A stretch of 62,516 bases of DNA, taken from IMG/VR virus record IMGVR_UViG_3300023199_000083, positions 1 through 62,516 of that record; one strand, written 5' to 3'. This document shows positions 1 through 62,516 of this stretch, piece by piece. Both the position numbers and the translations under genes were made by a program. The number at the start of each line of letters is the position of its first letter. Position 1 is the stretch's first letter. The notes under the pieces are model-generated. The model was not told the DNA's origin, searched no databases, and saw only the letters and a list, made by a program, of their open reading frames with translations. Origin of the DNA: a virus. Its lineage: Duplodnaviria > Caudoviricetes.

Positions 1-127
1 ACAATCAACCTGTCCGAGTCCAATCTATTCACGCTCAATACAGGGTTGGCGACTGGAACGATAACAGTCACGTTCAACGCTCCGGATGGACCGGCACAGG
101 GTTCAATTGAGGTCGATCACACGGGAA
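1..127. repeat. Terminal overlap identical to 62390-62516 (circular assembly)
   Basis: Exact 127-nt match of both ends; an ORF reads in frame through the junction. Confidence 0.97.
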
Positions 128-285
128 AAAACCGCGATCTAACATTGGCGGCAGGCACCGGCATTACGGCGATTTTGTGGGTTGATGGTTCCGCGCCTGC
201 TGATTGGTCTACCGAGGGTCACTGGCTGATTCAGTATCGATTCAACGGAACGAATCTGATTTTAGTGGCGGGAGCGGTGGGATGA
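1..285 (+). CDS. Tail fibre-like protein, 3' part (continuation of 61223)
   Basis: In frame with ATG 61223 after circularisation; beta-rich C-terminal domain. Confidence 0.75.
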   Translation, partial: TINLSESNLFTLNTGLATGTITVTFNAPDGPAQGSIEVDHTGKNRDLTLAAGTGITAILWVDGSAPADWSTEGHWLIQYRFNGTNLILVAGAVG

Positions 286-307
286 TAAACAAGAAAGGAA
301 TAATGAC

Positions 308-766
308 ATGAGCACATTAAGACCAAAATTTTCACCACCTGCTGCGCTGACGATTACACTGGCATCGCAGGCATCGCGCACAACCGGAGTCGGGCAGCAA
401 GGTACGATCGTCGACAATACGACAGACCGGTCCGACCTGATTTATTTGATTGCCAAGTTTCGCACCGGCACTAGCCCGACTGCTGATCGGTCGATTTTCA
501 TTTATCTGATCAAAGGCGATGGGACCAGGCGAACGGACGGTGCGGGCGCGACTGATGCGGCGTTTACGCGCGAGAATGCGCGCCTGCTTCGAGTGATCCC
601 GACTGACAACACCAGCGACAAAGATTACGAAGTCGACCTGACGATCGCCAATCCGGGTCGCGAATTGACGGTTGCTGTTGTCCATGACACCGGCGTTGCT
701 TTCAACGCTACAGCGGCAGAGCAGCGAATCCACTGGTACGGTGAGCATATCGAGAGTGTGGCCTGA
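308..766 (+). CDS. Hypothetical virion-associated beta-sandwich protein
   Basis: AAGGA RBS, Thr/Ala-rich beta composition, fibre-gene context. Confidence 0.6.
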   Translation: MSTLRPKFSPPAALTITLASQASRTTGVGQQGTIVDNTTDRSDLIYLIAKFRTGTSPTADRSIFIYLIKGDGTRRTDGAGATDAAFTRENARLLRVIPTDNTSDKDYEVDLTIANPGRELTVAVVHDTGVAFNATAAEQRIHWYGEHIESVA

Positions 767-1194
767 TGCGACGCGGCATTGACATTACACTTCCGCCCGA
801 TCCGAGCGTCATGGTGCCAAACCCTGACGCGCCGCAGGGGATATGGGATGGCACGGTCGTCGAATGTACTGCACCTGCATCAGATGCGAACGGCTTTTCA
901 CTCCTTGATGTCGTCGAAATCACCGGAACGACGACGTCGACATCTGGCACCGAAGCACACGCGACCGCAAGCGACATCAATCAAGTGTCGTATTTCGACG
1001 GCGGCACGATCGCGACCGCGACCGCAACGGCAGACGAAAACGAATTCAATGCGGGCAAGTTCCAGATCAGCAGATCGACGACAAGTCAGCTTGCATGGAA
1101 TCGACTATTCGGCGGCGGCGCTCCAGCATCGCCGGCCGGACATCAGACGAACCTGAAATCCGAACTTGCTTTGGAAATGGTACAGGCGCCCTAA
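766..1194 (+). CDS. Hypothetical protein
   Basis: TGATG and TAATG coupling to both neighbours. Confidence 0.55.
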   Translation: MRRGIDITLPPDPSVMVPNPDAPQGIWDGTVVECTAPASDANGFSLLDVVEITGTTTSTSGTEAHATASDINQVSYFDGGTIATATATADENEFNAGKFQISRSTTSQLAWNRLFGGGAPASPAGHQTNLKSELALEMVQAP

Positions 1195-2612
1195 TGGCTG
1201 CACGCTACTGGATAGAGGGAACTTCTGGCAACTGGGACGACACGGCCAATTGGTCGACATCGTCCGGTGGCTCTGGCGGTGCGTCTGTACCGGGGGCCAG
1301 TGACGATGTCACGTTTGATGGGAACGGAGTAGGAGACTGTACCTGCGACGTTGCAATCAATATCAATTCGTTGACGGTTGAGGCGGCCTATACGGGGATC
1401 TTTGATTTGGCCGACAGCGGCTATTCCCATTCCATCACTAATGATGTTTTCGCAGCAAATACGACCGGAAAATTTGACTGGGGTGATGCAACAACAACGA
1501 TTGGCGGCAACCTTGATACCGAAGCAGCAGTTATCACCAAGACAGGTGGGAATTTAATTGTTCTGACAGGAACCGGTAAGACATTTTCAGCCGGTAATAG
1601 TAGTAGCGATGCTTACAACGTTCGTATCGAAGGATCGATTACATCAGTAGGGACACTGAATCGTATTCGAACGATTGACTTGACCATCGCATCAGGTGGC
1701 ACGCTGACATTGAATCAAGACATCATGCCGACCGACGGCACGCTGACAGTGGAAGGAACGCTTGACCTTGAAACTGAAAGTATTGCTCCCCTGAATGGAA
1801 CCTACATCGCATCAACGGGGGTCGTAACAGGTTCTAATGGCGCATTCGTTAGAAGGGATATCACTATAGAGTCGGGTGCGACTATAAACTGCGGCGCTCT
1901 TGAATTCAGACAGTTCGGAGGACGAGGGCAACTATGCGAAGCCACAGGGGGTACGGTCACTTTCAATGTTGCTACAGAGTTCAGAATCGATGACGACGAT
2001 ATCGAATTCAAAGGCGATTTCATTTTCGATTGTCAATGTGACTTTGAGCACGATGGAACTACAGCGGTTGATAATTCAACGTACAACCCGAACATGACGT
2101 TCAAGAATGATATACCTCTTGGCCCCACTGAATGGCGGAAAGGTACGGGACTAATTACCTTTTCGGGCACCGCAGATCAGTCAGTCAATTTCGCCGGGGA
2201 AGCCACTGAAGATTGGGACATCGACAAGACAGCTGGAACTGTAACACTGAGTGGCGATGTCGAAGTTGATTCGCTAACGCTCACGCAGGGCGGACTGGAC
2301 ATCAATTCCAACACGTTGACGATCACCGGGGCGCTATCAGCGCCGGGCACGAACGCGACAACAGTCGATGATAGCACGGGCGGCGGGTTGATCGACGCAC
2401 AAGGGGCGTTTGATGTCGACAACGTGACGTGGACCGATGCCGACGTAGATGCAGCTGATTCCCCTCCGATCGCTTCGAATAGCACGATTTCGAATTCAGA
2501 CGCATCGGGCGGCAACACGATCGACGCGACGGACAACTGCGTTGACAACGGCGGGAACGTGAACTGGGGCTTTATCGCCGCAGGTCGCAGACTATTTTTA
2601 CCTCCGATGTAA
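1194..2612 (+). CDS. Beta-solenoid/adhesin-like tail spike protein
   Basis: Start MAARYWIEGTSGNWDDTANWS...VPGASDDVTFD; G/T/D/N-rich beta-helix repeats. Confidence 0.65.
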   Translation: MAARYWIEGTSGNWDDTANWSTSSGGSGGASVPGASDDVTFDGNGVGDCTCDVAININSLTVEAAYTGIFDLADSGYSHSITNDVFAANTTGKFDWGDATTTIGGNLDTEAAVITKTGGNLIVLTGTGKTFSAGNSSSDAYNVRIEGSITSVGTLNRIRTIDLTIASGGTLTLNQDIMPTDGTLTVEGTLDLETESIAPLNGTYIASTGVVTGSNGAFVRRDITIESGATINCGALEFRQFGGRGQLCEATGGTVTFNVATEFRIDDDDIEFKGDFIFDCQCDFEHDGTTAVDNSTYNPNMTFKNDIPLGPTEWRKGTGLITFSGTADQSVNFAGEATEDWDIDKTAGTVTLSGDVEVDSLTLTQGGLDINSNTLTITGALSAPGTNATTVDDSTGGGLIDAQGAFDVDNVTWTDADVDAADSPPIASNSTISNSDASGGNTIDATDNCVDNGGNVNWGFIAAGRRLFLPPM

Positions 2613-2952
2613 GAATGGCTCAATCATCCAGGGAAAGGACGGAGCAACTTGGGGGCGTGACATTTACGCTAGGAGAGGAAATGGGCTGACAGTTAACCAA
2701 ATTACCGCCGTGGTTCATGGGGCAAATGGATCGAATATTGGCTATGTATCTGGCACGGGGGCTGAAATTACTGACAATCATTTTACCAGTAACATTACAG
2801 CGATTACCTCGCGAGATCAAAAACACGGCTCAATGATCGGTAATAGTGTGATTGGCGTGATTTCTGGTAATACGTTGTTGAACGGGCCTGTCATGGGTAT
2901 CGGTGTGTCACACCAGAGCGCGCGTCACATACATGGCAATGCGATCGTTTGA
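2590..2952 (+). pseudogene. Probable beta-helix gene fragment
   Basis: Frame reads DYFYLRCKNGSIIQG...EITDNHF...VISGNTL...IHGNAIV with no convincing start; low GC. Confidence 0.4.
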
Positions 2953-3110
2953 AGAACCGCTATACAAACGGCTTTGGCATTGATGCCAGCGGTGGCGAGG
3001 CGGCGAGATCACACACGTGGACCCGGAGCGCTTGCCGTTTGCGTGGTGTTGTTTCGAGGGGTGACCGAGTCGCGACGGAAGTTGAGTATTTGGCGGCGAG
3101 TGAGTCTTGA

Positions 3111-3140
3111 TTGGCACCTCCCCGTATTCTATGGTACAAT
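3111..3140 (+). promoter_or_regulatory. Sigma70-type promoter (extended -10)
   Basis: TTGGCA-18-TACAAT with TG extension, upstream of AAGGAG RBS and ATG 3181. Confidence 0.5.
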
Positions 3141-3180
3141 TCCACAAGTCATTTCAGCCACTTCACACAAAGGAGCATTT

Positions 3181-4176
3181 ATGGCGACGCAAGCACCAGC
3201 ACAGAGTCCCACGGCCGAGACGCAGCGGAAGGCGGCGAGCCCTTGGAACCCGGTCGACACCCAGCACTACGCGCTGATGGGCCGAGCGCGTGAGTTTATC
3301 GCGATCTACCACACGTGGGCCAACTCCGATGACGAGTCGAGCGTGCCCCCGGCCCGGTTCTGGGAGCGGCTGGAATCGTTTCTGGCCGTCTACGATGCTG
3401 GACCGTGCCCGCCTCTGTTCGTCGGCGCTATCGAGACGGCAATCGCTCGTCTCCGGCTCCGGCTACAGGAATTCGACCAGTCGGAAGTCGTTATCCCCGG
3501 CGCTCAGTTTCACGACGCAATGATGGGGCTGGAACGAGAGTTGGACAAGTTCGAGCGGCGGTTGCAGTCGCCTGTCTGGGTCGAACCGATCCAGCAAGTG
3601 CTCAACAGCGATTCCTGCCCGTCAGATACTCAGATAGCGAAAATGTATTCGCTGATCGACCCGAACACTGGGCATCCCCAGGTGCATTTGGTGCAGCAAG
3701 AGCGAGCACAGCCGGGTTCGATCATCGCCGCGGACTGGCTTCATCCTCGCGAGCGAGCGCGACGCGAGCAGTTCCAGGCGTGGGAAGATGGCCGGCAGCT
3801 GTTCGAGAAGGCGGACCCGGAGCAGAACATCGTCAAGTCGCAGCGCGCCCCCGCTCCCGAATCGTGGGCGGAACTGTACTGGACCGGTGTCGACCTTCCA
3901 CAAGCAGCCAAGATGAAGCAAGTCACACTCGAGGAAGCCGAGCAGAAGTACAAAGAAGTCGCGGCCAAGCCTCGGGAAGAGTCTGGCGTGGACTACGAAC
4001 AACCGGCGGTGTCGCTCCCGTCCCACAACCAGTACCGGAAGTATTCGACTGGACAGCTTCGACTCGCCTGTCAGCAGCGGGGGATTATGGCCCAGCCGTC
4101 GGACAAGGACGCGCTGATGGTCGAGAAACTGCGCCAATTCGATAAGCACCAAAAAGACAAGAAAGCGAGCGAATAG
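3181..4176 (+). CDS. Hypothetical protein with C-terminal HeH/SAP-like motif
   Basis: AAGGAG RBS; C-terminal YRKYSTGQLRLACQQRGI...LMVEKLRQFD. Confidence 0.65.
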   Translation: MATQAPAQSPTAETQRKAASPWNPVDTQHYALMGRAREFIAIYHTWANSDDESSVPPARFWERLESFLAVYDAGPCPPLFVGAIETAIARLRLRLQEFDQSEVVIPGAQFHDAMMGLERELDKFERRLQSPVWVEPIQQVLNSDSCPSDTQIAKMYSLIDPNTGHPQVHLVQQERAQPGSIIAADWLHPRERARREQFQAWEDGRQLFEKADPEQNIVKSQRAPAPESWAELYWTGVDLPQAAKMKQVTLEEAEQKYKEVAAKPREESGVDYEQPAVSLPSHNQYRKYSTGQLRLACQQRGIMAQPSDKDALMVEKLRQFDKHQKDKKASE

Positions 4177-4179
4177 CCC

Positions 4180-4482
4180 ATGAATATGCCACAATACACG
4201 CTCGACAGCACGGAGCGGCGGCCCGGCTCGCACGTGACAATCAGCAACGGCAAGTCGGAACGGGTCGGAACTTTGCTCGGGGCCATCGACGATGACCGGT
4301 TCCTGGTCAAAGCGTACAATCAGTACTACATTGCTTACAACCCCAACTCCGACCAGTTGTGGCAGTCGAACTTAAAAGAAGAAAATGTCGACGCAGAAAC
4401 AGCCAAGCAACTCGAACAGCAAGCAGCAGCCAGCGCTGCCGGCGAAGACGCGCCCATCCCACAAGGCTATCGCCCCTTTTAG
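4180..4482 (+). CDS. Hypothetical protein
   Basis: Tight operon spacing. Confidence 0.55.
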   Translation: MNMPQYTLDSTERRPGSHVTISNGKSERVGTLLGAIDDDRFLVKAYNQYYIAYNPNSDQLWQSNLKEENVDAETAKQLEQQAAASAAGEDAPIPQGYRPF

Positions 4483-4978
4483 GAAGAACAAGAAGAAGCA
4501 GAAGCGGTTCCTCGGCGTGTTGTCGGAGGTCGGCAGTATCCGGGAGGCGGCGAAGCAGGCCGGGGTGAGCATCCAGACCATTTACCGATATCGCGCATCG
4601 GACCCGGTGTTTGCCATGGAGCTGGAGCAGGCTCGACAGCAGGGCATTGACCGCGCGCTAGACGTGGCGATCGAGTGGGGCACGTCCGGGCTTCCGCGCG
4701 AGGTCGTGGGCAAGGACGGCGAGACGTACACAATCAACGACCGATCCGAGCAGATGCTGAAGGCGGTCTTGGCTCTGCATCCGGACATACAGCGAGCACG
4801 CAAGGCGGAGGCACAGGCCCGCGCCACGCTCCAGAATGTGGACGTGCATTTGCGGCTGGGGCAGGGCACGAGCGAGTCCATGTACTCGGGGCTGCTTCAG
4901 CATATCGACCAGCATGTGGCTCGGTTGCCGGAACAGAAACAACATCCCGAACGGGGTGAAGAGGCGGACGATTCTTAA
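4385..4978 (+). CDS. terS: Terminase small subunit
   Basis: HTH KRFLGVLSEVGSIREAAKQAGVSIQTIYRYRASDPVF followed by a helix; directly upstream of terL. Confidence 0.75.
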   Translation: MSTQKQPSNSNSKQQPALPAKTRPSHKAIAPFRKNKKKQKRFLGVLSEVGSIREAAKQAGVSIQTIYRYRASDPVFAMELEQARQQGIDRALDVAIEWGTSGLPREVVGKDGETYTINDRSEQMLKAVLALHPDIQRARKAEAQARATLQNVDVHLRLGQGTSESMYSGLLQHIDQHVARLPEQKQHPERGEEADDS

Positions 4979-5113
4979 CCAACACGAAAGGGCACGTTGT
5001 CTATCGCGACCAGGAGCGGTGGGCCGGCAAGTAGTGGACCCTGAACTACATCCCGAAAGAACTCTTGGGCTTGATCCGCCAGCTTCCAGACGACCCGAAC
5101 GAGGCTAAGTTAC

Positions 5114-7123
5114 TTGATCCAATCCGCGCCTAGTGACGATCTCAAATTGTGGCTCCAACAGGTGGCACAGACCAGCGACTGGCGCGGACGCCGGTCTTGC
5201 CGCCGAGCTATGTACCGGCGCCCGGACCTGCTCGAAGAACTGAAGCAGCTCGACAACCAAGAGCTGAACTATCTGGTCTACCGGCTCTATCACCACCCAT
5301 TCGACTCGTTCGAGCCACGGTCAGACGATCCGATCAACGGAGACGAACAGGAGTCGTTCTTCGATTCGAATAAGTTCATCACCGTTGCACTTGGCGGGAA
5401 CGGGTGCTTGGGGGCGGAGCAGGAGATATACGATCCCTCGACCAACACCAGTACGCCAATAGGCGAGATTGCCAAGCCGTTCCATGTAACAAGCTACAGC
5501 GGACGCGAGTTCAGGACTTCTCCGGCGTTGGCTCCGTGGGTGAAAGGTGTAGACCGACTGTACCGCGTTCATCTAAGCAACGGTTTTTCATTTGTTTCAA
5601 CGCTTGGGCACCGTGTACTGGGCTCGGACGGTGAATATTACACTGTCGAAACAGCTCACCGGCGCAAGATCGACCTGCAATACACGCCTTTGTCCCAGAT
5701 GCTTTGCACTGTCGACCGGCTTGAATACCTGCGTACAGACGAGTTCTACGATTTTCACGTACCCGGCGACAATAACTACGCACTGGCCGGGGCCGTTCAC
5801 CACAACAGCGGCAAAACTTACGTCGCGGCCCAGAAGGTGGTCGAGTTCCTGAGAACGACTCCGCCCCCTAAGCCGGACACTCCGTTCTGGGTCATCGGCG
5901 ACACTTACGACGAATCTTGTGGATCGTGCTGGCACCAGAAACTGCGCGAGATCATACCCCACGAATGGCTCGAACCGGACCGCATCACGTGGCTCAACCA
6001 GAAACGACATTGGCCCTACTCCGTACCGCTGATGCCCCAGGAGCCGAACTCGCCCAACAATTGGGTCCTGGAGTTCAAGAGCTACGAACAGGGCCGCCAT
6101 CGGATGCAGTCGATCGCTATTGGCGGGGCCTGGTTCACGGAACAGTTTCCGTGGGACCTGTTCGAGGAAGTCTTGCGCGGGTGCCGTGAATGGTCCTTCC
6201 CCGGCAGCGTGATCCTTGAGCAAACGCCGGTCGACCCCGAAAAGTCCGTCCGGCTCCAAGAGGTTTACCAAGCCTGGTGCGCTGGCGACGATCGGTACAA
6301 ATCGTGGGCGTTTCACCATTTCAACACGCAGTCGGCACTGGACACCGGGCACGTAACCGACGAATGGTTCCAATCGTTCTACGGAGCCGTTTCGGACGAA
6401 ATGCGCGAGACTCGGCTACGAGGCATATTCGCCACGTATGAAGGCGTCATTTACCAAGCGTTTCGGCCAGCCCTGCACCTGGTCGATCACCTGGAGATTC
6501 CCCCGTATTGCTTCCAGTTCCGCACGATCGACTGGGGCAGCAGCGAAGAGCACCCGTTTCGATGCCTGTGGGCCGCTCGCGACTCGCTCGGGGACTGGTA
6601 CGTTTACGATGAGTACCATTCGAGCGATCAGCGCTTGCTTTGGGCCGACCACATCCGCGCCATCAAGGACCGCCACGACTGGGACCAGAACTCGCCCTAC
6701 TACCTGAACACCTACGCCGACCCGTCACGCCCGGACCTGATCCGCGAATTCAGCAACGGCGGGATACCGATCACGGCGGCCAACAACGCGGTTTATGACG
6801 GCATCGAATCGGTGCGGCGTGCATTGGCGATTCGGCCTGCCACCGGCGCACCGGGCCTGGTCATCGATCGCGTGCGGTGCCCGTACTTGGCGCGGGAAAT
6901 TCAAACGTACCGCTGGATGCACTCGACCGGAAAAGGAGTCAATCCCGTCGACGCGCGTCCGATCCCGCTCAAGAGGAACGATCACAGTGCGGACGCGCTT
7001 CGGTACCTGATCCATTCGGCGACTGCGGGGCTTGGCGCGAAGGTGCATACGATGCTGGTCCGCCGAGCCGGGAACTCAGTTCGATACCAGCGCGACGACG
7101 ATTTACGACACGGACGACGATAA
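5114..7123 (+). CDS. terL: Terminase large subunit with intein (start uncertain)
   Basis: Walker A GGNG/SGKT split by the intein; nuclease motifs IDWG, VYDEY, YADPS, NDHSADALRY. Confidence 0.93.
   Translation: MIQSAPSDDLKLWLQQVAQTSDWRGRRSCRRAMYRRPDLLEELKQLDNQELNYLVYRLYHHPFDSFEPRSDDPINGDEQESFFDSNKFITVALGGNGCLGAEQEIYDPSTNTSTPIGEIAKPFHVTSYSGREFRTSPALAPWVKGVDRLYRVHLSNGFSFVSTLGHRVLGSDGEYYTVETAHRRKIDLQYTPLSQMLCTVDRLEYLRTDEFYDFHVPGDNNYALAGAVHHNSGKTYVAAQKVVEFLRTTPPPKPDTPFWVIGDTYDESCGSCWHQKLREIIPHEWLEPDRITWLNQKRHWPYSVPLMPQEPNSPNNWVLEFKSYEQGRHRMQSIAIGGAWFTEQFPWDLFEEVLRGCREWSFPGSVILEQTPVDPEKSVRLQEVYQAWCAGDDRYKSWAFHHFNTQSALDTGHVTDEWFQSFYGAVSDEMRETRLRGIFATYEGVIYQAFRPALHLVDHLEIPPYCFQFRTIDWGSSEEHPFRCLWAARDSLGDWYVYDEYHSSDQRLLWADHIRAIKDRHDWDQNSPYYLNTYADPSRPDLIREFSNGGIPITAANNAVYDGIESVRRALAIRPATGAPGLVIDRVRCPYLAREIQTYRWMHSTGKGVNPVDARPIPLKRNDHSADALRYLIHSATAGLGAKVHTMLVRRAGNSVRYQRDDDLRHGRR
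5405..5806 (+). mobile_element. Mini-intein (134 aa) in the terL Walker A
   Basis: CLGAEQEI...TLGHRV...FYDFHVPGDNNY...HHN/S; no endonuclease. Confidence 0.93.
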
Positions 7124-7377
7124 TGGCCGAGCATTGCCTGACATGCCTGCACATGATCGAGCGCGGACCCAATACCATCCCGCTCTGCAACCAGTGCTGG
7201 GTCGAGTTCAACAAGCTACCGCTCTCCAAGCGGATTCGGATCGGGGCACAGCTCAGCGACACGATGGCGAAGCAGGACGCGGCGCGTGTGGCAAGCGAGT
7301 TCATTGCCGAGATCAAGCAGATGTCGGAACTGGCGCGGGCCAGTCGCGACATGCGAGGCTGGTTCGGGCAGAATTAG
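7123..7377 (+). CDS. Small CxxC...CxxC zinc-binding protein
   Basis: TAATG coupling to terL; CLTC and CNQC. Confidence 0.65.
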   Translation: MAEHCLTCLHMIERGPNTIPLCNQCWVEFNKLPLSKRIRIGAQLSDTMAKQDAARVASEFIAEIKQMSELARASRDMRGWFGQN

Positions 7378-8084
7378 CGATCTAAAGAAAGTTTAACCCA
7401 GTCCCGATCCCATCTCGCTTCCAGTTTGTCCACATGCCGCGCAGGCTTGGACGCCAGATTGTCGAACGACTGCCCCCGTGCCGACAAGTGCCACGCATTC
7501 GGCCGATACTGCCACCGATAAATGTAGCTCGGCGGCGCGCCGTCTTGCAACGGGTCGCCTTTCCGCATCTTGGCCTGCTCGAACCGCTTTCGCAACCCCT
7601 GGTCCTGCCCGGACTGAATCCATGGATAGCCGTTGACTGCCGCAAATGCCGACCGAGTGAACGCCCACGACCCGTGAAACAGAGCCGAATTGCTCTTGGC
7701 GAACATCGGACGCGATCGCTTTTGGAACAGGATGCGGCTCGGTATCGCGTAATCGTGCCCGGCCCGGATCGACTCTACGCACTCCGACACGTGATGCGGC
7801 AAGTAAATATCGTCATCGTCCCACACGCAATACACGTCCGCGTCCGGGGCGGCCAGTGCTGCCGTGGCGTTACGCTTCTCTCCTACGGTACGGAACCGGC
7901 GATGGCTAACAACCAGCCGCACGCCGCGATTATGGTAATGTTCCAGCGCATCGGGTCCGTACTGGCCCGCATCGTCCAGCACAATCAGCTCCCGCTTCGG
8001 ATAGTCCTGGCGCAAGTAGGACTCGATCGCCTCAGCCAAGAACTCCGGTCGTTTGTAGGTACAGCAGATGCAAGCTACCTTCAT
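7374..8084 (-). CDS. Glycosyltransferase family 2
   Basis: CTYKRPEFL...LIVLDD...GEKRN...WDDDD. Confidence 0.9.
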   Translation of the reverse strand: MKVACICCTYKRPEFLAEAIESYLRQDYPKRELIVLDDAGQYGPDALEHYHNRGVRLVVSHRRFRTVGEKRNATAALAAPDADVYCVWDDDDIYLPHHVSECVESIRAGHDYAIPSRILFQKRSRPMFAKSNSALFHGSWAFTRSAFAAVNGYPWIQSGQDQGLRKRFEQAKMRKGDPLQDGAPPSYIYRWQYRPNAWHLSARGQSFDNLASKPARHVDKLEARWDRDWVKLSLDR

Positions 8085-8968
8085 TACCAACCGCTCCATT
8101 TCCCATATTGGTAGTCAGATCGGCATGGCAATAAGTGCGGGTCTTGCTCTCGATAATGGACATGGAACCGACTATGCACGCAGTTCCGGCACGATTGCGG
8201 AATCGGCACGTCACCCAACGTCCGAATCGGGTTCGTGGGATTGCCAAACACAATCTTGTTAGCCGGGACAGAAACGTCTTCGATTCCATCCAGAATCCCG
8301 TTTAAGTCCTTAATCCCGCCCGCCATCGCCTGCCGTATCTTGTCTCGCCACACCAGCCGCTCATCGGACTTGACGCCCTTCGCGTGCATGAACACGACTT
8401 CCGGCCAGCGCACGGATCGAACAGGCGTCTCCGGGCGGGTGAACGTGCCGTACACGCGCCAATTCAGGTTCGGTGCCTTCTCCAGGTCCACGTAGATGTG
8501 GCACGGGTCATGGTGCGGGCCGTCGATCCCGCGTCCGGTGCCGTGCTCGAAATCGCCCCACGCCTCGATCAGCCCCAGCCGAATCACCGGGTCCGGCGAC
8601 TCGATCATCGTCTCCAGATCTTGGACGCGGCTCTCGTACAGGATATCGTCCGCGTCGATGAACAGACAATGCCTCGCGTCGACCTGCCGAGCCCGACGCA
8701 GAAGGAAGTTCCGCGACTCGCACCATCCCGCGTCGACTCGCTCCGGCGCGTCACCGGAACACACGTCGAATCCACGGATGACCTCGACCTTGTGCCGAAC
8801 ATCTTGCCGGACCTGGTTTAGGAACCATTCCAGCTCGCTCAGCCGGTCCACGGAATTGTCGTCGAACACGATCGCGCACTGGACGTGGTCCAAAATGCTG
8901 TCCAAGCACACGGACAGGCTGTACGCATCATTTTTGCACGGAATCAGTGCTGTCAGTGGTAGAGTCAT
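8084..8968 (-). CDS. Glycosyltransferase family 2
   Basis: IPCKND...VFDDNSVD...SRN...FIDADD. Confidence 0.85.
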   Translation of the reverse strand: MTLPLTALIPCKNDAYSLSVCLDSILDHVQCAIVFDDNSVDRLSELEWFLNQVRQDVRHKVEVIRGFDVCSGDAPERVDAGWCESRNFLLRRARQVDARHCLFIDADDILYESRVQDLETMIESPDPVIRLGLIEAWGDFEHGTGRGIDGPHHDPCHIYVDLEKAPNLNWRVYGTFTRPETPVRSVRWPEVVFMHAKGVKSDERLVWRDKIRQAMAGGIKDLNGILDGIEDVSVPANKIVFGNPTNPIRTLGDVPIPQSCRNCVHSRFHVHYREQDPHLLPCRSDYQYGKWSGW

Positions 8969-9695
8969 CTATTGTGTCGCCGCCAAACAATGGAGTCGTT
9001 CGCCCGTTCCAATTCGCCGCCTTCTCCATCCCGGGCGTCTCCAGATGAAAAACGCGGTAGTTTCTGAATACGTGCCGATGCTTCTTCGGCCATAGTCCGG
9101 CGAACCACATGTCCGACTTGCTCGCGGCATTGTATTCCGGATACGGCCTCGGGTGCATCGGGTAATGCCACAAGTGGAAATAGCCCGGCGGCAGCTTCGT
9201 GTAGATTTTGCAGGGCGGGAACTGCCCGTATTCTTCCCCGGCCTGTAGCCCCTCGTGCTCGATCAAGCCATAGAGCCGGTTCAGTTCGTCCATTCCGACC
9301 ACGGCATGGCGCCGAGCATGATACAGCCACCGCCTGCGGGGCAGCTCGGGAATCGGACTGGTCAACAAGATGTCCGCGTCCAGGTGCAGAACCCAGCCCG
9401 TCTTGTCGAGTGCATCAAGCCCGATGTTTATTCCCGCGCCTTTGTTGAACTTGCACGGCTTCCCGTTGAAGCGATAAAACTCGTCCGTCTGCCGCACTGT
9501 CACCTTCTGCGTATATCGTCCGGCCAACTCTACCGTGTCCAGATCGTCCTGGTCCGTTACGACAGCCACCCGATCCACGTACTGGATCAAAGCAGGCAAC
9601 GTGTGCTGCAAGTAGTCCGCGTAGTTGACGCACACAACCACCGCTTCGATTTCCTCGAACTCGATCACCGACTTGTTTCTATCCACCGCCGACAT
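8928..9695 (-). CDS. GT-A fold glycosyltransferase
   Basis: VCVNYADYL, FNKGAGIN, LHLDADI, GYFHLW. Confidence 0.8.
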   Translation of the reverse strand: MSAVDRNKSVIEFEEIEAVVVCVNYADYLQHTLPALIQYVDRVAVVTDQDDLDTVELAGRYTQKVTVRQTDEFYRFNGKPCKFNKGAGINIGLDALDKTGWVLHLDADILLTSPIPELPRRRWLYHARRHAVVGMDELNRLYGLIEHEGLQAGEEYGQFPPCKIYTKLPPGYFHLWHYPMHPRPYPEYNAASKSDMWFAGLWPKKHRHVFRNYRVFHLETPGMEKAANWNGRTTPLFGGDTIDDSTTDSTDSVQK

Positions 9696-10302
9696 TCCTC
9701 ATAATGAAGCTCGGGAATATATCCTTTTCCGGGCTGGATGCGACCTCGACCAGCCTCCAATCGCTCTCTCGCTCGAACTGCGCCACCGCCTCGATCACGC
9801 CGTAATTGCGCTTTTTCGCCCAGCGGCTGCGGTCTTGTGACACGTAATCGTGACCGGCAATGACCCCGTCCGGCTTGACGATCACGTTCGCGGCACGCAA
9901 GTCTTCCAGGGCAGCGTCGTACCGGTGGTCGCCGTCAATGTAAATCCAGTCCAGGCTCGGCACCATCATTCCGGTCGAGGGGCGCATAGTACAGAATGCC
10001 TCGAATACGTCGTCCAAGACGCTCCTGATGATAAGCACTTGCCCGGCTCGTATCTCTTCCTGGAATCGATCGGCCACTCGACGATAAGATTTGTAATGCT
10101 CTTCTTGGCTCACATCCGGCCACGCATCCCATTCCTTCCAAGGGTCGACCAGGGCCATCGTTTGCGGCTGTGTCGCCTCCATCAGCAACGCCGCGTTGTC
10201 TCCGTTCTGGACACCGACTTCAACACCAATCCCGCCCTTGGGAAGCGTTTCCTGATACAGCTCCAGCCTCGTCTTGCGCGTCTTCTTTACAGTTCCACCC
10301 AC
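9679..10302 (-). CDS. Class I SAM methyltransferase (Methyltransf_24-like)
   Basis: GVEVGVQNG, VDPW, LDWIYIDGDHRY, GVIAGHDY; GTG start with AAGGAG. Confidence 0.88.
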   Translation of the reverse strand: MGGTVKKTRKTRLELYQETLPKGGIGVEVGVQNGDNAALLMEATQPQTMALVDPWKEWDAWPDVSQEEHYKSYRRVADRFQEEIRAGQVLIIRSVLDDVFEAFCTMRPSTGMMVPSLDWIYIDGDHRYDAALEDLRAANVIVKPDGVIAGHDYVSQDRSRWAKKRNYGVIEAVAQFERESDWRLVEVASSPEKDIFPSFIMRNVGGG

Positions 10303-10994
10303 TCGAACTCCTTGTCTTTGTGATAGGCCAATGTCTGAAACACCACGGCTTCCGTATCGACCAGTGCCTCCAAGTTTGCGACAGCCATTCGCACCCCGTA
10401 TTGGTCGCTGTCTCGGACACTCTTGGAATAACTGGTCGCCGCCAGTTTGTAAATCATGTCGCACCACACGGGGGCGCCCATCAGTCCGCCGCTGTTCCCG
10501 TATTGGTACGCGCCCTCATACGGACCGGCCGGGCAGTCTTCCGGGTAGTTTCCTCGTTCCGCTGACAGCAGTGACAGATTGAAGATCGCTGCCGCAGCAT
10601 TACTGACAACAGTCAGCACATGGAGATTGAATACAGCGTCCGAATCAGTGAACAAAACCCGCCACACATTATCAACTCCCTGAAGCGCGTTCCGTGCAAG
10701 CGTCGTTTTCATCAGGTTTGACCACTGGACGCCCTTTTCCGGTCGCAGAACCGTAATCGGTATCCCCCACCACGCGGCCGAGATTTCTATCGGAGTCGTT
10801 CCGGGTTCGTAGCTCGACCACGTGAACACTTTCAGTCGCTGCTCATCGAACGACTGCGGTTCCGGCTTGGGCTCCTTGTGCCGGTCCTGCAACTGCTGCC
10901 AAGTCCGCTTGATGTTCGCGAGCTGTTTCCGGCCCCCGTTCGCGTGGATCAAGACGGGAATGTTCCCGGTCGTCAGGCTCTTAAGCGCTTTCAT
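10287..10994 (-). CDS. PLOD/procollagen-type glycosyltransferase domain protein, apparently permuted
   Basis: VLFTDSD, LSAE, YGNSGGLMG, SDQY, VDTEAVVFQTL; PVLIHANG lies at the N-terminus. Confidence 0.65.
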   Translation of the reverse strand: MKALKSLTTGNIPVLIHANGGRKQLANIKRTWQQLQDRHKEPKPEPQSFDEQRLKVFTWSSYEPGTTPIEISAAWWGIPITVLRPEKGVQWSNLMKTTLARNALQGVDNVWRVLFTDSDAVFNLHVLTVVSNAAAAIFNLSLLSAERGNYPEDCPAGPYEGAYQYGNSGGLMGAPVWCDMIYKLAATSYSKSVRDSDQYGVRMAVANLEALVDTEAVVFQTLAYHKDKEFEWVEL

Positions 10995-11214
10995 TCAGTA
11001 TTTCGTCAATATAACGCTGCACCCTATCTACCAGGTCCGGCCTTGGATACTCTTCCGCCTTTTCGTGGCTTAGTCCAGCGCGGCGCAAGAACTCCTTGTA
11101 TTCCCCAACATGCACCGCTTTGATATTCCCGGGCGCGGTCGGGTCCGGAATAAATCGGTTTCCGGAATTGCTGTACTTCATTCTTTCGTCACAGAATCTA
11201 AAAGGTTTTTCCAC
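10981..11214 (-). CDS. Hypothetical protein
   Basis: Overlaps both neighbours in the operon. Confidence 0.5.
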   Translation of the reverse strand: MEKPFRFCDERMKYSNSGNRFIPDPTAPGNIKAVHVGEYKEFLRRAGLSHEKAEEYPRPDLVDRVQRYIDEILNESA

Positions 11215-12806
11215 TCATCACCGAATATAACCGGGTCCGCCAGCTGGTTAACACGATTTCTGGCCGCTTCCGCAATCGTCATCCGCAGCCGCTCGCTGCG
11301 CTGCAATTTAGACAGGCACGACACCATGTCCTGCATGTCAGTGTACAGCATCCCGGTTGTCCCGTGCTCCAGCATCTCGGTCCAGCCGTAGTCGTTCGGA
11401 GCCACGACCGGTACCCCGTGCGCCATCGCCTCCAGCCCGACCCGAGGCCAATTCTCTTTCGCCGACCCGTTCAGGCCCAGCACAGCGTGACATTGACGCA
11501 TAAAGTCGGTCGCCGGAATCTCGTTCGGCTTGTACGTCTTGGCCCATCGCGGAGGGGTTCCGACCTGGGAAAGCGTCTGGTGGTCCACGCCCATCATCAG
11601 CAGCCGTTTCGGGTTCGGAACCTTGCCGACGTACCGAAACATCTCCTTGTGCCATTTGTCACGCGCGGCCCGCGACAGCTTGCCCATAACGAACTCTTCG
11701 CCGGACAAGTGCGGTCGAGGCCGGTACTCGTACAGGGACACATCGAAGCCGCCGCGAATCAGCCGGTACCGATCGCGAGGCACAAGCGCACCGAGCGTCT
11801 TTTGCAGCCGCCGCATCTGGAACTGGCTCTGGCACACCATCGCGTCCGGCGGGCCACAAGCAGTATACCACCGCTGCTCGTGCCCGAACGGCCACGTCAT
11901 GCAGTTCAGCCAGATGATCGGGCACCCCATGTCTCGCAGCACCGTGGCCGCTCCCGATTCGTAAAAGTGCGAGTTGCAGAACGACACAACTGGAGACCCG
12001 GCTAATCGTGGTATCGACCGCAGGTGCCGCTCCACGTCCCGTGGGCTGATTGTAACCGTCTTGGCCAGGAGCGAGTCCATCTCCGGCTGGTATCGCTGGT
12101 TCGGCCGCCAGGTGGGAATCAGCGTCACTTCAATGCCAGCGCGACGCCACAGCCGGATCGAGTGGTAGGCTTCCGTAGACGCACCGCCAACATCGCCCGG
12201 ATATCCGACCATAACCAGACGGTACGGGCTCCTGTCCTCGCACAAGCGGCAATTCGCGGTCGATTTCGTGTTAACTCGGCCGATTGCGCAGGTATTATGA
12301 AGGGTACAGTCGTAGGTAGAGAACAGTTTCCCGCGATAGGGGCAATTGCTGCTCTGATCGGCCCCCGTGGCCGATTCCGAGCGGTGTCGGCACTCGAACG
12401 CCTTCGGGTTGTGCCAATAGTCCGGTTGGCTGGTCAGGTCGGAAACTGCGACGCTGGGCGGCTTTTTGGTCTTTTCCGGTGCGGCGAGCGATTGCCGAAC
12501 CAGACGCCGGTGCATGACCTTGGGAACGAACTGGCCGTGTTTTTCCAAGAGGTCCGGCACGCGGTCCATGTCCCCGGCTCGGCGCAGTGTGTCGATTGCG
12601 ATCAGGACCGTGGTCCGGTTGATCCCGCGAGACTGGTTCTTGTCCGAGATACAGTCACGGCAGTTCGGGACGTTCGCGGCCACCATCCGTCCGGCTAGCT
12701 CCGATGCTACCCGGCAGTGACCCATTTTCAAGTGAGGACATTCGACATGAACCATGACAGGATTATCATCAGAACCAGGGGGCGGCACAATAGGCGCTCG
12801 GGCCAA
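11178..12806 (-). CDS. GT-B (family 4) glycosyltransferase with Cys-rich N-terminus
   Basis: GGASTE; ENWPRVGLEAMAHGVPVV...EMLEHGTTGML. Confidence 0.88.
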   Translation of the reverse strand: MARAPIVPPPGSDDNPVMVHVECPHLKMGHCRVASELAGRMVAANVPNCRDCISDKNQSRGINRTTVLIAIDTLRRAGDMDRVPDLLEKHGQFVPKVMHRRLVRQSLAAPEKTKKPPSVAVSDLTSQPDYWHNPKAFECRHRSESATGADQSSNCPYRGKLFSTYDCTLHNTCAIGRVNTKSTANCRLCEDRSPYRLVMVGYPGDVGGASTEAYHSIRLWRRAGIEVTLIPTWRPNQRYQPEMDSLLAKTVTISPRDVERHLRSIPRLAGSPVVSFCNSHFYESGAATVLRDMGCPIIWLNCMTWPFGHEQRWYTACGPPDAMVCQSQFQMRRLQKTLGALVPRDRYRLIRGGFDVSLYEYRPRPHLSGEEFVMGKLSRAARDKWHKEMFRYVGKVPNPKRLLMMGVDHQTLSQVGTPPRWAKTYKPNEIPATDFMRQCHAVLGLNGSAKENWPRVGLEAMAHGVPVVAPNDYGWTEMLEHGTTGMLYTDMQDMVSCLSKLQRSERLRMTIAEAARNRVNQLADPVIFGDEWKNLLDSVTKE

Positions 12807-13015
12807 GTATCAATTTTGGGTGTGATTGTCATGGTGGCAGTCGGGCTGGCCGTGGGAATGGCCCTGTTCGGCATGATCGTCGACAACCAGAGCACAAAGA
12901 GAGTGTTTAGCATGTTTCCAGAGTATCCTTTTGTCCGGCCATTTGCCGAGCATATATGGGGTCCGCTGGAGTACCCGCCCGCTACGCCAGACGAACTCAA
13001 CGCGCGGTAGCCTTG

Positions 13016-15247
13016 CTACATCACGCCGCCTCCCACGGCCCCGCTGCTGCTTTGCGGGCAGTCTACGCACTCGATCGGTATAACTGATCTATACCCACGC
13101 CCGACAGTAGTTTCAATTGTTCCCGCTGGCGGTGACGCCGTTCCCCAGCAGGCATTAAACCGCATCGTTACCTTGAACGTCGTTGTGGACCCAGCAGCGA
13201 GGCTGAAATCCCACTCGCCCTCCGGGTCGGCATTTGTCAGGGGCGATGTAAGCCGGTCAAGCGGGGGATCGCTCGATATGATCTCAACGTCGAATCCTGC
13301 ATCACCGTCCGGAGTCAATCCGAAATACATCGCGCATGTGTTGGACCCATTCTCCGGACAAGGATCCCAGGCAAACGCTTCGTTGTTCTTGACATCGACC
13401 TCCAGCGTAAACTCTTCGCCTGTACATACCGGATTGGGTGAATAGCTTATCGCGGTCGCACCAATATCGACGCCCTGTCCAGTATCATCAAACTCTGCCG
13501 CCCCATGCTCCATGCACGATTCACACCCTCCCTCGCTACTACTTTCCTCCTCGCTGCTACTCTCATCCCCACAATCACAGCACCCGATCTTTTCCCACGT
13601 GCCAGGCGTTTTATCCAAGCAGCCGTTTTCATCAATAATCAGCACAACCACGCGCTGAAACAGTTCCCCGTTCACACAGTCGGTCTCAAGCATCTCGATA
13701 TCTGGACACGGCTCCGGCGGCTCTTCGCTGCTACTGTCCTCGCTACTGCTCTCCTCCTCGCTACTGCTCTCCTCCTCGCTGCTGCTTTCCGAATCGCAAC
13801 AGCCAAACAGATCGCCGAAGATGCAGACCTCGTATCTGTCTGCATCTTCGTAGTACTTCGCCAATCCGAATGTGCCTTGCGGAACCTTTGGGTTCCGGTC
13901 GTGCAGCTTGGCCCATTGCTCGACTACCCCCAGCGCGTCATGCACTTCAAAAAAACAGTTGACCGGGCACGTCTGCCCATCTTCGTGCCGGACGACCTCC
14001 GCCAGCGCCGACGTACACGGCTCCAGGCTCTCTCGCAACACAAAACGCCGAAACGCATCCGGTTCGAGCGGATTCACCGTCTGGCTCAGTTGCGTATTGG
14101 GAGCAAAGTTCTCCGGAAGGCCAATGACCCTAGTCGTTACTCGCCGCTCCTCGGAATCTTGGGCGTCATCGACTGTGTAGATGATGCAGTCGTCCGCACC
14201 CGACGGCGACAGGCTGGGGATGCCGATATAAGTCACGTCGATATGTCGCGACGACATCGACAGCCAATCGGTCGCCCACTTATCGGCCAGCGCGTCGAGC
14301 GTTGACTTGTTCAGCGGGTCCGATTCCGCCGTAGCGTCCGCTGCAAAGTCCGCCCAAGCGGTCGAATGGACAGTGACCACGCCTCGCGTGTCGGTCCCAA
14401 CGTTCCGTTCGTAGGTCCAGTCCCGAACCTGCTCGCGGCACTTCTTGGACCGGAACACCATTCGGACCCCGGTCGTTCGGGCCGAGCGAGTGTACGCCCC
14501 GCCAGCGATCACCGGGCCGGGGGCATGAATCGGCGTGTGACGAGCCGCCAGAACCTGCTCCGTGCCCAGTGCGCCCAGCAGCGCGACAGATCCCGTCCGC
14601 GTCACCACCACGCGGCGGCCTGTCGAATGGGCCACTATGTCCAGCAGCCGCGCCGCGTTCATCCTCGGCCGAAACAGCTCGACCGGATCAGGGGCCAGAT
14701 ACGAACCGTCAACCACGCCCGGCACAAAGGTCTGGTTAAGGGACTCGCCAATCTTTAAGATCAATGCGGGCCAAGTCTCCAAATCCGACAGGGTGGGGTT
14801 AACGTGCCTGAACTGCCAAAAGTACCTCTGGTCCACAACGGGCAGCACCCACGCCTTTTTGTTGCCCGAGACCGCCGTCATTTGACGCGGAGCGAGCGCA
14901 AACACCCGGAAGGGTACTCCGGATATGGTCAGGCGAAGAGGCGTCGTAGAGGCGATTTTAGACGCCACATCGGACAGAATCGAATCGTTGACCAGGAAGT
15001 GACCGTAGGCCCATCGAGTCGCACCGGTTGGCCAAACAAGCTGGTTCAGCTTCGGGTGGTGGAAAGGTGGGTAATTTATGTCGGGGGCGGTAACTGGCTG
15101 GTCCCATTTGCCAGCGTGTTCCCATCGCCCGTCATCGTCGGAGAACGTGGGCGATTCCGGGTACTGGTCCGGGGGCTGGAACTGGTCTCGGAACTGCTCA
15201 AGGTCCGGGGCCGAATAAAGCGCCTGTTTGCCGTCGATCAGGATCAT
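13016..15247 (-). CDS. Tail protein (hub/baseplate-like) with Ser/Glu repeats and Cys-rich C-terminus
   Basis: Position in the tail operon; SSSEEE repeats; many Cys. Confidence 0.6.
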   Translation of the reverse strand: MILIDGKQALYSAPDLEQFRDQFQPPDQYPESPTFSDDDGRWEHAGKWDQPVTAPDINYPPFHHPKLNQLVWPTGATRWAYGHFLVNDSILSDVASKIASTTPLRLTISGVPFRVFALAPRQMTAVSGNKKAWVLPVVDQRYFWQFRHVNPTLSDLETWPALILKIGESLNQTFVPGVVDGSYLAPDPVELFRPRMNAARLLDIVAHSTGRRVVVTRTGSVALLGALGTEQVLAARHTPIHAPGPVIAGGAYTRSARTTGVRMVFRSKKCREQVRDWTYERNVGTDTRGVVTVHSTAWADFAADATAESDPLNKSTLDALADKWATDWLSMSSRHIDVTYIGIPSLSPSGADDCIIYTVDDAQDSEERRVTTRVIGLPENFAPNTQLSQTVNPLEPDAFRRFVLRESLEPCTSALAEVVRHEDGQTCPVNCFFEVHDALGVVEQWAKLHDRNPKVPQGTFGLAKYYEDADRYEVCIFGDLFGCCDSESSSEEESSSEEESSSEDSSSEEPPEPCPDIEMLETDCVNGELFQRVVVLIIDENGCLDKTPGTWEKIGCCDCGDESSSEEESSSEGGCESCMEHGAAEFDDTGQGVDIGATAISYSPNPVCTGEEFTLEVDVKNNEAFAWDPCPENGSNTCAMYFGLTPDGDAGFDVEIISSDPPLDRLTSPLTNADPEGEWDFSLAAGSTTTFKVTMRFNACWGTASPPAGTIETTVGRGYRSVIPIECVDCPQSSSGAVGGGVM

Positions 15248-15255
15248 GTCGGTAT

Positions 15256-15777
15256 TTAGTCCTCATCGCCGATCAGGTTCCAGTCAAACACGATAGAAAA
15301 GCCGATCTGGATCGAAGCGTGCTGCCTTGCGTCTCGAATAACGTTCCAGTCCTGCGGGAACGGCGGCTGGTTCAGTATCTGCTCACCGAGTTCGTTCAGG
15401 ATGTCTCGGTCATCGCCGGTGAACGCCTTCAGTGCCTTTGTGGCCAGGCGGTACAGTCCGGAGCCGCGGCGGTTGAGAATCTGGTCGGCATGGTGCGGCT
15501 GGTCCATCTGGCTCGCGGTGTGGATTGTGACCACGATCGTCGACATGCACGTGGCCTGGAACTCGGCCCCGCCGTCGTACATTCCCGCATCAAAACTGCC
15601 TCGTCCTCCGTCGCTGATCACACACCAGATCGGATGAAACGATGCGCCCGGTGTCGGTGGCTTGGCGTCCGGGTTATCGCTGATGAAACACGTCTGGCTC
15701 TTGAGTCCGAGCTGGAACTGCATGCGCTCTCGGAACGCCTTTAGCACCTCGGGAATTAACGTGTCTACGCTGGTCAC
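15256..15777 (-). CDS. Tail terminator/completion-like protein
   Basis: Size, operon position, C-terminal beta strand. Confidence 0.45.
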   Translation of the reverse strand: MTSVDTLIPEVLKAFRERMQFQLGLKSQTCFISDNPDAKPPTPGASFHPIWCVISDGGRGSFDAGMYDGGAEFQATCMSTIVVTIHTASQMDQPHHADQILNRRGSGLYRLATKALKAFTGDDRDILNELGEQILNQPPFPQDWNVIRDARQHASIQIGFSIVFDWNLIGDED

Positions 15778-15819
15778 TCATCAGCTCCCGTGTGGCGCCA
15801 GTTGGCACAATGCCTGTTA

Positions 15820-17457
15820 TCAACTGCTACTCGAATCACCCACGTCGTCCGGTATTGTAGGCGAGCTGGACACCGGGAACAGCCGATCGGTCTGTCTCAG
15901 CCGGAAAAACCGGTTCATCCACTCGTGCAGCACGCCCTGCCGCCCATTGCTGTTGTCAATCTCCGCCGTGTCGCCCATCTCAAAGTTGTCCAGGCCCGGG
16001 AAGATCGCCACATAAGGACCGCCCGGGTACAGTCGCGTTGCCGGTGACAGCGCCACTTCATCCACAAACACACTGGTTCCGCTCGACACGGCCGTCGTCT
16101 GCTTGATCCGAAAGTATACTCGACCCGGGAGCGTCTTGGGAGTCCGAAACGAGCCGGTGGAGTACGTCCAATCCGAATTCGACAGCGACGTTGCGTCGAT
16201 CGTGAAGCTGTTGGCGTTCCCTTCGTCGTCCTGGATCACCGACCCGCCCACGCCGTCGACCAGGGCCACTTCGATAACGCCCGCCGCCGGTACCACGTCC
16301 ACAATCGCCGGGACACATGCCGCATAGCTAAGGGACGGCTCCAAGTTCACTTCCTGGCTCAGTTCCGTCAATTGCGCCCCGTCCGCATCGAATTCGACGG
16401 CTCGAGCGCCGCGGATCACGTTGGCCGACCCCGCCGTGGTCGTCGCGTGTCCGATCGAGCCGGTGTCCAGATCGTTGACGCTGGTGAGCTGGTTTGGGTC
16501 CGGCACGCCGTTAAACGTGATCGTGTGCGTAAAGTTCGGGCTGGTCCCGGTCGTTTCGACGGCCACGGCACCCAGCCCCGGCAGGGCTTGCAACGCGGCC
16601 TCGACAGCCGACTGGTCCCCGTCCCAGGCGATCGGCGACGTTTCGTGTGTCTTGCTATTTCTATCCTCGAACCGGAGCCGGTAGAAGCCTTCGGTCGGGC
16701 TACCTGATATCGTGACGGTCTGGACCTCGATCGGGGTCATTTTCAAGGTCGTCCCAAGCGTCGCCACCGCAGCCTGCCACTCCAGCGGCAAATCGTCCGC
16801 CTGTGCGTTTTCGTCTTCAAAGTCGGCGTTGACCAGCCGGTTGTTGCCGCCGGTAGCCACGCGGCTTGTCAGGCTAATGCTTGCCCCGCTTCCGTCTGGC
16901 CAGAACGGGTCCAGCTCCTCCCGTGTTCGCTCGCCGGAGATCGTCCAGGTGACCGAGCCGTCGTTATTGACGCTGCTCACCTCCAGTTGCACATCCTCGC
17001 CGTAGACGAACTCGCTGACCTTGCCATCCACCCGCCGCAAGCTGACCTCGATCGCGCCTTCCCCTTCGTTCCCGGCCCCGAAGCTGACCGAGCTGGACAG
17101 GGTGCTTTCTTGCAGAGTCTCGCTTTGCCGATCGAATTCGTCGATCAGCCAATCGATCGCGTTGTCGATCCGCTTCGGTGTCTGCTCCGACTCCGCTGCC
17201 ACCGACTCAATGATCAGCGTCGACATGTTCCGCGTGATCGACCCGCCCAGAAACGAGCGAGCGTTGCGGGCCATGGTGTCGACAGCGCTTTGCAATCCGT
17301 CCGTCGAGCCGTGAATCGGCATCGACTCCTGATCGAACAGGTCGGAAAACAGCTTGATATTCGCGCTGAGGCTAGGCCCCGAAGCGTCCAGCAATCCGTC
17401 CGCCGCGTCGAACATCTTCCGAAGGCGGGTGAATAGTTCAGTTAAGTCAATCGCCAC
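15820..17457 (-). CDS. Virion structural protein with a carbohydrate-binding-like module
   Basis: NRLVNADFE...VFVDEV, EVQTVTI repeat; ends GDSSSS. Confidence 0.6.
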   Translation of the reverse strand: MAIDLTELFTRLRKMFDAADGLLDASGPSLSANIKLFSDLFDQESMPIHGSTDGLQSAVDTMARNARSFLGGSITRNMSTLIIESVAAESEQTPKRIDNAIDWLIDEFDRQSETLQESTLSSSVSFGAGNEGEGAIEVSLRRVDGKVSEFVYGEDVQLEVSSVNNDGSVTWTISGERTREELDPFWPDGSGASISLTSRVATGGNNRLVNADFEDENAQADDLPLEWQAAVATLGTTLKMTPIEVQTVTISGSPTEGFYRLRFEDRNSKTHETSPIAWDGDQSAVEAALQALPGLGAVAVETTGTSPNFTHTITFNGVPDPNQLTSVNDLDTGSIGHATTTAGSANVIRGARAVEFDADGAQLTELSQEVNLEPSLSYAACVPAIVDVVPAAGVIEVALVDGVGGSVIQDDEGNANSFTIDATSLSNSDWTYSTGSFRTPKTLPGRVYFRIKQTTAVSSGTSVFVDEVALSPATRLYPGGPYVAIFPGLDNFEMGDTAEIDNSNGRQGVLHEWMNRFFRLRQTDRLFPVSSSPTIPDDVGDSSSS

Positions 17458-17467
17458 GGCATGGCTC

Positions 17468-19273
17468 CTAAACGACCGCTTGATAGTCCGGCGTATTCGG
17501 CCTCTTCTGATTCGTCGGCGGCAACCCCTTGGCTATCGCCGGCAGGTCCTTGAACATCGGCGCAAGCCCGGCCGGGTACTGGTCCCCGCTCCGAACTGCC
17601 CGGTCAAGTGCATACGTGCCGTCAAAGTGTATCCCATACAGCACCGCTCTACCATCCGCCGACAGCACCGGGTCGTTCAGGACCGGCTCATGGCGCAATG
17701 GCCGAGTCGTGATCCCATTTAAGTCTGTAAACGTTTCGAATCCCGGTATTTCCGGCCATTCGTTGACCCGCTCCGCCTCAAGCGAGATATCCCGCAGCGT
17801 CATCGGCCGAAACATCTCAATTTGTACCGACTCCACGCCCGAAGCACCAGCCGCGACCGGCAGGTGGGCGATCCCGGACTTGTTCCGAAGCGTGGTCGTC
17901 ACGTCGTAGCGGAGATAGCCCGTCCCCTCGGTCCTGTTTTCGAACGGCATCGACACCTGGTAATCCAGTTCGTCCTCGTATCCCGGAACGTCTTTTCGAT
18001 CGCCCTTGGTGTCGCCCTCTTCAATCTCCTCTGTGGGGGGAAACTCAATTACCGGCCCCATCGGGCGCGAATACAGATCGAACGGACCACACGAATCTTG
18101 GTACAGCACATGCCGAAATATCCCTCGAAGACCCGCCGTGAAGAACGGAGCCACAAACGTATTGACGATTGGAAGCGGAGGATTCTCTGCGAACGTTAAC
18201 TGGTCCTCATCTCCCGCCTGCGGCGCGGTTCCGGCCCATATGGATCCGTCTGTATGCTTTATCGTTGCCGACGCATACGCAACCGTGTCATGCAGGTCTT
18301 CGCCGATCTCCGCATGTTGCACGAAATTCCGGTTGGTGAACAGGAATATCCGCGTCAGATGCAATCGCATTTCCAGAATTTGGTACGCCAACGACGCCAG
18401 TCGCGACTTCGACTCTTGGGGGTTTCCTTCCACGCGGACATTGACGGTGCTTTCCGCCAGCGCGCTGTGAGGCTGCGGAAACACAATCTTGTGCGATGCC
18501 GTCCACTTGAGCGCTGGCAGCGGTGGGTAGACGGCAACCTGCCTGTCTTCGAACGTGAAGTCCAGTGTTAGGCCATCTTCACTCTCTTCTGCGCTGTAAT
18601 TATAACGCTTAAACCCGAACGTTAATGGCGGGATGAACCATTCTTTGAAGGAGTGGACGCCCACGTCTGGACTTGCTACGCGCAAGCGGCCTCGGTATCG
18701 TCGAGTCGTGAACCAGCGTTCGTCCAGCGTCTCCGCTTGCCACATCTTTAATGACAAGATATCTGGACTCGTTCTCCCACCACCCGCGCCGCAATCCAGC
18801 GGCCTCACAAACTCAATATTAAACTGTATCCGCGCCGACTTGTCATTTACAAAATGGAGCAGTCGCGGGCTTGGCTTCGGGCCGTTGTCAATGTCCATTG
18901 ACGGACGATTTACAGAAGTGGTGCGCATTATCTTTTTTCCAGCCGCCTCCAGTACAGTGGTGCTGTTAATGCGCATCTGAAAATGGCCTTGCGGCTCACT
19001 AAGAGATGCCAGAAGGCGACTAGCCCATCCGGAGCCTTGCGAGTTCAGTGTATCGCCCACGACCCTAATCCCAAGTCGCTCATGGTCCGCCGGCTCGACT
19101 TTATTACTCGCGTAAATGATCCCATGCGCACTGAGAGTTGTTTTCAGGGCCATAGGATTCGCTTTCGATGCGTCCATGATCGGCTCTTGAACGATCGACT
19201 CGATCATTACATTGTGGATGCGCACTGTGTCGCTCGAGCTGGGTCCAGCGCGATACACGATTTCTGTTGCCAC
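17468..19273 (-). CDS. Tail protein downstream of the tape measure
   Basis: GTG start 2 nt after the tape-measure stop. Confidence 0.6.
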   Translation of the reverse strand: MATEIVYRAGPSSSDTVRIHNVMIESIVQEPIMDASKANPMALKTTLSAHGIIYASNKVEPADHERLGIRVVGDTLNSQGSGWASRLLASLSEPQGHFQMRINSTTVLEAAGKKIMRTTSVNRPSMDIDNGPKPSPRLLHFVNDKSARIQFNIEFVRPLDCGAGGGRTSPDILSLKMWQAETLDERWFTTRRYRGRLRVASPDVGVHSFKEWFIPPLTFGFKRYNYSAEESEDGLTLDFTFEDRQVAVYPPLPALKWTASHKIVFPQPHSALAESTVNVRVEGNPQESKSRLASLAYQILEMRLHLTRIFLFTNRNFVQHAEIGEDLHDTVAYASATIKHTDGSIWAGTAPQAGDEDQLTFAENPPLPIVNTFVAPFFTAGLRGIFRHVLYQDSCGPFDLYSRPMGPVIEFPPTEEIEEGDTKGDRKDVPGYEDELDYQVSMPFENRTEGTGYLRYDVTTTLRNKSGIAHLPVAAGASGVESVQIEMFRPMTLRDISLEAERVNEWPEIPGFETFTDLNGITTRPLRHEPVLNDPVLSADGRAVLYGIHFDGTYALDRAVRSGDQYPAGLAPMFKDLPAIAKGLPPTNQKRPNTPDYQAVV

Positions 19274-19275
19274 AA

Positions 19276-20502
19276 CTACGGACCTCTTCTGTTTCGAGGA
19301 ACAAACTGCTGGCCATTTTGCCGCCAATCCCGCTCTTGCTCCATAGTGGCCCTCGCAAGCGTAGCCCCAAGGTCCCGAAATGCCGCATTGACATTTGCAT
19401 CGGCTGGCCGCCCCACGCCGGGGATTCGTTCTATCAGCCACGCTAAGGCCCTGACATGCGGAATAAGCTCAACTATCTTGATCGCGACAGTGCCCAAATC
19501 CGCCAGCCTGGCCACTGCAACGTTCATAACGCCCTCGAACCGGTTCTGCCATGGCTGCACTGAGTCTCGCAAGTCGTCCAAAGATTCCTGGCGATCGCGA
19601 ACGGTGTGTCCTATCTGCTCGCCGGTTCTAACATTCCGCTCGATGGATCTATACTCGCTTTGCAAATAAGCGACACCTATCTCCGCGTTGAACTTCACCA
19701 AGTGTTTGTGTGACTTTTCTAATTCCTCGCCCCATCGCCTGATAATGAATGGCATTTCGAACGGCAGCTTTGCCTGGTCGACGACTGCGCGGGCTCGCGC
19801 GAACGGGTTCGGCGAAACAAGCGCCTGGCCCGTATTCCTTACAACGCGCCGGGCAACACCCTTCCCCTCGCTAAATACTTGAGACCCGGCAGGGCTAAGG
19901 GACTGTATAACGGACGCCCGCGTTTCATCCTGCCTGGCGCCGCGCCTGCGTCCCGCGACCGTTGCCGCTGTGAATACAAAAAAGTCGGCGATCTTGTTTA
20001 GTACAATGCCCTCGATTCGCCTGCCTATCTGCTCGCCGATCCGGTCACCACCGCCGCCACCGCCGCCACCACCACCGGACCCTCCTCCGAATGAGCCGCC
20101 GCCACCACCACCGCCACCGCCTCCCATGCCCCCGCCGCTGGCGCCTCCCCCAATACCACTCAGCGCATCGCGCAGCGCTGCGCCAAATCCACCTCCGGGT
20201 TGCGGTGCCGATGATGTCTCGCGGCCGCCCCGGACGTATTCGGCTTCAACTACGTCGTCGGAGCCACGTCCTCTCCCTCCCGATCCGAATATGGCACTGG
20301 CAACGTCGACGGATGTTTGAACAAACTCTGCTGTTGACCTGCCAGAGGACCGGGCTACTTGCCCTGAAGCCCCTGCCGCGCCGCTTCTGGCGCCAGCACT
20401 TGCGCCTGCGCGAGCGCCGACGCTTGCCGCAGTTCGCGCGCCAGCCCCGCCAAGCAGCCTGCCGAGCGACCCAAGAAGTGCCCCTGCCAATGGTGCAGCC
20501 AT
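19276..20502 (-). CDS. Putative short tape measure protein
   Basis: Follows the frameshifting chaperone; Ala/Gly-rich and helical. Confidence 0.55.
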   Translation of the reverse strand: MAAPLAGALLGSLGRLLGGAGARTAASVGARAGASAGARSGAAGASGQVARSSGRSTAEFVQTSVDVASAIFGSGGRGRGSDDVVEAEYVRGGRETSSAPQPGGGFGAALRDALSGIGGGASGGGMGGGGGGGGGGSFGGGSGGGGGGGGGGDRIGEQIGRRIEGIVLNKIADFFVFTAATVAGRRRGARQDETRASVIQSLSPAGSQVFSEGKGVARRVVRNTGQALVSPNPFARARAVVDQAKLPFEMPFIIRRWGEELEKSHKHLVKFNAEIGVAYLQSEYRSIERNVRTGEQIGHTVRDRQESLDDLRDSVQPWQNRFEGVMNVAVARLADLGTVAIKIVELIPHVRALAWLIERIPGVGRPADANVNAAFRDLGATLARATMEQERDWRQNGQQFVPRNRRGP

Positions 20503-20504
20503 GT

Positions 20505-21130
20505 CTAGCCCTCCGATCCAAAATCAAACTTTGGCCGCGACGCTTCCAGTTCGTCCTGGTGAGCGCGCCACAGGCCGTCGGCGATCTCCGGGTCTTCGTG
20601 GATACTTCTGAACCAGGCGCGGCCTAGCTCCCCGGTCATCCCCGCGTGAACTCCTCGTTGGTAGGTGCTGATTCGCAGGGCGTTGACGAAGTCGGCGTTG
20701 AGGACGAGTCCGACTCGGGTGATGGGGCTGATTTTGTCGAGGATTCCGGTTCCAAACGTGGCGACCGCTTCGGCTGCGGGCCTAGTTTTTTTTTAACCCA
20801 TTCCATGTACGCCAAGTACTCCATCAAGACCGCTCGGACCTCCATCATCGTCAGCCCACGGCCTTTATGGTCCACTTCCGGGATGCCGAACACTTCTCGG
20901 CCAAGTCGCACAGTATCCGCCAGTGCTTCGTCGCGGTCCGTGTCGGGAAGGTGTTCCGCAGCTGCTACACGCTCGCAAGCGTAAAGATCGATCTCTTTGT
21001 GGTTCATTATCTCGAACCATACCGCGAGCGGGTCGATGCAGCGATACCGCACCCCGTCATGGTACCAGAACAGCCACGACTTACGCCGCCTGTTCAGTTC
21101 GAATTTCAACCGCCGCCATAATCTCAGCAT
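20505..21130 (-). CDS. Tail assembly chaperone pair (0-frame stop at 20636; -1 frameshift product to 20505)
   Basis: A9 run at 20786-20794; the -1 frame stays open until TAG 2 nt before the tape-measure ATG. Confidence 0.75.
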
Positions 21131-21148
21131 CACCGCCACCCCAGACAA

Positions 21149-21673
21149 CTAACTTGAAGAGTCCTCATCCCACTCAAACAATTCGAGTTTATCGGCATTG
21201 TCTCCGGTACCCGGACGCCGCAACCAGCACTCGAACCCTAGCCGGTAGAACCGCGCTCGAGTCCCGCTGTTGTACTCGATCGCCTGGCGAATAAAGCACG
21301 TGTGAAACGTCTTCTTCTCCTTGCCGCCGTTCAGGCGAATCGCCATTGCGATGCCTTCCTGCACGATGAGTCTTCCAAACTCAGGCACCGTTCCAACCGC
21401 GATCGTCGCATCGTCGGTGAACGTCTTGAGCTGGTCGAGCTGGTCTTTCTCGTACTTGGTCAAGTCCAGGTTCAGGTTCGCGATCGCACCTAGAAACTGT
21501 GTGTCGCTCGGAACGCCTCGCTCGCCACCGCGATCGTCCGTCGCAATATCGAAATAACGTGGCTCGATCCGTACCGGAACCCCATCGCGAGTGAACCCGA
21601 TTGGATCGAACGCCCCCCCGGATTTTTGTATCTCGACGAAAACCGGGCCCTCGTAATAATGGGCAATGGCCAT
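21149..21673 (-). CDS. Major tail tube protein
   Basis: IGFTRDGVPVRIEPRYFDIATD motif; lies before the chaperone; ends EDSSS. Confidence 0.7.
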   Translation of the reverse strand: MAIAHYYEGPVFVEIQKSGGAFDPIGFTRDGVPVRIEPRYFDIATDDRGGERGVPSDTQFLGAIANLNLDLTKYEKDQLDQLKTFTDDATIAVGTVPEFGRLIVQEGIAMAIRLNGGKEKKTFHTCFIRQAIEYNSGTRARFYRLGFECWLRRPGTGDNADKLELFEWDEDSSS

Positions 21674-21676
21674 CGA

Positions 21677-22189
21677 TCAGCCCCCCTTCACTATTCTGCG
21701 CATGGGATAGAACCGTCCCCGCGCCTTGTCCACGAACATGTTCATCCGGTCGATATGGATCGCCGACATTGTTTCCGCACTGGCATGTCCAGCCTTCTGC
21801 ACCTTGGCCACTTCGAATATCCGCTGCCCGGTCCGAATCAGTTCCAGCGCTTCGTCGTGCGACCGTTTCGCCTCGTCTCGCACTCGCTCGTATTCGTCCG
21901 ACCACGGCTTGCGAGCCCACAGCTTCCAGAACGCTACTCGGCACGTCAGGTCCGCCAAGTACGCTTGCGATTCGCCCGTCAGTTCTTCCAGGTCCTCGCG
22001 CGTGTACATGTTCGCCCGAAGCGTTGCGGCCACTACCTCGCCAGTCGCCGAGTCCAGGGCCGCCTTGATCTTGACGTTGTTGGACAGGTACTCTTCGGGG
22101 ATAAAGTTCCCGTCGTCCGCCACCAGGTTGCTCAATGTGCGGGCGTCGTAGCGGTTGATCAGGTCGGTTGCGGTTGCAAATGCTGCCAT
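21677..22189 (-). CDS. Head-tail adaptor (Mu gp36/DUF1320-like)
   Basis: FATATDLINRYD...IKAALDSATGEV...LTCRVAFWKL...ALELIRTG. Confidence 0.8.
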   Translation of the reverse strand: MAAFATATDLINRYDARTLSNLVADDGNFIPEEYLSNNVKIKAALDSATGEVVAATLRANMYTREDLEELTGESQAYLADLTCRVAFWKLWARKPWSDEYERVRDEAKRSHDEALELIRTGQRIFEVAKVQKAGHASAETMSAIHIDRMNMFVDKARGRFYPMRRIVKGG

Positions 22190-22284
22190 GGTCACTTTGT
22201 AGTAAAAAGACCGCTGCCGCACGGGGGCGCGACAGCGGTCCAGAGGCGGCGGCACCTCTCCAACACAGTTGGGGCTCCTGTCGC

Positions 22285-23346
22285 TTAGGCCGCGCTACTC
22301 GACGAACTCAACGGGTTCTTGATGAGTGCGCCGGCCAGCGGTGCCGTCAGGACCGGAGCGAAGTCGTCCACGACCCGAGTCCATTCCAAGCGGTTGTCCG
22401 TGTCGTGCTTGGATTCGACCGTCAGTTCTTCTTTCATAAACAGCGTGGCCGTCGAGAACGACGGGGCTCCGTCGATCCCTTCCAAGCCGCCGGGACGCGA
22501 CAGCATTAAAATCACATCGTCGCCCAGCACGTAGTTTTTCTGCACCGTCGAGGCACCTTTTCGCGTCGGTACCCGAACGGCATCTTCGACCACGATCCGG
22601 TAGTCGTACAGGGTTTCCGGGAAGCCGAACTGGGCGAGCGGGCCGAGGTTGCCCACCAACGTTTCTTTCGCCGCGGGCGATTGCTTTAAGTAGTCACGAA
22701 GTTCTTGCGTGACCGACAGCTGCCGAGCCACGGTAGGATTCATCACGACGACCAGCTGATGTCCCTTGACCGATCCGAGCGTTTGCAGCTTGATCTGGTC
22801 GGCCATGTGGTCCAGCGCTCGCTTGATGTCGGACCGATTCACCGTCGATTCGTCAAGGAACCCGGTCACGCCTTCGATATCGACCACGTCCTCCACGTGC
22901 CCGGTCGGATACGCCGACTCATTCAGCAGCACATTCAAGGTCCGCATCGTCCGCAACGTCATAGCCACCTGCGCGTTATGGCGCGACGCCTGGGCGAGTA
23001 GCGGCCAATCGGCCTGTTCCGGCGCTTCCTGCGGGTAGCTGTCCGTCGGCGCAAATCGCTGCGTCTTGTACGGCTTGAACTCGAACGACTCGCGATGACC
23101 CTTGCCGCTGGGCGCCGGGTCGCCATAGGGCCAGGCGTAATCGGCACCATCATCGGCCAGAACGCGGCCCGCCTGTTCGATCGTCATTTCAATGTAGAGG
23201 CCGACGTTTTTGTCGACCTTTACATACTGGACATAGCCGGGCAGCGCGAACTCGCGCGGGTTCCGGCTAAAGTCGATCACCAGGTTGTTTGTCGCGTCCG
23301 TATTCGGAACGAACGTGTTATAACCTGAAGGGAACATTTTCGGCAT
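22285..23346 (-). CDS. Major capsid protein
   Basis: 353 aa, after the scaffold and decoration genes; VVVMNP and GALIKN capsid-like motifs; ends SSSSSAA. Confidence 0.8.
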   Translation of the reverse strand: MPKMFPSGYNTFVPNTDATNNLVIDFSRNPREFALPGYVQYVKVDKNVGLYIEMTIEQAGRVLADDGADYAWPYGDPAPSGKGHRESFEFKPYKTQRFAPTDSYPQEAPEQADWPLLAQASRHNAQVAMTLRTMRTLNVLLNESAYPTGHVEDVVDIEGVTGFLDESTVNRSDIKRALDHMADQIKLQTLGSVKGHQLVVVMNPTVARQLSVTQELRDYLKQSPAAKETLVGNLGPLAQFGFPETLYDYRIVVEDAVRVPTRKGASTVQKNYVLGDDVILMLSRPGGLEGIDGAPSFSTATLFMKEELTVESKHDTDNRLEWTRVVDDFAPVLTAPLAGALIKNPLSSSSSAA

Positions 23347-23401
23347 GGTTCTGGCCTCACTGTTAAATTGGCTCTGTCAGGGCCTTGTTATCACTCAGAG
23401 A

Positions 23402-23824
23402 TTAAGACGACGATTCTTCAGCGGGGATCACAAACGGCGGCATGACCCAGCCGTAAACCTTCTCCCCTTCCAATCCAGCGGTGAACGGCTTGAAGAACGC
23501 GATTTCGCCAGCGTCGGCCACCACGCCTTTTCCTGCCGCGTCCGGGCGGAGGAACTGGCCCGCATCGCAGCCGCCCGACCCAAGCTCCAGAATGGCGTTC
23601 GACCCGAAGAAGCGAACCTCGTTCGTTTCGCCTTCCTCGCCCGCCAAGTTGGAAGTGTTCTGCGGCAGTGGCGCGGCGCCCGAGCCTTCGCCCGTAACGC
23701 CGACCACGTGCATCGAGTTAGCAGTCGCCTGAACCAGCTCGTGGTCCTCGGAGGTTGACTGCTCAACAAATCGAGACGGATTGACATCCCCCCCAAAATG
23801 GAAATTCATCGGATCAAAGGTCAT
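23402..23824 (-). CDS. Head decoration/cement protein
   Basis: VNPSRFV...VVGVT...AGQFLRPDAAGKGV; ends EESSS. Confidence 0.7.
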   Translation of the reverse strand: MTFDPMNFHFGGDVNPSRFVEQSTSEDHELVQATANSMHVVGVTGEGSGAAPLPQNTSNLAGEEGETNEVRFFGSNAILELGSGGCDAGQFLRPDAAGKGVVADAGEIAFFKPFTAGLEGEKVYGWVMPPFVIPAEESSS

Positions 23825-23840
23825 GGTCTGTCTCCACTGC

Positions 23841-23879
23841 AAAAAAAAGAGCCGGCCTCGCTATTAGCGAAACCGGCTC
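23841..23879 (-). terminator. Intrinsic terminator between scaffold and decoration genes
   Basis: GAGCCGG-TTTCGCTAATAGCGAGG-CCGGCTC followed by T8. Confidence 0.7.
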
Positions 23880-23914
23880 GATGATCTCGACACCGCTATG
23901 TCAGCTTGGTGGCC

Positions 23915-25471
23915 TTACACCGCCCCGTTCTTCTCCGGAACAAACGTGTCCGTATCGTTTTCCAGCATGTGGCCGAGCACGTCTTTGTACTCGACGCTGT
24001 GGCCCTGCTCTCGCAGCCGAAGCGTCCGCTCACGCGCCGCTTTGCTGTACCGCTCACGCTTTTCGTCCGACACCTTGCGAGCGGGGATTTCGCTCTTGGC
24101 GTAGCGGGCGACGGCGCTAATCGCCGGACTTCCGACACGCTCGTACCGTACTCGAATCCGGTCCAGGTGCTTGTCGAACAACTCGTCCGTAAAGTCGCCG
24201 CAAAACTCCATTTCCTCGTCCGCGTCCAGCATGTAACCTTCTTGCGAGGACAGCTCGGTCAGCGCTGCGTGCCGTTTGGCGTACCGCGCCTTCCGCTGCT
24301 CTTCGACGTTCTGCTCCTTGATCTCATCCACGACCTTTTTCAAGTCGCGATGGTCACGCTCCAGCTTGGCGTACCGCGACTTGAGCTCATCGCGCTCTTT
24401 GCGGTACTTGTTCGCCGAACTCGGTTCCGGCTCTCTGCCCTCCTCTTCACCGAGCCAGTTTTCGAAACACTGTGCGTATTGGCGGCGAGTGGCGTCGTCT
24501 GCGTGGTGCTTCATGTATCGCTGCACTTGGCGCAAGTCGTCCTCGTCGAACTTCGCCATATAGTCGCGCGCACCATCGCAATCGAAGTCATCACCCTTGG
24601 CATACCGCTTCATAAAACGGGACGCGACGCCTTGCGGGAACGCCATGTCTTCGTCACCCAGCGGCGGGCCAACGTCAGGGATCGTCGGTTCGTTCATAAG
24701 ATCAGCTCCTTCGCCTGGCGGCTCGGGGGTTAAGTGGACATTCGATTCATCGATCCACGCCATGATCGACGGCTTAAGCGCTTCAAGCAACTGTTGCAGC
24801 TGCTCCGGCGTGAATCGGTCTTTACTCGGCTCCTTCGCCAACTGGTCCGGATGCGCCGGCTCATCGTCTCCGCCGACCAGGCCGGGGATGTGCGTATTCA
24901 TTCCCGACGCAAACGCGCCGTCCCATTGGTACCGCAGCTTCTCGACGCCTTCGGGAGGCTTCTTGCTGTATCGATGGTATCGGATTAAGCCCAGGTCCTG
25001 CCTCGGCGTCTGCGCGCCAAGCAGTGCGATCGGGTCAATCCATCGGTCTTCCGGCTTCTTTTCCGGCCAGATTTCGACGCTGCGCCGGGGCCGAGCCTTG
25101 AATATTTTGTGGTGGTCTTTGGGTATACGGAACCGGGCGAAGATGCACGGCTGCTTTGATCGCTTGCCGACCTTGCCCATACGGAACGGGCCAGCGTACC
25201 CGATAATCGGCGGGTCCTTATCCGGGTCCCCATCATCGCTCGTGTGCCATGCCACGATCGGCGTGTAATCGTCGGTGTCCTCGATCCGCCGGTTGTTATT
25301 CTCAGTGATCCGGGTCAACAGCTTTTCGTCGTAGTCCACACCGTCATCGTCGACATGCGCGCGAAGAACTGGCACGTCTTCGTAGACGTAAAATTCCTCG
25401 CCCGTTTCCGGGTCGACTTCCAGCCGCGGCGATCTCCGCTGACTGTCCTGTGTCTTGGTTGCTGTTTCCAT
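23915..25471 (-). CDS. Prohead protease/scaffold (Mu gpI-like)
   Basis: PIVAWH...IGYA...PRRSVEI...IALLGAQTP N-terminal domain; coiled-coil C-terminal half. Confidence 0.8.
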   Translation of the reverse strand: METATKTQDSQRRSPRLEVDPETGEEFYVYEDVPVLRAHVDDDGVDYDEKLLTRITENNNRRIEDTDDYTPIVAWHTSDDGDPDKDPPIIGYAGPFRMGKVGKRSKQPCIFARFRIPKDHHKIFKARPRRSVEIWPEKKPEDRWIDPIALLGAQTPRQDLGLIRYHRYSKKPPEGVEKLRYQWDGAFASGMNTHIPGLVGGDDEPAHPDQLAKEPSKDRFTPEQLQQLLEALKPSIMAWIDESNVHLTPEPPGEGADLMNEPTIPDVGPPLGDEDMAFPQGVASRFMKRYAKGDDFDCDGARDYMAKFDEDDLRQVQRYMKHHADDATRRQYAQCFENWLGEEEGREPEPSSANKYRKERDELKSRYAKLERDHRDLKKVVDEIKEQNVEEQRKARYAKRHAALTELSSQEGYMLDADEEMEFCGDFTDELFDKHLDRIRVRYERVGSPAISAVARYAKSEIPARKVSDEKRERYSKAARERTLRLREQGHSVEYKDVLGHMLENDTDTFVPEKNGAV

Positions 25472-25478
25472 TGTCCCT

Positions 25479-25525
25479 AAAACAAAACAAGCCCTGCTGC
25501 CGGTTTGACAACAAGGCTTGGTTTT
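25479..25525 (-). terminator. Terminator-like hairpin in the leader of the protease gene
   Basis: CAAGCCTTGTTGTC-AAACC-GGCAGCAGGGCTTG followed by TTTTGTTTT. Confidence 0.55.
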
Positions 25526-25620
25526 CTCAACACCCTGATAACGCGTGCTTTAATGGGGCCGCTGCGGTGGACGGCTCCAGACCGCAGCGGAAATAGGATA
25601 CGCAAGGAACATCAGCCTAG

Positions 25621-25863
25621 CTACATCCTGCGAGTATTAAACCCCCCTTTTTTTCCCGTGTCAATACCGTTCCAGTCGCTTTTTTTGTAGATTCGGCCAG
25701 CAATTCGGACGCTGACCACCTGCCCGGCCTCGATCCCCACATCGATCGGCAGGCTCCCGAAGTAGTCCGCGTCCAGTTGCGACAGGCGGCTTTGAGCCAG
25801 CGCCCAGCTGACAACTTCCCCAATATTTTGCGAGTTTTGTACCGCCGACGCTCGATTAGACAC
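25621..25863 (-). CDS. Small DUF2292/YezD-like protein
   Basis: YFGSLPIDVGIEAGQVVSVRI motif. Confidence 0.45.
   Translation of the reverse strand: MSNRASAVQNSQNIGEVVSWALAQSRLSQLDADYFGSLPIDVGIEAGQVVSVRIAGRIYKKSDWNGIDTGKKGGFNTRRM
25636..25664 (-). promoter_or_regulatory. Sigma70-type promoter for the head genes
   Basis: TTGACA-17-TTTAAT. Confidence 0.6.
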
Positions 25864-26027
25864 TACCTGTCCCCCTGTCTCTCTGTCTCTAAATTTGCGA
25901 ATCCTGCCGCCACTATATCGAACACGTCCAGGTACGCATGTACCGCTTCCGCGCACGAGTTGGCGACCGCACCTTCAATCTCCGCCGGGTCAAACGAAAT
26001 GTCGGCTACACTCACGATCCGTGCTCC

Positions 26028-29000
26028 TTAGATCGTCCGCCCGAAGTCGCGACGCCCAAACGCCATCGAGTACGCTAAAAACGACGCGGCCAACACACCC
26101 GCCAATATGTACAGGTTCCGCCTGCCACCCACGGCATTGGCCAGCGCGTCGATGATCCCCACCTGTCTTTCGTCGCCGCTCTGCTGCATGTGCAGGATCG
26201 CATCCACGATCGCGTCCTGGTACTGGGACACGGCCGCATGGTTCCCGCGCACGATCTCGCGCTGGACATGGCTCGGCGGGATCGGCGGCTGCCAACCACC
26301 CGCCTTGGCGGTGTTCAGTATGTGCCGAACCGCGTAGTCCGCTTGCCGCACTTTATCCACCCCGGCGACCGGAGTGTGGCCAAGATCGGACGCCGCTGTC
26401 ACCAGGTCGTCCAGTCGCCCCATGTGTTCAGACAAATACTCGGCCGCGTCCAATGCCCGCTGATCGCCCGTCTCGCCCTTGGCATGGTATCCAAGCGAGT
26501 TGGCGACGTACTTGACGAATCGCTTCATCGCCACGGTATCGCCGTAGTCGCGTGCCGGGAGCCCGAACTCCGAAGCTATTTCGCTTATCCGCTCTTCTTC
26601 ATCCTGCATCTGGGCCTGTTGCTGGTCCAGTTGCTGCTGATACTCATCTAGCGTGTCTCCGGTGACGTGGCCGAAGTCCACCATCCGTTCTGACTGGACC
26701 TCTACGCCGTCCCGATTGCGCCAGAACTCCGGGCCATGCGGCGGGTAAAACACCTTCGTCCACTGGTCGTCGCCCGGCAGCACGGTCCCCGGATTCAGCC
26801 GGCCCAACTCTTGCACTAACTGCTGCTTACCACGCCCTGCTTGTGGCCGCTGCTCAGGATCTGTAGGCGGCATTTGTTCCGCCTCCATTTCAGGCCCCGG
26901 TTCCAGTCCTGGCTCCGTCGTCTCTTCTGCCGCTTTTTCCGGGAAGAAGTTTTCGACCAATGCGGTCAAGTCCTCGGCGAACTGCTGTACCGACTCCGCC
27001 TGCCGCTGTGCCTGCGCGCCCAGTTTCATCGCCTCCGCTATCGACCCGCGATCTTTATAGCCACGGTTCCAGGCCGCTTGCGCCATTTGTGCATGGCCTT
27101 CCCCTAGTTTTGATTCCATTCCGGGCCGATCGTTGTTACGCAAGTTGTCCATGACTCTATCCAGCGTGTACTGGTCGATGTCCTGGATGTTGTGCGTCCG
27201 GAGCCGAGCCGCTGCCCGAGCATCTTCCGCCGCTGTCTGTGGTTGGTCTGCTGTCTCTTCCGGATCAGGCTCCTCGCCTACTTCTGGTTCATGCTCCGGC
27301 TCTGCTTCAGCCACGGCGTCCGGCCCATCCTCTTCCGGCTCCTGGTCGGGAGGCAGTTCCTCTTCCTCCGCATCGATCGCTTCGGGAGTGCCACGAACCT
27401 GGGTAGCATCCGGTGCCCCTGCGCCTTCTATCATTGCCTTCTCTTCGTCGGAGAACTTCTCCCATTCCTCCTGTGGAATCCACTGGCCGCCGACATACGG
27501 CTTTCCGGCAAGGTATAGCGGATTGTCCGCCGTGTGGCCTTGCGGTGCGCGTCGCTGTTCGTACCGGATCGGCGATTGGGAACCGGCGCGGATAATCAAA
27601 CGCTGCTTGATGGCGGTCGCCAGCACGTACCGGTAGTGGTGCTTCATGCCCTGCCGCAACTGCTCCAGTGTGCGCTTTAATTCCTGGCTGATGTACGCCT
27701 TGGACACGCCACGCTCGGCGGCGATGTCCTTTTGTTGCTGCGGCCCTTCCTCTCGACGACGCCCAATTCCAAACGTGCGTTCTAAAAGGTCTCGCTTCTT
27801 TTCCGGCAGTTCGGACAGCAGGCCCTCCACTTGTTCCAGCGCCTCGACCGTCCCCGGGGCTTCGAACGGCTCTTGTGCATCGGGATCGGCGACGGTGCCC
27901 ATGTCCGGCGCGTCTTCTCCGGTCCCGCCGACACCACGGGCCACCCGCGTTTGCCTCGCTTCCGTGCGCAGTTCGTTCAGCATGTAGCCATTGATGTACT
28001 GTGACGCATAGGACTTAAACGGAACGCCACGGTTCGGATCGAATCGCTGGGCCGCGTCCCATAGCCCGATCATCCCGGCCGCCTCCAGCCAGTCGCGCTT
28101 CTCGCGGTCCCTGCCCGCCTTCCGGCTCGCGGCCGTGCGCACCATCGGCAAGTGTTCGTCGTACAGCTCCTGGGCGCGGTGGTACTGCTCCTCGTTCTCC
28201 ATCGCCTCTTCTACCGGATCGATCTCCGCCGGCCGAGTCTGGGGCGCCGGTCGCGGCTGGGGAGCGGGCGCCGGTTGCCGTGACTCTGGCCGAGCGGGCT
28301 GCCGTGGCGGCTCTTCACGTGGCGGCTGGGCCGGTTCCTGTTCGGCCGCTGCACCCGCCGCTGCATCTGGGGGCGTAGTAGCTGGTTTCGGATCAGTCTC
28401 TTTCCGCGGATGTAGCGGCTTCTGCCCGGTGCCGAAACTTGGCCCGGATTGGCCCTGTCCCTTCGGCGCGAACTGTCCGCCCTTGCTGCCGGGCGTCCCC
28501 TCCGGTTGGCGCGGGTGCTTGTCTTCGTCTTCTGTGCCCCAATCGAATGTGCGCTGCCTTTGTCCGGGCGCTGCGTACCGCTTCTTTCGCATCTGCTGCG
28601 GGCCGGGCTCTGGCGGCGGCTCACCGCCAGATTCACCGCCGCCAGATTCACCGCCGCCAGACTCACCGCCGGGCTCACCGACCGGAGTCTGCGGATTGAT
28701 CGGTCCGCCCGGACCCATGATCGGCCCGCCACCTTCTTCCGGGCCTGGAGGTGGCGGGTTCTCTGCCTCTTCGATCGCCATCCGGATTTGCGGATTGTAC
28801 AGAACTTCGTCGCCGTCCTGGGGAACGGACAGGCCCAGCTTGTCCATGATCTCGCTGCTTTTCAGCTTGCCGCCCATGTTCCAAAGTTGGCTGATTTCCT
28901 GCATCAAGTTCGGCGGGATACTGGTCTCGGTCTTGAGCCGGAAATAGAAGTCCGCGTTCCGATACTGCGGCATGTTGTAGTCCCGCAGCGGTGACACAAA

Positions 29001-30287
29001 CTCCCGAGTCATCGTTTCTTCTTGATTGGACGCATCGAATCGGACAATCTGCTTGAGGCTATCGTGGTGCAGTTCCGCCACGCCGGACCCGAGCCCTGTC
29101 CCGGCCGTCTTGCTCGACAATGTTTGGCCCAAGATGTATCGCGTGATCTGGTCTCCGAAGAAGTCGTCGACCAAGTGCTGCAGCGCTTGAATCCCGCCAG
29201 TGTTCGGTGGAATCTGCTCAATCGACGGCATGTTCGGCATCGCCGGATCATACGGGACCAGAATTATGTTCGTATTGGCCTGGTTCCGAGCCGCGTTCTC
29301 CATCTCTTTTTTGTATGGATCGTTTCCGGACGGGTAGTAGTAGACCGTGAATCCGATCCCGGTTCGCTCGACCACTTCGACGAGCTGGGCAAGCGTTTCT
29401 TGTTTCTGGTACCAGCTCCAGTACAGGAAGTTCCGCAGCCCGACGCCTTTGATCTGAGAGCCGGTTATCGGGTCTTCGTACTCGCCGTCTCGCACCATGT
29501 GTTTGTGAACGGTGATCTGTTTCCGCTCCCACCGCTCGAAGAACACCGCCGCGCCTTCAGGCGTGTAGGTCCACAACCGCTCGCCTGCGATCTTGTCGTC
29601 GTTCATCTTCAGAAGCGCCAGGCTGACTCGAACGCCCATCTGATCCGGGTCGAAATGCCCAGTCCCATCATCGTACCGCCAAATCAGCTTGTCTCCCGAT
29701 ATGGGCGTGTACTTGTCCACATAGATGGACCGGCGTCGATTCCGATCGATGTGGTAGGCGTACTCGTTGAACATCGCCACGCGACCGTACCAGATAGCCT
29801 CCGCAAGCCAGTTCCGGTACTGCGTAAAGTAGGGCGTCCGCTTGACGATCTTGGTTAGCGTATTCGCTGCCTCGACCAGTTCAGGGTCCTTTTCATCTTC
29901 CGGCTCGATGGACCAGTCGAGAAGTGCCACCATGCGCATACGGGCTTCGAGCGGCCCTTCGATCATAATGTCATTGCGCATCATGGCCGCGTTGGAGCGG
30001 CTGTGTCGGATCGCCTCGTCCGAGTTCCGATAGGTCTTGGCCAGCGTGCTGGTCAGGCCGGAGAACGTCATAATGTGCGGGACAGGAGGTCGTCCGGCAC
30101 CGGGCGGGATATCGTCGGTCACGCCGGTAGACGGGTCCCACGGCCGACTCGCTGCTTCGAGTTGACGGCGGTACCGAATCGGCGCACGGTCGCCCAGGTT
30201 GTACGTCCTGCCACCTGCGCGGAATCCGCCCGGATCATCGACCACGAAGGTATTATCCACCAGTGGCCGGGCTATTTGATCGGTCAT
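26028..30287 (-). CDS. Portal protein (Mu gp29/DUF935-like) fused to a sigma-70 module and an acidic C-terminal domain
   Basis: About aa 60-500 portal (EAIWYG, YILGQTLSS, GSGVAELH); sigma region 2 GMIGLWDAAQRFDPNRGVPFKSYA; region 4 LSELPEKKR...KDIAAERGVSKAYISQ. Confidence 0.88.
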   Translation of the reverse strand: MTDQIARPLVDNTFVVDDPGGFRAGGRTYNLGDRAPIRYRRQLEAASRPWDPSTGVTDDIPPGAGRPPVPHIMTFSGLTSTLAKTYRNSDEAIRHSRSNAAMMRNDIMIEGPLEARMRMVALLDWSIEPEDEKDPELVEAANTLTKIVKRTPYFTQYRNWLAEAIWYGRVAMFNEYAYHIDRNRRRSIYVDKYTPISGDKLIWRYDDGTGHFDPDQMGVRVSLALLKMNDDKIAGERLWTYTPEGAAVFFERWERKQITVHKHMVRDGEYEDPITGSQIKGVGLRNFLYWSWYQKQETLAQLVEVVERTGIGFTVYYYPSGNDPYKKEMENAARNQANTNIILVPYDPAMPNMPSIEQIPPNTGGIQALQHLVDDFFGDQITRYILGQTLSSKTAGTGLGSGVAELHHDSLKQIVRFDASNQEETMTREFVSPLRDYNMPQYRNADFYFRLKTETSIPPNLMQEISQLWNMGGKLKSSEIMDKLGLSVPQDGDEVLYNPQIRMAIEEAENPPPPGPEEGGGPIMGPGGPINPQTPVGEPGGESGGGESGGGESGGEPPPEPGPQQMRKKRYAAPGQRQRTFDWGTEDEDKHPRQPEGTPGSKGGQFAPKGQGQSGPSFGTGQKPLHPRKETDPKPATTPPDAAAGAAAEQEPAQPPREEPPRQPARPESRQPAPAPQPRPAPQTRPAEIDPVEEAMENEEQYHRAQELYDEHLPMVRTAASRKAGRDREKRDWLEAAGMIGLWDAAQRFDPNRGVPFKSYASQYINGYMLNELRTEARQTRVARGVGGTGEDAPDMGTVADPDAQEPFEAPGTVEALEQVEGLLSELPEKKRDLLERTFGIGRRREEGPQQQKDIAAERGVSKAYISQELKRTLEQLRQGMKHHYRYVLATAIKQRLIIRAGSQSPIRYEQRRAPQGHTADNPLYLAGKPYVGGQWIPQEEWEKFSDEEKAMIEGAGAPDATQVRGTPEAIDAEEEELPPDQEPEEDGPDAVAEAEPEHEPEVGEEPDPEETADQPQTAAEDARAAARLRTHNIQDIDQYTLDRVMDNLRNNDRPGMESKLGEGHAQMAQAAWNRGYKDRGSIAEAMKLGAQAQRQAESVQQFAEDLTALVENFFPEKAAEETTEPGLEPGPEMEAEQMPPTDPEQRPQAGRGKQQLVQELGRLNPGTVLPGDDQWTKVFYPPHGPEFWRNRDGVEVQSERMVDFGHVTGDTLDEYQQQLDQQQAQMQDEEERISEIASEFGLPARDYGDTVAMKRFVKYVANSLGYHAKGETGDQRALDAAEYLSEHMGRLDDLVTAASDLGHTPVAGVDKVRQADYAVRHILNTAKAGGWQPPIPPSHVQREIVRGNHAAVSQYQDAIVDAILHMQQSGDERQVGIIDALANAVGGRRNLYILAGVLAASFLAYSMAFGRRDFGRTI

Positions 30288-30352
30288 TTAATTGCTCACA
30301 CAAACCGCTGTCACGCTGTCATTCCACCCGGCGTGCGTTGAAGATTGGCCGC

Positions 30353-31372
30353 CTACCAATATCTCCATCTCGTATCAACTGTCGTCGGCTGCTCTGCCGC
30401 GCGCCGCTCTTCCCCAATACCCGGAAGCGTAGACCGAACCGCCTTCCGTCGCCCCCATCCGACGGTCGGTACGGTTCGCACTCGGAACCCATCTCTGGAC
30501 GCCTTCCGTGGCACGTAAATGGAATCGCCCACCACGCTCGGCGCAACCAGGATGTACGGCACCTGATGCTCCCATAGGCTACCACAGACTCGGAGCCGGT
30601 GCCATACGAACTCCCCCTTGCTCCGCGCCGACTTCATGTCCTCGTAGACGCTCGCCGGGACCGGACGTGCCTTCGAGCCGTAAGCGTAGATCGGGCCTTT
30701 GATGTGCGACCGGTGCCCCATCTGATACGACTCGCCCGAGCAACTGTTAACGCGCGGCGTGTATTTTATGTTCGCTCCCGGTGCCTTGTACGCGACGTAC
30801 AGGATGCCTTCCTTGTGATCGTATCCGAACCCCCAGACGTTGCTTGACTGGGGCGTTTCGATCATATTCGCGAACACGTCCGCTTCCGAGCCGTCATCGA
30901 TATGCGGCGCGGCGATTGTGGGCAGAATCCGCACGTCCTCGCGTGCGTCGTCCTCGACCCCCGGCGGGTAGCCTGTATGGGGCCGCACTCGCTCTCCGGG
31001 CGCGCCAACTGGACGCGGCTGGCTCACGGTCGGTACGTCAGCATGTCCGGGCTGCGGAGGCATCCCTGGGTACCACGGCTGATCTTCCGGACGCGGGGGC
31101 TGTGGATCCAGTTCGGGAGGGTCCGGGTAGCTGACCGGATACCGATCGGCACCCCCCGGCTCGACTCGGAACCCGGACCGCATCAGCAGATCGATCGCGT
31201 TGCGGATGTCGCCTCGGGTCGGCCTCTGGCCCAGCGCGAACACGTCGACCAGCGTTCCGAGCAGTTCTCCGACAGGCCCGTACAGAGAGCCCAGCGCTCG
31301 GCCCACGCGGCGACCGCGACTTTGGATGACCTCCTCGATCACCCGCTCTTGTTCTTCGCGAGTTAGGGCCAT
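30353..31372 (-). CDS. KTSC-domain protein
   Basis: SSNVWGFGYD...LYVAY...YAY...VPASVYEDMKSARSKGEFV. Confidence 0.75.
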   Translation of the reverse strand: MALTREEQERVIEEVIQSRGRRVGRALGSLYGPVGELLGTLVDVFALGQRPTRGDIRNAIDLLMRSGFRVEPGGADRYPVSYPDPPELDPQPPRPEDQPWYPGMPPQPGHADVPTVSQPRPVGAPGERVRPHTGYPPGVEDDAREDVRILPTIAAPHIDDGSEADVFANMIETPQSSNVWGFGYDHKEGILYVAYKAPGANIKYTPRVNSCSGESYQMGHRSHIKGPIYAYGSKARPVPASVYEDMKSARSKGEFVWHRLRVCGSLWEHQVPYILVAPSVVGDSIYVPRKASRDGFRVRTVPTVGWGRRKAVRSTLPGIGEERRAAEQPTTVDTRWRYW

Positions 31373-31404
31373 GCTAGAATTCTACTCGATTCCGGGCTGT
31401 GTGT

Positions 31405-31433
31405 GTTAATCGGCCCGCCTTTAGCGTTATAGT
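31405..31433 (+). promoter_or_regulatory. GTTAAC-family promoter (GTTAAT-17-TATAGT), probably leaderless
   Basis: ATG 6 nt after the -10; a divergent TAGAAT sits 6 nt before ATG 31372. Confidence 0.55.
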
Positions 31434-31439
31434 AGGGTA

Positions 31440-31766
31440 ATGATGGCAAAAATACCAGAACCAGCTATGTTTTCTCGACCAACCGCTGAAATCCGGGATG
31501 ATCTGAAGGCCCGTCGCCTGATGGCTCGGATGCTCAAGCGTGCCGGGCTGTCTTTCCCCGTCCGGCTCGATCGACGGCAGGCGGATGCGATCCTGGAAGC
31601 GTTTAACAGGCTTCCGGAATCAGCGACCAACAGACACGGCCCGGATACAGCAACCGAGGGGTGGCTGTCGGCCTACCTGCACCTGTTCTCTGTCCTGGAG
31701 ATGGCGGTGGCGTCGGGGTTACCGGACGGAAAGGCGGACAATGGCGTCAATACTGTCACTGATTGA
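31440..31766 (+). CDS. Hypothetical protein
   Basis: Follows the promoter. Confidence 0.6.
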   Translation: MMAKIPEPAMFSRPTAEIRDDLKARRLMARMLKRAGLSFPVRLDRRQADAILEAFNRLPESATNRHGPDTATEGWLSAYLHLFSVLEMAVASGLPDGKADNGVNTVTD

Positions 31767-32097
31767 GTCTGCGCATTATCTTTTTTCCAGCCGACTCCAG
31801 TACAGTGGTGCTGTTAATGCGCATCTGAAACTGGCCTTAATGAAGGCCGCCGAGCATGAAGGGCTGGCCCTGATCCAGAACGAGCTGTGGTACACGCCCG
31901 AGCAATGGAGCAAGGCCCTGTTCGCCAGGATCATCACGGTTTCGCCTTCAAGTGGCACGACCAGCACGTTCGCGTTCCATTACTACATCCACGATCTAGT
32001 TCTGGCCGGGTCGCTGCGCATCACCGTCGAAGAGCCCGATGATTCTACAGTTCGGATGGAAGTTCATTGGAGCGTCAATGCGGCGTGGCTGAATTGA
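31741..32097 (+). CDS. Hypothetical protein containing a 69-bp copy of tail-gene sequence
   Basis: ATG 31741 with RBS-like AAGGCGGA. Confidence 0.55.
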   Translation: MASILSLIESAHYLFSSRLQYSGAVNAHLKLALMKAAEHEGLALIQNELWYTPEQWSKALFARIITVSPSSGTTSTFAFHYYIHDLVLAGSLRITVEEPDDSTVRMEVHWSVNAAWLN

Positions 32098-32169
32098 CGG
32101 GTTCTCGCCACCCGCCGAAGTCACACCTAGAGATCAATCGGTGCCCGGCGTTCGGCGTCCAGACTGTAC

Positions 32170-32544
32170 TCACACTGTGTTCGTGCCCTCGACCCCTCTG
32201 GCCACCCTGTCGCGCGTTCGCTCGTGAAGCCACATCATCGCCTCTTGAATCTTCGTTAGCGCCAGGGCATTTTCTCGACACGCATACGGACCCGACTGGA
32301 ACCCCTTTAGGCGGTCAGCGACGATCGCCAACAACGCTTCGTTGCTCACGCCGTTGACACCGGTCTCGCCAATCGGTCCGTTCTGAAACTGGATGTTGCA
32401 CAGCTCCACATCATCCTCGTTCTTTAACCACTTGAGAATCTGGTACTCGTGGCACGCGCTGCCCTCGCCTGGTTCGTCAAGCACGTTGATGAGCAGCGCG
32501 TCGTTAATTCCGCTTGTCTTGTGGCTGGTTAATACTTTACCCAT
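32170..32544 (-). CDS. tad1: Thoeris anti-defence sponge protein Tad1
   Basis: PGEGSACHEYQI...IQFQNG...LLAIVADRLKGFQSGPYACRENALALTKIQEAMMWL..R..RGVEGT matches the Tad1 motif chain. Confidence 0.88.
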   Translation of the reverse strand: MGKVLTSHKTSGINDALLINVLDEPGEGSACHEYQILKWLKNEDDVELCNIQFQNGPIGETGVNGVSNEALLAIVADRLKGFQSGPYACRENALALTKIQEAMMWLHERTRDRVARGVEGTNTV

Positions 32545-32632
32545 GTCACTATCTCCCAAACGTGCCACCGAATAATGTGTTGCAACCGAGCGTCGATGGC
32601 TGCTGCTGTTGCAATTGCTGTCAATACAGCGT

Positions 32633-32851
32633 CTAATGCGTCTTAGTATCCCTAATCACCCGCCGCCCGCCACCGCTGGCATGCTGCAACGTGCCGACAA
32701 ACGGTATCTCGATGCCGAGCACTTCCAGCGCACATTCCGGGCATCGTACCCGCATCTGATCTTGGCAGCCGGGCGGGTCGCCGTCGCAAGCGCCTCGGAT
32801 TGGATCGCCGCATGAGATGCAGTGGGTGCTTTTGGTTATCTTGGTGTTCAT
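32633..32851 (-). CDS. Small zinc-finger protein
   Basis: CISC...CPEC. Confidence 0.5.
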   Translation of the reverse strand: MNTKITKSTHCISCGDPIRGACDGDPPGCQDQMRVRCPECALEVLGIEIPFVGTLQHASGGGRRVIRDTKTH

Positions 32852-32888
32852 CGGCCGGCCTGTGTATTGGTTGTTATTTGGTCGTACG

Positions 32889-33314
32889 CTAAAGGCGGGC
32901 CAGTCCAGCCTCTTCACGTAATTCATTGCATTTCTCACTGCCGATTTCAAATTCGCGGCACACCGCTGGTTTCGTTTCGTGAATAGAGCAACGATCCGCA
33001 TCATCCAGCATTGGGCAGCGTCCTGCTTCACCTCCGTACCATTTCAACCTGTACTCTTGCTCGTCCTCGATTCCTCGAACTGGCTGGACAACTGGCAGCA
33101 ACTTGGGCTCACGATCAACGTCAGACTGAAAGATTTCCACGATCAATGACTTGCAACACAGTCCGCACCCGTCACACGAACCCAAGCACCCGGGAATAAA
33201 ATGCCCGTCAATGGTTCTGCATCGCACGATACGCCCACCGCCTCCATAATACGTAGCGATAGGTGCGGCACTCTGACAACTCCGCGCCGAGATCGAAGGT
33301 GTCGGCAATGGCAA
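32889..33314 (-). CDS. YkgJ-family cysteine cluster protein
   Basis: CDGCGLCC...CPML...CSIHETKPAVCREF. Confidence 0.8.
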   Translation of the reverse strand: MPLPTPSISARSCQSAAPIATYYGGGGRIVRCRTIDGHFIPGCLGSCDGCGLCCKSLIVEIFQSDVDREPKLLPVVQPVRGIEDEQEYRLKWYGGEAGRCPMLDDADRCSIHETKPAVCREFEIGSEKCNELREEAGLARL

Positions 33315-33332
33315 GTGGTGGTTGTTTGGTCA

Positions 33333-33944
33333 TCACTTCCCCTTGTCATCGCCCTTAAGTCCAAGCGTCTCCGCAAATCGGAGAAACGCGCGCTCGGCGT
33401 CGTCTGGCATCCAAAACCGGAAAATTACCTGCCGAGCCTCGATCTCTGCGAAACCTTGCCATTCTTCACGGTCATCGGGCCATAGCGTCAACTTCTCGGC
33501 TTTCAACATCATCCGGTCAAACCGCTTCACGGTGTCGGCCCACCGCTCGAAATTAATGCCAAACGATCCTGCTACGGCTTGTTCCATCCTCGCCTCGACA
33601 ACGGCGTAATCCGGCAACATAACTTTCAGCGGCTTGACCACATCACCAATGTACGCTTCAGCGGCATCGTGAAGGAACACGGCGCGCAACGCATCGCCGA
33701 CATACCCTTCGGAGATCGCCAGCGCCGTCGCATGGACGCAATGCTCGGCCAAGCTGTAGAACCTTGGACAATGGCACCCAAACCGGCATAGCTTGCTGAG
33801 CGCCGCTGCAATCGTGTCGATGTCAATCGCGTCCGGTGTCGGGTTCGCTAGATCAATGTAGTGACCTGCCGCCACCTTAATCGTGTTTCCACGGCAGCCC
33901 GTAAGATCGACCGGTGTTTTGGTTTTGGTCATTGTTGCTTCCAC
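33333..33944 (-). CDS. HD-domain phosphohydrolase (YfbR/YfdR-like nucleotidase)
   Basis: ALSKLCRF.CH...YSLAEHC...LHDAAEAYIGDVVKPLK. Confidence 0.88.
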   Translation of the reverse strand: MEATMTKTKTPVDLTGCRGNTIKVAAGHYIDLANPTPDAIDIDTIAAALSKLCRFGCHCPRFYSLAEHCVHATALAISEGYVGDALRAVFLHDAAEAYIGDVVKPLKVMLPDYAVVEARMEQAVAGSFGINFERWADTVKRFDRMMLKAEKLTLWPDDREEWQGFAEIEARQVIFRFWMPDDAERAFLRFAETLGLKGDDKGK

Positions 33945-34225
33945 TGAAAACTACTACAATAATCAGACTCCGCAACCATCGGCCTGGCCTGGACAATGCC
34001 GGGACTCACCACGCTTTCAACCGGCCCTAGGCCTGTAGTTTTTCGGTCTACCGCCGCTTGACGGTAAAGCACGACCGGGGGCTGTAGCATACACTCTCCC
34101 GCACCCGTCGGCACGTTCCCATACTCGACCGGCACAATGTCCCTGAACTTCGTCGGCTTGCGCGTCGTCTTCGCTCGATACCAGCGGCAGTTGATGCACG
34201 CCTGTTGTTTCGAATGGTCACTCAT
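33929..34225 (-). CDS. Small Cys-motif protein
   Basis: CINCRWY...GEC...PP...DYCSSF. Confidence 0.65.
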   Translation of the reverse strand: MSDHSKQQACINCRWYRAKTTRKPTKFRDIVPVEYGNVPTGAGECMLQPPVVLYRQAAVDRKTTGLGPVESVVSPGIVQARPMVAESDYCSSFQWKQQ

Positions 34226-34252
34226 TATGTTTACACTTCCAGAGAATGGTTG

Positions 34253-34465
34253 TCATGTGGCGTTCACACGGGGCCCTCCAAAATGCTCAGCGGCACACGT
34301 CGCGCAAAAGTACCCGCCGCAATAGTAGCACCGGAACGCTAACCGAACTGGCATCTCCGTACCACACTCACACGGCACTTTGCCCTCTTTTGCACATTTG
34401 AATTGCATCGCGATGAACTCCCGCCACGCTAGCTCTAAATCCGGGGTGGCCGCAATCCTTCGCAT
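34253..34465 (-). CDS. Zinc-finger cassette protein
   Basis: CECG...CYYCGGYFCATCAAEH; ATG directly after GTT. Confidence 0.6.
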   Translation of the reverse strand: MRRIAATPDLELAWREFIAMQFKCAKEGKVPCECGTEMPVRLAFRCYYCGGYFCATCAAEHFGGPRVNAT

Positions 34466-34550
34466 AACAATGCGATGCAACGGATCCGCGTTTATCGTCT
34501 TTCATAATGGTTAATCTTTTCTCCGGCCCCGGTTACGCGGGACGTTCTAC
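34462..34550 (-). repeat. attC-like site M4
   Basis: GTAGAAC...GTTATGC (minus); arms only partly matched. Confidence 0.75.
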
Positions 34551-34870
34551 GGCTCGATCGATCGCACCGCTGAAGCGATTGCAGCCGCGGCCGTCAATGT
34601 CCCGTTCACCTTGTCCAATGACTGACGACACTCACGGAGCATCACGGCAGCTTTCGGCAACCCTTGCCGGTTCGCGTCCACGATCAGATGTTCCAGAATG
34701 TCCTGCATCAAGTAAATCAACCGTTCCTCTTGCCCCACAGTTCGCGGATCGGTCACAAGTGATCCGTGATCGTTTCTCGCGTAGAGCAAGTCTGCAATCC
34801 GATGAATCGCCGTAGAACCATCGCATGCACGGGAGCCGTCGTCCACGTCGGTTTTTGAATCCATGTCCAT
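34547..34870 (-). CDS. Cassette protein (start inside the attC loop)
   Basis: GGAGAG-ATG in the M3 loop; stop overlaps M4. Confidence 0.65.
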   Translation of the reverse strand: MDMDSKTDVDDGSRACDGSTAIHRIADLLYARNDHGSLVTDPRTVGQEERLIYLMQDILEHLIVDANRQGLPKAAVMLRECRQSLDKVNGTLTAAAAIASAVRSIEP

Positions 34871-34901
34871 CTCTCCGGCCCCGTGATGCGGGGCGTTATC
34901 C
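34812..34901 (-). repeat. attC-like site M3
   Basis: GGATAAC-GCCCCGCATCACGGGGCCG...CGGCTCCCGTGCATGCGATG-GTTCTAC. Confidence 0.85.
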
Positions 34902-34903
34902 AG

Positions 34904-35161
34904 CTATTCACACTGGCATTCTTCTACTGCCTTTTCGCATTGTCCGCAGCGAGAGACTCGCCATCGCCCAACCGCGATCAATTCGTTTGCTTCTGCACAC
35001 GATTCAGCCGTGGGGCATGTCGCGTGCAAATACTGATTCGGGTTCCGTCCGTCGTTTTCGCTCATCGGCCGCACTGTGCTAATCGTATCGCCACGCCTGC
35101 ACCACCGCTGGATAACAAGCGGATCAACCGGAGTTGCCGACGACGCTGTTTTTGTATGCAT
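34904..35161 (-). CDS. Cassette protein (start inside the attC loop)
   Basis: GGGAGAG-ATT-ATG in the M2 loop. Confidence 0.6.
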   Translation of the reverse strand: MHTKTASSATPVDPLVIQRWCRRGDTISTVRPMSENDGRNPNQYLHATCPTAESCAEANELIAVGRWRVSRCGQCEKAVEECQCE

Positions 35162-35200
35162 AATCTCTCCCGGCAACCCGGTTATCCTTGGACGTTATCT
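35110..35200 (-). repeat. attC-like site M2
   Basis: AGATAAC...GGATAACCGGGTTGCCG...CGGCAACTCCGGTTGATCC...GTTATCC. Confidence 0.88.
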
Positions 35201-35470
35201 GGATGATTCCCGCTTAGCTTTGATTCGTCGCATTGCCTCACGTTGCATCCGTTTCGGTTCCTTACACGCTTCCCAGTCGCCGGACATCTCATCGACGTAC
35301 AGCATATTGGTCGGCCCAAATCTGACAACGAGCCGCTTCGGCGGTCCTGCGCGGTCGTATGACTCTTGACCTACCAACACGACAACCGGCTTATCCAGCC
35401 TCAACAGTCCTGTCGGTGTTGGGCACTTCTCATCAGGCAAAAACCAGTACCAACCGGGTCGCTTCGGCAT
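35195..35470 (-). CDS. Cassette protein (PxxPGWYW motif)
   Basis: MPKRPGWYWF; TAA stop lies within AGATAAC. Confidence 0.7.
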   Translation of the reverse strand: MPKRPGWYWFLPDEKCPTPTGLLRLDKPVVVLVGQESYDRAGPPKRLVVRFGPTNMLYVDEMSGDWEACKEPKRMQREAMRRIKAKRESSR

Positions 35471-35478
35471 ACGTCACC

Positions 35479-35570
35479 AGATAACAATCACATGCACTCA
35501 AAGCCGCGAAGACGTGCTCGTGCAAAATGGTCAATCAACCGTCGAGACCCGGTAAACACAAACGTTATCC
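35479..35570 (-). repeat. attC-like site M1 (chimeric arms)
   Basis: GGATAAC...GTTATCT (minus). Confidence 0.7.
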
Positions 35571-35762
35571 GCCAGGATTCACCACGGAACGCACTGCCGC
35601 ATCTTTGGCTTCCAACAGTTGTCGCAACGATACGGTCCTTTCGGGGCCGCCGTCGATCGTTTCGACGATAGTTGCCGCAAGGTCGTGGAACGGCTTCGAC
35701 ACGCCTTGCAGATGTTCCGGCAAATGACCGTACTCAAACCACTTCATCATTCGCTCTTCCAT
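35565..35762 (-). CDS. Small helical-hairpin protein, possibly an Acb2/Tad1-like sponge
   Basis: FEYGHLPEHLQGVSKPF..LA...GPERTVSLRQLLEAKDAAVR; AAGGAG RBS. Confidence 0.6.
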   Translation of the reverse strand: MEERMMKWFEYGHLPEHLQGVSKPFHDLAATIVETIDGGPERTVSLRQLLEAKDAAVRSVVNPGG

Positions 35763-36069
35763 TTCCAACTCCTTCACTGAAGTGTCCACCAGTTGCCACA
35801 GCGCCACGAACGAGTCGCCGAGCGGAAAAAAATACATGTGCCGGCTGGTCACGTAAAACGGATAACAAAGCGATGAACGACGAGCCACCACCGCCCTCGT
35901 GATTCGACGCGGGTTCGTCGTAGATCGCTGTTTGATTGCTCATCGTTTTTCTTTCGTGGCCCGTGGCCGGGTTATCGCAGACGCTATTTGATTCACAAAA
36001 GCCCCTTGCGGGAACCGATCCCGCTCCTCCGGTCGACCCGGTACTGCACATCCTGTTGGCTCGCTACTC

Positions 36070-36098
36070 AACATAACCCATCCACAACCCCAGTTAAC
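36070..36098 (-). promoter_or_regulatory. GTTAAC-family promoter for the minus accessory arm
   Basis: GTTAAC-17-TATGTT. Confidence 0.6.
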
Positions 36099-36605
36099 AT
36101 TCTACAGGCAAAATTTCACCCCGTTTCATTGACCACAAAGCCGCAACCCAAATTCAACGTTCAAATTTTTGGAAATGCAACCTCATGAACAGATTGACGG
36201 TCACTATCTCAGAATCGTGCCGGAAGCCAGGCCCAAAAAGAATCCAAATCAGGAAAACTGCCGACATCGAACCTCTCTCATTTGCAAGGACGTTTTGGTG
36301 TCTGGAGCCGGTGGGGGGCACCCCCTCGCTCGCGACCCCCCCCCCTCCCCTATGATTTGACCGTACGGGCTGGTGGATTCAGCCCCGGTAGCCTGCCAGC
36401 CTGGCGCTATGCCGGACCCGCCAAGGGCGTCGATTCCCCCCTTAGCCCCGCACCAGGCCCCGCCGCACCTTCACCAATTCTTCACCGCATGCGTTCATTC
36501 CCCTGTCCCGAACGTGAGCCAGCTCACGCTCACGGCCCGTTTTGGCAACGGATGCCAGTGTACCGGTCGGCTAGTACACCGAGAGCCCCCCGGCGCCGGG
36601 AGCCG

Positions 36606-37034
36606 CTACGGGGGCGGATCCTCCCCCTGCGGCCGGGTCCGGCGCTGGACCGATGGCGACGTGAGCCCCGGATGGAGCGGGCAGTCGGCACGAGGGCAGC
36701 GACAGCCGCGGGGCCGGCCCTGGCGCCCGAGCCCGCCACGGATGCCGGCGGCCTGCTCAGCCTCCATTCGGGCGCGGGTTGCTGCGTATTGGCGGCGACG
36801 GGCGTCCACATGGGCTACTCGGTCGATGCAGTCGTCGAGGTGGACCAGGACCCGGCCATCGGCGAGTGTCAGCGTGCGGACGCGGGCTAGACGGACCCAT
36901 TCTCTGACAGTGCTATAGCTCCGACCGCACGCTACGCTCGCGAAACTCACCGAGCTGTATCGTGAATAGGCTCGTTTGCGCTCTTTGGCACGTTTTCTTG
37001 CACGTTTTCGGCGTTTTGCTCGTTTCTTGGCCAT
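36606..37034 (-). CDS. Basic-tailed winged-HTH-like DNA-binding protein
   Basis: K/R-rich N-terminus, then ASVACGRSYSTVREWVRLARV...GRVLVHLDD. Confidence 0.55.
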   Translation of the reverse strand: MAKKRAKRRKRARKRAKERKRAYSRYSSVSFASVACGRSYSTVREWVRLARVRTLTLADGRVLVHLDDCIDRVAHVDARRRQYAATRARMEAEQAAGIRGGLGRQGRPRGCRCPRADCPLHPGLTSPSVQRRTRPQGEDPPP

Positions 37035-37090
37035 TGTACTATATCAGACCCGGGCGCTTTGTCCGACTCTCGATTTTCCTCTAATTTTCT

Positions 37091-37119
37091 GTTAACCGTC
37101 GTCGCAAACTGGGTATCCT
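37091..37119 (+). promoter_or_regulatory. GTTAAC-family promoter
   Basis: GTTAAC-17-TATCCT. Confidence 0.6.
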
Positions 37120-37193
37120 ACTGTAGCCCGCACCGGAGCGGGAAGTAGTTGACACCACACTTAGGGCCGCGCAAGCGGCGGGAGGTTGACCGG

Positions 37194-37427
37194 ATGATGA
37201 TGAAATGCAAACACGCCACCACCACCACCGACGCCACGAGCGTCCGCTGCTACGCCGGGCCCGTGGCGGTAGCGGGACACGAGAACCGTGCCGCGCACGG
37301 CTGCATCACCCAGGTAGAGAGGTGCCTGGACTGCGGCGCGGAGCGGCGCGTCAACGTCAACGGCGTCCACTACGAGGTGGGGCCGTGGGGCCCGTCGCGG
37401 TCCCAACTGGCCCGCGAGGCCGAATAA
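37194..37427 (+). CDS. Hypothetical protein
   Basis: GGAGG RBS; CKH...CLDCGAERRVN. Confidence 0.6.
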   Translation: MMMKCKHATTTTDATSVRCYAGPVAVAGHENRAAHGCITQVERCLDCGAERRVNVNGVHYEVGPWGPSRSQLAREAE

Positions 37428-37708
37428 TCGCCAATCGCCAAGAGACAACTTTAACAGGGGAAACCAGGGGAAACCATGTTTCATCAATCAAACCTAGGCG
37501 CATTCGCGCCGGTCAGCTGTGCCGACATGGACGGATACATTCCCGAGGCCGGAGACGGACCATGGGATCTCTCGTACGATAGGGCAAGAAGATGAAAACC
37601 GAAATGAATCGACCCGACAAGGGGTGGGCGGGCGTCAACGCCGACCCCGACGACATCGCCGACGACATCGCCGATGCGATCACTGACGACGAAATGGAGG
37701 CTGCCCGG

Positions 37709-37796
37709 TAGAGCCAGCGGTAACCGAGTCGCCGCCAAGAGAATCAGATTTCAGAATCAGGTGGACCGGCGACTTCGGTTCACCGCATGGTTATAA
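37709..37796 (+). repeat. attC-like site P1 (degenerate left core)
   Basis: GCGGTAACCGAGTCGCC...GGCGACTTCGGTTCACCGCATG-GTTATAA. Confidence 0.75.
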
Positions 37797-37804
37797 GGAA
37801 AACA

Positions 37805-38137
37805 ATGGCCATCTACAACGCAGAAATCACCCGAATCGACACTAACGAAATCAGCAACATTGGTCGCGTTGCAAATAGCGGAAAGATGAACATGTTCCGA
37901 GCAATGCAAGCCAACAGCGAAACGGTTTGCAACCTGTTTGACGATTGCGGCAATTTTGAGTTCGTCTGGAACACTTCCGCGAAGGTGTGGGAGTTTTTCA
38001 ACGAGGCTGGTGAATTGGTCGGACGCATGAAGGCAGAACGCGACACAGAAGCCGAGCACGCCAAAAAGGTTGCCTATTATAACGAATGCAAAGCAGCATA
38101 CGAGGCAGCCAATGTCGCGGACGCCGGGCAAAGGTAA
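37805..38137 (+). CDS. Cassette hypothetical protein
   Basis: AAGGA RBS after P1. Confidence 0.7.
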   Translation: MAIYNAEITRIDTNEISNIGRVANSGKMNMFRAMQANSETVCNLFDDCGNFEFVWNTSAKVWEFFNEAGELVGRMKAERDTEAEHAKKVAYYNECKAAYEAANVADAGQR

Positions 38138-38327
38138 GCGGATCGGGCGTCCGCCAAAGGAAAACGCAAAGGTTGCGATTTCGGGGCGACGATCAGGCAG
38201 AAATCGAGGAAGTGTCACCATGCGACATTGAGGAACGTGCGGGGCGCGGGTCGGTTTGGCGGCGAACGCTAGCCGGCGAGCTGATCGACGATCGATATCA
38301 CGGCACCGTTTCGGTCGAGTGATTTTT

Positions 38328-38356
38328 GTTAACCGACCCGGCCCAGCGGTTATATT
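38328..38356 (+). promoter_or_regulatory. GTTAAC-family promoter; leader nearly identical to 44343-44400
   Basis: GTTAAC-17-TATATT-AGGG.AGACAACAACACCATTTT. Confidence 0.7.
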
Positions 38357-38395
38357 AGGGTAGACAACAACACCATTTTACAGGGGAAGAAGACG

Positions 38396-38941
38396 ATGAC
38401 CGACATTTATTTTCAGGCCGACGATTTTTCTACGGTATCCCTCGACGGGGGATACCGGATGTGGCGACGCAACGAGGGCCAGGTCGCGTCATTTGGCGGC
38501 TACCACGCCCGCGGCAAGATCGTGGGCGGCGAGCATTGGACCGGCCGCGACATCGCGACCGGCGGCATGGGCAACAGCGGTGTGCGGGTGATCGTTCCGG
38601 TGAGCCGCGAGGCTCGCGCGCTCGTGCGGATGCACGTCACCGAGTGCTGGGTCAATCGGTACGGCATCTCGTACAGAGAGTCCGATGCCTTGTACGCGCA
38701 CCGCGGCCCGTACAAATACGAGCTGATCGCGGACATCTGCGCCGCGATCAATGACGAGGCGTGCCACGATGCGTTCTTGCGATTCCCCGGCGTTGGGCCG
38801 GGACTGCACCACGACTGGTGCGCTCGATGGGGCGACGTGGTTGCCCCATATCTTACCCGTTCATGGCCCCGCAACGAGGCCTTGATTGAGGCGGTGAATC
38901 ACGTGATTCGCGCAACGTCGCGTGAGTTCCAGTCCGCCTAA
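38396..38941 (+). CDS. Hypothetical protein
   Basis: Follows the promoter; TAA lies within GCCTAAC. Confidence 0.7.
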   Translation: MTDIYFQADDFSTVSLDGGYRMWRRNEGQVASFGGYHARGKIVGGEHWTGRDIATGGMGNSGVRVIVPVSREARALVRMHVTECWVNRYGISYRESDALYAHRGPYKYELIADICAAINDEACHDAFLRFPGVGPGLHHDWCARWGDVVAPYLTRSWPRNEALIEAVNHVIRATSREFQSA

Positions 38942-39044
38942 CGCTTGGGATCAACGGGCACCGACGAAAAAGGTTTGAACTACGGAAGATTCATGGAACT
39001 ACAAAACAACGCCACCGGTGCTCCGTTGCATCCCATTGTTACTA
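38936..39044 (+). repeat. attC-like site P2
   Basis: GCCTAAC..TGGGATCAACGGGCACCG...CGGTGCTCCGTTGCATCCCATT-GTTACTA. Confidence 0.9.
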
Positions 39045-39712
39045 TGCCGTTCGCCCCGTATTACGACGAGGACGGGATTACGATCTACAACGCGGATTGC
39101 CGGAAAGTGCTGCCGTGGCTGGCGAGGGTTGACGTATTGCTGACCGATCCACCATACGGCATCGGTGCAGCGTCCGAGACGTTTACGCGCAAAGGAAAAC
39201 AGACCGGAAAATCGTTGGCGGTGAGTGGCGTGAATTACGAGCCAAGCAAATGGGACAGCGAACCGCCACCGCGTTGGTTTCTCGATGCCGCGCAAGAGTG
39301 TGCGGAAACGTCGATACTGTGGGGCGGGAATTATTACGGGTTGCCGTCGTCGTCGTGTTGGTTGGTGTGGGACAAGGACAACGGCGAAAACCTGTACGCG
39401 GATTGCGAGTTGGCGTGGACGAACATGCAGCGGGCGGTGCGGAAATTTAAGTGGAAGTGGCACGGCATGTTGCAGGAGAACATGGGCGACAAGAAAGAGC
39501 ATCGAGTTCACCCGACGCAAAAGCCGTTGGCGTTGATGCGGTGGTGTTTGTCGTTGGTTCCAGATGCGGAAACAGTGTTAGACCCGTTCGCGGGCAGCGG
39601 CACCACGTTGGTGGCCGCAAGGTTAGAAGGCCGCAAGGCTATTGGGATCGAGATCAGCGAGAAGTATTGCGAGTCGGCGGCAAACCGGCTGGCACAACGG
39701 ACGTTGTTCTAG
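39044..39712 (+). CDS. DNA N4/N6 methyltransferase (beta class)
   Basis: LTDPPYG...HPTQKP...VLDPFAGSGTT...GIEI; alternative start at 38993 in the attC loop. Confidence 0.95.
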   Translation: MPFAPYYDEDGITIYNADCRKVLPWLARVDVLLTDPPYGIGAASETFTRKGKQTGKSLAVSGVNYEPSKWDSEPPPRWFLDAAQECAETSILWGGNYYGLPSSSCWLVWDKDNGENLYADCELAWTNMQRAVRKFKWKWHGMLQENMGDKKEHRVHPTQKPLALMRWCLSLVPDAETVLDPFAGSGTTLVAARLEGRKAIGIEISEKYCESAANRLAQRTLF

Positions 39713-39716
39713 GTCA

Positions 39717-39809
39717 TGGTAACGCTGGCCGTCACCGGGCGGCGGGAGAAAATTATGACTACAAAAAAAACGCAGCTACCGCCGCTCCGTGTTCACGCAA
39801 TTGTTATGC
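39717..39809 (+). repeat. attC-like site P3
   Basis: TGGTAAC...GGGCGGCGG...CCGCCGCTCC...GTTATGC. Confidence 0.85.
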
Positions 39810-40126
39810 GCCCCGGTCCCGGCTGGAAACACGTTACAGGGCCAGTGTGGGACCACGTAAGCGGAGTGCGATTGCACATGAGCGGACTGGTTCGGTTGCC
39901 GGATGGCAACACTGTGTCGGCCAACCAGTGTCCGCAATCGAAGTCCGCCGACCGTGCCGTGCGAATTGCCGGAAGCCGTCGCCGTGGACTGATGGTGTGG
40001 GCGCTGTGGTGCCTCGATCATCGTTGCAAGTTTGACGAGGTGTACTATGGCCATCAGTGCAATGTCTGTGGATTGTTTTTCGCGCACGGCTGCGCCCCGT
40101 GGGATGCCGTGCCTGAGTACGCATAA
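39755..40126 (+). CDS. Cassette protein (start inside the attC loop)
   Basis: GGGAGA-AAATT-ATG. Confidence 0.65.
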   Translation: MTTKKTQLPPLRVHAIVMRPGPGWKHVTGPVWDHVSGVRLHMSGLVRLPDGNTVSANQCPQSKSADRAVRIAGSRRRGLMVWALWCLDHRCKFDEVYYGHQCNVCGLFFAHGCAPWDAVPEYA

Positions 40127-40210
40127 CGCCTAAATTCACCGGGCCGCCCCCGGTGATCGTTGAATTGAGAACCCGCGCCGGGGGCGGCCCGGTGCAATTT
40201 TTGGTTATCC
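40121..40210 (+). repeat. attC-like site P4
   Basis: GCATAAC..AAATTCACCGGGCCGCCCCCGG...CCGGGGGCGGCCCGGTGCAATTT..GTTATCC. Confidence 0.92.
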
Positions 40211-40237
40211 GCTGTTTGCGGGGCCGCGAAAGGAAAG

Positions 40238-40528
40238 ATGGACATGTTTATCGCGTATCAGAAGTGGCAAAATCCGAGCTACATGAGTGGGCCGCGCTAC
40301 TCGCGCCGAGTTTACGGCACAGGAGAGACGGAGCAAGAAGCGCTTTTTTTCGCGACCCACTACCGGCGCAATGGTGAGTGGTGGACGTATGGGTCTGGGA
40401 GTGGACACCCCAACGCCTCAGACTTGAGCGTCGAGGAAGTGGACGACGACGAAGTGGACGACGACGAAGTGGACGTCGAGGAAGTGGACGACTACGACTA
40501 CGACGACGAAGTGGACGACTACGAATGA
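40238..40528 (+). CDS. Cassette protein with an acidic EVDDD-repeat tail
   Basis: AAGGA RBS; 15-nt GAAGTGGACGACGAC repeats. Confidence 0.7.
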   Translation: MDMFIAYQKWQNPSYMSGPRYSRRVYGTGETEQEALFFATHYRRNGEWWTYGSGSGHPNASDLSVEEVDDDEVDDDEVDVEEVDDYDYDDEVDDYE

Positions 40529-40589
40529 TCCGCCATTTTTCCGTTGCCGTGTCCCGTGTCTTCGGATGCGGGGCGCGGCGCGGTTTGGC

Positions 40590-40680
40590 GGATAACGCTA
40601 CCCGTAACCGGGCCGCGAGGGTTGAGCCGACCACGCGAGAACGCCCGCAATCGCGGCTCCGGTGCAATTTTTTGTTATGC
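40590..40680 (+). repeat. attC-like site P5 (chimeric)
   Basis: GGATAAC...GTTATGC; left arm as P6, right arm as P4. Confidence 0.85.
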
Positions 40681-41183
40681 GGAATGGGTTTGCAGGTCAC
40701 GAAAACACAACGGCCAACCATCACGATTGGATTACGCCGCGCCACATCGTTGAAGCGTTGGGGCCGTTTAATCTGGACCCGTGCCAATCGTTGAATCAAC
40801 CGTGGAAGTGTGCCGAAAGTGGATTTACGGTCAATGATGATGGGTTGTCGAAATTGTGGCGGGGCGTTGTGTGGATGAATCCACCATACGGCAGGGCGAT
40901 CGAGAAATGGATGCGACGGCTTGCCGAGCACGGGAACGGAATCGGGTTGATGTTTGCGAGAACCGATACGCGGTGGTTTCAGGATCACTGCCAGCATCAC
41001 GCGGGCATGCTGTTCCTGCGTGGTCGTGTTCGGTTTCACGATGGAAACGGCAACCAGTTCGACAGGAAGGGCGGCGGGGCGTGTGCAACGTCGCCAAGTG
41101 TGTTGGTCGCGTTCGGTGACGAGTGCGGGCAACGATTGATTGCTTGCGGTTTGGACGGCTTACGGGTCGTGCCTTCCGCATAA
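40677..41183 (+). CDS. Phage N6-adenine DNA methyltransferase (Dam-like)
   Basis: WITP..IVEALGPFNLDPC...DGL...VWMNPPYG...ARTDTRWFQ...FLRGRVRF. Confidence 0.92.
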   Translation: MRNGFAGHENTTANHHDWITPRHIVEALGPFNLDPCQSLNQPWKCAESGFTVNDDGLSKLWRGVVWMNPPYGRAIEKWMRRLAEHGNGIGLMFARTDTRWFQDHCQHHAGMLFLRGRVRFHDGNGNQFDRKGGGACATSPSVLVAFGDECGQRLIACGLDGLRVVPSA

Positions 41184-41269
41184 CGCTACCCGTAACCGGG
41201 CGGCGACGAGAAACATTGATTTGCGATTCACGCGGCCATCGCCGCTCCGTGTGCATCGGGTTGTTATAC
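41178..41269 (+). repeat. attC-like site P6
   Basis: GCATAAC..ACCCG..GGGCGGCGA...TCGCCGCTCC..CGGGTT-GTTATAC. Confidence 0.88.
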
Positions 41270-41287
41270 GGCGGCGGATCTTGGGAG

Positions 41288-41512
41288 ATGAAAATGAGTC
41301 AGTACTATCACGCTGGCGCGATGGACGAAAATAACGATGTGCTGTGGAGCGATCATACCCGCCGTTCCGCGGCGGCAGCGGAACGGGAAGCGTTAGAGAT
41401 GGCCCGCAAAACTGGCAGGAGAGCAATAGTGGAAACGTGGGACCGCTTGCACGGGCTACGCCCAGGAGACGCCAATGCGGTCAATGATGCGTACATGGTT
41501 GAGTCCGTATAA
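41288..41512 (+). CDS. Cassette hypothetical protein
   Basis: GGGAG RBS; TAA lies within GTATAAC. Confidence 0.65.
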   Translation: MKMSQYYHAGAMDENNDVLWSDHTRRSAAAAEREALEMARKTGRRAIVETWDRLHGLRPGDANAVNDAYMVESV

Positions 41513-41615
41513 CGTCAGCGATCAGCGGGGCCGGGGAGCAACCAAAGAGGTAAACCATGCGTGAAGATTCAGAACAGCCGGAAGATTTCGGCTCCGTTGC
41601 ATCGCATTGTTCGTC
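41507..41615 (+). repeat. attC-like site P7
   Basis: GTATAAC..GCGATCAGCGGGGCCG...CGGCTCCGTTGCATCGCATT-GTTCGTC. Confidence 0.9.
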
Positions 41616-41796
41616 GGCTCAATCTGTGCAGCGATGTCGCATACAGTCGGACACGCGATACGGTGCGGTTCACCGTCTCGGGCGGTTGGGGACCGAGACA
41701 GACTGCGGATTGAATATAAGCGACGGTGGCTGGTGGGTTTTGGGCAATGAATTAAAACACGCAGTTACATGTCGAGCATGCTTGAAAGTTCGATGA
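41557..41796 (+). CDS. Cassette protein (H...CG...CxxC; start inside the attC loop)
   Basis: GAGG-TAAACC-ATG in the P7 loop. Confidence 0.65.
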   Translation: MREDSEQPEDFGSVASHCSSAQSVQRCRIQSDTRYGAVHRLGRLGTETDCGLNISDGGWWVLGNELKHAVTCRACLKVR

Positions 41797-41896
41797 ACGT
41801 CAAGGATAACCGAGCGGAGATTAAACGTGGAAAACCAAGAGACTCAAAGGGCAACCGAGACGGACAATTCCGCTTCGGTTCATCCGTTTGTTATCT
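41792..41896 (+). repeat. attC-like site P8
   Basis: GATGAAC..GGATAACCGAGCGGA...TCCGCTTCGGTTCATCC..GTTATCT. Confidence 0.9.
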
Positions 41897-42021
41897 GGCA
41901 ATGTCGTTGCGGCTGGATGGTGGAAGATGTCTGTTACCAACAGGCACGAATAGATTTCGAATGTCCGAAATGCCACGATCGCAAGTTCAGCGAATTTCTG
42001 CGTCGAAATTTAGCCAGATAA
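41827..42021 (+). CDS. Cassette zinc-ribbon protein (start inside the attC loop)
   Basis: GGAG-ATTAAAC-GTG; CRCG...CPKC. Confidence 0.65.
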   Translation: MENQETQRATETDNSASVHPFVIWQCRCGWMVEDVCYQQARIDFECPKCHDRKFSEFLRRNLAR

Positions 42022-42113
42022 CGGTTTGATTAACCGGCTCGATGGGCGAGCCGGACGTTGACTTACTACAAAACCTGACCGCCCATCGAGTCCGGTTCAA
42101 TCAATTGTTCGCA
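42016..42113 (+). repeat. attC-like site P9
   Basis: AGATAAC..TTGATTAACCGGCTCGATGGGCG...CGCCCATCGAGTCCGGTTCAATCAATT-GTTCGCA. Confidence 0.92.
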
Positions 42114-42121
42114 GGTGAATC

Positions 42122-42442
42122 ATGGTTGACGCAGCCACGAAAAAACGAGTTACGCAACAGCACGTAGACGCGATCGCAGCAAATTCCGGCCCGGTATATG
42201 GCATCCGCTTGATTCGCAGTTTGCCGATCGGCACATCAGGAATGACGCAGGCGATGCCGGGGCGTGATGATCTTGCGAAAGTTCGTGACGTCAGCGAGAG
42301 AACGGCAGCCGGTTATGAGGTGCTGTTGAGCCACTATCGTCAGCAGCAAGATGAGGTCAAGCGATTGACGGCGTTGATACGCAATGTCATTGCAGGCCGG
42401 TGGAGCGTGACAGATCTACAGGAAGCAATCGGGGACGTGTAG
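42122..42442 (+). CDS. Cassette hypothetical protein
   Basis: AGGTG RBS after P9. Confidence 0.65.
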   Translation: MVDAATKKRVTQQHVDAIAANSGPVYGIRLIRSLPIGTSGMTQAMPGRDDLAKVRDVSERTAAGYEVLLSHYRQQQDEVKRLTALIRNVIAGRWSVTDLQEAIGDV

Positions 42443-42607
42443 TTCTTGCGAACAAGAAGTATACAGGCGTCTGTATAAAACGGTGGATTGATATGGATAA
42501 CGACCAAGTTGACCGGGCCGATTGCTAAGGAGAAAAGGTGAACAGTAAAAAAATCTTTGACAGTTCGGGTGAGCCGGCCAGAAATTAACAATCGAAGGGA
42601 AACGAAA

Positions 42608-42838
42608 ATGACGACCGCAACGAAAATTTACCGAGGGATGATCGAGACGCCCGCATTGCCCCGACTGCGCGAAATCGCCAAGGAGTGCGGCGGCGAGGTC
42701 GAGGAGATGCGCGATTTCACGAACGTCTGGCCAAACCGCAATACCGATCCTGGTACGCGACACCGACGATTAGGCCGCACCCTGGTGGCGCAGGGCTGGG
42801 ACGGCAACGTGCTGTACGGTGTGACCTGCTGGGATTGA
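42608..42838 (+). CDS. Hypothetical protein
   Basis: AAGGGA RBS. Confidence 0.6.
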   Translation: MTTATKIYRGMIETPALPRLREIAKECGGEVEEMRDFTNVWPNRNTDPGTRHRRLGRTLVAQGWDGNVLYGVTCWD

Positions 42839-42849
42839 GGAGCCGAGAC

Positions 42850-43044
42850 GTGGCGAAGAAAAAGCGAGGACGAGGCCGGCCGGCGACGGGCAAGACACCC
42901 GTCCGCCAGTTGGGCCGGATCGACGATGAGAAGTGGAGATTGATCGTCCGCGCGGCGGAACTGTGCGGGCAGTCGATCACCGAGTTTTGTATGGAAACGC
43001 TGGTCAGACGTGCCAAGCGTGTCATCCGTGACCGTGACGGATAA
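42850..43044 (+). CDS. Ribbon-helix-helix-like regulator
   Basis: GRGRPATGKTP..LGRIDDEKW..IVRAAELCGQSITEF. Confidence 0.65.
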   Translation: MAKKKRGRGRPATGKTPVRQLGRIDDEKWRLIVRAAELCGQSITEFCMETLVRRAKRVIRDRDG

Positions 43045-43130
43045 CGCTTGGGATAACCGAGTGGCGACGAAAGATTTTACCAGTGGATTGACGCGGACTT
43101 CGCGGCTCCGTGTTCACCGCTTTGTTATGC
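43039..43130 (+). repeat. attC-like site P11
   Basis: GGATAAC...GTTATGC; imperfect arms. Confidence 0.75.
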
Positions 43131-43148
43131 GGCGAATGGAGTGATCTC

Positions 43149-43385
43149 ATGACCCCGAATTGCATCCTCTTCGTGCGAGACGGGCTACTCTCGTTTCGTA
43201 GGAACACTCAGACGCTTCCGCAGGGCGCTGTGCCCCTCGAATACGATTGCACAAATCTGGCACACCGCGAGGTACGTAGAGTCGCGGAAGATTGGAACTG
43301 GGAGTGGTGTGGTAACTCCTACCCCGCACGTCTGCCGATCGCCCCCGATACATGCGAGAGGGCGGTTGGCGTCGATACCATGTAG
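43149..43385 (+). CDS. Cassette hypothetical protein
   Basis: GGAG RBS after P11. Confidence 0.6.
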   Translation: MTPNCILFVRDGLLSFRRNTQTLPQGAVPLEYDCTNLAHREVRRVAEDWNWEWCGNSYPARLPIAPDTCERAVGVDTM

Positions 43386-43434
43386 AGCCACATAACTAAG
43401 ATTGGATGTTCACGAAACGGATTTCGTGAAGATC

Positions 43435-43520
43435 GCATAACGTCCGCGATAACGCGGCCGAGGGAAACTATGAGCAAATCAGAAAGCGTTGACGGCTCGC
43501 GTTCATCGCCGTTGTTATGT
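43435..43520 (+). repeat. attC-like site P12
   Basis: GCATAAC..GCGATAACGCGGCCG...CGGCTCGCGTTCATCGCC..GTTATGT. Confidence 0.88.
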
Positions 43521-43955
43521 GCTGATCCCACGGATTACGTCGTCACGGTGCCGATGAATTTCACCTGCGAAGACGCGCCCGGCATGAAGGGTCTCGACGC
43601 TTGGATTGCGGAAGGTGACGCAGCAGGCGATCTAAGCAGCGGCCAAGAGTGGTGGTTCACGACCTACGGTGTGTTGCCCGTATTCGTGCCTGGATGCCGC
43701 CTCTACGTCGTGTGCGAGGATCGGTTGCGAGGTTACGCACCAATCACGCGGATCATGTTCGACGAGTCGCGTGTGAAATATGGCAAGGCCCCGCTGGCGT
43801 TCGTCCGTGAAGGTGGGGCCGTGGCCGTGACGATCGGCGAGAAGATTACCGGATTTCGGGGCTACCGTCGCCGATGGTGGGACCGTGCCGACGAGATACC
43901 GTTTCCCGATTGGAAAACGGCAGACCGAAGAAACCGTGCCCGTGGTGGCACATAA
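43470..43955 (+). CDS. Cassette protein, possibly PUA/EVE-like fold (start inside the attC loop)
   Basis: WIAEGDAAG...PGCRLYVV..RLRGYAP...ITGFRGYR. Confidence 0.6.
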   Translation: MSKSESVDGSRSSPLLCADPTDYVVTVPMNFTCEDAPGMKGLDAWIAEGDAAGDLSSGQEWWFTTYGVLPVFVPGCRLYVVCEDRLRGYAPITRIMFDESRVKYGKAPLAFVREGGAVAVTIGEKITGFRGYRRRWWDRADEIPFPDWKTADRRNRARGGT

Positions 43956-44039
43956 CGCTTGTGATATTTCGTTGCGAGCGAACGATTAACCATTGAGAGA
44001 AAACATGAACGAGCAATCGAAATCATCACATTGTTCTAC
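43950..44039 (+). repeat. attC-like site P13
   Basis: ACATAAC..TGTGATATTTCGTTGC...GCAATCGAAATCATCACATT-GTTCTAC. Confidence 0.88.
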
Positions 44040-44229
44040 GTCCCTTGCCGACGCAATGGAGACGGTGGAACTGTGGGTAGATTTATGGGCCGACGATCAG
44101 GCAGAAATCGAGGAAGTGTCACCATGCGACATTGAGGAACGTAAGGTCATTGCGGCAGTGCATGTCGTGTTGAACGCGATCAAGTCAAAGGGGGCCGTCC
44201 CCGATGTGGGTGATGGCTACCGGTTGTGA
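44005..44229 (+). CDS. Cassette protein (start inside the attC loop)
   Basis: GAGAG-AAAAC-ATG in the P13 loop. Confidence 0.55.
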   Translation: MNEQSKSSHCSTSLADAMETVELWVDLWADDQAEIEEVSPCDIEERKVIAAVHVVLNAIKSKGAVPDVGDGYRL

Positions 44230-44342
44230 TCTCACAAAGTTGCCGAGTCGTATTGGGACGGCCAATCGTGGCGAGAACTAACGCGACACAATCCAGCGGT
44301 ATAACGACTGAGATTCGGCTCGGCAGGAAGCCGAGAATCTTT

Positions 44343-44371
44343 GTTAACCGCACCTGCCCAGCGGTTATATT
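44343..44371 (+). promoter_or_regulatory. GTTAAC-family promoter
   Basis: GTTAAC-17-TATATT. Confidence 0.7.
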
Positions 44372-44408
44372 AGGGCAGACAACAACACCATTTTTTAAAG
44401 GGGAAACC

Positions 44409-45044
44409 ATGAAGACGAGTAAGACAGTTCAGAAAATCTACCAATCAGCACGCGAGAGCCGAGACGATAGCGGCCGGGCATGGCTGGCAACAAAGGACGT
44501 GGCCGCATTGATCCGGCACCGGCTCCGGGTGGCGTTCCCGGGCGTCAAATTCTCAGTCCGGGCCAAAGTCTACAGCGGCGGCTCTTCGGTCCATATCTAC
44601 TGGTCCGATGGCCCGGTCGATTTCGAGGTCGAGCAAGTCGCGAACGCCTATTCATTCGGCGGGTTCGATGGCATGATCGATCTGAAATATCACAATGACA
44701 ATTGGCTGCTTCCCGACGGATCGATGGATCCGGCCTGGTCGCCGGGTACCGAAAGAAGCGGCGGGTCCTATCCCAACTATGCCACCGACTGCCCCGCACC
44801 GGGCGCCGTTATGGTGAGCGGCGGTCCGGATCACGTTTTCGCCTATCGTCGGATCAGCGAGCAGCACAAGCAGCGACTGATGGTCGAGGCCGGGCGCCGC
44901 TACGGATTCGATCACAACGAGTATTCGGACGAATCGCGGGACTTCGTTCCGGGCATGAACGCCTCGGCATGGATGCTGGCAGTCAAACTTGAAGCGCAGA
45001 CACGACGGGAAGAGCTGGAGAAAAACGAACAGGCGACCGCCTAA
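44409..45044 (+). CDS. LPD29-like domain protein
   Basis: AALIRHRLRVAFPGVKFSVR..YSGGSSVHIYWSDGP...FDGMIDLK. Confidence 0.75.
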   Translation: MKTSKTVQKIYQSARESRDDSGRAWLATKDVAALIRHRLRVAFPGVKFSVRAKVYSGGSSVHIYWSDGPVDFEVEQVANAYSFGGFDGMIDLKYHNDNWLLPDGSMDPAWSPGTERSGGSYPNYATDCPAPGAVMVSGGPDHVFAYRRISEQHKQRLMVEAGRRYGFDHNEYSDESRDFVPGMNASAWMLAVKLEAQTRREELEKNEQATA

Positions 45045-45131
45045 GCAGTATTTCCCTGCCCGCTCCGGGCCGTTGTGGTGTCGGCATTCCAAACCGGGGC
45101 GGGTTCTTTTTACAATAGCGAAACGGTAACG

Positions 45132-45539
45132 ATGAGCAACACAAGCGAACTTGGTACGCGACCCCGCAGCTACGAGGAAGGCAAAAAGTTAAGGGCGGAG
45201 AACATCCGCACGACATTTCCTCACGCAGTTGCGTGGATCCACAAGCACATGCTTCAAGGCGACCGTGCTGGCAAGTTTGACTGGTCGCTGGTGCTCGCTG
45301 ACGATTCGCGCCATGGGGCAATCGTCGATCTCGGCTACATTGCGACGGACGATTTCGAACAGCTGGCAATCGTGCGGGAGCTGTTCGTCGGCTGTCGTGC
45401 GATACGACGGGGAGATGGGCGCACGTGCCACTACACCGTCGAGGACCCGTCAGACACCGGCGTATTGTTTCGCTGGCACGTGTACGCACAGCCCCGCCTA
45501 CAATCGATGGATGAAACGGACACGGTAACGATAGTATAG
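45132..45539 (+). CDS. Hypothetical protein
   Basis: Operon context. Confidence 0.55.
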   Translation: MSNTSELGTRPRSYEEGKKLRAENIRTTFPHAVAWIHKHMLQGDRAGKFDWSLVLADDSRHGAIVDLGYIATDDFEQLAIVRELFVGCRAIRRGDGRTCHYTVEDPSDTGVLFRWHVYAQPRLQSMDETDTVTIV

Positions 45540-45597
45540 AGGGAGCGATGGGCCAGCATAAATACCACAGCGGCGTTCGTCGGCAGCAGGTGGACCT

Positions 45598-45858
45598 ATG
45601 AGAACCACCGCCGCATACCTTCACGGCCGGTTACGAGCCGGGCACGTCGTCCGAATACGGCTCCGGGACGGGCTTCAAGTCCGCTTCTCTCCCGAGTCCG
45701 CACGCAATCACCCGTTCCGGGACAACCTGGACGGGTGCTTGTATTGCAAGGTGCTCGGCCGCTGGGTCAAAATAGCAGAGTCGCGGCAGATGCTGGCGAC
45801 CGTGGACGATGGCGAGGGGGACGTTAGCAGATTTTGGAAACGAGGAAATGAACAATGA
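45598..45858 (+). CDS. Hypothetical protein
   Basis: ATGA coupling to the next gene. Confidence 0.55.
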   Translation: MRTTAAYLHGRLRAGHVVRIRLRDGLQVRFSPESARNHPFRDNLDGCLYCKVLGRWVKIAESRQMLATVDDGEGDVSRFWKRGNEQ

Positions 45859-46223
45859 ACACCTGTTACCGATACTCGGCCGGGATCGCCTACGGAATCG
45901 CGTTTCTGTCCTCGCCAGCCAACGGAGTCGAAATACACGTCGAGTCCGAACAGATCGCCGACATGAGGCGGATTCTGGGCCGGTACGAACTTCCGGACGA
46001 TCTTTACCTTGCCATGATGGCCGACATCGACGCGATGGAGGATCGGATACACGCCGCGGATAACGACCCGGACTTCAAGAACCGCCGAATCGCGGAGATC
46101 GACCGGTCTATTTCCGCGCTCGGCCCGGCTCGGTACACTGCACAAGAGCTGTGGTTGATGCTGGTCTTTGGCGCGGTTGCTGTTGGGTCGCTGGTTCTTG
46201 CTGCTGTGAGATGGGGGATATAA
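45855..46223 (+). CDS. Hypothetical protein with C-terminal TM helix
   Basis: GAGG RBS; LWLMLVFGAVAVGSLVLAAV. Confidence 0.6.
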   Translation: MNTCYRYSAGIAYGIAFLSSPANGVEIHVESEQIADMRRILGRYELPDDLYLAMMADIDAMEDRIHAADNDPDFKNRRIAEIDRSISALGPARYTAQELWLMLVFGAVAVGSLVLAAVRWGI

Positions 46224-46252
46224 ACGTGTCGATAAATGAAAGGAAAACGGAC

Positions 46253-46510
46253 ATGGCGGAAAAACGTGTCGATTCGGCGGACATGATTGCAACTGTTTCG
46301 ACCGGCGAACCGTCAACGCTCGGTACTTACAGGCGCATTGCGGCACAGCTGACCGGCGAAGATTCGGCAGCAACCAAGATGCTGGACGACAAGATACAGG
46401 ACCTGGGCGAGGACGAGAAGGTAATCGCGCCCGAATCTCAAATGATGATGCTGATCGTGCACATGGGCCTCGCCGAGAAACTGGAAGCGCCTACCGATGA
46501 CAAGGAATAG
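46253..46510 (+). CDS. Hypothetical protein
   Basis: AAGGA RBS. Confidence 0.6.
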   Translation: MAEKRVDSADMIATVSTGEPSTLGTYRRIAAQLTGEDSAATKMLDDKIQDLGEDEKVIAPESQMMMLIVHMGLAEKLEAPTDDKE

Positions 46511-46515
46511 CCACA

Positions 46516-47067
46516 ATGACACCGGCAACCCTCGGCGGAAAAGACTTTGAATCACTGATACGAATCGAGGGCGATCGGCTCCACAAGCGACGGCTCGCCA
46601 TGCTGACTCGGTACGGCACGCAGACCGTCTATCCAAGCGGAGAGCCGAGGCAGATCAAAAGCCTGCCGGACTTCGAGTTGACCTTGCCGGACTCGCGCCA
46701 GGTAGTGTTCGATGCCAAGGTGGAATCCGGCCCGTCCTTCTCGATGTCCAAGTACCGAGAGGGGGGCAGCAAACACCACCAGCTTAGATACATGCTTGAG
46801 AAAAGCGACTATTTGGTCCCGTGCGGTTTCCTGATCCACTTCAATCAGCGGAACCTAAAGACACGACCGGAACCAGCCGCTACAATTTGGGTGCCGGTGT
46901 CGATGGACGTTCCGTTTTGGGGGCAGTTCGCGGCGGGGGAGACCAGTACGCTGCGGAGATCGGTGGCGGCAGAGATAGGGCAAGCCGTGGAGTGGGCCGT
47001 ACCCAATCGGTGCCGGGCGGTGCGACCGGACTTGCTAATGATGGCTGACCGTGCTTTGAGTGGATAA
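46516..47067 (+). CDS. recU: RecU-like Holliday junction resolvase
   Basis: GKDFESLI...KSLPDF...VFDAK...HQLRY..GFLIHF. Confidence 0.78.
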   Translation: MTPATLGGKDFESLIRIEGDRLHKRRLAMLTRYGTQTVYPSGEPRQIKSLPDFELTLPDSRQVVFDAKVESGPSFSMSKYREGGSKHHQLRYMLEKSDYLVPCGFLIHFNQRNLKTRPEPAATIWVPVSMDVPFWGQFAAGETSTLRRSVAAEIGQAVEWAVPNRCRAVRPDLLMMADRALSG

Positions 47068-47415
47068 ATGCTTAGAGATTCGCACTTTGTCGGCTGTCGC
47101 GACCTGCCAGACGACATGGCCGAGTGCCTAGATAAGCCGTGGAACTTTGTCGGGGTGGTTAAATATAGCTGCCGAGTGTTCTCGTACCAGTGTACTAAGT
47201 GCTTTGTCCAGCCGTGCTTCTTCTACACACCGGAATCTATAGGCCAGCCCCTTAATGATATCGTCACTCTCGATTGCAGACGATTCGTAACCGACGACAA
47301 AATCGAAGTCATGGTATATTTCGGGACATGCAATGAGTGCGGGTCAGTTTACTGGGCAAGGTCCGGGCCTCCGTTCCGCAGAGCCAAAGCCTATCGCGGA
47401 GAACCTGTGGGGTAA
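47068..47415 (+). CDS. Cys-rich hypothetical protein
   Basis: CTKC...CNECG; abuts recU. Confidence 0.55.
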   Translation: MLRDSHFVGCRDLPDDMAECLDKPWNFVGVVKYSCRVFSYQCTKCFVQPCFFYTPESIGQPLNDIVTLDCRRFVTDDKIEVMVYFGTCNECGSVYWARSGPPFRRAKAYRGEPVG

Positions 47416-47421
47416 AACGAC

Positions 47422-47721
47422 ATGCCGACCAGGTGGGAAGAGTGCGAGCCGATACGAGTGGGCGACCGAGTATCGACCACCACACTGGGACAAGTGAAAA
47501 TGGCCGCCATCGAACACGGAGAGGAACCACCGACCTGGACCGTGGAGGCCGTGCGTAAGCAAGGAAGGCGGACCCAGTACTATTTCGGCGGACAGTGGCA
47601 CGGCGCGGCCCACGTCTATTTCGTGCCCGATGCCGAGCATATCAGCCGGGAAACGGCGAAGTTTCGCAGTCGGTGGCTGGAACTGAAGCGGAAGGGCCTG
47701 ATCCGGGAAGAAGGACATTGA
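47422..47721 (+). CDS. Hypothetical protein
   Basis: Last gene of the plus arm. Confidence 0.55.
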   Translation: MPTRWEECEPIRVGDRVSTTTLGQVKMAAIEHGEEPPTWTVEAVRKQGRRTQYYFGGQWHGAAHVYFVPDAEHISRETAKFRSRWLELKRKGLIREEGH

Positions 47722-48277
47722 GCCGATCCTGAAGCTCTACCAGTTCCTCCGCAATCTCGGCCGCCAACTCGCCATCGAGCAGGCTTCGGGCCATCTTCTG
47801 ACTTGTAGCGCGGCGATCTATCGTCTCCGACAGCACGCGACGCTGAAGAGACCGGAGCGCCGACTCCAAAAAGCCCTGGGAGTCGTCTTGCTCCAGACCC
47901 AGTGCAGACTTGGCCGACCGAACATTGCCCACCGACCGTGGCAATTCGTCTTTGAGAATCTTATACGCTGGCCGCAGAGCTGGAGGCTCACGGTTGGAGT
48001 CGATCAGAGACAAAGCCTCGTCAAACTCACCCCGCCGAGCCAGAGCGGCCCCAACCAACATCGCCGACAACAGCTCCCGATTGCTCGCACTCATCAAAAT
48101 CCCCCGTGTAAAACGCGCCACCAAATAGCCCACACTACCCAAACAACACTGTCCGAATGTCTGGTTTGCTCTTCGGCTCAGACCGGAGCGCAGCAACCCC
48201 CTCCGAAAAGGGGATTGCGCGATAGCATACAAAAAAGGCTTGCTCTTTCGGACGAGCCGTCGCTTTGCCGTGGTCAC
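47642..48277 (-). CDS. Hypothetical helical protein (start may be MSASNRE)
   Basis: ORF track. Confidence 0.5.
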   Translation of the reverse strand: MTTAKRRLVRKSKPFLYAIAQSPFRRGLLRSGLSRRANQTFGQCCLGSVGYLVARFTRGILMSASNRELLSAMLVGAALARRGEFDEALSLIDSNREPPALRPAYKILKDELPRSVGNVRSAKSALGLEQDDSQGFLESALRSLQRRVLSETIDRRATSQKMARSLLDGELAAEIAEELVELQDRLNVLLPGSGPSASVPATDCETSPFPG

Positions 48278-48412
48278 TGTGTTTTTTATTCGGTGCGTAC
48301 CACGTTCACCCTACACCGCCGACTAGACTGGATTTATTGCCAGCCACGCGCCCCGTACGTTGTCGCCTGACGCTATGCCGGTATCGACCCGGTTAACTAC
48401 GCTGCGGACCGA

Positions 48413-48736
48413 TCAGCTCCCCTGCTGCTGGCCTTCTGGCCGCTCGGGCGGGCAGGGTGCCGCCTGATGAGTTGTTGGATCGGCGACTGTATCACATCCG
48501 TCGCCACTGTGCACTATCCCAACGGATAGTTTTTGTTTCATTTCCACAAAAACTTTTCTGGCTTTTTCGAGAAACGCTTCATCGTTCGCGTATTCCCACC
48601 CATCGGCCTTGTCATCGCGCAGCGCCTGGGCCAGAATGTCGATCCACTCATTGGACCGAGCCGACTGCATTTTATCGAGCAAGAACTGTTGCAGTTCTTC
48701 GTCAGTTGGGTCGTGGCTTTCCGGCTTGTCAATCAT
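48413..48736 (-). CDS. Hypothetical protein
   Basis: TAATG coupling to the helicase stop. Confidence 0.55.
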   Translation of the reverse strand: MIDKPESHDPTDEELQQFLLDKMQSARSNEWIDILAQALRDDKADGWEYANDEAFLEKARKVFVEMKQKLSVGIVHSGDGCDTVADPTTHQAAPCPPERPEGQQQGS

Positions 48737-51700
48737 TACTTCAGCTCCTCGCCCTTTTTCTTCTTCAGCCACCGCCCGAACCCGTTCCTCGGGTGCCGAA
48801 TCGCGTAATCGATCGCAGACGAGGCCGTCCGCGTGTTCAGTTGGTCGATTTGAGCCGCGTTGTAGCCAAGTTTTTGGAGCATGGACCGCTGCTTTTCCGT
48901 CGGCCCGACATTCTGCAAGTACCCCGGCACACGCACGGTCGGAATCTGGGCCATCGAGTACAGCGACCCGGCGTCGATCAAGTCGTAATCCACGTCGACA
49001 GTCACACGTGCCCGTTTTGCCTCCCGTTCGAGCCGCACAGCCTCCCGAGCCTCGTCCAGGGCCTCAATCGCCGACTTGTCATAATCCTTTCGAGCGGCGT
49101 AACTCTTGGCCGTATCGATGACTTCCTGATCCGGCGCTTCTCCCGCAAGCACATCGATTGTGGACACCAGGCTATGGCGGCCTGCCTGGCCTACGAAATC
49201 GATCACCGTGCAATGCGGCTTCGCGCTGGCCGCAATAGCCGCTCGCCGTTCTGCTGGCGTCTCCGGGCCGTCAACCGTACCGGGAATCGGACGCGACCCG
49301 CGACCAATGCACTGGACATACAGGCCCCTGCTCTTGGTCGGGCGACCCATGCCAATCACCTTCACGGCTGGTACATCAAAGCCCTCTGTATTTCCGGTGA
49401 CCGTGACGGTCCCTCGACGCCGAGTAACAATGAAGCCGGTGTCAGACTTAACACACCACACGGTTTCGGGCTTCCAGCCTTCTTCCATCTCCATTCTGTA
49501 TTTTGTCATCGCATGACTGCCCATCGGCCCGCGATAAGACAACGATAATCGCCACAAAGGAGCGTGACTCGGGTTTTTCGACGCATTACTTTTGCCGTCG
49601 GTAATACTGGCACGATACCCCCGGCAGACAGCGACGGCTTGCAGCAAGTCAAGAAGTCCTTTGTTCGTGTTAAAAATCCTGAACCTGCGGTTGGCCGGCG
49701 GCCTCTCCGCATCGCCATGGTCTCCATCAGCGTACCACAACCCAAGAAGCAATGCGTCGAACTGTTCTTGGTCCAGCCCCCACAACAACTTCGATCCGTC
49801 TTTGTTTAAGTACTCCTCTAAGTGATATAGTCCGTTTCGGGCTTGTTGACCAAAGCCAGTTCCGCGAGGAATAGACCACGTTAAAGCCGGCGATCGCAAC
49901 GACCCGTGAACTTTTACGTCTCTGCGCACGAAGTCTACGCCCAGTGCCTTTAGCACACAATCAACCCACTCGCAGATATTCGGATAAGCCGTGGACTGAG
50001 ATAGAGTGTACTCAACGCCGCCTCTCTGCAACCTGTTACACGAGCCGTCGCCCAGCCAAAAGCCTATAAATTTACACTCGTCTACTGAAAGGTCTTGAGG
50101 TGACCTGCGACTAAGAGACTGCCTTCGCCCAATGCGACGCATAGCCTCAACCCTAGCCTCTTGCGGCGACATTCCGGCTTTTCGAAGATGGTACGAGTTG
50201 GCCGCCACTCGCCGTCCGAAACTAGCCTTTGTCTTGACTCCCTCGCCGCAGTCCAATAGCAATGGCTCGGAGTATCCGCAAATAGGAACCTCGGCCTTTT
50301 TGCTAACCATATCTCGTGCGCGACAAACCATAAACTTTCCCTGCTGGTATGTTCGGTACAGCACTCGATGGCCATCCGTCACCCTAATGGACATGTTTAT
50401 GGTTTCCAAGACCACCATCTGCTCATCGTCTCTGCGATTCCTTACCTCAATAGCCAAAGGCTCGGCAAAATGAATTACGCCTTGGTCCCAGTTCGCTATC
50501 TTGTGACCATGCGTAATTCGATCGTGTCCTACCCAGCCGCTGTCAGTTAACACCTCCGTTTTATCGTCCAGGCACGCCACACCGCAGTTCACAAGATGCT
50601 GTATTTCCCCGGCCTTGAACGCCTTGATGACCGCTTTCCGCCGCGAATCCTGCGGGGACCACGTGCCATCGATTGCAACCGCTGTGTTCTGGTGACTGTG
50701 GCCGTGGACTTCCTGGTGGTAATCGCGAATCAATTCGGCCAACCGATGGGCTTGCCGGACCGAAGCCGTGAACACAATCGACTGTTTGCTGGCTCCGCAC
50801 ACATCGACCATCGGCTTGGCCATCGAATGCAGAACCCGTTCCTGCTCGACGATCTCTTGCAGCTGCTTATTGTGCAGGTCCCCGGCCACAGTACGCACCG
50901 ATCGCAAGTCCAGCCCGTTGACTCGAACAAACTTTTGCACCGGTGCCACCAACCAGCCCTGTTCGATCGCCCACGTCAGGTTATAATCACAGATCACGTC
51001 GTCATAGACCTTCCCCATCCCCTGCCCGTCGAGCCGATCGGGCGTGGCCGTCACTCCGACCAGGCACAGGCTGGGGTTCCGCTCCCGAAAGTACCGAATC
51101 ACGCGCCGGTACGTGGTGGCGAGGCTCCGATGCGCCTCGTCGATCAGAAGCAACCCAAATTCCGGCGGATAGAACTTCTCCATCCGGTACTTACCACGCC
51201 GACGGCTGTTCAGGGTTTGGACCGAGGCCACCACGACATGGCTCTTATTCGCCCGCTGGTCGGCTTCGTAAGACGCCTGTTCCAGGTCGCAATCACAGCC
51301 CGCCACCCGCTCGAATTCCGCCATCGCCTGGACATTAAGCTCAAACCTATGGCTCATCAGCATCACGCGCCCGACCGGCCACCTGCCCGCCAGCCCGGCC
51401 ATCATGCTGGTGTTGTGAGTAAGTGTGTAGCCAGACGTCACATACAGACCGTCGTTAGAATCTACCTGGATGCAGACGCACTTCTCTTGCTCGCCCGTCT
51501 CCCTGACAAACGCAACGGCCTTGCTTCGGTGCCGATTAGTTTTAGGAATCCTCCAGCGGCGCGCCTTTCTGCTGAGCCTAAAGGGACACATATCGATCCG
51601 CACTGCCACGGCGTAAAACGGACTTCCCCGGCGACGCTCGCCCTTGTACGAGTAGTATTGCCCGGGATGCTCCCTTGCCCTAGCAAACCCGCCAAGACTA

Positions 51701-52545
51701 CGAATCAGGTCGCACACGTCATCTGCCAAGCCCTTGTTGACCGTGCTGAAATACGCGGTTCCCTGTTTTTTGCTGCACGACCCGTCCGTGTCCATTAGTC
51801 CCTGTAGCAAAGATAGTCTTTGGGAAAGGCTGCCGACCATGTACTCTTTCGGTATCCTTTTTGTATAGCATGTGCTTTTTCCTAGGACATCCACTATACG
51901 AGAAGCAGCCGGCCCTATAAGGCAATACGCATCTTCCCGAACCTGGCGGAACTCTAGACTCTCCAATCGCGACAGCTCGTTCAGAATTTCCGTGTCGAGC
52001 GTGTGAACCTTAGTTTGCTTGGTCAAGGAACCGTCGCCTATCATGACCCCCAAGACATATGGGTCGACCGGGAAGTCGCAGCGTGTGCCATAAATCACGG
52101 GGGCCAAGCGAGGCAAGTAAATAGGCTCTTTTGCTATGGACAATTGCTGTCCCAGTTGACAAGTGTCTGACACGGACCAGTGTACCCTACGGTCAGTTCG
52201 GTGGGTCCATAGGTGATCTCGGCAGCACCGAACAAACGTTCGGTCTGTCAGCCCAACTTCCCAAATAGCCTTTGTTGCTTGGGGAAACACATCCAGCACT
52301 TTTACTGGCGCCCCGTCCGAGCCGATGACATAATCAGAAGGGCGGATCGACCCTATCGGCCTCCACCCGCTGGGAGTTAGCACCCTTTCTGTTACCGGCT
52401 GTGCCTTCCCGAGCCCGGTGGCTGCGACAATAAGCAACGATCGGGTCGTCGTCCGGGCCTGACGGCTCGACCCCGAACCGGCAGAAGATGTCACCGATTG
52501 CGGTGACTTGATAGCCTCTAAATCGAAAAGTGTTGGATTGCTCAC
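48736..52545 (-). CDS. SF2 DEAD/DEAH helicase with two inteins
   Basis: ATGLGK/T, LIDEAH, GVTATPDR, TEGFD, QCIGRGSR; extein about 543 aa. Confidence 0.93.
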   Translation of the reverse strand: MSNPTLFDLEAIKSPQSVTSSAGSGSSRQARTTTRSLLIVAATGLGKAQPVTERVLTPSGWRPIGSIRPSDYVIGSDGAPVKVLDVFPQATKAIWEVGLTDRTFVRCCRDHLWTHRTDRRVHWSVSDTCQLGQQLSIAKEPIYLPRLAPVIYGTRCDFPVDPYVLGVMIGDGSLTKQTKVHTLDTEILNELSRLESLEFRQVREDAYCLIGPAASRIVDVLGKSTCYTKRIPKEYMVGSLSQRLSLLQGLMDTDGSCSKKQGTAYFSTVNKGLADDVCDLIRSLGGFARAREHPGQYYSYKGERRRGSPFYAVAVRIDMCPFRLSRKARRWRIPKTNRHRSKAVAFVRETGEQEKCVCIQVDSNDGLYVTSGYTLTHNTSMMAGLAGRWPVGRVMLMSHRFELNVQAMAEFERVAGCDCDLEQASYEADQRANKSHVVVASVQTLNSRRRGKYRMEKFYPPEFGLLLIDEAHRSLATTYRRVIRYFRERNPSLCLVGVTATPDRLDGQGMGKVYDDVICDYNLTWAIEQGWLVAPVQKFVRVNGLDLRSVRTVAGDLHNKQLQEIVEQERVLHSMAKPMVDVCGASKQSIVFTASVRQAHRLAELIRDYHQEVHGHSHQNTAVAIDGTWSPQDSRRKAVIKAFKAGEIQHLVNCGVACLDDKTEVLTDSGWVGHDRITHGHKIANWDQGVIHFAEPLAIEVRNRRDDEQMVVLETINMSIRVTDGHRVLYRTYQQGKFMVCRARDMVSKKAEVPICGYSEPLLLDCGEGVKTKASFGRRVAANSYHLRKAGMSPQEARVEAMRRIGRRQSLSRRSPQDLSVDECKFIGFWLGDGSCNRLQRGGVEYTLSQSTAYPNICEWVDCVLKALGVDFVRRDVKVHGSLRSPALTWSIPRGTGFGQQARNGLYHLEEYLNKDGSKLLWGLDQEQFDALLLGLWYADGDHGDAERPPANRRFRIFNTNKGLLDLLQAVAVCRGYRASITDGKSNASKNPSHAPLWRLSLSYRGPMGSHAMTKYRMEMEEGWKPETVWCVKSDTGFIVTRRRGTVTVTGNTEGFDVPAVKVIGMGRPTKSRGLYVQCIGRGSRPIPGTVDGPETPAERRAAIAASAKPHCTVIDFVGQAGRHSLVSTIDVLAGEAPDQEVIDTAKSYAARKDYDKSAIEALDEAREAVRLEREAKRARVTVDVDYDLIDAGSLYSMAQIPTVRVPGYLQNVGPTEKQRSMLQKLGYNAAQIDQLNTRTASSAIDYAIRHPRNGFGRWLKKKKGEELK
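49390..50574 (-). mobile_element. Intein 2 (395 aa, LAGLIDADG) in helicase motif V
   Basis: A/CLDDKTEVLTDSGW...TDGHR...IGFWLGDG...LGLWYADG...VTGN/TEGFD. Confidence 0.93.
51412..52404 (-). mobile_element. Intein 1 (331 aa, Ala1, LAGLIDADG) in the helicase Walker A
   Basis: GK/AQPVTERVLTPSGW...LGVMIGDG...LQGLMDTDG...CVCIQV...LTHN/T. Confidence 0.93.
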
Positions 52546-52572
52546 CTGTCATCCCCGTTGTCCTTTAAGAAT

Positions 52573-53529
52573 TCAATCCCGAAGCTCTTTCAGCCTCGAG
52601 CTGTTCACCCACCCGTAATTCGCACACTGAGCACAGTGCTGACCGGCACACCGAGGACAAACCGCCTCCGGTGTTCCAACCGCCAAGTAGCTTTGAGCGT
52701 GCCCCAGGTGGTCCAAAATCGCACGGCTGGAACCAATCACCGCTTCCAGTCCAGTCGCCTCTTCCAGTCCCCGAATCCGCGACATTAACTTGCCCATATC
52801 CTGCTTGAGCGACCGGCACACCGACCGGGCCTCCAATATATCGGTCTCAAATTGCGACCGCTGTACGTCCGGTTCCGGCTCTTTCTCCGGCTCCTCCTTG
52901 GGCTCCGGTTCCTCGCCCCGTTCCTCTTCGTTCTCCTCGTCCGGTGCCGACGGGGAAAACGGATCGGAGGCCGCTTTTGGCCTGGATCGCTTCGGATTGC
53001 TGGGCGGCTTGTCTTCGGCCTCTGGCTTGGTGTCCGATGATTTTGCGGCTGGTTCCTGTTCCGGTTCTGGCTCCGGCGGCTTCTCGACCTCTTGCTTGAG
53101 CCGAGACGCAAACGTGTGGCTTACCCCGGCCTCTTCGGCGACCTGCCGGATCGACCAGTCCGCGGCCTGTTTTAGTTTCAATAATGCCAGTACCGCTCGG
53201 CGCTTGTCCGCGTTCGTCCTTTTTACCCCGTGCAGTTGGTTCGACCGAATGGCGGCCAGTATCGCGTCCGGCAGAAACCCCGGCGTGATCCGGACAGGAA
53301 CCGACGACCGACCTGCCTTAATCGCCGCCGCCAGCCGATGGAACCCGTCCGTCAGCCAGAAAAAGGCCCCGTCGCTCACCGCGTCCAGCGGAGGGAATCG
53401 GTCCCCGTTACCAGCCGCCCATACCTCCGCGTACTCCGATACCGCGTCCTCGTCCAGGGCCTCTCGCATCTGAGTTCCCGCATCGGTCGTGATTAAATCG
53501 ATCGATATCGGTCGTGTCTGTTGGTCCAT
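52573..53529 (-). CDS. ParB/Srx N-terminal domain protein with HTH
   Basis: QMRE..WLTDGFHRLAA...SNQLHG...WSIRQVAEEAGVSHTF. Confidence 0.85.
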   Translation of the reverse strand: MDQQTRPISIDLITTDAGTQMREALDEDAVSEYAEVWAAGNGDRFPPLDAVSDGAFFWLTDGFHRLAAAIKAGRSSVPVRITPGFLPDAILAAIRSNQLHGVKRTNADKRRAVLALLKLKQAADWSIRQVAEEAGVSHTFASRLKQEVEKPPEPEPEQEPAAKSSDTKPEAEDKPPSNPKRSRPKAASDPFSPSAPDEENEEERGEEPEPKEEPEKEPEPDVQRSQFETDILEARSVCRSLKQDMGKLMSRIRGLEEATGLEAVIGSSRAILDHLGHAQSYLAVGTPEAVCPRCAGQHCAQCANYGWVNSSRLKELRD

Positions 53530-53572
53530 GCTGCTGTCACGCTCCTATTCCGTACCGGTTCCCTAGTCCGTC

Positions 53573-53649
53573 AGTATAACCGACCTGTCCATCCCGGTTA
53601 ACACACCGCTCGGATGTTTTGTTAACCGATCGGATTTTTTCGTTATTGT
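53573..53649. promoter_or_regulatory. Divergent GTTAAC-family promoters
   Basis: Minus GTTAAC-18-TATACT (53573-53602); plus GTTAAC-17-TATTGT (53621-53649). Confidence 0.6.
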
Positions 53650-53711
53650 GGACCAGACGTGTCCTGCGATGCAGGAACAATGACAAACACCGACACAACA
53701 AAAGGGCTACA

Positions 53712-55223
53712 ATGACGACTGAAAAGGCGGCGGCCGATCAACCGCGTGAAATTGAGATCGACCATGCACGGGGGGTGGAACTATTGCGGCTACCGATCCC
53801 CAAGGACGGCGGCATCGTTCTGGTCCGGGGCCGTTGTGGCTCCGGGAAGACGACCGTGATCGATTGCGTGAAGTCGCTTTCCGACCCGGAAGCACGAAAG
53901 CGGCTTGAGCCTACGGACCACGCTCCGCACGGGACGATCCGAGCGCCGGGCATGACTGTTCGCATCGGCCGATCCCGGACCAGCGCCGGCGAGTTGGAGA
54001 TGGACATCCTCGACGCCAGCAATGACCCGCTTAAATTCGTCGACCCCGGCATCAAGGACCTGGCCGCAGCGGATCGGCGTCGGCTTCAAACGCTGGTTCG
54101 GCTGAGTGGCGTCACGGTCCCGGCCGAGAAGTGGAAAGAGTTCGCATCAGACGCTGGCATCGATATCAGTCCGATTCTGGCAAAGGACGACGACCCGGTC
54201 GTGGTCGCGGACAAGCTCCGTCGCAAGATGCACGAAAAGGCTCTGGAGCAGGAGCGGCTGCGGGACACGAAGGAGGCCGAAGCTGCTACGAAGGAGCAGA
54301 CGGTCCAAGACGTGGACGTGTCCAGCGGCGGGGATTCGGCCGCTCTGAATCAGGTTCTGTCAGCAGCAATCGAGCGGCGGTCGGCCATCAGGAGCCAACG
54401 CGAGGCGGCACGCGAGGCAGCGACAGAAGCACAGCAGGCACGCGAGCGGCTTGAGAAGCTGGATCAGCCGCCGGGCCTGGACACGTTGGAGGAGGCGATC
54501 GAAGCCGCCGCTTACGAACTGGAAAAAGAGGACGGCCACATCTCCGGCCTAGAAGACAAAATAAACGAGCTAACAAATGAGCTCAAGGCAAGGCTAAGTA
54601 CCCGAAAGGATGCGGCCAACAAGATGGATCGTGCCATCGAGCGGAAGAAGTCGGCGGAGCAGCTACACAGCACGCTCAACGAGCTGTCGGCATCAATCGA
54701 GTCGCTCGAACAAAAGGCCGCTACAGACCCCGAAGACGACGCGATCATGGGGGCGGAGTCCGCAGTCGAACAAGCACAGTCGGTCGTAGAGCGAGCGGAC
54801 ACCGTTCGGCGAGCGATCCATCAGCGAGAACAGGCCGAGGAGCTGCGCACGGAGTCGAAGCAGGCGGCACAAACTGCCGACACGCTCCGGACCCTGGCCC
54901 GGTCCACCGATACGGTGCTGGAGTCGATTGTAGCGGACATGGGACTGGAGAACCTGCAAGTGCGAGACGGACGCATCTACACGACCACGCCACGGGGCAC
55001 AATCCCGGTGTCTGAGTTGAGCACAGGCGAGTTGACCCGGATTGCGCTGGAGATGGCAGCTCGCAACGTGAAGATGGGCGGGCTGGTACCGTGCGACCAT
55101 GAAGCGTTCCAGGCCCTCGACCCGGAACTGCAAGCCGAGGTCGCGTCCATCTGCAAGGAACTGAAGATTGTTTTATTTACCGGACAAGTCGACTCTGGCA
55201 AACTCCGGGTGGAGGTAATGTAA
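53712..55223 (+). CDS. Coiled-coil P-loop ATPase (SMC/Rad50-like)
   Basis: GRCGSGKTT, long coiled coil, ELSTGE signature, degenerate Walker B. Confidence 0.85.
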   Translation: MTTEKAAADQPREIEIDHARGVELLRLPIPKDGGIVLVRGRCGSGKTTVIDCVKSLSDPEARKRLEPTDHAPHGTIRAPGMTVRIGRSRTSAGELEMDILDASNDPLKFVDPGIKDLAAADRRRLQTLVRLSGVTVPAEKWKEFASDAGIDISPILAKDDDPVVVADKLRRKMHEKALEQERLRDTKEAEAATKEQTVQDVDVSSGGDSAALNQVLSAAIERRSAIRSQREAAREAATEAQQARERLEKLDQPPGLDTLEEAIEAAAYELEKEDGHISGLEDKINELTNELKARLSTRKDAANKMDRAIERKKSAEQLHSTLNELSASIESLEQKAATDPEDDAIMGAESAVEQAQSVVERADTVRRAIHQREQAEELRTESKQAAQTADTLRTLARSTDTVLESIVADMGLENLQVRDGRIYTTTPRGTIPVSELSTGELTRIALEMAARNVKMGGLVPCDHEAFQALDPELQAEVASICKELKIVLFTGQVDSGKLRVEVM

Positions 55224-56059
55224 TGAGCACAGAACTAGCAACCGAGCTGCCTTTCGAAGTCGGCTCAACCGAGATCAAGAAGTTTTACGATTCCCCGCAA
55301 GAGTTCTTCGAAACGTTCATAGCCGGGACGATGGAGTTCCGGCCCACTCGGCAAACGGAGATCGGATCGGCAGTCCATGCGATTCTGCTGGACGACGCCA
55401 AGCCGGAGGACATCGCGGCAGTGTACCCGTCCAGTTGCCTGAAGTCGAACGGGGCCATTAACCCGAACCCGGCCAAGTTGTTCCGCGAGGAATCGGAGCA
55501 GCAATACTTTTTTAAGCAGCCGGACATGGACATTGTGTTGCGGGCGGTGGAGGTGGCCAGAAGCAGTCCGATTGGAGAGGCGGTCGCTGCATCCACCAGC
55601 TGCGAGCATGTGCTACGATGGAGAGACGAGGCGACAGGGCTGCCGTGTCGGATGACGCCAGACATTGCGTGTGTGATGGAAGATCGCGTAGTGATCCACG
55701 ACCTGAAAACGACCGAGCAGGTTAAGCCCGACAACTTCAAGATGGTATCGAAACGACTGCGGTATTGGCTCCAAGAGATACACTATCGGATGGGCGCGGA
55801 GGCTCTGTTTAATCGCCCGGTGTCCTTCTCGTTTTTGGCGATTGAAGTGCAGCACCCGTTTCGAGTCGGGTCGTACTTCTACACGCCACAGTCAATGGAG
55901 GTTGCTCGCGACGCCTGGCGCGGCAAGATGGACGACTTGGGACGGAGGGTGCAATCGGGCGACTGGTCGGACCCGTGGACGCATGAGGCGACGGCGCTGG
56001 AGATCGGCCCGTGGGACGTGGAAGGAGCCGACGAAATGGAAGTGGAAGTGGAGGTGTAA
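55223..56059 (+). CDS. PD-(D/E)XK exonuclease (RecE/DUF3799-like)
   Basis: IGSAVHAILL...CRMTPD...HDLKTT...YWLQEIHY...FLAIE. Confidence 0.88.
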   Translation: MSTELATELPFEVGSTEIKKFYDSPQEFFETFIAGTMEFRPTRQTEIGSAVHAILLDDAKPEDIAAVYPSSCLKSNGAINPNPAKLFREESEQQYFFKQPDMDIVLRAVEVARSSPIGEAVAASTSCEHVLRWRDEATGLPCRMTPDIACVMEDRVVIHDLKTTEQVKPDNFKMVSKRLRYWLQEIHYRMGAEALFNRPVSFSFLAIEVQHPFRVGSYFYTPQSMEVARDAWRGKMDDLGRRVQSGDWSDPWTHEATALEIGPWDVEGADEMEVEVEV

Positions 56060-56060
56060 C

Positions 56061-56303
56061 ATGACAGTATACGAACTGATTAACGAGCTGGAAAAACTGC
56101 CGGCCGGCGCAGAGGTTGGAGTGAGTCTGCTTGCCACCTATGATGTCGGCATCGAAGAGATCGAGTCAGACTACGAAGCAATGACCGTGACGCTTCGCGG
56201 TGGCGATGCCGGTGTTATTCTGGATAACGGAAAGTCAGCGCCACTGTCGGAAGTGTCTAAATTACCATCAGTACCCCAAGCAAAGGATGATACAGGTGGC
56301 TAA
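56061..56303 (+). CDS. Small phage protein (MTVxELIxxL family)
   Basis: GGAGG RBS; MTVYELINELEKLP. Confidence 0.65.
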   Translation: MTVYELINELEKLPAGAEVGVSLLATYDVGIEEIESDYEAMTVTLRGGDAGVILDNGKSAPLSEVSKLPSVPQAKDDTGG

Positions 56304-56892
56304 AGAGTCCAAATTCGATTACGGCTCCCGGTTCTTGTACGCCGAGAATCTATTGCGCGGCGGCCAGTTCCACACAGCCAACGTAACAATCGCAAAGGTC
56401 CACCCTCCGTACTCGATCACGTCCGCAGACAAGCGGCAGATCGAAAAGGTGGTGATCGAGTTCGAAGAATCGGACAAACTACTGGTCCTGGCCAAGACCA
56501 ACGCTCGGATCATTCACTACATCACGGGCGAGCCTCCGGGAGATGGCTGGGTCGGGCACAAGATCACAGTCCAGGCCCGGATTGTGCCCGCGTTCGGCGA
56601 AGATTCCGTGGCCATCCGGATCATCCCGCCGCCTGGAGTGAAAATACGGCGGGGACTTGCTAGAATGCTGGGCGTACCGGCGGAGTGGCACCCTCAAAAG
56701 GGGGCGGTCCCGAAACCTTCACAGAAACAGAAAGATACCAATGAACATCACGACGACACCGGACGGGCGAGTACGGATTCGGCCGACCAAGCGGGAACTG
56801 AGACAGGTCCAGAGGGTCAAACAGCTGGCGGAACAACTCCACGGCCTGAAGGAACTGGACCAGACGGCGGTGGACGCACTGACCGCCCTTGA
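56296..56892 (+). CDS. Putative ssDNA-binding/recombination protein
   Basis: FLYAENL..VTIAKV..LVLAKTNA..WVGHKIT..AFGE..AIRI; near the exonuclease. Confidence 0.55.
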   Translation: MAKESKFDYGSRFLYAENLLRGGQFHTANVTIAKVHPPYSITSADKRQIEKVVIEFEESDKLLVLAKTNARIIHYITGEPPGDGWVGHKITVQARIVPAFGEDSVAIRIIPPPGVKIRRGLARMLGVPAEWHPQKGAVPKPSQKQKDTNEHHDDTGRASTDSADQAGTETGPEGQTAGGTTPRPEGTGPDGGGRTDRP

Positions 56893-57016
56893 AATCCGGC
56901 TCGGGGCCGATCTTCCCAACCCGCCTTGGGACGCGGCGACTGAGCCGGAAAAAAGCGATACGGAAGCCGTTCCGGAACATGAAAAGGAACGAGAATCGTT
57001 AAGAAGGGGGGGTTGA
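56741..57016 (+). CDS. Hypothetical protein
   Basis: ATG 56741; overlaps the low-complexity tail of the upstream ORF. Confidence 0.45.
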   Translation: MNITTTPDGRVRIRPTKRELRQVQRVKQLAEQLHGLKELDQTAVDALTALEIRLGADLPNPPWDAATEPEKSDTEAVPEHEKERESLRRGG

Positions 57017-57155
57017 GTAACGCCCGCTGACCCCGAATAAATCCAGAATCCACCTACCCCACCGCGTCGGGAATCTGCTACAATTCGGGTATCTCACAAC
57101 ACCCGAACCCCGAACCGGTGTTGACCGGTTCGAATCGAATGGATCAAATGCCATC

Positions 57156-57503
57156 ATGGACAGAATCATTTCATCACTTCGAGTGGCAGCGGCAGCCGTG
57201 GTCGGCTGGTTCTTGACCCTGGTTGCAACGCACTTTGGGATCGGGATCGACGAAGCGACCGAGGCGAACCTGGTTGCGGCGGTGCAGTTGATTCTGACGG
57301 TCATGTACTACATCGGCGTGCGAGCCGTCGATTTGCATTTGCCCGACCTGGTCGAGTCGATCACCGGCGGCCGAATCCCTGCGCGGCGGGTCCGGCGTTG
57401 GATCGGCTTCCTCCTGGTTGTACCGACTTTGCCGATCCAGGTGAGCCCAGATGATGAGCCGCGAGCGATTCAAGCGTTGCGTAACCACAATCTCCACAAG
57501 TAG
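57156..57503 (+). CDS. Holin-like membrane protein
   Basis: Two N-terminal hydrophobic helices. Confidence 0.55.
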   Translation: MDRIISSLRVAAAAVVGWFLTLVATHFGIGIDEATEANLVAAVQLILTVMYYIGVRAVDLHLPDLVESITGGRIPARRVRRWIGFLLVVPTLPIQVSPDDEPRAIQALRNHNLHK

Positions 57504-57511
57504 AGGTCACG

Positions 57512-57994
57512 ATGAGTAGTCAAGTTCACTACCACCAACTCAGCACGGGCGAGCATCGCCGCATCCGACGGTTCGTCACTCGGCAATTGCGTCTGCGGGC
57601 GATCTTCCGGCCACGGCAGGCGAGCGAGTATCGGCTGATACTGCGCGACGAGGATCTTCTCGAAGAGCTGTGTGCCCAAGCGTGGTCGACGTTCGCCGCG
57701 CAGGCTCCCGCCCCGTCTAGCGAGACTCCGATCCTCGATCGGCTCGGCGAATTGTTTCAATGGATCGTCGAGAACTGGGACTCGATCCAGATGATCATTG
57801 AATGGCTGATGAAACTGTTCATCGACCTTGAAGTCTCAGAGTATTTGATCGGCAGCTACTACCAGGCGTTTGGTCAGGTCGTGCCCGATGACAAGTCTCA
57901 TTCGGCAGCGTCGTGGGTGGTCAATGATCGTGAGCTGGAGGAGTTTATCGAGACTAAGTACCCCGAACTGATCGAAATAACAAACGACCAATGA
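57512..57994 (+). CDS. Hypothetical protein
   Basis: GAGG RBS; amphipathic LFQWIVENW..IIEWLMKLF. Confidence 0.6.
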   Translation: MSSQVHYHQLSTGEHRRIRRFVTRQLRLRAIFRPRQASEYRLILRDEDLLEELCAQAWSTFAAQAPAPSSETPILDRLGELFQWIVENWDSIQMIIEWLMKLFIDLEVSEYLIGSYYQAFGQVVPDDKSHSAASWVVNDRELEEFIETKYPELIEITNDQ

Positions 57995-58932
57995 CAAGCG
58001 ACAGTCGACAATTTAGCTTGCCGCCCGACTTGGTGCGGCATAGCGTGACCGACCAGGAACACTGGCCGGGTAGCTGGGATATCGATCGCTGGCTGCCTAA
58101 GCTGCAGGCGGCTTGGAATGCTGGCGTGACCGGCAAGGGCGTGCGGGTCTGCGTCCTGGATACGGGCGTCGACGAAGGTCATTCGCACATACCGACGGCA
58201 GTGGCGCGTCGCTCGTTTGTCGGCGGCAATTCTGGCGACCGGAACGGACACGGTACGTGGTGTGCCGGTCGGATACTCGGTCGAGACGGGCCGGGCATTG
58301 CTCCCGATGCCGATCTAATCGTGGCCAAGGTGCTGGACGATAACGGCGGCGGATCGAGTCGCGGAATCAACGACGGTGTAAGCTGGGCTGCCGGTGAGGG
58401 TGCCGACATACTCAGCGCCAGCTTGGGCGGCGGGTCGCCGTCGCAAGCGGACGTTGATGCGATCCGAAATGCCTACCTGCGGGGCGTGCAATGTGCGATC
58501 GCCAGCGCGGGGAACAGTGGCTACCAGGGGCGCAACACGATCGGCTATCCGGCTCGGTATCTCGACTGGTGGTGCAACGGTGCGACTCGGCGAGATGGAC
58601 AGATCGCTACGTTCAGTTCGGGCGGCCGCGAGATCGATGACGCGACGCCTGGCGAGCAGGTGGTCAGCACTGCGCCGGGGAACAGGTGGAGCACGATGAG
58701 CGGAACGTCGATGTCGTGTCCATTCCGAGCTGGCCTGCAATCGCTGATCATCCACCGCCGTCGGATGGTCGGTATGCAAGACTTGATCGGTGCCGACGCA
58801 TGGCGTGAGTTTTTCGAGCAAGAAGGTTTTTATGAGGATCGCGGCGAGCCGGGTAAGGACGTTCGGTTCGGTCTGGGATCGCCGTTGATTGACAAGATTT
58901 TAGATTGGGTGGTCGATCCGAAATGGTTGTGA
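57991..58932 (+). CDS. Subtilisin-like serine protease (S8)
   Basis: VLDTG, HGTWCAG, SAGN, SGTSMSCP. Confidence 0.95.
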   Translation: MTSDSRQFSLPPDLVRHSVTDQEHWPGSWDIDRWLPKLQAAWNAGVTGKGVRVCVLDTGVDEGHSHIPTAVARRSFVGGNSGDRNGHGTWCAGRILGRDGPGIAPDADLIVAKVLDDNGGGSSRGINDGVSWAAGEGADILSASLGGGSPSQADVDAIRNAYLRGVQCAIASAGNSGYQGRNTIGYPARYLDWWCNGATRRDGQIATFSSGGREIDDATPGEQVVSTAPGNRWSTMSGTSMSCPFRAGLQSLIIHRRRMVGMQDLIGADAWREFFEQEGFYEDRGEPGKDVRFGLGSPLIDKILDWVVDPKWL

Positions 58933-59684
58933 ATATAGCTCGGTCGCTGCTTTTGGTGTTCGTGATGTTGGCATGCGCGGCGGCGGCGTGTGCGCAGCAG
59001 CCGACGGCGGTAATCGAACATGCTGAAGCTCAGCAGGTACTGTCGCGTCAGACGGTCTACGATGGCGAGACGCTGGCGATCGAAAGCGAGACCGAGCAGT
59101 TGGTACCGATCGTGGTCGTTCGCACCACTGCGCCGAGTCCTCTGGTTCGCGGTTATCTATCGACCGATCCATTTCCGCCAAGTCGCCTGGTGGCGATCGG
59201 AGACGGCCGATACGCATTGCTTGGCGATCCCGGCAGCCGCTGGACGATTGAGATTTTGTCGCTTGTCGACGGGGCGATCTGGTCGGAATTTTTGGACGCG
59301 ACGATTGGCGATGTCGAACGTCCTGACCCACCGCCACCACCACCGCCACCGCCACCACCAGAGACTGATTGGTCGCATCTGACGGAGCTGGTGGCTGGAA
59401 GTTCTCAGGTGGCGGGTGATCCCGATGGAGCGGCGGCGTTGGCAGCCGCGTATCGGCAGGCGCTCGAGGATACGGCTGACGTTACGTCGGTGGCGATGCT
59501 GCATCGAGCGATCACTGAGGCTCGGGCGTCGGCGCTCGGCGAGCGGCGGATACCCGTACACTGGGATGTATTGCTGTCCGAGTCGTCGTTATTGATCGAC
59601 GAGAATCCACCGCAGACGGCGGACGAGTATCGACAGATTGTTTTAGCTTTTGTTCGAGGACTTGAATTGGAGGTCGAGCGATGA
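58929..59684 (+). CDS. Secreted protein with poly-Pro linker
   Basis: Signal peptide; PDPPPPPPPPPP. Confidence 0.65.
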   Translation: MNIARSLLLVFVMLACAAAACAQQPTAVIEHAEAQQVLSRQTVYDGETLAIESETEQLVPIVVVRTTAPSPLVRGYLSTDPFPPSRLVAIGDGRYALLGDPGSRWTIEILSLVDGAIWSEFLDATIGDVERPDPPPPPPPPPPPETDWSHLTELVAGSSQVAGDPDGAAALAAAYRQALEDTADVTSVAMLHRAITEARASALGERRIPVHWDVLLSESSLLIDENPPQTADEYRQIVLAFVRGLELEVER

Positions 59685-60481
59685 GAAAAACTAAGTTTTG
59701 TGTTTTGGTGTTTTGTGTTTTGGTGCTTGGTGCTTGGTGCGCTGATGGTCCCTCTCAGGCATCTGGCATCATCTGGGTGGGCGAATCAGAACCGCCCATC
59801 ACAAATTGGCTCGGGGATGTGGCGGAGGCGGAATCGGACTCAGAAAGCTACGACGCCCCCGGGCCTCTTTTGTTTGCCGTCGAGAACGACCATGATCCCG
59901 GCGGCTACACGCCTCGCTGGTCGGTCGTGGGAGGCGATGCGAATATCCGCAATCACGTCAGCGGCTATCCGCATTTTATCGACACGACAGGCAAGACGGA
60001 TGCGGAACTGTTCCGGTTGCACGATCAGCACCATGATCAGATCGGGCCGGTGAGTGCGTCGCAGATCAGCGCGTACTATGCTGTCCAGTCGCCCGGGCCA
60101 ATGGCGTGCCCGAATGGATTGTGTCCGGTGCCTGGTTCCAGCAGTTATGCTGTCCAGTCGCCCGGGCCAATGGCGTGCCCAGATGGATTGTGTCCGGTGC
60201 CTGGTTCCAGCAGTTATGCTGTCCAGTCGCCCGGGCCAATGGCGTGCCCAGATGGATTGTGTCCGGTGCCTGGTTCCAGTAGGGATGTTTTGGTCGGCGG
60301 TTACGCCTACAGTTACAGATCGTCGTACAGCCATTCAGCATCGGGTCGACCGCGATTGTTTTCCGGTCGGATTGTGAATCGTTTACAGTCGGTGCGAGCG
60401 CAGCGAAGAATGTGGCGGCAAAACAGGCCCGGCCTATTCGGCCGACTGCTTGGCCGCCATAGGTCGGTCGGCTGTTTTTGA
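59681..60481 (+). CDS. Secreted protein with CPxGLCP repeats and basic tail
   Basis: Signal peptide; three 23-aa repeats. Confidence 0.65.
   Translation: MRKTKFCVLVFCVLVLGAWCADGPSQASGIIWVGESEPPITNWLGDVAEAESDSESYDAPGPLLFAVENDHDPGGYTPRWSVVGGDANIRNHVSGYPHFIDTTGKTDAELFRLHDQHHDQIGPVSASQISAYYAVQSPGPMACPNGLCPVPGSSSYAVQSPGPMACPDGLCPVPGSSSYAVQSPGPMACPDGLCPVPGSSRDVLVGGYAYSYRSSYSHSASGRPRLFSGRIVNRLQSVRAQRRMWRQNRPGLFGRLLGRHRSVGCF
60077..60279 (+). repeat. 69-nt tandem repeat, about 3 copies, in frame
   Basis: Units start at 60077, 60146 and 60215. Confidence 0.95.
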
Positions 60482-60593
60482 GTCCTGACACGGACGGTCT
60501 CAGTGTGGCGTGCCAGGACGGGAATGGATTTCGCCACACATTTTTGCACCGGTGGCGGCGGCACCTTTCGTTTTCATTCTTACGGGAGGACGC

Positions 60594-60896
60594 ATGTCAT
60601 CAATGGAACTACTCGTCAGCCAAGCCTCAGTCGAGGGCATCCAGGGCTGGCTTCAGCTCGCCACGTCGGGGGGATTCGCCGCGCTTGTCTGGTACCTGCT
60701 CGCTGTTCGACTGCCCGAGATGCAAAAGAGATTCGACAATCAATCGGACGCGGCGATGGAAGCATACCGCGCCGAGTCGTACGCCGCGCGCGAGGCACAT
60801 GAGCGAGTGATTCAGGCGGTGATTGATCAGCACGAGCGCCACTACGAGCGCATCCTGTCGCTGGCCAAGCGCACCGGGTTTCCACAAGAGGAATAG
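60594..60896 (+). CDS. Single-TM coiled-coil protein (holin-like)
   Basis: GGAGG RBS; GGFAALVWYLLAV then coiled coil. Confidence 0.6.
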   Translation: MSSMELLVSQASVEGIQGWLQLATSGGFAALVWYLLAVRLPEMQKRFDNQSDAAMEAYRAESYAAREAHERVIQAVIDQHERHYERILSLAKRTGFPQEE

Positions 60897-60902
60897 CTCG
60901 CC

Positions 60903-61226
60903 ATGGCCACTGCTTCCCAGATGCCCGCTCGGCTCGACGTTCAGGCGTGGCATACCGACGACTGGTCGTTAACGATCATCTTCCCGGAATCGATCGCGGG
61001 CTGGGAGGCTGTAGCGCGCATTGAGACGGCACCGCAGACGGAGATCGCCACCAGTATTGGTGGCGCCGACGACAAAGAACTAAGCCTGAGTGTTCCCCGC
61101 GCCCAGCTCGTTCAGATTCCACCCGGCGAGTACCCGTGGGACCTGTGGCTTAACCCCGGAAGCAACGGCGCGAGAACGTATATCTACGGCACCTGTTCGT
61201 TGTACAGCCGCAAGAGGCAGCCATGA
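60903..61226 (+). CDS. BppU-like baseplate/fibre adaptor
   Basis: LSLSVPRAQL..PGEYPWDL...TYIYG; precedes the fibre gene. Confidence 0.6.
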   Translation: MATASQMPARLDVQAWHTDDWSLTIIFPESIAGWEAVARIETAPQTEIATSIGGADDKELSLSVPRAQLVQIPPGEYPWDLWLNPGSNGARTYIYGTCSLYSRKRQP

Positions 61227-62516
61227 CCACACTGACAGTTTTGGACAGCCAGACGGTGAAGCTCGATGTCACCGGAGGTCCGGGGCCGGCGGGCGTGCGC
61301 TGGCGTGGTGAGTGGGCGTCGGCCACGGAATACAGCGTCCGCGACGGGGTCCACCACGACGACTCTGCCTGGATCGCGATCGCAGCCAACACCAACAGCG
61401 AGCCGTCGGCGGCGAATGCGGATTGGGATTTGCTGGCGGCTGGCGGTGATCAGGTATTTGATATGGTATCTGAGGCCGGAACTTCAATAGGATTAACAAA
61501 AAACACGCATCAAACCAAATGGGTTAGATGTACTAGCAATAGTGATGTTACCGTTACAATAGGCAGTCAAGTTACTGAAGAATGGGATGAGTTCACTGAA
61601 ATTCGTTTAGAGCAGCGAGGCAATGGTGCTGTTACCTTAGACACTACCGGTGTCACTCTCCAGCCTGGTTCTGTAACTACTACTCAGCAGTACGATACTA
61701 TTTTCATCAAGCGCGTCGCTGATAATGTTTGGTTCGCAGCCGGAGGGCCACTTGGAATCAACTCATTAGACTCCAATGCTCTCACTGGCAATATGACTCA
61801 GTTAGTCACGGGCGAATCCGGGGTTAGCGGAAATTTCGTATCGTGGGACGCGAATGGAAATGCAGTAGATTCAAATAGCAGTGCGTGGACTTTTGCGTTA
61901 GCTGATCATAGTCACGATGCGGCATATATCACTTCTGGTACGTTTGCAGACGACTTAATTGCTGAGAGCAATGTCACGCAACATGAAGCTGCTATAGATC
62001 ATAACTCGCTTGCAAATTATCAGGTAACTGAGCATAGATCCTGGGAAACTTCTATAGCTCAAAACATCCATGTAGACAATATAGCCAGCGGAGCCGTCAC
62101 TCAGCATCAGGGTGATATCGATCACGACCAATTAACCAACTACGCAGTCGGGCAGCATCGCATAATCAATGATGCCGGCACTAGCGCTACGGAATTGTGG
62201 TCGGCCAACAAGATAAATTCTGAATTAGGCGATAAGGCTAACGACAGCGAAGTGGTGAAGCTGACTGGCGATGAGTCGATCGCCGGGGTCAAGACACTCA
62301 CTGATGAGCCTGTATTCAGCGCTGGCGTGCGGGTGCAGGGATGCGCTCGATTCGATCTTGTCACCTACATGTCAACCGGTACGACTCAAACAATCAACCT
62401 GTCCGAGTCCAATCTATTCACGCTCAATACAGGGTTGGCGACTGGAACGATAACAGTCACGTTCAACGCTCCGGATGGACCGGCACAGGGTTCAATTGAG
62501 GTCGATCACACGGGAA
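61223..62516 (+). CDS. Tail fibre-like protein, 5' part; continues across the origin to the stop at 285 (about 483 aa)
   Basis: ATG 61223 overlaps the upstream stop; frame is open to the end and in frame with ORF 46..285; WRGEWASATEYSVRDGVHH carbohydrate-binding-like motif; DHSHD and TQHxxxIDH repeats. Confidence 0.75.
   Translation, partial: MTTLTVLDSQTVKLDVTGGPGPAGVRWRGEWASATEYSVRDGVHHDDSAWIAIAANTNSEPSAANADWDLLAAGGDQVFDMVSEAGTSIGLTKNTHQTKWVRCTSNSDVTVTIGSQVTEEWDEFTEIRLEQRGNGAVTLDTTGVTLQPGSVTTTQQYDTIFIKRVADNVWFAAGGPLGINSLDSNALTGNMTQLVTGESGVSGNFVSWDANGNAVDSNSSAWTFALADHSHDAAYITSGTFADDLIAESNVTQHEAAIDHNSLANYQVTEHRSWETSIAQNIHVDNIASGAVTQHQGDIDHDQLTNYAVGQHRIINDAGTSATELWSANKINSELGDKANDSEVVKLTGDESIAGVKTLTDEPVFSAGVRVQGCARFDLVTYMSTGTTQTINLSESNLFTLNTGLATGTITVTFNAPDGPAQGSIEVDHTG
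62390..62516. repeat. Terminal overlap identical to 1-127
   Basis: Exact 127-nt match. Confidence 0.97.

Follow-up and report, generated by a model that had tools for sequence, protein, structure and literature searches.

The window analysed in this work (the whole stretch of 62,516 nucleotides) is a complete virus record of 62.5 kb with terminal repeats. ORF listing and translation revealed that P0001 is a single ATG-started ORF of 1419 aa on the minus strand; the original prediction was silent on the strand. The gene sits within the late structural block. The same-strand genes downstream of it include, according to PHROGs and Pfam, those for a major head protein and a Mu gp36-like adaptor (Table 1), and the large terminase is encoded at 5114-7123. 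The 518-aa head-module gene gave no Pfam or PHROG match. It is related to a 432-aa ORF of locus L013 (31% identity, E 1.6e-36), and the gene order portal, sigma cargo, 518-aa or 432-aa gene is shared by the window and L013.

Table 1. Positions of the features discussed, in window coordinates.
Feature	Position	Strand	Residues	Remarks
Mu gp36-like head-tail adaptor	21677..22255	-		phrog_195; PF07030 23.9 bits vs cut-off 24.7
Major head protein	22285..23346	-		phrog_1005, E 1.8e-9
518-aa head-module gene	23915..25471	-		syntenic with the 432-aa ORF after the sigma cargo gene in L013
Whole ORF P0001	26028..30287	-		1419 aa: portal, linker, sigma, conserved C-terminal modules
C-terminal hydrophobic helix	26049..26117	-	1391-1413	followed by basic residues
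Conserved helical C-terminal module	26118..26840	-	1150-1390
Acidic low-complexity stretch	27258..27452	-	946-1010	29% Glu, 11% Asp, net charge -24
Conserved block opening second cargo part	27321..27572	-	906-989	..GKPYVGGQW.. at 27474-27551
Predicted two-domain sigma-70-family factor	27633..28202	-	696-885	Pfam, PHROG, PDB phmmer, AlphaFold2, Foldseek
Sigma region 4	27651-27821	-	823-879	coordinates by arithmetic
Sigma region 2	27954-28166	-	708-778
Pro/Gly/Glu-rich linker	28203..28754	-	512-695	HPR...GGQF motif at 28470-28517
Portal_Mu domain	28830..29987	-	101-486	BLAST similarity to homologous portals at residues 10-511
23-bp motif, four to five copies	34528..35987	-		upstream of small genes; candidate phage-specific promoters or operators
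23-bp motif, eleven copies	38938..43457	+		upstream of small plus-strand genes

The continuity of the ORF was followed in four per-sample assemblies, as contigs rather than raw reads and with all sequencing runs coming from one study. None of the four contained an indel, stop or frameshift at this place. Runs X1-X3 each gave one contig across 25900-30400 with 0 differences from the window, and run X4, from a different sample, gave a 2143-nt contig that corresponds to 27413-29555, contains both sigma junctions and carries 2 substitutions and 0 indels. The second member of the cluster is also 1419 aa long and has 1418/1419 residues the same as P0001. Codon-position analysis gave the ORF a GC3 of 0.72, similar to the value for the adjoining genes. 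The uninterrupted ORF of the original prediction is thus confirmed by translation, four assemblies and a second variant of full length, and the portal and the only sigma factor of the phage are joined in it continuously.

Domain organization of the 1419-aa protein

The N-terminal part of the protein matched Portal_Mu (PF06074) with E 1.1e-36 and 127.3 bits vs a cut-off of 23.9, and the match covered profile positions 6-336 of 336. The portal family phrog_113 was matched as well. We take Portal_Mu to be the family called DUF935 in the original prediction, and its portal of about 500 aa was recovered in this way. The portal part was matched by 30 homologues at 29-60% identity, and by Pseudomonas phage portals of the phage database at only 24.7% identity within residues 226-498.

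Judged from sequence and predicted structure, residues 696-885 are a two-domain sigma-70-family factor. Region 2, the part of sigma factors that serves core binding and -10 recognition, matched Sigma70_r2 (PF04542; E 2.3e-11, 43.7 bits vs a cut-off of 24). The six-frame search, in which it scored 49.3 bits, returned it as the only Sigma70_r2 match in the complete genome. Region 4, which in sigma factors serves -35 recognition and flap binding, matched Sigma70_r4 (PF04545) with E 4.2e-5 and 23.4 bits, which is 0.7 bits under the cut-off of 24.1. The PHROGs family phrog_351, "RNA polymerase sigma factor", was matched by residues 706-883 (E 6.2e-26), and each of the 51 sequences matched by phmmer in the PDB is named a sigma factor. 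In the AlphaFold2 model (pLDDT 85.6 for the sigma part) both domains fold confidently, region 4 as a confident helix-turn-helix, and the 45-residue connector between regions 2 and 4 is predicted to be disordered. All 50 of the 50 Foldseek matches listed were sigma chains or sigma-containing complexes at probability 1.00, with low TM-scores (0.27-0.33) due to a different placement of the two domains. In an alignment, both domains retain the residues that hardly vary across the two-domain sigma family, for region 2 the positions G, L, A, D, F and A. Two-domain proteins of roughly 180-220 aa were the best relatives, the best free-standing one having only 35% identity (E 6.5e-14), and no Sigma70_r3 match was found in P0001 with Pfam at E up to 1. 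Regions 2 and 4 had been placed at 27640-28190, in agreement with Table 1. The description of the sigma as FliA/SigF-like stood in part: the best sequence matches in the PDB include FliA and WhiG but also RpoS and SigA, and region 3, which the FliA/sigma-28 group (group 3) has between regions 2 and 4, is missing.

The predicted linker between portal and sigma was found to consist of 23% Pro and 17% Gly. Linker and sigma have no counterpart in P0002, the closest homologue. The first motif of the protein (HPR...GGQF) is a member of a family-wide motif, HPRxxxGx[FW], which occurs 27 times in 34 proteins, whereas shuffles gave 0.86 on average and 5 at most; every copy lies C-terminal to the portal. 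In P0001 the second motif (..GKPYVGGQW) does not belong to the HPR type. Its surrounding block was matched by jackhmmer in P0002, P0004, P0006, P0009, L023, L026, L064, L065, L004 and L005, and to call the two motifs related was fair, since the copies of this block in L004 and L005 open with HPR.

The remainder of the protein also fits the original description of an acidic domain ending in a hydrophobic helix: the acidic stretch has the net charge given in Table 1, and the most hydrophobic 19-residue window of P0001 (Kyte-Doolittle) starts at residue 1392. The helical module 1150-1390 (AlphaFold2 pLDDT 69.7) gave no Pfam, PDB or BFVD match. It is common to P0002, P0004, P0006, L002 and L003, whereas in L004, L005, L006 and L039 it sits on an ORF of its own behind the portal. 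Of the 7 aligned C-terminal modules, 5 terminate in a hydrophobic stretch with a basic tail, and the hydrophobic helix of P0001 is predicted to be a tail anchor.

Cargo on related portals and other head proteins

All 30 homologues (876-2378 aa) are Portal_Mu proteins with long C-terminal extensions, in which Pfam names ART-PolyVal, LPD1, LPD3, Zeta_toxin, NUDIX, ADPrib_exo_Tox, S-AdoMet_lyase and InPase. A survey of 121 loci revealed an extension of at least 200 aa in 48 of the 100 complete portal ORFs, and an ORF of at least 500 aa follows the portal in 25/45 of the unfused cases. C-terminal extensions with effector domains of polyvalent proteins are therefore common among related portals, and portal-fused cargo is a known kind of protein. 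A sigma in the same ORF as the portal was found in 0/120 other portal ORFs from the loci and, by precomputed Pfam, in 0/30 of the long homologues.

Sigma domains were also found on other head-associated carriers. L013 has an unfused 553-aa portal and, directly behind it, a 1577-aa protein in which Sigma70_r2, Sigma70_r4 and InPase were matched; L002 has a 1530-aa portal fusion that lacks a sigma, with a 1034-aa protein bearing regions 2 and 4 directly behind it; and L015 encodes a 524-aa protein with the HPR motif and a sigma. MuF-sigma fusions were observed in unrelated phages (P0137, P0139, P0160, L178-L180). Between the window, L013, L002 and L015 the sigma domains share only 24-28% identity; by this measure they do not form a single conserved cargo. 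Among phages of the P0137 group, sigma-like ORFs stand free beside MuF genes in 7/79 loci (L181, L221, L224, L228, L233, L238, L239), so some fusions may stem from adjacency alone and not from packaging.

Promoter-like motifs

A 23-bp motif, CGnATAACG-N7-TnACCGGG, was found upstream of at least 15 small genes, with 20 matches vs 3.95 +/- 1.79 in shuffles. With at most 2 mismatches there are 14 matches, of which 13 lie within 34.5-43.5 kb, co-oriented with small genes, and none precedes a structural gene. The copies have the same orientation as the genes and are followed by purine-rich, ribosome-binding-like tracts. We consider the motif a candidate phage-specific promoter class, whose tie to the portal-borne sigma is unproven. 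It has no -35/-10 geometry and contains two direct TAAC(C)G repeats; given these repeats and an Arc-like repressor gene at 42685-43044, it could be an operator instead. No promoter of canonical -35/-10 spacing could be tied to the portal-borne sigma. The sigma-70-like class TTAACC-N16-TATATT gave 7 matches vs 0.90 expected, at operon starts. With such host-type promoter-like sites at operon starts, transcription of the phage can probably begin without a delivered sigma.

Delivery of the sigma and comparison with known systems

P0001 may be regarded as a "polyvalent portal", in which the N-terminal 510 residues are a Mu-type portal and all the rest would be cargo on its C-terminus. In solved portal structures the C-terminus points into the capsid. 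Each particle would then enclose up to 12 copies of the two-domain sigma and of the conserved tail-anchored helical module. Since the portal itself remains in the capsid, release of the cargo requires a cut, which could be made in the flexible Pro/Gly linkers and perhaps close to the recurrent HPRxxxGxF motifs. The freed cargo would leave through the portal and tail channel along with the DNA, and the sigma would refold in the new host, probably a planctomycete, bind the host core RNA polymerase and direct it to phage-specific promoters, with the 23-bp motif as the candidate. Planctomycetota are the likely host group, and few of their phages have been studied. No prohead protease, cleavage site or embedded processing peptidase was identified in the genome or the protein, and the search for proteases turned up just one, an S8 subtilase encoded far from the head genes. 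The mechanism is plausible, and we give the packaging of the portal-borne sigma and its delivery with the DNA about an even chance. The packaged-sigma reading of the original prediction was upheld in its anatomy, and on the comparative evidence it is the best one, because homologous portals bear effector extensions, sigma domains occur in other head carriers and this is the only sigma of the phage; for the start of transcription a delivered sigma is probably not needed.

We consider it unlikely that the fusion serves co-expression only, the sigma being released by cleavage in the cytoplasm or translated from an internal start for a middle or late role in the same infection, and not packaged in functional form. 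The position of the gene among late structural genes agrees with such a role, as do the sigma-like ORFs beside MuF head genes, which are expected of late-gene regulators, and the phage encodes a subtilase. Met residue 696 opens the sigma part behind a GAGG-like tract, but the tract lies just 2 nt from the ATG, which is poor spacing. Moreover, the phage-specific motif precedes small accessory genes and not structural ones, the extensions of related portals bear effector domains of the kind typically seen in injected polyvalent proteins, and the sigma lies between the portal and modules that are kept portal-fused in relatives, so that it enters the prohead unless cut first.

Less probable still is a packaged sigma-like domain that is not an initiation factor and instead binds DNA in the head, e.g., the genome end at the portal, or, after ejection, sequesters the host core polymerase and thereby shuts down transcription of the host. 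SPP1 gp7 binds DNA. This MuF protein, described as a portal-associated head protein (PMC5512222), offers a parallel, and the region 4 score just under the cut-off, the canonical promoter that could not be tied to the sigma and the host-type sites available to phage genes point the same way. Against it, the nearly invariant residues are retained in both domains, both are confidently folded in the model, and the structural neighbours listed are all bona fide sigma factors or complexes with one. That misassembly or a recently lost stop codon joined genes which the functional phage keeps apart is highly improbable, since, despite the split form in L013 and the use of contigs from one study, the four assemblies agree, the one-residue variant keeps its full length, long fusions occur in 48/100 related portals and the GC3 resembles that of the neighbours.

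If the sigma is indeed delivered by the particle, the portal C-terminus would prove able to act as a loading dock for regulatory proteins. We suggest, only tentatively, that virion-delivered sigma is a general phage strategy so far unrecognised, carried on the portal here, on the cargo proteins of L013, L002 and L015, and on MuF in P0137, P0139, P0160 and L180, and ejected with the DNA; in the present phage up to 12 copies would switch the host core polymerase to CGnATAACG-N7-TnACCGGG before at least 15 early accessory genes, so that a protein left by the preceding infection would drive some of the early programme. The case is testable: the sigma domain has ~190 residues, each candidate promoter is known to the base, and split and fused relatives are natural controls. 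Even should the cargo reading prove wrong, the locus clearly illustrates the free shuffling of modules onto the portal in this phage group.

Several known systems bear on this proposal. Iyer et al. 2017 (PMC5512222; Iyer, Burroughs, Anand, de Souza, Aravind) proposed that domains fused to portal or MuF proteins are packaged and injected, the delivery of such polyvalent proteins with DNA being a prediction there. Like P0001, the polyvalent proteins of phages and conjugative elements are large and multidomain and combine a head protein (MuF or portal) with other domains (PMC5512222); in P0001 the portal, the sigma and two conserved modules place several unrelated domains on a head protein in the same way. 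Homologues of its portal carry the hallmark polyvalent domains LPD1, LPD3, ART-PolyVal and InPase, the last also present in the L013 sigma cargo. In P0001 itself Pfam detected no hallmark polyvalent domain (LPD, ART-PolyVal, InPase and the like), and the recognisable cargo is the sigma. The word "sigma" occurs 0 times in the main text of PMC5512222, the count covering the main text alone, and we found no published description of a sigma factor as portal-fused, particle-carried cargo in any phage.

The virion RNA polymerases of N4-like (PMC4496689) and phiKZ-like (PMC13282480) phages are described as made late, carried in the capsid and transcribing early genes in the next infection. In contrast, only the specificity subunit would be delivered here, as part of the portal polypeptide and not as a free internal protein, and the host core would be used. 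T4 Alt is packaged in the head, injected with DNA and reprograms the host RNA polymerase (PMC5512222); unlike P0001, it is an ADP-ribosyltransferase that modifies the polymerase, and is neither a sigma nor portal-fused. Delivery of a sigma alone would, if true, be a third and much cheaper route to host transcription at time zero. Group 2 jumbo phages encode sigma-70-family factors that redirect the host core polymerase (PMC7824862), but these and other phage sigma factors (phrog_351) are free-standing and expressed after infection, whereas the P0001 sigma is embedded as a domain within a structural protein. Residues 1-510 are a clear member of the family of the Mu portal gp29 (Portal_Mu), and the head genes that accompany them likewise include a Mu gp36-like adaptor; compared with Mu-type portals, P0001 has about 900 extra residues, and the unfused relative in L013 has 553 aa in all. 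Portal-fused cargo is already known, and a sigma as portal cargo is what seems to be new.

Architecture and identity of the sigma segment

The original prediction described a single uninterrupted ORF that joins a portal, a linker, sigma-70 regions 2 and 4, an acidic domain and a hydrophobic helix. The ORF, Pfam, PHROGs and composition analyses showed this description of P0001, the portal-sigma protein of the window, to be correct; its coordinates were also right, but its location on the minus strand had gone unstated. Pfam matched Portal_Mu at residues 101-486 (E 1.1e-36) and both sigma regions, Sigma70_r2 at residues 708-778 with 43.7 bits against a cut-off of 24, but Sigma70_r4 at residues 823-879 with 23.4 bits, marginally under the threshold of 24.1. 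PHROGs returned a sigma-factor family at residues 706-883 (6.2e-26) and one portal family. The linker between portal and sigma consists of 184 residues, with 23% Pro and 17% Gly. Sigma is followed, in this order, by a conserved block, a 65-residue acidic stretch of net charge -24, a helical region and a hydrophobic window; the 19 residues from 1392 on are the most hydrophobic of any such window in the protein.

At E <= 0.01, a phmmer search of the PDB with the sigma part gave 51 distinct chains, every one named as a sigma factor (RpoS, SigA, FliA, WhiG, RpoD, HrdB and SigB among the names). Among 1.84 billion representatives, 5674 relatives were detected at E <= 1e-3 and no close one; the best was 35% identical (E 6.5e-14), and the top matches were mostly two-domain proteins of about 180-220 aa. 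A word-index homologue search, which missed relatives that HMMER detected elsewhere, returned the query alone for residues 696-890. AlphaFold2 was run from an alignment with 49 relatives, and the model (pLDDT 85.6) consisted of two helical domains with a disordered connector. Among the Foldseek matches listed from the PDB, 50 of 50 were sigma chains or sigma-containing complexes (probability 1.00). Profile and structure analyses (Pfam, PHROGs, AlphaFold2, Foldseek) thus upheld the sigma identity. The proposed likeness to FliA/SigF held in part: FliA is among the PDB matches, but region 3 was not found in P0001 by Pfam. Judged by its domain content, the architecture is of the minimal sigma2-sigma4 type and not FliA proper.

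Cargo of related portals and other sigma carriers

In the INPHARED phages, only distant Pseudomonas-phage portals were detected (24.7% identity, none over 80% of the query). When homologues of P0001 were sought among proteins of comparable length, 30 were found (876-2378 aa), all 30 with an N-terminal Portal_Mu domain and with unrelated C-terminal extensions. In six of them Pfam named the cargo: ART-PolyVal, S-AdoMet_lyase, ADPrib_exo_Tox, DUF5661, LPD3, LPD1, Zeta_toxin and NUDIX. The survey of cargo on homologous portals covered 121 loci from IMG/VR and GTDB with 100 complete portal ORFs, of which 48 were extended C-terminally by at least 200 residues (16 by at least 800) and 45 by fewer than 100. 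Behind 25 of the 45 unfused portals, an ORF of 500 aa or more lay within 1.2 kb. The motif HPRxxxGx[FW] occurred 27 times in 34 proteins versus 0.86 in shuffles (maximum 5), invariably C-terminal to the portal domain. Of 48 fused extensions 23 carried it, as did 13 of the 41 ORFs behind unfused portals, often close to the N-terminus of the extension or ORF. In Iyer et al. (PMC5512222), polyvalent proteins are predicted to be packaged and injected, and portal and MuF are named as carriers. The portal fusions of the P0001 family belong to this class.

Three parts of P0001 recur in P0002, its closest homologue (portal identity 60%): residues 10-511 (portal), 906-1149 (middle block) and 1160-1404 (C-terminal module). 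Residues 512-905 of P0001, the linker plus sigma, are without counterpart in P0002, and therefore the sigma looks like a cassette inserted in the cargo region. The C-terminal module (residues ~1140-1335, a terminal hydrophobic helix and a basic tail) also ends the portal fusions in P0002, P0004, P0006 and the related loci L002 and L003, and it forms a separate ORF behind the portal in L004, L005, L006 and L039. Its model is helical, of moderate confidence (pLDDT 69.7). No Pfam family was matched at E up to 1 by any of 7 members tested, no Foldseek match was obtained at E <= 0.001 in PDB or BFVD, and the ESM Atlas gave no usable match for residues 1150-1419. The word-index search with residues 900-1419, with the same blindness to relatives visible to HMMER, again returned only the query. 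A membrane-inserting ejection function for this module is our guess.

A sigma profile built from 99 hits and run against every six-frame ORF of the loci found no sigma in any other portal ORF of the 121 loci. It is present in neighbouring proteins. In L013, the protein encoded directly behind a 553-aa unfused portal has 1577 aa and contains Sigma70_r2, Sigma70_r4 and InPase; in L002, regions 2 and 4 occur in a 1034-aa protein that comes directly after a portal fusion of 1530 aa. A 524-aa protein of L015 has the HPR motif N-terminally and sigma at its end. Pairwise identity among the sigma domains of the window and these three loci is only 24-28%. Because the gene next after the cargo protein in L013 is a homologue of the 518-aa gene of the window, the window (fused) and L013 (split) have, as read from homology, the gene order portal, sigma cargo, 518-aa gene in common.

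Outside this clade, the 150 best sigma hits were sampled in a domain scan of 14, taken from the longer ones; P0085, P0148, P0155 and P0174 (345-388 aa) and all shorter hits were left out. Sigma was combined with Phage_Mu_F in 3 of the 14: P0137 (718 aa), P0139 (2883 aa, also with a 2'-5' RNA-ligase-like domain, peptidase C39 and HNH) and P0160 (1964 aa, also with PT-HINT and topoisomerase IB). Of the 79 loci in IMG/VR with kinship to P0137, 3 had sigma inside the MuF ORF (two identical), and free-standing sigma-like ORFs adjoined the MuF gene in 7 (L181, L221, L224, L228, L233, L238 and L239). The sigma hits P0055, P0065, P0110 and P0115 are two- or three-domain sigma factors with a C-terminal HicB antitoxin-like domain.

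Genome context, candidate promoters and host

The virus record (62,516 bp) has terminal repeats and is rated complete, and the portal-borne sigma is the only Sigma70_r2 match in it. The same-strand genes downstream of P0001 code for the 518-aa protein (no known family), the major head protein and a Mu gp36-like adaptor. A strong terminator-like hairpin past the fusion gene and a 111-aa ORF, ahead of the 518-aa head gene, suggests a transcriptional boundary within the head module. The T7-type RNA polymerase family PF00940 gave no match in the phage genome, a negative of little weight since control genomes were equally silent. Planctomycete-labelled MAGs (Thermogutta, Schlesneria and Fuerstiella are planctomycetes) were the source of 34 of 42 GTDB loci with related portals, which makes a planctomycete the probable host.

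Coordinates of the features, in the window unless a related locus is named
Feature	Position	Strand	Remarks
P0001	26028..30287	minus	single ATG-started ORF, 1419 aa; ORF listing and translation
C-terminal module, window	26049-26840	minus	
C-terminal module, L004	15072-15965		
C-terminal module, L005	20002-20970		
C-terminal module, L006	17008-18162		
Sigma-like ORFs, L181	4813-5460; 9113-9835		either side of the MuF gene
Large terminase	5114-7123		
Terminator-like hairpin	25488-25520	minus	14-bp stem, T-rich tail
Class I motif	34528-35987	minus	at least 15 copies in both arms, upstream of small genes and co-oriented with them
Class I motif	38938-43457	plus	
Class II sites	11224, 31406, 36070, 37092, 38329, 44344, 53622		
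Region of ~1 kb	40127-41122		no convincing ORF, sole long frame GC3 = 0.53; three class I copies; inverted motif-like pair flanks GC-rich hairpin at 40175-40195
1269-aa ORF	48736-52545	minus	primase/helicase-loader-like, helicase and PhoH-like matches
ParB-like gene	52573-53529		comes after the 1269-aa ORF
Peptidase_S8 subtilase-family serine protease	57991-58932	plus	E 3.4e-36, phrog_3677; remote from head genes

The class I motif, CGnATAACG-N7-TnACCGGG, gave 20 matches with at most 3 mismatches versus 3.95 +/- 1.79 in shuffles (largest 9), and when no more than 2 mismatches were allowed there were 14, with 13 of them in 34.5-43.5 kb. The good copies lie in two divergent arms of small genes, just 5' of purine-rich tracts and start codons; those at 40592 and 41180 are identical across 21 nt. 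In a PHROG scan of 10 ORFs of this region, two were named (DNA methyltransferase, Arc-like repressor), seven were unmatched and the remaining one fell into families without a known function. The motif may be a phage-specific promoter or operator class, the latter because its boxes are too close for a -35/-10 pair. Box 2 was rejected as a -35 element: there is no consistent -10 at 16-18 nt, and the start codons are too near. Box 1 with its flank bears a faint likeness to the sigma-28 -10 consensus, but it is one base too long and lacks a -35 to go with it, and the likeness was not counted as evidence. An exact IMG/VR scan for the 23-bp motif gave 53 contigs with one match each, which we judged to be about chance level, and no second multi-copy phage. 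The 8-mer GCCGAGCA, seemingly enriched between genes, was discarded since most of its occurrences fall within likely coding sequence and share no flanks.

The class II motif, TTAACC-N16-TATATT, gave 7 matches versus 0.90 +/- 1.04 expected. It resembles ordinary sigma-70 promoters and marks operon starts near 36.1, 37.1, 38.3, 44.3 and 53.6 kb; the phage is therefore probably able to start on the host's own sigma. The copies at 38326 and 44341 are near-identical over ~55 nt, and a leader and a start codon come after each. A delivered sigma would not be indispensable but would bring in a private class of promoters.

Proposed delivery of the sigma factor, alternatives and known systems

It had been proposed that the portal loads the sigma factor into the capsid for injection with the DNA. 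We give this full mechanism, packaging and delivery of a portal-borne sigma, about an even chance. It would account for several observations at once: the sole sigma gene forms part of a late structural protein; within it, sigma sits between the portal and modules that stay portal-fused in relatives; sigma recurs in MuF and portal-adjacent giants; and the private motif is found at accessory rather than late genes. Portal C-termini face the capsid interior. The cargo reading rests on this orientation and on the published prediction for polyvalent proteins. No head protease or cleavage site for the cargo was found in the window, which makes release from the portal the weakest link. The subtilase, the sole protease recognised in the phage, could be a candidate for cargo processing. 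The Mu portal undergoes C-terminal cleavage, which we do not use as evidence; nothing usable on its processing was found in the open-access literature.

The sigma might instead act in the same cycle, as part of a polyprotein or as a late sigma. Its gene does lie in the head module, and none of the good class I copies in the window stands ahead of a structural gene; we regard this alternative as unlikely. Less probable still is a non-initiating role of the sigma part. A complex prediction for sigma domain 2 with beta-prime (sigma alignment residues 15-110, beta-prime residues 215-350 from a Planctomycetaceae MAG, L177) scored 0.18 versus a mark of 0.32 in a run without controls, and we count it neither for nor against binding. 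The segment retains the near-invariant positions of both sigma domains in the alignment with the 49 relatives.

The continuity of the fusion was followed in assemblies rather than raw reads, from four runs of a single study. In three, which may be source samples of the window, one contig of 12.3-12.9 kb per run covers 25900-30400 with zero differences. The fourth sample has a 2143-nt contig over 27413-29555, including the portal-linker and sigma-downstream junctions, with two substitutions (one synonymous; Gly520Val in the linker) and no indel. The 90% cluster of P0001 also contains another full-length protein of 1419 aa, encoded on a different contig and with a single residue changed. Neither a stop nor a frameshift separates the domains in these contigs, and an artefact is very improbable.

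A packaged or injected sigma, or one in polyvalent, MuF or portal proteins, was not found in open-access papers and preprints, supplements aside; the portions consulted of PMC5512222 (without its domain tables), PMC7824862 and PMC13282480 contain no sigma as head cargo. Portal- and MuF-fused effectors are already in print. Relative to the open-access literature, what is new here is the sigma factor as putative cargo of the portal/MuF type, in a setting where effector fusions as such are known.

Follow-up and report, generated by a model that had tools for sequence, protein, structure and literature searches.

The window, by which we mean the whole 62,516-nt stretch of phage DNA that was analysed, contains two divergent sets of hairpin sites that we interpret as integron attC sites in integrase-less cassette arrays with reversed gene polarity, where cassettes would be exchanged at the AA/C of the left box by an enzyme of the host. 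We assign this overall reading a probability of about 0.8. Seventeen attC sites would divide two divergently transcribed accessory arms into approximately 16 one-gene cassettes, each predicted to run from C through the left arm, loop, right arm, and GTTATnnn to the ORF and nnnATAA. No integrase is present, and the two arrays are therefore regarded as two CALINs, the integron term for attC clusters without an integrase.

attC sites and array structure

A covariance model (R1) was trained on nine of the sites and used to scan the whole window with filters off. Seventeen matches were obtained at E <= 0.02, every one inside 34459-44042, which raises the approximately 15 palindromes of the preliminary description to 17 sites. 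No attC site was found in the remainder of the window, where the best match had an E-value of 0.78. Eight of the 17 matches were absent from the training set (plus strand 37703, 38933, 41504, 41789, 42013, 43432, and 43947; minus strand 35857), and a specificity control of 1.19 Mb from 80 other phage loci gave 0 matches. The sites, which measure 78-110 nt from AAC to GTT, are as follows.

37703..37799, plus strand, pA, attC-like, first of the plus array (R1 44.1 bits, E 4.5e-8, untrained); left (R') box degenerate, TAGAGC instead of ATAACG
38933..39047, plus strand, p0, attC (39-40.6 bits); loop with a possible start of the N6_N4 methyltransferase gene
39714..39812, plus strand, p1, attC (79.8 bits); loop contains RBS and ATG at 39755
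40118..40213, plus strand, p2, attC (74.6 bits)
40587..40683, plus strand, p3, attC upstream of the Dam cassette (88.7 bits)
41175..41272, plus strand, p4, attC (89 bits)
41504..41618, plus strand, p5, attC (26.7 bits); loop contains ATG at 41557
41789..41899, plus strand, p6, attC (42.9 bits); true left box GATGAAC by alignment, with AAC at 41796-41798
42013..42116, plus strand, p7, attC (37.5 bits); variant joint 42017->43437 begins here
42445..42452, plus strand, orphan left box TTGCGAAC, pairing by sequence with the p7 right box GTTCGCA
43036..43133, plus strand, p8, attC (82 bits)
43432..43523, plus strand, p9, attC (43.8 bits); loop contains ATG at 43470
43947..44042, plus strand, p10, attC, last of the plus array (47.1 bits); loop contains ATG at 44005
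35857..35992, minus strand, m0, attC-like, first of the minus array (19.8 bits over 35857-35954); left box degenerate, ATAGCG instead of ATAACG
35476..35573, minus strand, m1, attC (72.2 bits)
35107..35203, minus strand, m2, attC (82.6 bits)
34809..34904, minus strand, m3, attC (78.6 bits)
34459..34553, minus strand, m4, attC, last of the minus array (69.2 bits)

The array ends are not clean. AAC is degenerate in both opening sites, pA and m0, and a search at the two outer ends found no orphan box that would pair with the final site. The sequence after the orphan left box at 42445..42452 is not an attC and had no covariance-model match.

Both ends of the phage genome record carry the same 127 bp as an exact direct repeat, and the record is rated 100% complete. 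Profile searches of all six frames of the window with PF00589, TIGR02249, PF00239, and PF01797 gave no match, so that recombinases of the tyrosine and serine types and Y1 transposases were all looked for and not found. The earlier view of attC sites of integron type that bound single-gene cassettes, in two divergent arrays of a complete integrase-less phage, is supported by these results, and its statement that no tyrosine recombinase was recognised agrees with the empty PF00589/TIGR02249 search.

Cassette genes and promoter-like motifs

The genes of the two arrays and the promoter-like motifs are listed below.

38945..39712, plus strand, DNA methyltransferase (N6_N4_Mtase), cassette gene (PF01555, E 2.3e-23)
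40662..41183, plus strand, Dam-type N6-adenine methyltransferase, cassette gene (PF05869, E 1.7e-11)
42850..43044, plus strand, TacA1-like antitoxin domain protein, cassette gene (PF08681, E 9.5e-9)
39755-40126, 40238-40528, 41294-41512, and 41557-41796, plus strand, ORFs without a family (Pfam, PHROG)
41827-42021, plus strand, ORF without a family; sub-threshold zinc-ribbon match only (Pfam, PHROG)
42122-42442, 42608-42838, 43149-43385, 43470-43955, and 44005-44229, plus strand, ORFs without a family (Pfam, PHROG)
35565-35891, 35195-35470, 34904-35176, 34547-34870, and 34253-34480, minus strand, ORFs without a family (family search)
36070..36098, minus strand, promoter-like GTTAAC-N17-TATNNT, heads the minus array
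37091..37119, plus strand, promoter-like GTTAAC-N17-TATNNT, heads the plus arm
38328..38356, plus strand, second promoter-like motif within the plus arm, ahead of the 38396 ORF

The stop codon TAA of the Dam gene finishes at the AA/C of p4, and that of the antitoxin-like gene, for which no toxin partner was seen, lies within the p8 left box. The phage-type cargo claimed earlier is borne out by the N6_N4_Mtase and Dam methyltransferases, together with the TacA1-like antitoxin. The two DNA methyltransferases and the orphan antitoxin-like protein suggest that the cargo may be at least partly counter-defensive, a role indicated by domain for three proteins only, because the majority of the cassette products could not be placed in a family. 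The GTTAAC-N17-TATNNT motif has seven matches in the window versus 0.05 expected, and on this motif each arm would be transcribed from a phage promoter at its inner end.

Anatomy and folding of the sites

Site anatomy was assessed in an alignment of 69 viral sites (A4). The AAC and GTT triplets are kept in 67-68 of the 69, and the left-box consensus is S-A-T-A-A-C rather than a strict RYYYAAC. Paired cells make up 92%, and compensatory changes were observed in 17 of 18 long-helix pairs, six of the covarying pairs being absent from the model; covariation of this extent was reached by 0 of 500 shuffles. The two sides of the unpaired spacer have 4-5 nt and 3 nt. An unpaired T occurs in the right arm of 68/69 sites; eight alignment columns nearer GTT (7 bases in the 52/69 sites with a gap between) stands a further unpaired base (C in 49, G in 19, A in 1). 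The left-arm columns facing these bases are gaps in 67-68/69 sites, in line with the unpaired right-arm bases noted previously. The coding strand is the more purine-rich one and has the better fold in 48 of the 69 sites, the mean difference being 0.78 kcal/mol (p 8e-5).

Several of these features are described in PMC5027507 for canonical attC sites of mobile integrons such as attCaadA7 and VCR. There, the bottom strand has an R box and, in R', the conserved AAC, and it is more stable and purine-richer; the central spacer is unpaired, the terminal loop is variable, and 2-3 extrahelical bases stand near L'' in the arm that faces AAC. Unlike the sites described there, with boxes RYYYAAC/GTTRRRY, the phage sites have SATAAC/GTTATS and measure about 80-110 nt, and their bottom strand codes.

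The preliminary description held that each right box pairs with the end of its own cassette and not with its own palindrome, and all nine of its box pairs (six plus-strand, three minus-strand) are present in the window at the positions it gave. We measured the complementary run beyond GTT/AAC in 64 adjacent site pairs from seven viral records. The right box of one site and the left box of the next had a mean run of 5.56 nt, with at least 6 nt in 46/64, as opposed to a mean of 1.65 nt and 0/72 within sites, which upholds the claim; 6 nt was attained by 4% of 20,000 random pairings.

Coding strand, crossover point, and natural variants

Four lines of evidence identify the coding strand, which has the mRNA sense, as the attC bottom strand, the one that would be folded and cut. 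The two unpaired bases are in the arm that faces AAC (A4), a position described as a bottom-strand mark (Nivina et al., 2016, PMC5027507). The orientation of the sites relative to intI is constant in 4/4 bacterial integrons of this attC family: model-forward sites run toward intI, and the intI 5' end faces the array in 4/4 intI-adjacent arrays. One intI-adjacent bacterial array (L260) is mixed, with 3/4 forward. Cassettes common to different phages span AAC to AAC, as do the deletions in natural variants. Because the coding strand is read as the bottom strand, the crossover would be the AA/C of the left box, where site-specific exchange would account for cassette gain and loss. A crossover at the G/TT of the right box was rejected on the same four lines; the earlier assignment to G/TT does not hold, as the breakpoints of shared cassettes and variants fall AAC to AAC instead.

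Among eight stretches shared between arrays of different phages, five stop at a left-box AAC (+2 to +15), and in three of these five the start, too, is at such an AAC (-2 to -11), with the entire upstream site included. The right-box GTT is a start or end in 0/8, and 3/8 are uninformative. The shared cassettes are 94-99% identical and stand in different neighbourhoods in the other phages.

Natural variants were represented by assembled contigs, rather than raw reads, from two other samples of one study. Joint 41510->41796 (ambiguity 7 nt) lacks the p5 cassette from AAC 41511 to AAC 41796, and joint 42017->43437 (ambiguity 6 nt) is likewise an exact AAC-to-AAC loss; the nucleotides shared at both clean deletions are the AAC box, 6-7 nt only. 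Other joints are off AAC (38943->41589, 40680->41796, 40630->42578, 43130->43354, and 40246->40521), and junction 40617->41235 falls within arms common to p3 and p4, whose left arms are identical. The plus array thus differs by whole cassettes among samples of one study, and the minus array has an identical structure in three samples.

Reversed gene polarity

Polarity was scored for 374 cassettes (100 ambiguous) as the strand of the longest ORF relative to the model-forward attC. The first viral set (63 cassettes) gave 37 forward, 4 reverse, and 22 ambiguous, the second (110 cassettes) 55, 16, and 39, and the bacterial arrays (201 cassettes) 20, 142, and 39. The unambiguous cassettes are therefore 92 forward and 20 reverse in viruses versus 20 and 142 in bacteria (Fisher p 1e-32), the reverse-scoring viral cassettes amounting to 20/173. 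Both methyltransferase Pfam matches sit on the coding, model-forward strand. The stop codon finishes exactly at AA/C in 31 of 62 viral cassettes, and in 39 of 62 the first start codon is within the upstream site. Phage cassette genes face the opposite way to bacterial integron genes.

Bacterial relatives and the integrase

A pattern scan for this attC family retrieved at least 120 genome stretches. Among the 80 listed, 49 are by title Planctomycetota, 19 Acidobacteriota, 4 cyanobacteria, and 8 others, and the covariance model gave 293 matches in these 80 loci. In Planctomycetota chromosomes the family builds large arrays, 4/4 of those examined being next to an integron integrase gene. The phage arrays share with these sedentary chromosomal integrons (L260-L264) the attC family (up to 76 bits), box exchange from one site to its neighbour, and a series of cassettes of one gene each. 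Unlike the phage, these integrons have intI beside the array, and most of their genes (142/201) read on the top strand and are followed by their attC. Judged by sequence, the phage sites are genuine integron attC sites of Planctomycetota type.

IntI was matched in 5/5 array-bearing bacterial genomes examined, 4/5 exceeding the curated cut-off. Given that IntI genes occur in bacteria with the same site family, the phage could plausibly use an IntI of its host; the enzyme would most probably be an integron integrase acting in trans from a host that is likely a member of the Planctomycetota. We infer the identity of the host from the attC type only; comparison of TerL with 401 Planctomycetota genomes gave only matches of 30-38% identity. 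A search of 0.55 Mb of bacterial arrays found none of the phage cassette proteins. The same design recurs in six or more further viral records, one with capsid, portal, and terminase genes. PF00589 is absent from five other array-bearing viral records, and the proteins outside the cassettes of the window and five other records have in common only two weak helicase-primase matches, so no common dedicated enzyme is visible. One array-bearing viral locus (L274) has its own IntI-like gene adjoining the array (40% identity over 274 aa); phage-side enzymes therefore exist in this system.

Alternative explanations

An unrecognised recombinase encoded by the phage would make it self-sufficient, and the many window ORFs without a family, as well as the IntI-like gene of L274, leave room for one. 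We consider it unlikely, given that the six frames contain no tyrosine, serine, or Y1 family match, that five other array-bearing records lack both PF00589 and a visible common enzyme, and that the site anatomy exactly matches the substrates found beside bacterial IntI genes. Slightly less probable still is homologous or microhomology recombination between hairpins, for example, via a PDDEXK exonuclease system. A PDDEXK-like protein (DUF3799) and an AAA ATPase are encoded by the phage, the same left arm occurs in p3 and p4 with one junction inside their shared arms, and several joints are off AAC. However, the clean deletions share just the 6-7 nt of the AAC box, cassettes common to unrelated phages break at AAC, and this process would not yield the observed pairing of a box half with the opposite end of its cassette (46/64).

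It is improbable that the arrays are now immobile integron fossils whose hairpins serve mainly as regulatory RNA or DNA elements, for which translation-initiation leaders, RNA stabilisers, and weak terminators are candidate roles. RBS and start codons in the loops, the degenerate AAC at the first site of each array, one site that scores as terminator-like, and the constant minus array fit such a role, but the plus array varies by whole cassettes among samples, cassettes of 94-99% identity occupy different neighbourhoods in other phages, and a pure RNA role does not demand the boxes and unpaired bases retained in 67-68/69 sites. A chimeric contig, with a bacterial integron fragment misassembled into the phage genome, is very improbable, even though the site family is bacterial and repeats can mislead assemblers. 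Long contigs from the probable source run span 33500-45500 into the flanks, overlapping by 8 nt at 38209-38216, and the exact 127-bp terminal repeat closes the record. Phage-type promoter motifs head both arrays, gene polarity is opposite to that of bacterial arrays, the cassette proteins were not found in the 0.55 Mb of bacterial arrays, and the design recurs in at least six other viral records, including the one with capsid, portal, and terminase.

Relation to known systems

Reversed cassette arrays with exchange at AA/C may be compared with the mobile promoter-stem-loop (PeSL) cassettes of T4-type phages, in which small accessory genes between repeated stem-loops are reportedly shuffled as units. 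PeSLs are said to be promoter-plus-hairpin repeats that act by homologous exchange and, unlike the present sites, to be without AAC/GTT boxes, extrahelical bases, and neighbour-swapped box halves.

Phages with attC clusters but no integrase, methyltransferase cassettes included, have been described before (Qi et al., 2023, PMC9892861). In 10,705 NCBI phage genomes, Qi, Rajabal, Ghaly, Tetu, and Gillings (2023, Front Microbiol) reported 17 CALINs, each with at least two attC sites and with cassettes oriented as in bacteria or divergent; IntI1 recombined 5/6 phage attCs tested, and a bacterial IntI was proposed as the enzyme. The arrays described here resemble those CALINs as integrase-less attC clusters in phages, virulent ones among them, and in their N6_N4_Mtase cassettes. 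Relative to the main text of that paper, they differ in having 17 sites of a Planctomycetota-type family in one phage, systematic gene/attC reversal, start codons in loops, and cassette-exact natural variants. That main text yielded no mention of gene polarity relative to attC, and our literature search returned no account of a reversed design, of arrays this large, or of cassette turnover in a population.

Placement of the crossover at G/TT would put attC behind each gene, and the RBS and start codon would then come from the neighbour's site. With the crossover at the left-box AA/C, each attC would be upstream of its own gene and its loop would often supply the RBS and start codon; many genes use the TAA within ATAA/C as their stop and would thus end at the crossover point.

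Covariance model and phage genome

The record carrying the cassette arrays is a phage genome. Its 62,516 bp make up an entire IMG/VR virus record with a completeness rating of 100% and a 127-bp exact direct repeat at its termini, and family matches revealed genes for a large terminase subunit, a portal and sigma-factor-like fusion, a helicase-primase, a PDDEXK-like nuclease, an AAA ATPase, a subtilase, and an Acb2/Tad1-hairpin protein. A chimeric origin of the contig was weighed and then dismissed. The portal fusion is a single ORF of 1419 aa (26028-30287, minus strand) that matches the portal family over residues 100-709 and a family of RNA polymerase sigma factors over residues 706-883. The 132-aa protein encoded at 32170-32568 (minus strand), which adjoins the minus array and lies outside it, contains the Acb2/Tad1 hairpin domain PF24729 (E 7e-7) and is likely a sponge of defence signalling nucleotides. 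Searches with the flanking proteins found no syntenic relative of the window with the arrays either present or absent: the 44226-45044 protein had no viral relative, the 33333-33944 protein had relatives in 80 loci, none with attC sites, and the closest locus (L001, 61% identity) showed no sites in its 58%-complete record.

Applied to the entire window with filters off, a covariance model trained on nine window sites of similar length returned 17 sites at E <= 0.02, all in the model-forward orientation, i.e., on the phage coding strand, and all within 34459-44042; eight of them were outside the training set, and the best further match in the window, away from the arrays, had an E value of 0.78. 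The same model gave no match in 80 unrelated phage loci (1.19 Mb), and no match was obtained in an Rfam gathering scan of the window, Rfam not being known to include the attC family. The sites stand between small ORFs on both strands in the form nnATAAC, arm, loop, arm, GTTATnn, and make up two divergent arrays.

37703-44042, plus strand: plus array, 12 attC sites (covariance model)
35992-34459, minus strand: minus array, five attC sites (covariance model)
11224, 12270, 36070, 37091, 38328, 44343, and 53621: copies of GTTAAC-N17-TATNNT (motif search)

The seven copies of this promoter-like motif compare with 0.05 expected in the window; copies head both arrays, pointing outward from a centre at 36.1-37.1 kb, and four flank or head the cassette arms. 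The cargo with a family match comprises two DNA methyltransferases and a protein with a TacA1-like antitoxin domain. None of the other cassette proteins could be placed in a Pfam or PHROG family at the thresholds applied (10 proteins for PHROGs), and the ORFs of the central region matched no Pfam family.

In the plus array, the cassette of site p7 is followed at 42445-42607 by an orphan left box (TTGCGAAC), then by a short hairpin and the remains of a decayed site; the decayed site keeps a good left arm (~42494-42525), its right arm and GTT not being recognisable. The plus array may be two arrays joined. Between the last cassette and a promoter-like motif, an AAC...GTT hairpin of ~57 nt (44296-44352, plus strand) had a terminator-like score, whereas the attC model gave it only 8.8 bits. 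No orphan box turned up when the outer end of each array was searched.

Anatomy of the sites

The preliminary description had read the hairpins as bounding integron-like cassettes, and an alignment of 69 viral sites, from the window and six other records, supports their assignment as attC sites. The AAC triplet is conserved in 67-68 of the 69 sites and the GTT triplet in 68. The long helix has 18 pairs, 17 of which show compensatory changes on both sides, with 92% of cells paired, and none of 500 shuffles reached the observed covariation. Six of the helix pairs lie outside the model and thus were not fitted to it. A central spacer of 4-5 nt opposite 3 nt, without supported pairing, separates the R and L boxes, and the hairpin ends in a variable loop. 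The coding strand has two bases without a partner in its 3' arm: a T, seen in 68 of 69 sites, and a C or G located eight alignment columns toward the GTT, usually seven bases apart from the T. The box consensus of the phage sites is S-A-T-A-A-C / G-T-T-A-T-S, with A where RYYYAAC / GTTRRRY expects Y. Further support for the attC assignment comes from the exchange of boxes between neighbouring sites and from kindred arrays adjoining intI, both described below.

In the part of Nivina et al. (2016) used here, attC is described as having a central spacer that stays unpaired and a terminal structure that varies; on its bottom strand, the AAC lies in the R' box, and the arm across from this AAC carries extrahelical bases near L''. 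The phage sites match this account in their AAC, extrahelical bases, spacer, and loop. Of the 69 sites, 48 folded better as the coding strand (mean 0.78 kcal/mol, p 8e-5), which also contains more purines; the better-folding, purine-richer strand is likewise the bottom strand in that part of Nivina et al. (2016), and in the phage it is the coding strand.

Related integrons in bacteria

A site-derived pattern matched at least 120 stretches in one-genome-per-species contigs. Among the 80 matches listed, record titles assigned 49 to Planctomycetota, 19 to Acidobacteriota, four to cyanobacteria, and eight to others, and the covariance model identified 293 sites in these 80 loci, up to about 20 in 8 kb. 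An integron-integrase match was present in all five such genomes searched, in four of them above the NCBIfam TIGR02249 cut-off. At each of four intI loci, array and integrase gene are neighbours, intI has its 5' end toward the array, and the model-forward sites run toward intI. Flipped, this is the regular integron layout, and model-forward is therefore the bottom strand. An "inverted integrase" layout, mentioned in the portion of PMC13323075 consulted, could have upset this argument; it was rejected, since the 5' end of intI faces the array at 4/4 loci, and the concern was dropped because the bacterial ORFs point away from intI, as in the regular layout.

According to the portion of Ghaly et al. 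(2021) considered, attC sequence and structure are taxon-specific and a Planctomycetes model has been built; by the type of its attC sites, the phage therefore probably infects a member of Planctomycetota. A host search by TerL matched 32 of 401 Planctomycetota genomes at only 30-38% identity and gives no host. Comparison of 212 cassette ORFs with 84 loci of bacterial arrays yielded one match, inside a site, and thus no sharing in this small sample. At five Acidobacteriota loci (L134, L136, L163, L190, and L199; Pyrinomonadaceae/Blastocatellia), sites of a longer, related type (~107-118 nt, scoring 29-46 bits) are densely arrayed at a spacing of 0.5-0.7 kb. Beside a bacterial intI, three sites at L261:11186-11710 (minus strand) are spaced at only 120 nt, lack intervening ORFs, and look like empty cassettes.

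Cassette footprint and crossover point

Every box pair quoted in the preliminary description was found in its place, and the pattern was quantified for 64 adjacent site pairs from seven viral records. The bases after a GTT are complementary to those before the AAC of the next site over a mean run of 5.56 nt, with at least 6 nt in 46 of the 64 pairs. Within single sites the mean run was 1.65 nt and 0 of 72 reached 6 nt; in random pairings, 4% did so. Rare boxes co-vary accordingly, GTTCGCC occurring with GGCGAAC and GTTGTGC with GCACAAC. Such cross-paired cassette ends are predicted by insertion of circular cassettes through an exchange inside the box.

Three independent lines, namely the bottom-strand geometry, the stretches shared between phages, and variant contigs, place the crossover in the left box as read on the coding strand, at AA|C. 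The point proposed initially, G|TT of the right box, is not supported. Arrays in different viral records have eight stretches of at least 140 nt in common. A left-box AAC is the end point of five (+2 to +15), and three of these five also begin at such an AAC (-2 to -11) with the upstream site whole (94-99% identity). The remaining three are uninformative on boundaries. Cassette gain or loss at G/TT had been expected from comparison between phages; no shared stretch starts or ends at a right-box GTT.

Natural variants were obtained by aligning contigs of two other samples of the same study with the window, all variant joints thus coming from one study's contigs. One joint (41510->41796) skips 285 nt and has seven ambiguous letters, AACGTCA; another (42017->43437) skips 1419 nt and has six, ATAACG; and both occur together on one 362-nt contig. 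At each of these two clean joints a whole unit has been lost, reaching from one site's AAC to that of another site. The letters shared at the joints are too few to have led an assembler into a misjoin. In a third variant the Dam cassette is absent between two sites with identical left arms. The joints 38943->41589, 40680->41796, 40630->42578, 43130->43354, and 40246->40521 have no clean reading. The last of these comes from a contig found in both sequencing runs X2 and X3, which lacks nearly all of the plus-strand cassette ORF at 40238-40528, whose product has an acidic tail of EVDD-type tandem repeats. In X2 and X3, the contigs of plus-array segment 38712-44000 had a fifth to half of the depth of its flanks in a fragmented assembly, and the minus array (34424-36773) was recovered at full depth in a single, intact contig. 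Of the two arrays, the plus array may be the one that varies.

Reversed polarity of the phage cassettes

In a canonical cassette, the ORF lies on the attC top strand, is followed by its own attC, and is read away from intI and Pc. The phage cassettes differ. By a longest-ORF test, 37 of 63 viral cassettes had their gene on the bottom-strand side and four on the other side, with 22 undecided. A second, independent set of viral loci (n=110) gave 55 forward, 16 reverse, and 39 undecided cassettes, whereas 201 bacterial cassettes with the same site family gave 20 forward, 142 reverse, and 39 undecided. The unambiguous cassettes thus divide 92 forward to 20 reverse in viruses and 20 to 142 in bacteria (Fisher p 1e-32).

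The sites also overlap the ends of the reading frames. In 31 of 62 viral cassettes the TAA of ATAAC is the stop codon, so that the reading frame ends exactly at AA|C, and in 39 of 62 the upstream site contains the first start codon of the ORF. Within the window, a ribosome-binding site and an ATG are held in the loops of the plus-array sites p1, p5, p9, and p10 and the minus-array sites m2, m3, and m4. Each attC goes with the gene that follows it, and it is the upstream site that moves with a gene between phages. The view in which translation of a cassette starts from the neighbouring site was therefore abandoned: the site is part of the cassette itself.

Because gene and attC keep one relative orientation within a cassette, which the integrase cannot alter, the bias points to a separate phage-side pool and implies that this pool is made or selected differently from the bacterial one. 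Several reasons for the reversal can be envisaged. The strand that would be cut is the non-template one and may also serve as template for the lagging strand, so its folding may be favoured in a replicating, heavily transcribed phage; the GC skew of the window turns at ~37 kb. A phage cassette caught by a host integron would possibly face the cassette promoter and stay silent. It is also possible that the design leaves all genes of a phage arm, plus intI if one is present, readable in one direction.

Candidate integrase

As the preliminary description had stated for tyrosine recombinases, the complete 62.5-kb window contains no recognisable recombinase: searches for a tyrosine recombinase or integron integrase (PF00589 and TIGR02249), a serine recombinase, and a Y1 transposase gave no match, and Pfam scans of the other window ORFs revealed no recombinase. 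With 12 and five sites and no intI anywhere in the record, the arrays are CALINs, defined in the portion of Qi et al. (2023; PMC9892861) considered here as at least two close attC sites with no intI nearby. A complete integron has intI, a neighbouring attI site, and a cassette promoter; neither intI nor an attI-like end was identified in the window. PF00589 is likewise absent from five other array-bearing viral records, and the proteins common to these records and the window are only two cassette genes and weak helicase matches, so no common phage enzyme is visible. Given this lack of a recombinase and of a common phage enzyme, a host IntI acting in trans is the best candidate for the enzyme that recombines the phage sites. 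Recombination of attC sites of virulent phages by IntI1 is reported in that same portion of Qi et al. (2023).

Some phages may instead bring their own enzyme, as suggested by L274, a viral IMG/VR contig of 39,783 bp. At L274:1-4660, eight sites of the same family precede an IntI-like ORF of 389 aa with 40% identity over 274 aa to a Planctomycetota IntI, and the cassette ORFs all point toward the integrase, on the same strand as it. This locus may be a complete phage-borne integron with reversed cassettes. Among the other array-bearing records, G002 has genes for a capsid protease, a portal, and a terminase and is a true phage. Directly upstream of its array (L121:10814-13188), genes for a ParB-like and a PAPS-reductase-like protein look like a DNA-modification module.

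Discussion

Integrons are known as bacterial gene-capture devices, and chromosomal ones have recently been treated as stores of anti-phage defence genes. The phage described here stores accessory genes in the same cassette format, with an attC family that is also that of its likely hosts. Integrase-less attC clusters in phages are already known: 17 clusters of at least two sites each were reported for 10,705 genomes in the part of Qi et al. (2023) available for comparison. The present arrays go beyond these published phage CALINs in scale, with 17 sites in one genome and arrays in dozens of IMG/VR contigs; in the consistent reversal, which bears on how cassettes are born; and in natural variants that lose whole cassettes at the predicted crossover. 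Neither the reversed design, nor arrays this large, nor the link to Planctomycetota integrons, nor cassette-exact natural variants were found in the literature compared, a comparison that, for Qi et al. (2023), covered passages of the main text.

Taken together, our reading is that phages of Planctomycetota, and probably of other phyla, keep a mirror-image cassette pool of their own, apart from that of bacteria, which is reshuffled during infection by the host IntI, with the attC before the gene, the coding strand as the cut strand, the start codon in the loop, and the stop codon at the crossover. We give this combined reading slightly less than an even chance (about 0.45). If the host IntI is the enzyme, infection would become a route of integron activity and cassette traffic that is missed by current integron surveys, which seek top-strand genes beside intI. 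If the combined reading is true, the integron would be a two-sided platform of the arms race, in which hosts bank defence genes and phages counter-defence genes in one format.

Follow-up and report, generated by a model that had tools for sequence, protein, structure and literature searches.

The window analysed here, the entire stretch of 62,516 nucleotides, is a complete phage genome (62.5 kb) that carries 17 copies of one imperfect hairpin, split over two divergent arrays and all co-oriented with transcription (Table 1). The elements measure 86–130 nt (n=17) and end in loops that cannot be aligned, giving the terminal structure that varies from site to site. No PF00589 match, and hence no tyrosine recombinase, was found in the complete 62.5-kb phage genome, and the array is therefore classed as a CALIN, a cluster of attC sites lacking an integrase. 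For want of an integrase gene, the phage does not have the complete integron platform of intI, attI and Pc. The phage would thus possess two divergent, integrase-less cassette arrays within its early-gene region. The central region between them, which includes a GC-rich stretch, presumably holds divergent early promoters and/or an origin; its ORF at 36606-37034 (minus strand) has no Pfam match. Related contigs contain up to 12 attC sites per fetched locus, and a tyrosine recombinase is present in only 8 of 35 related viral records.

Table 1. Hairpin elements, start signals and selected genes of the two arrays. Bit scores are those of CM R1 matches; P9, missed by the CM, and P13 were picked by eye.
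Feature	Position	Strand	CM score (bits)	Start signals and remarks
attC M1	34462..34550	-	59.9	loop ATG 34505 out of frame with next gene
attC M2	34812..34901	-	70.3	loop SD + ATG 34870/34864, in frame; gene end 34547
attC M3	35110..35200	-	77.1	loop SD GGGAGAG + ATG 35161, in frame; gene end 34904
attC M4	35479..35570	-	61.2	no loop start; gene's own ATG 35470, GTT +14 nt
attC M5	35860..35989	-	57.7	long loop; candidate GTG 35891/35888 in frame; gene end 35565
Central region between arrays	35990..37707	.		GC-rich; GC skew changes sign
attC P0	37708..37796	+	48.3	left box AGC, not AAC; no loop start; SD + ATG 37805 downstream
attC P1	38936..39044	+	63.4	loop SD + ATG 38993 in frame; N6_N4 DNA methyltransferase to 39712
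attC P2	39717..39809	+	74.3	loop SD GGGAG + ATG 39755 in frame; gene to 40126
attC P3	40121..40210	+	70.8	no credible loop start
Acidic repeat protein gene behind P3	to 40528	+		own SD + ATG 40238/40244
attC P4	40590..40680	+	69.9	no loop start
Dam-type methyltransferase gene behind P4	from ATG 40677	+		SD-less start inside GTTATG
attC P5	41178..41269	+	73	no loop start; own SD + ATG 41288/41294
attC P6	41507..41615	+	57.8	loop SD + ATG 41557 in frame; gene to 41796
attC P7	41792..41896	+	62.4	loop SD GGAG + GTG 41827 in frame; Cys-rich 64-aa gene to 42021
attC P8	42016..42113	+	65.1	no loop start; own SD + ATG 42122
P9, degenerate attC-like	42495..42596	+		left arm present, right arm gone; own SD + ATG 42608
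TacA1-like gene just before P10	42850-43044	+		Pfam-supported
attC P10	43039..43130	+	71.9	no loop start; own SD + ATG 43149
attC P11	43435..43520	+	65	loop SD GAGGG + ATG 43470 in frame; 161-aa gene to 43955
attC P12	43950..44039	+	66	AT-rich, weak fold; loop ATG 44005, weak SD, in frame; gene to 44229
P13, short attC-like hairpin	44299..44347	+		followed by repeated promoter-like block + ATG 44409

Are these palindromes genuine integron recombination sites, as the initial annotation had proposed? We aligned 150 elements from the window and 23 viral loci; in this alignment, which was fitted to the model, 95.5% of cells pair, compared to 70.1% in shuffles, and covariation is seen at 16 of 21 pairs (16 of 17 in the long helix), a score reached by none of 500 shuffles. 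The R-box triplets are near-invariant over the 150 rows (A 149, A 146, C 149; G 150, T 150, T 150). Among the 16 window copies that were aligned, the C of the left box and GTT are present in all and AAC in 15, with M5 reading AGC, as does P0, which lies outside this alignment. An unpaired central spacer of 4–5 columns on the 5′ side and 3 columns on the 3′ side separates the helices. The 3′ arm carries an extrahelical T (148/150) and an extrahelical C or G (149/150) with six bases between them (positions 7 apart), and in 35 of the 150 elements a third such base midway, a spacing identical to that published (G16/T23 and G16/A20/T24); on the 5′ arm, no unpaired column is occupied in more than 5 rows. 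Read on the gene-sense strand, the order is 5′-xTAAC (R′)-spacer-L′-variable loop-L″ (with two to three extrahelical bases)-spacer-GTTAT (R″)-3′.

The same hairpin family also occurs in bacteria, with 248 matches in 80 loci, mainly of Planctomycetota and Acidobacteriota. An integron integrase scoring above the TIGR02249 cut-off was detected in all five such bacterial genomes, but in none of 14 control genomes, and the bacterial arrays adjoin the 5′ end of intI, an arrangement found for the family, not for this phage. In the four intI-adjacent arrays (L201, L202, L203 and L205), 81 of 81 matches lie on the canonical bottom strand. Similarity between the attC sites of the window and those of bacteria is limited to the arms (20–31 nt). 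Given their structure and this bacterial context, the palindromes can be identified as genuine integron attC sites, and the earlier proposal is borne out by the AAC/GTT boxes, the spacer, the extrahelical bases and the intI-linked arrays of the family. The phage sites belong to the same attC family as the sites in chromosomal integrons of Planctomycetota and Acidobacteriota. As the phage has no tyrosine recombinase, any IntI must be supplied by the host, and it is this host IntI that would catalyse cassette shuffling.

About half of the window sites carry translation signals in the loop. The eight loop starts listed in the initial annotation, all ATG except the GTG at 41827, exist and open into the downstream gene, and the peptides said to be encoded by the arms (APLHPIV, LRVHAIV, GSVASHCS, ASVHPFV, SRSSPLLC, TPVDPLV and SRACDGS) were reproduced exactly. 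Seven of the eight have an SD-like tetramer 4–15 nt upstream, as had been claimed, while 44005 is preceded by GAGAG only; structure prediction leaves both SD and AUG unpaired within the hairpin loop at seven of the eight sites. In the window, GTT is indeed crossed in each of the three frames. A ninth candidate, the GTG of M5, was absent from the earlier list. The out-of-frame ATG at 34505 (MKDDK), also reported there, opens a 45-aa ORF (34368-34505), and the frame of the next gene behind M1 opens at ATG 34465 inside GTTATG.

We extended this survey to a non-redundant set of 201 elements, taken from the window and from related viral contigs. A strict loop SD+ATG is found in 45 of them, and in 42 of these 45 the frame stays open for 40 codons or more beyond the element. 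Under looser criteria, an open loop with ATG and SD is seen in 46 of 203 elements read in the gene sense, in 2 of 200 when these elements are read in the opposite sense, and in 1 of 90 bacterial intI-linked attC sites. Loop starts in frame with the downstream gene thus exceed chance. The distance from ATG to GTT is most commonly 45 nt (18/48), and SD-ATG spacing is conserved. Loop and downstream start signals did not prove complementary, judged against a loose downstream criterion (Fisher p 0.87). The in-frame count and the near-zero strand and bacterial controls support the initial reading of the loop codons as starts: very probably, they start proteins that take their N-termini from the right arm. 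The variable loop would then act as a translation initiation region for about half of the window cassettes and about a quarter of those family-wide. SD and ATG lie exposed in the open loop at the apex, the typical distance from there to GTT being 45 nt. The ribosome would read through L″/R″ and produce a leader whose length is about 11–24 aa for window proteins and reaches 27 aa in contigs of related phages, often of the form ...APVHxIV; the remaining cassettes would rely on an ordinary SD+ATG a few nt past GTT.

Do the genes behind these loops have starts of their own? The earlier claim that several have no credible one holds for some. In the 43470 gene, homology to 30 relatives begins about 4 codons past GTT, and no in-frame ATG or GTG lies between GTT and the residues invariant in these homologues; 29 of the 30 aligned homologues start 1–3 residues before the invariant D22, where the window has no in-frame ATG or GTG. 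The 41827 gene lacks an in-frame ATG, GTG or TTG before 41917, a position that, as read from the sequence, lies inside its Cys motif. Other genes do have an SD-less ATG at GTT or shortly behind it (39044 and 39806), and these could be alternative starts. One might therefore suppose that the loop ATGs are unused and that translation begins at or after GTT (for example at the ATG in GTTATG) or by reinitiation, the in-frame loop codons being incidental. These two ATGs and that at 40677 fit such a scheme, as does L029, where TGTTAG closes the loop ORF and a separate ATG at +19 is available to the methylase; Planctomycetota may, moreover, depend little on SD. We nevertheless regard it as quite improbable in view of the 42 of 45 loops in frame, the conserved SD-ATG spacing and 45-nt distance, the near-zero controls, and the genes without any other usable start, which comprise the 43470 and 41827 genes and the methylase homologues of L004 and L030, whose only start is the loop ATG.

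If loop codons start proteins, to which cassette does the loop belong? Extrahelical bases on the 3′ arm correspond to the bottom-strand configuration, for which the crossover is placed at A|C in the 5′ AAC (Nivina 2016). From its sequence features, the phage gene-sense strand is identified as the attC bottom strand, and because of this the A|C crossover of the left AAC would fall immediately behind the TAA, TGA or TAG that closes the preceding gene. A crossover at this point makes the attC site and its downstream gene one cassette, and the loop start would therefore move with its own gene. The bottom strand also carries the Pfam-supported genes of the window (two methyltransferases and the TacA1-like gene) and all loop starts, and the canonical cassette, with the ORF on the top strand and attC at its 3′ end, is not seen in the window. 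Crude strand tests of viral arrays gave 58 sense versus 15 antisense calls (168 segments) and, in a second test, 85 versus 23; for bacterial arrays of the family the gene strand was mixed or gave no clear call.

Every module common to different phage arrays consists of an attC site and its downstream gene, from AAC to next AAC. The L017/L057 module (99% identity) extends from -11 to +297, with the next AAC at +295; L023/L057 (99% identity) from -2 to +393, next AAC at +379; L038/L062 from +8 to +389, next AAC at +395; and the L048 repeats from -1 to about 594, next AAC at 570. In these four groups the modules end within about 25 nt of a left AAC box, except for one L048 pair that continues through the next attC. 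An attC with its upstream gene alone is common to no pair, near-identical loci cut by the locus end being set aside. Population variants, taken from assembled contigs of one study rather than from reads, agree with these boundaries. The 285 nt between 41510 and 41796, the whole P6 unit, are missing in three other runs, with seven letters in common at the joint (AACGTCA of the P6 and P7 left boxes), and the joint 42017->43437 skips 1419 nt in three runs with ATAACG in common, one end being the P8 left box. Both of these best-supported deletion joints lie in left AAC boxes and are best read as A|C-to-A|C excision of whole units. Extrahelical bases, orientation towards intI, shared modules and deletion joints are thus four agreeing lines that point to the same polarity.

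These four lines contradict the central proposal of the initial annotation, that the loop travels with the upstream cassette and that cassette order sets both expression and frame. In that proposal the attC top strand is equated with the gene-sense strand and crossover occurs at G|TT, so that the SD and ATG of the loop belong to the preceding cassette and reordering switches translation and frame. Several observations speak for it: loop starts are real and use three frames, the ATG at 34505 is out of frame with the next gene, one attC type can precede unrelated genes, the right end of P10 coincides with one of the population joints, and top-strand recombination is described in assays, at lower frequency (Qi 2023, PMC9892861). 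The position of the extrahelical bases on the 3′ arm, the uniform bottom-strand orientation beside intI, the composition of every shared module and the two best joints instead indicate the bottom strand and the left AAC, and free reshuffling of loops and genes would erode the in-frame proportion, 42 of 45, towards one third. We consider a switch of this kind highly improbable. With SD, start, ORF and stop within one cassette, reshuffling leaves each gene translatable in its own frame, and order-dependent control of translation would be confined to rare right-end exchanges. Such exchanges can occur: the right end of P10 (43130) is a variant joint in two to three runs, where 223 nt are replaced by 300 other letters (X2, X3) and 318 letters precede another copy of the right arm of P10 (X2, X4), and a loop may here, exceptionally, be separated from its own gene.

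Could the hairpins, though derived from attC, now serve at the RNA level only? They might display starts in loops, stabilise mRNAs or mark processing sites, and be shuffled, as PeSL are, by homologous or illegitimate recombination between arms without any integron integrase. The phage has no integrase, all of its elements, in both divergent arrays, point in the direction of transcription, and loop starts are common in viral yet rare in bacterial intI-linked copies (46/203 versus 1/90). The elements are mosaic, with joints at the right end and inside loops (40630->42578 runs from loop to loop, one end in P9), and PeSL-mediated shuffling offers a precedent (PMC2839356, PMC4122927). Many attC pairs are 85–100% identical while both flanks are unrelated, and the P4 type precedes different genes in the window, L024 and L032; attC and gene are therefore not inseparable, and homologous or illegitimate exchange is also at work. 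An exclusively RNA-level role, however, would have no need for the DNA-level features that are retained, namely the AAC/GTT boxes, the spacer and the identity and spacing of the extrahelical bases. Nor does it account for best joints with only 6–7 nt of identity, which fall precisely in the AAC box rather than in the right arm, although this is just as conserved, or for module ends about 25 nt or less from the left AAC box, the one L048 pair excepted. We judge it unlikely, if less so than the two preceding alternatives. What probably explains the observations jointly is a set of genuine attC sites in integrase-less divergent arrays, in which attC plus downstream gene forms the cassette and the loop serves as its initiation region.

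What might a phage gain from this arrangement? Tentatively, and with somewhat less than even confidence, we suggest that phages of Planctomycetota and relatives bank early, probably counter-defence genes as inverted integron cassettes, with the host-type attC as a portable 5′ expression module. If so, SD and ATG in the loop, with the arm as leader, would render any fused ORF translatable wherever host IntI puts it. The recombinogenic bottom strand would lie on the non-template (possibly lagging-template) strand, favouring folding and rapid shuffling, and the arrays would be a phage mirror image of bacterial integron defence banks.

CALINs in phage genomes have already been published (Qi et al. 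2023, PMC9892861). Those described there share with ours the imperfect hairpins with AAC/GTT boxes, unpaired spacer, extrahelical bases and variable loop, the absence of an integrase (in virulent or uncharacterised phages), DNA methyltransferase cassettes and, in one phage, divergent attC directions. They comprise at least two predicted attC sites each, compared to 17 sites in two divergent arrays here; unlike them, our ORFs lie on the bottom strand, each attC ahead of its own gene. The main text of that study makes no mention of a start codon, of ribosom- or of Planctomyc- terms. ORF-11/ORF-18 in attI1 and short ORFs inside attC aid translation of the next cassette (PMC8876359), and there, as here, SD and ATG within an integron recombination site affect the gene behind it. 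They are the known counterpart of the upstream-cassette switch, being short ORFs of their own that lie in the site of the neighbouring cassette and work through translational coupling, whereas the phage loop ATG is predicted to start the cassette protein itself, with the arm as a fused leader from the same cassette. Synthetic attC sites placed in arbitrary or coding sequence (Nivina et al. 2020, PMC7439510) likewise illustrate that recognition is structural and that the structure is tolerated in functional sequence; those sites were engineered, whereas natural arms here appear to be translated in three frames. The PeSL (promoter/stem-loop) motifs of T4-type phages, too, are repeated intergenic regulatory motifs that flank small ORFans in plastic regions and delimit shuffled modules, but they are promoter-terminator motifs recombining by homology, with neither attC geometry nor a link to an integron integrase (PMC2839356, PMC4122927). 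Against this background, the 5′ polarity of attC and the start signals inside its loop appear to be new.

Almost all small genes of the region are separated, as read from the sequence, by one imperfect hairpin with the layout xATAACG, short spacer, left arm (GATAACCGGGCC...), variable loop, right arm (...GGCTCCGTGTTCATC), spacer and TTGTTAT. Sixteen aligned copies give 21 consensus pairs, with compensatory changes in 16. The covariance model built from these copies replaced noisy crude motif, fuzzy-regex and fold scans and recovered 17 copies in the window, all co-oriented with the genes; an Rfam gathering scan of the window returned no matches. A viral collection was searched with a degenerate right-arm pattern, yielding 62 stretches, and in 47 of these loci the model found 207 matches, arranged as co-oriented arrays of at most 12 elements. 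The three weakest viral matches (E 0.066-0.089) were dropped before scripted analyses, 6 of 221 elements were excluded from anchor-based analyses for want of a clear AAC or GTT anchor, and removal of duplicates and of elements near locus ends left 192-203 for the loop-start and stop-at-box counts. The virus record is complete (62,516 bp, direct terminal repeats, completeness estimate 100); its arrays form a small-gene region in which transcription diverges from about 36-37.7 kb, where GC skew changes sign.

Positions of the hairpin elements and of other features of the phage genome
Feature	Positions	Strand	Remark
attC array, five copies	34462-35989	-	covariance model
attC array, twelve copies	37708-44039	+	covariance model
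Degenerate element	about 42495-42596	+	by eye only
Degenerate element	44299-44347	+	by eye only
Acidic-repeat gene	40238-40528		DDEVD-like 15-nt tandem repeats (40414-40530)
TacA1-like antitoxin domain gene	42850-43044	+	second ORF of two-gene unit with 42608-42838
Portal-sigma ORF, 1419 aa	26028-30287	-	Mu-type portal domain (residues 101-486), sigma-70 regions 2 and 4 (708-879)
ResIII/SNF2-type helicase, 1269 aa	48736-52545	-	LAGLIDADG and Hom_end matches at residues about 231-296
Direct repeat pair 1	38183-38238 / 44087-44142		98% identity
Direct repeat pair 2	38322-38379 / 44337-44394		91% identity
Inter-array stretch	36282-36900		GC-rich, with C-run

What are these hairpins? A model-fitted alignment of 150 viral elements keeps AAC and GTT nearly invariant and shows covariation in the long helix (95.5% paired vs 70.1% in shuffles). 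Two unpaired bases are constant on the 3' arm, a T followed by a C/G closer to the R box, and a third may lie halfway between them; the 5' arm has no such bases. As defined in the relevant part of Nivina et al. 2016, an attC site has AAC in its R box, an unpaired central spacer, extrahelical bases near L'' and a variable terminal structure, and the extrahelical spacings given there, G16/T23 and G16/A20/T24, are those of our elements. The shared R box, spacer, extrahelical bases and terminal structure therefore support their identification as attC sites. The same pattern and model detected 248 elements in 80 bacterial loci, mostly of Planctomycetota (Pirellulaceae, Planctomycetaceae) and Acidobacteriota (Blastocatellia, Pyrinomonadaceae). 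All 5 element-bearing genomes tested, but 0/14 control genomes, had an integron integrase whose score exceeded the curated TIGR02249 cut-off and, in regions fetched around intI genes, the arrays start adjoining the 5' end of intI. Once elements had been found there, RNase III-type processing sites, N4-type hairpin promoters and the start-associated sequences of cluster-K mycobacteriophages were set aside as explanations. No tyrosine recombinase was found in the complete phage genome, so its arrays are CALINs, clusters of attC sites that lack an integrase.

Does a cassette borrow its start codon from its neighbour's recombination site? The initial annotation held that the loop travels with the upstream cassette, making gene order a translation switch. 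Four independent lines contradict this: they identify the gene-sense strand as the bottom strand of attC, with the predicted crossover between A and C of the R' AAC, at the left end of the site. First, the extrahelical bases lie on the gene-sense 3' arm, as on an attC bottom strand. Second, all 81 model matches in four bacterial loci around intI (L201, L202, L203, L205) fall on the canonical bottom strand, an assignment based on the position of the array next to the 5' end of intI; in L204, near two intI genes, the strands are mixed 4/5. Third, the modules common to synteny-broken phage arrays consist of AAC, attC and the gene behind it, up to the next AAC. Counted from the box, such modules run from -11 to +297 in L017/L057 (99% identity; next AAC at +295), from -2 to +393 in L023/L057 (99% identity; next AAC at +379), from +8 to +389 in L038/L062 (next AAC at +395) and from about -1 to 594 in the four copies within L048 (next AAC at 570). 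With near-identical loci cut by a locus end set aside, no pair shared only an attC and its upstream gene. The cassette repeated in L048, from provirus record G025, comprises an attC and a 139-aa gene; its four copies in one array match at 87-91% nucleotide identity and have other cassettes lying between them, which is evidence of duplication within the array.

The fourth line comes from variant genomes, observed on comparing assembled contigs from four DNA runs of one study, one of which may be the window's source; the variants occur in contigs of the three other runs. A joint from 41510 to 41796, present in three runs, lies within seven letters, AACGTCA, common to both left boxes, and the missing 285 nt are exactly attC 41507-41615 plus its gene. 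In a second joint, from 42017 to 43437 (three runs, 1419 nt missing), two left boxes are joined within ATAACG. Both equal excision from one A-C point to another, with the upstream stop codon kept. A third variant is without the unit formed by attC 40590-40680 and the Dam gene.

The cassette would accordingly read C-G-[left arm]-[loop, often with SD and ATG]-[right arm]-GTT-[ORF]-TAA, and one cassette would hold all translation signals, including a stop codon overlapping the R' box that follows. TAAC is present at 141 of 215 anchored left boxes (ATAACG 107, CTAACG 21, GTAACG 12, ATAACA 1). Because all translation signals sit in one cassette, integron-type reordering would leave start and frame unchanged.

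The loop starts themselves, eight of which the initial annotation had listed, stand: all eight exist, with a reading frame that continues into the gene downstream, and seven have the SD-like motif claimed for them as a tetramer, 44005 having GAGAG only. The arm-encoded peptides it quoted were reproduced from the sequence, frames 0, 1 and 2 across GTT are all in use, and the MKDDK loop ATG (34505) is indeed out of frame with the next gene. The predicted RNA fold is a long hairpin with SD and AUG in an open apical loop at 7/8 of these sites, the exception being 43950-44039. Elements that have no loop start are followed by genes with an ordinary SD and ATG 14-37 nt past GTT (40238/40244, 41288/41294, 42122, 42608, 43149, 35470), and the Dam-type methylase, also devoid of a loop start, has an SD-less ATG inside GTTATG.

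Among 201 non-redundant elements of the window and the viral loci, 45 have a strict SD+ATG loop, and 42 of these are open for at least 40 codons past the element. Such a share of in-frame loop starts (93%) is a prediction of the single-cassette model, not of free reassortment of loops and genes. With a looser SD list, open ATG+SD loops number 46/203 on the gene-sense strand, 2/200 on the other strand of the same elements and 1/90 in bacterial attC sites adjoining intI. The signals are stereotyped, e.g. GGAGGAAAAACT-ATG; ATG lies 45 nt upstream of GTT in 18 of 48 loop starts, and the frame across GTT is 0 in 29, 1 in 14 and 2 in 5. A predicted leader peptide is MTTKKTQLPPLRVHAIV, a common ending being ...APVHxIV. 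Start signals in the loop and those downstream showed no complementarity in a test (p 0.87) whose downstream criterion was too loose. Taken on sequence grounds, these observations support the loop starts as putative translation starts.

Homologues help to place the start codon. For the 161-aa protein that opens at 43470, 681 relatives were identified; of the 30 that were aligned, 29 have their first residue 1-3 positions ahead of the invariant D22, and one alone shares the N-terminal extension (...SSPLLCAD). Homology begins about four codons past GTT. Since no in-frame ATG or GTG lies between GTT and the invariant residues of this gene in the window, its start must be the ATG in the loop, or else a TTG at -2 that lacks an SD. 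One methyltransferase family stands behind attC sites in seven arrays: the members in the window, L004 and L030 have an in-frame loop SD+ATG at -45, that of L046 an ATG at -88, that of L029 its own ATG at +19 (a 16-codon loop ORF ends at TGTTAG) and that of L032 a TTG at -2 only. Homologues thus carry different attC-derived N-termini, as had been predicted.

Some observations sit less easily with this model. Full-length identity of 85-100% links many attC pairs whose 300-nt flanks are unrelated on both sides; the similarity ceases a few bases from the R' and R'' boxes at most. Window site 40590-40680 recurs at 93-97% identity before other genes in two viral loci (L024, L032), and some elements look chimeric. 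Among the population joints, one maps to the right end of 43039-43130, where other sequence and a second copy of the right arm are inserted; a further one falls inside loops. Exchange by homology, or at the GTT end or close to it, therefore takes place as well. Rare GTT-end exchanges could place a loop start before a new gene, and the out-of-frame ATG at 34505 may be a relic of one.

Where might the phage sites come from? Against the fetched bacterial loci, window attCs gave arm matches only and no full-length near-identical counterpart, so that they point to no particular host. Homologues of an L062 protein (in L202) and of L017 and L054 proteins (in L116) occur in bacterial arrays in the same attC-first arrangement; among bacterial arrays the viral methylases match only the opposite-strand methylase of L203. 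Gene polarity in the bacterial intI-linked arrays varied with the test: longest ORFs, antisense v sense, were 8 v 2, 10 v 3, 3 v 0 and, in L202, 5 v 7; stops at the box were 12 sense v 16 antisense of 90; GC3 gave 20 v 20; and the Pfam matches were a strong one to a methylase (antisense) and one to a HAD hydrolase (sense). G037, labelled Planctomycetaceae bacterium SH139, holds many cassettes at 353-nt spacing in its integron array (L202). It also has what looks like a multicopy IntI-related recombinase gene: partial TIGR02249 matches score the same in seven copies (120.9 bits at model positions 5-180, plus 82 bits at 238-314), and an eighth copy reaches 118 bits.

Functional matches among the phage cassette genes are two methyltransferases and one antitoxin-like gene; ten other cassette ORFs matched no PHROGs family and gave a single Pfam match, below cut-off. 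The acidic-repeat product is very acidic and could be a DNA mimic; variant contigs jump from 40246 to 40521 in its gene, skipping 274 nt. The TacA1-like gene, for which no toxin partner was recognised, may be a candidate for counter-defence against toxin-antitoxin systems. Elsewhere in the genome, the fusion of portal and sigma factor is unusual, and the virion might deliver a sigma factor; the matches within the helicase suggest an intein or an inserted homing endonuclease. Two direct-repeat pairs flank the plus-strand array, and the first repeat is where the X1 run's contigs end. The second repeat begins with an attC-like TTTGTTAAC, contains TTGTTA-N-TATATT with SD+ATG after it, and may be a phage promoter block. 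The inter-array stretch shows many single-base differences and small indels among runs.

How would such cassettes work? At the DNA level, the single-stranded bottom strand would fold into a substrate for an integron integrase, which must be host-supplied because the phage has none and any tyrosine recombinase occurs in only 8/35 related viral records. In both arrays the bottom strand serves as the non-template strand during transcription and, if replication begins between them, would be the lagging-strand template too; we speculate that either position would favour its folding. At the RNA level, the hairpin loop would present SD and AUG, and the ribosome would then melt and translate L''/R''. 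The use of three frames makes it probable that the leader peptide is a by-product of arm conservation.

A known problem of integrons is that cassettes may lack start signals and that attC hairpins obstruct ribosomes; if our model is true, the phage polarity answers it with start signals in the hairpin loop, and the tempting idea of an order-dependent translation switch is corrected. Integron cassettes would then not be merely a bacterial store occasionally found on phages: a whole phage group would make plastic early regions from them, with gene polarity opposite. A natural attC arm would be translated in three frames, which bears on the sequence freedom of attC recognition. The model also predicts that phage genes are reshuffled by host integron integrases during infection. 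Defence cassettes of integrons have recently been described, and reshuffling would tie them to phage counter-defence cassettes, as which the two methyltransferases and the antitoxin-like gene would count here.

Phage CALINs with methyltransferase cassettes and IntI1-active attC sites were reported by Qi et al. 2023 (PMC9892861), whose main text mentions neither start codons nor ribosomes nor Planctomycetes. A limited literature collection yielded no paper on attC-first cassettes with start signals in the loop. For a neighbour's recombination site that carries start signals, ORF-11/ORF-18 of attI1 and short ORFs within attC are precedents, reviewed in PMC8876359. Outside integrons, PeSL motifs, going by part of their published description, are the closest analogue of the phage attC elements; among integrons, the full-length identity of attC sites with unrelated flanks resembles the homogeneous attC sites of chromosomal integrons.
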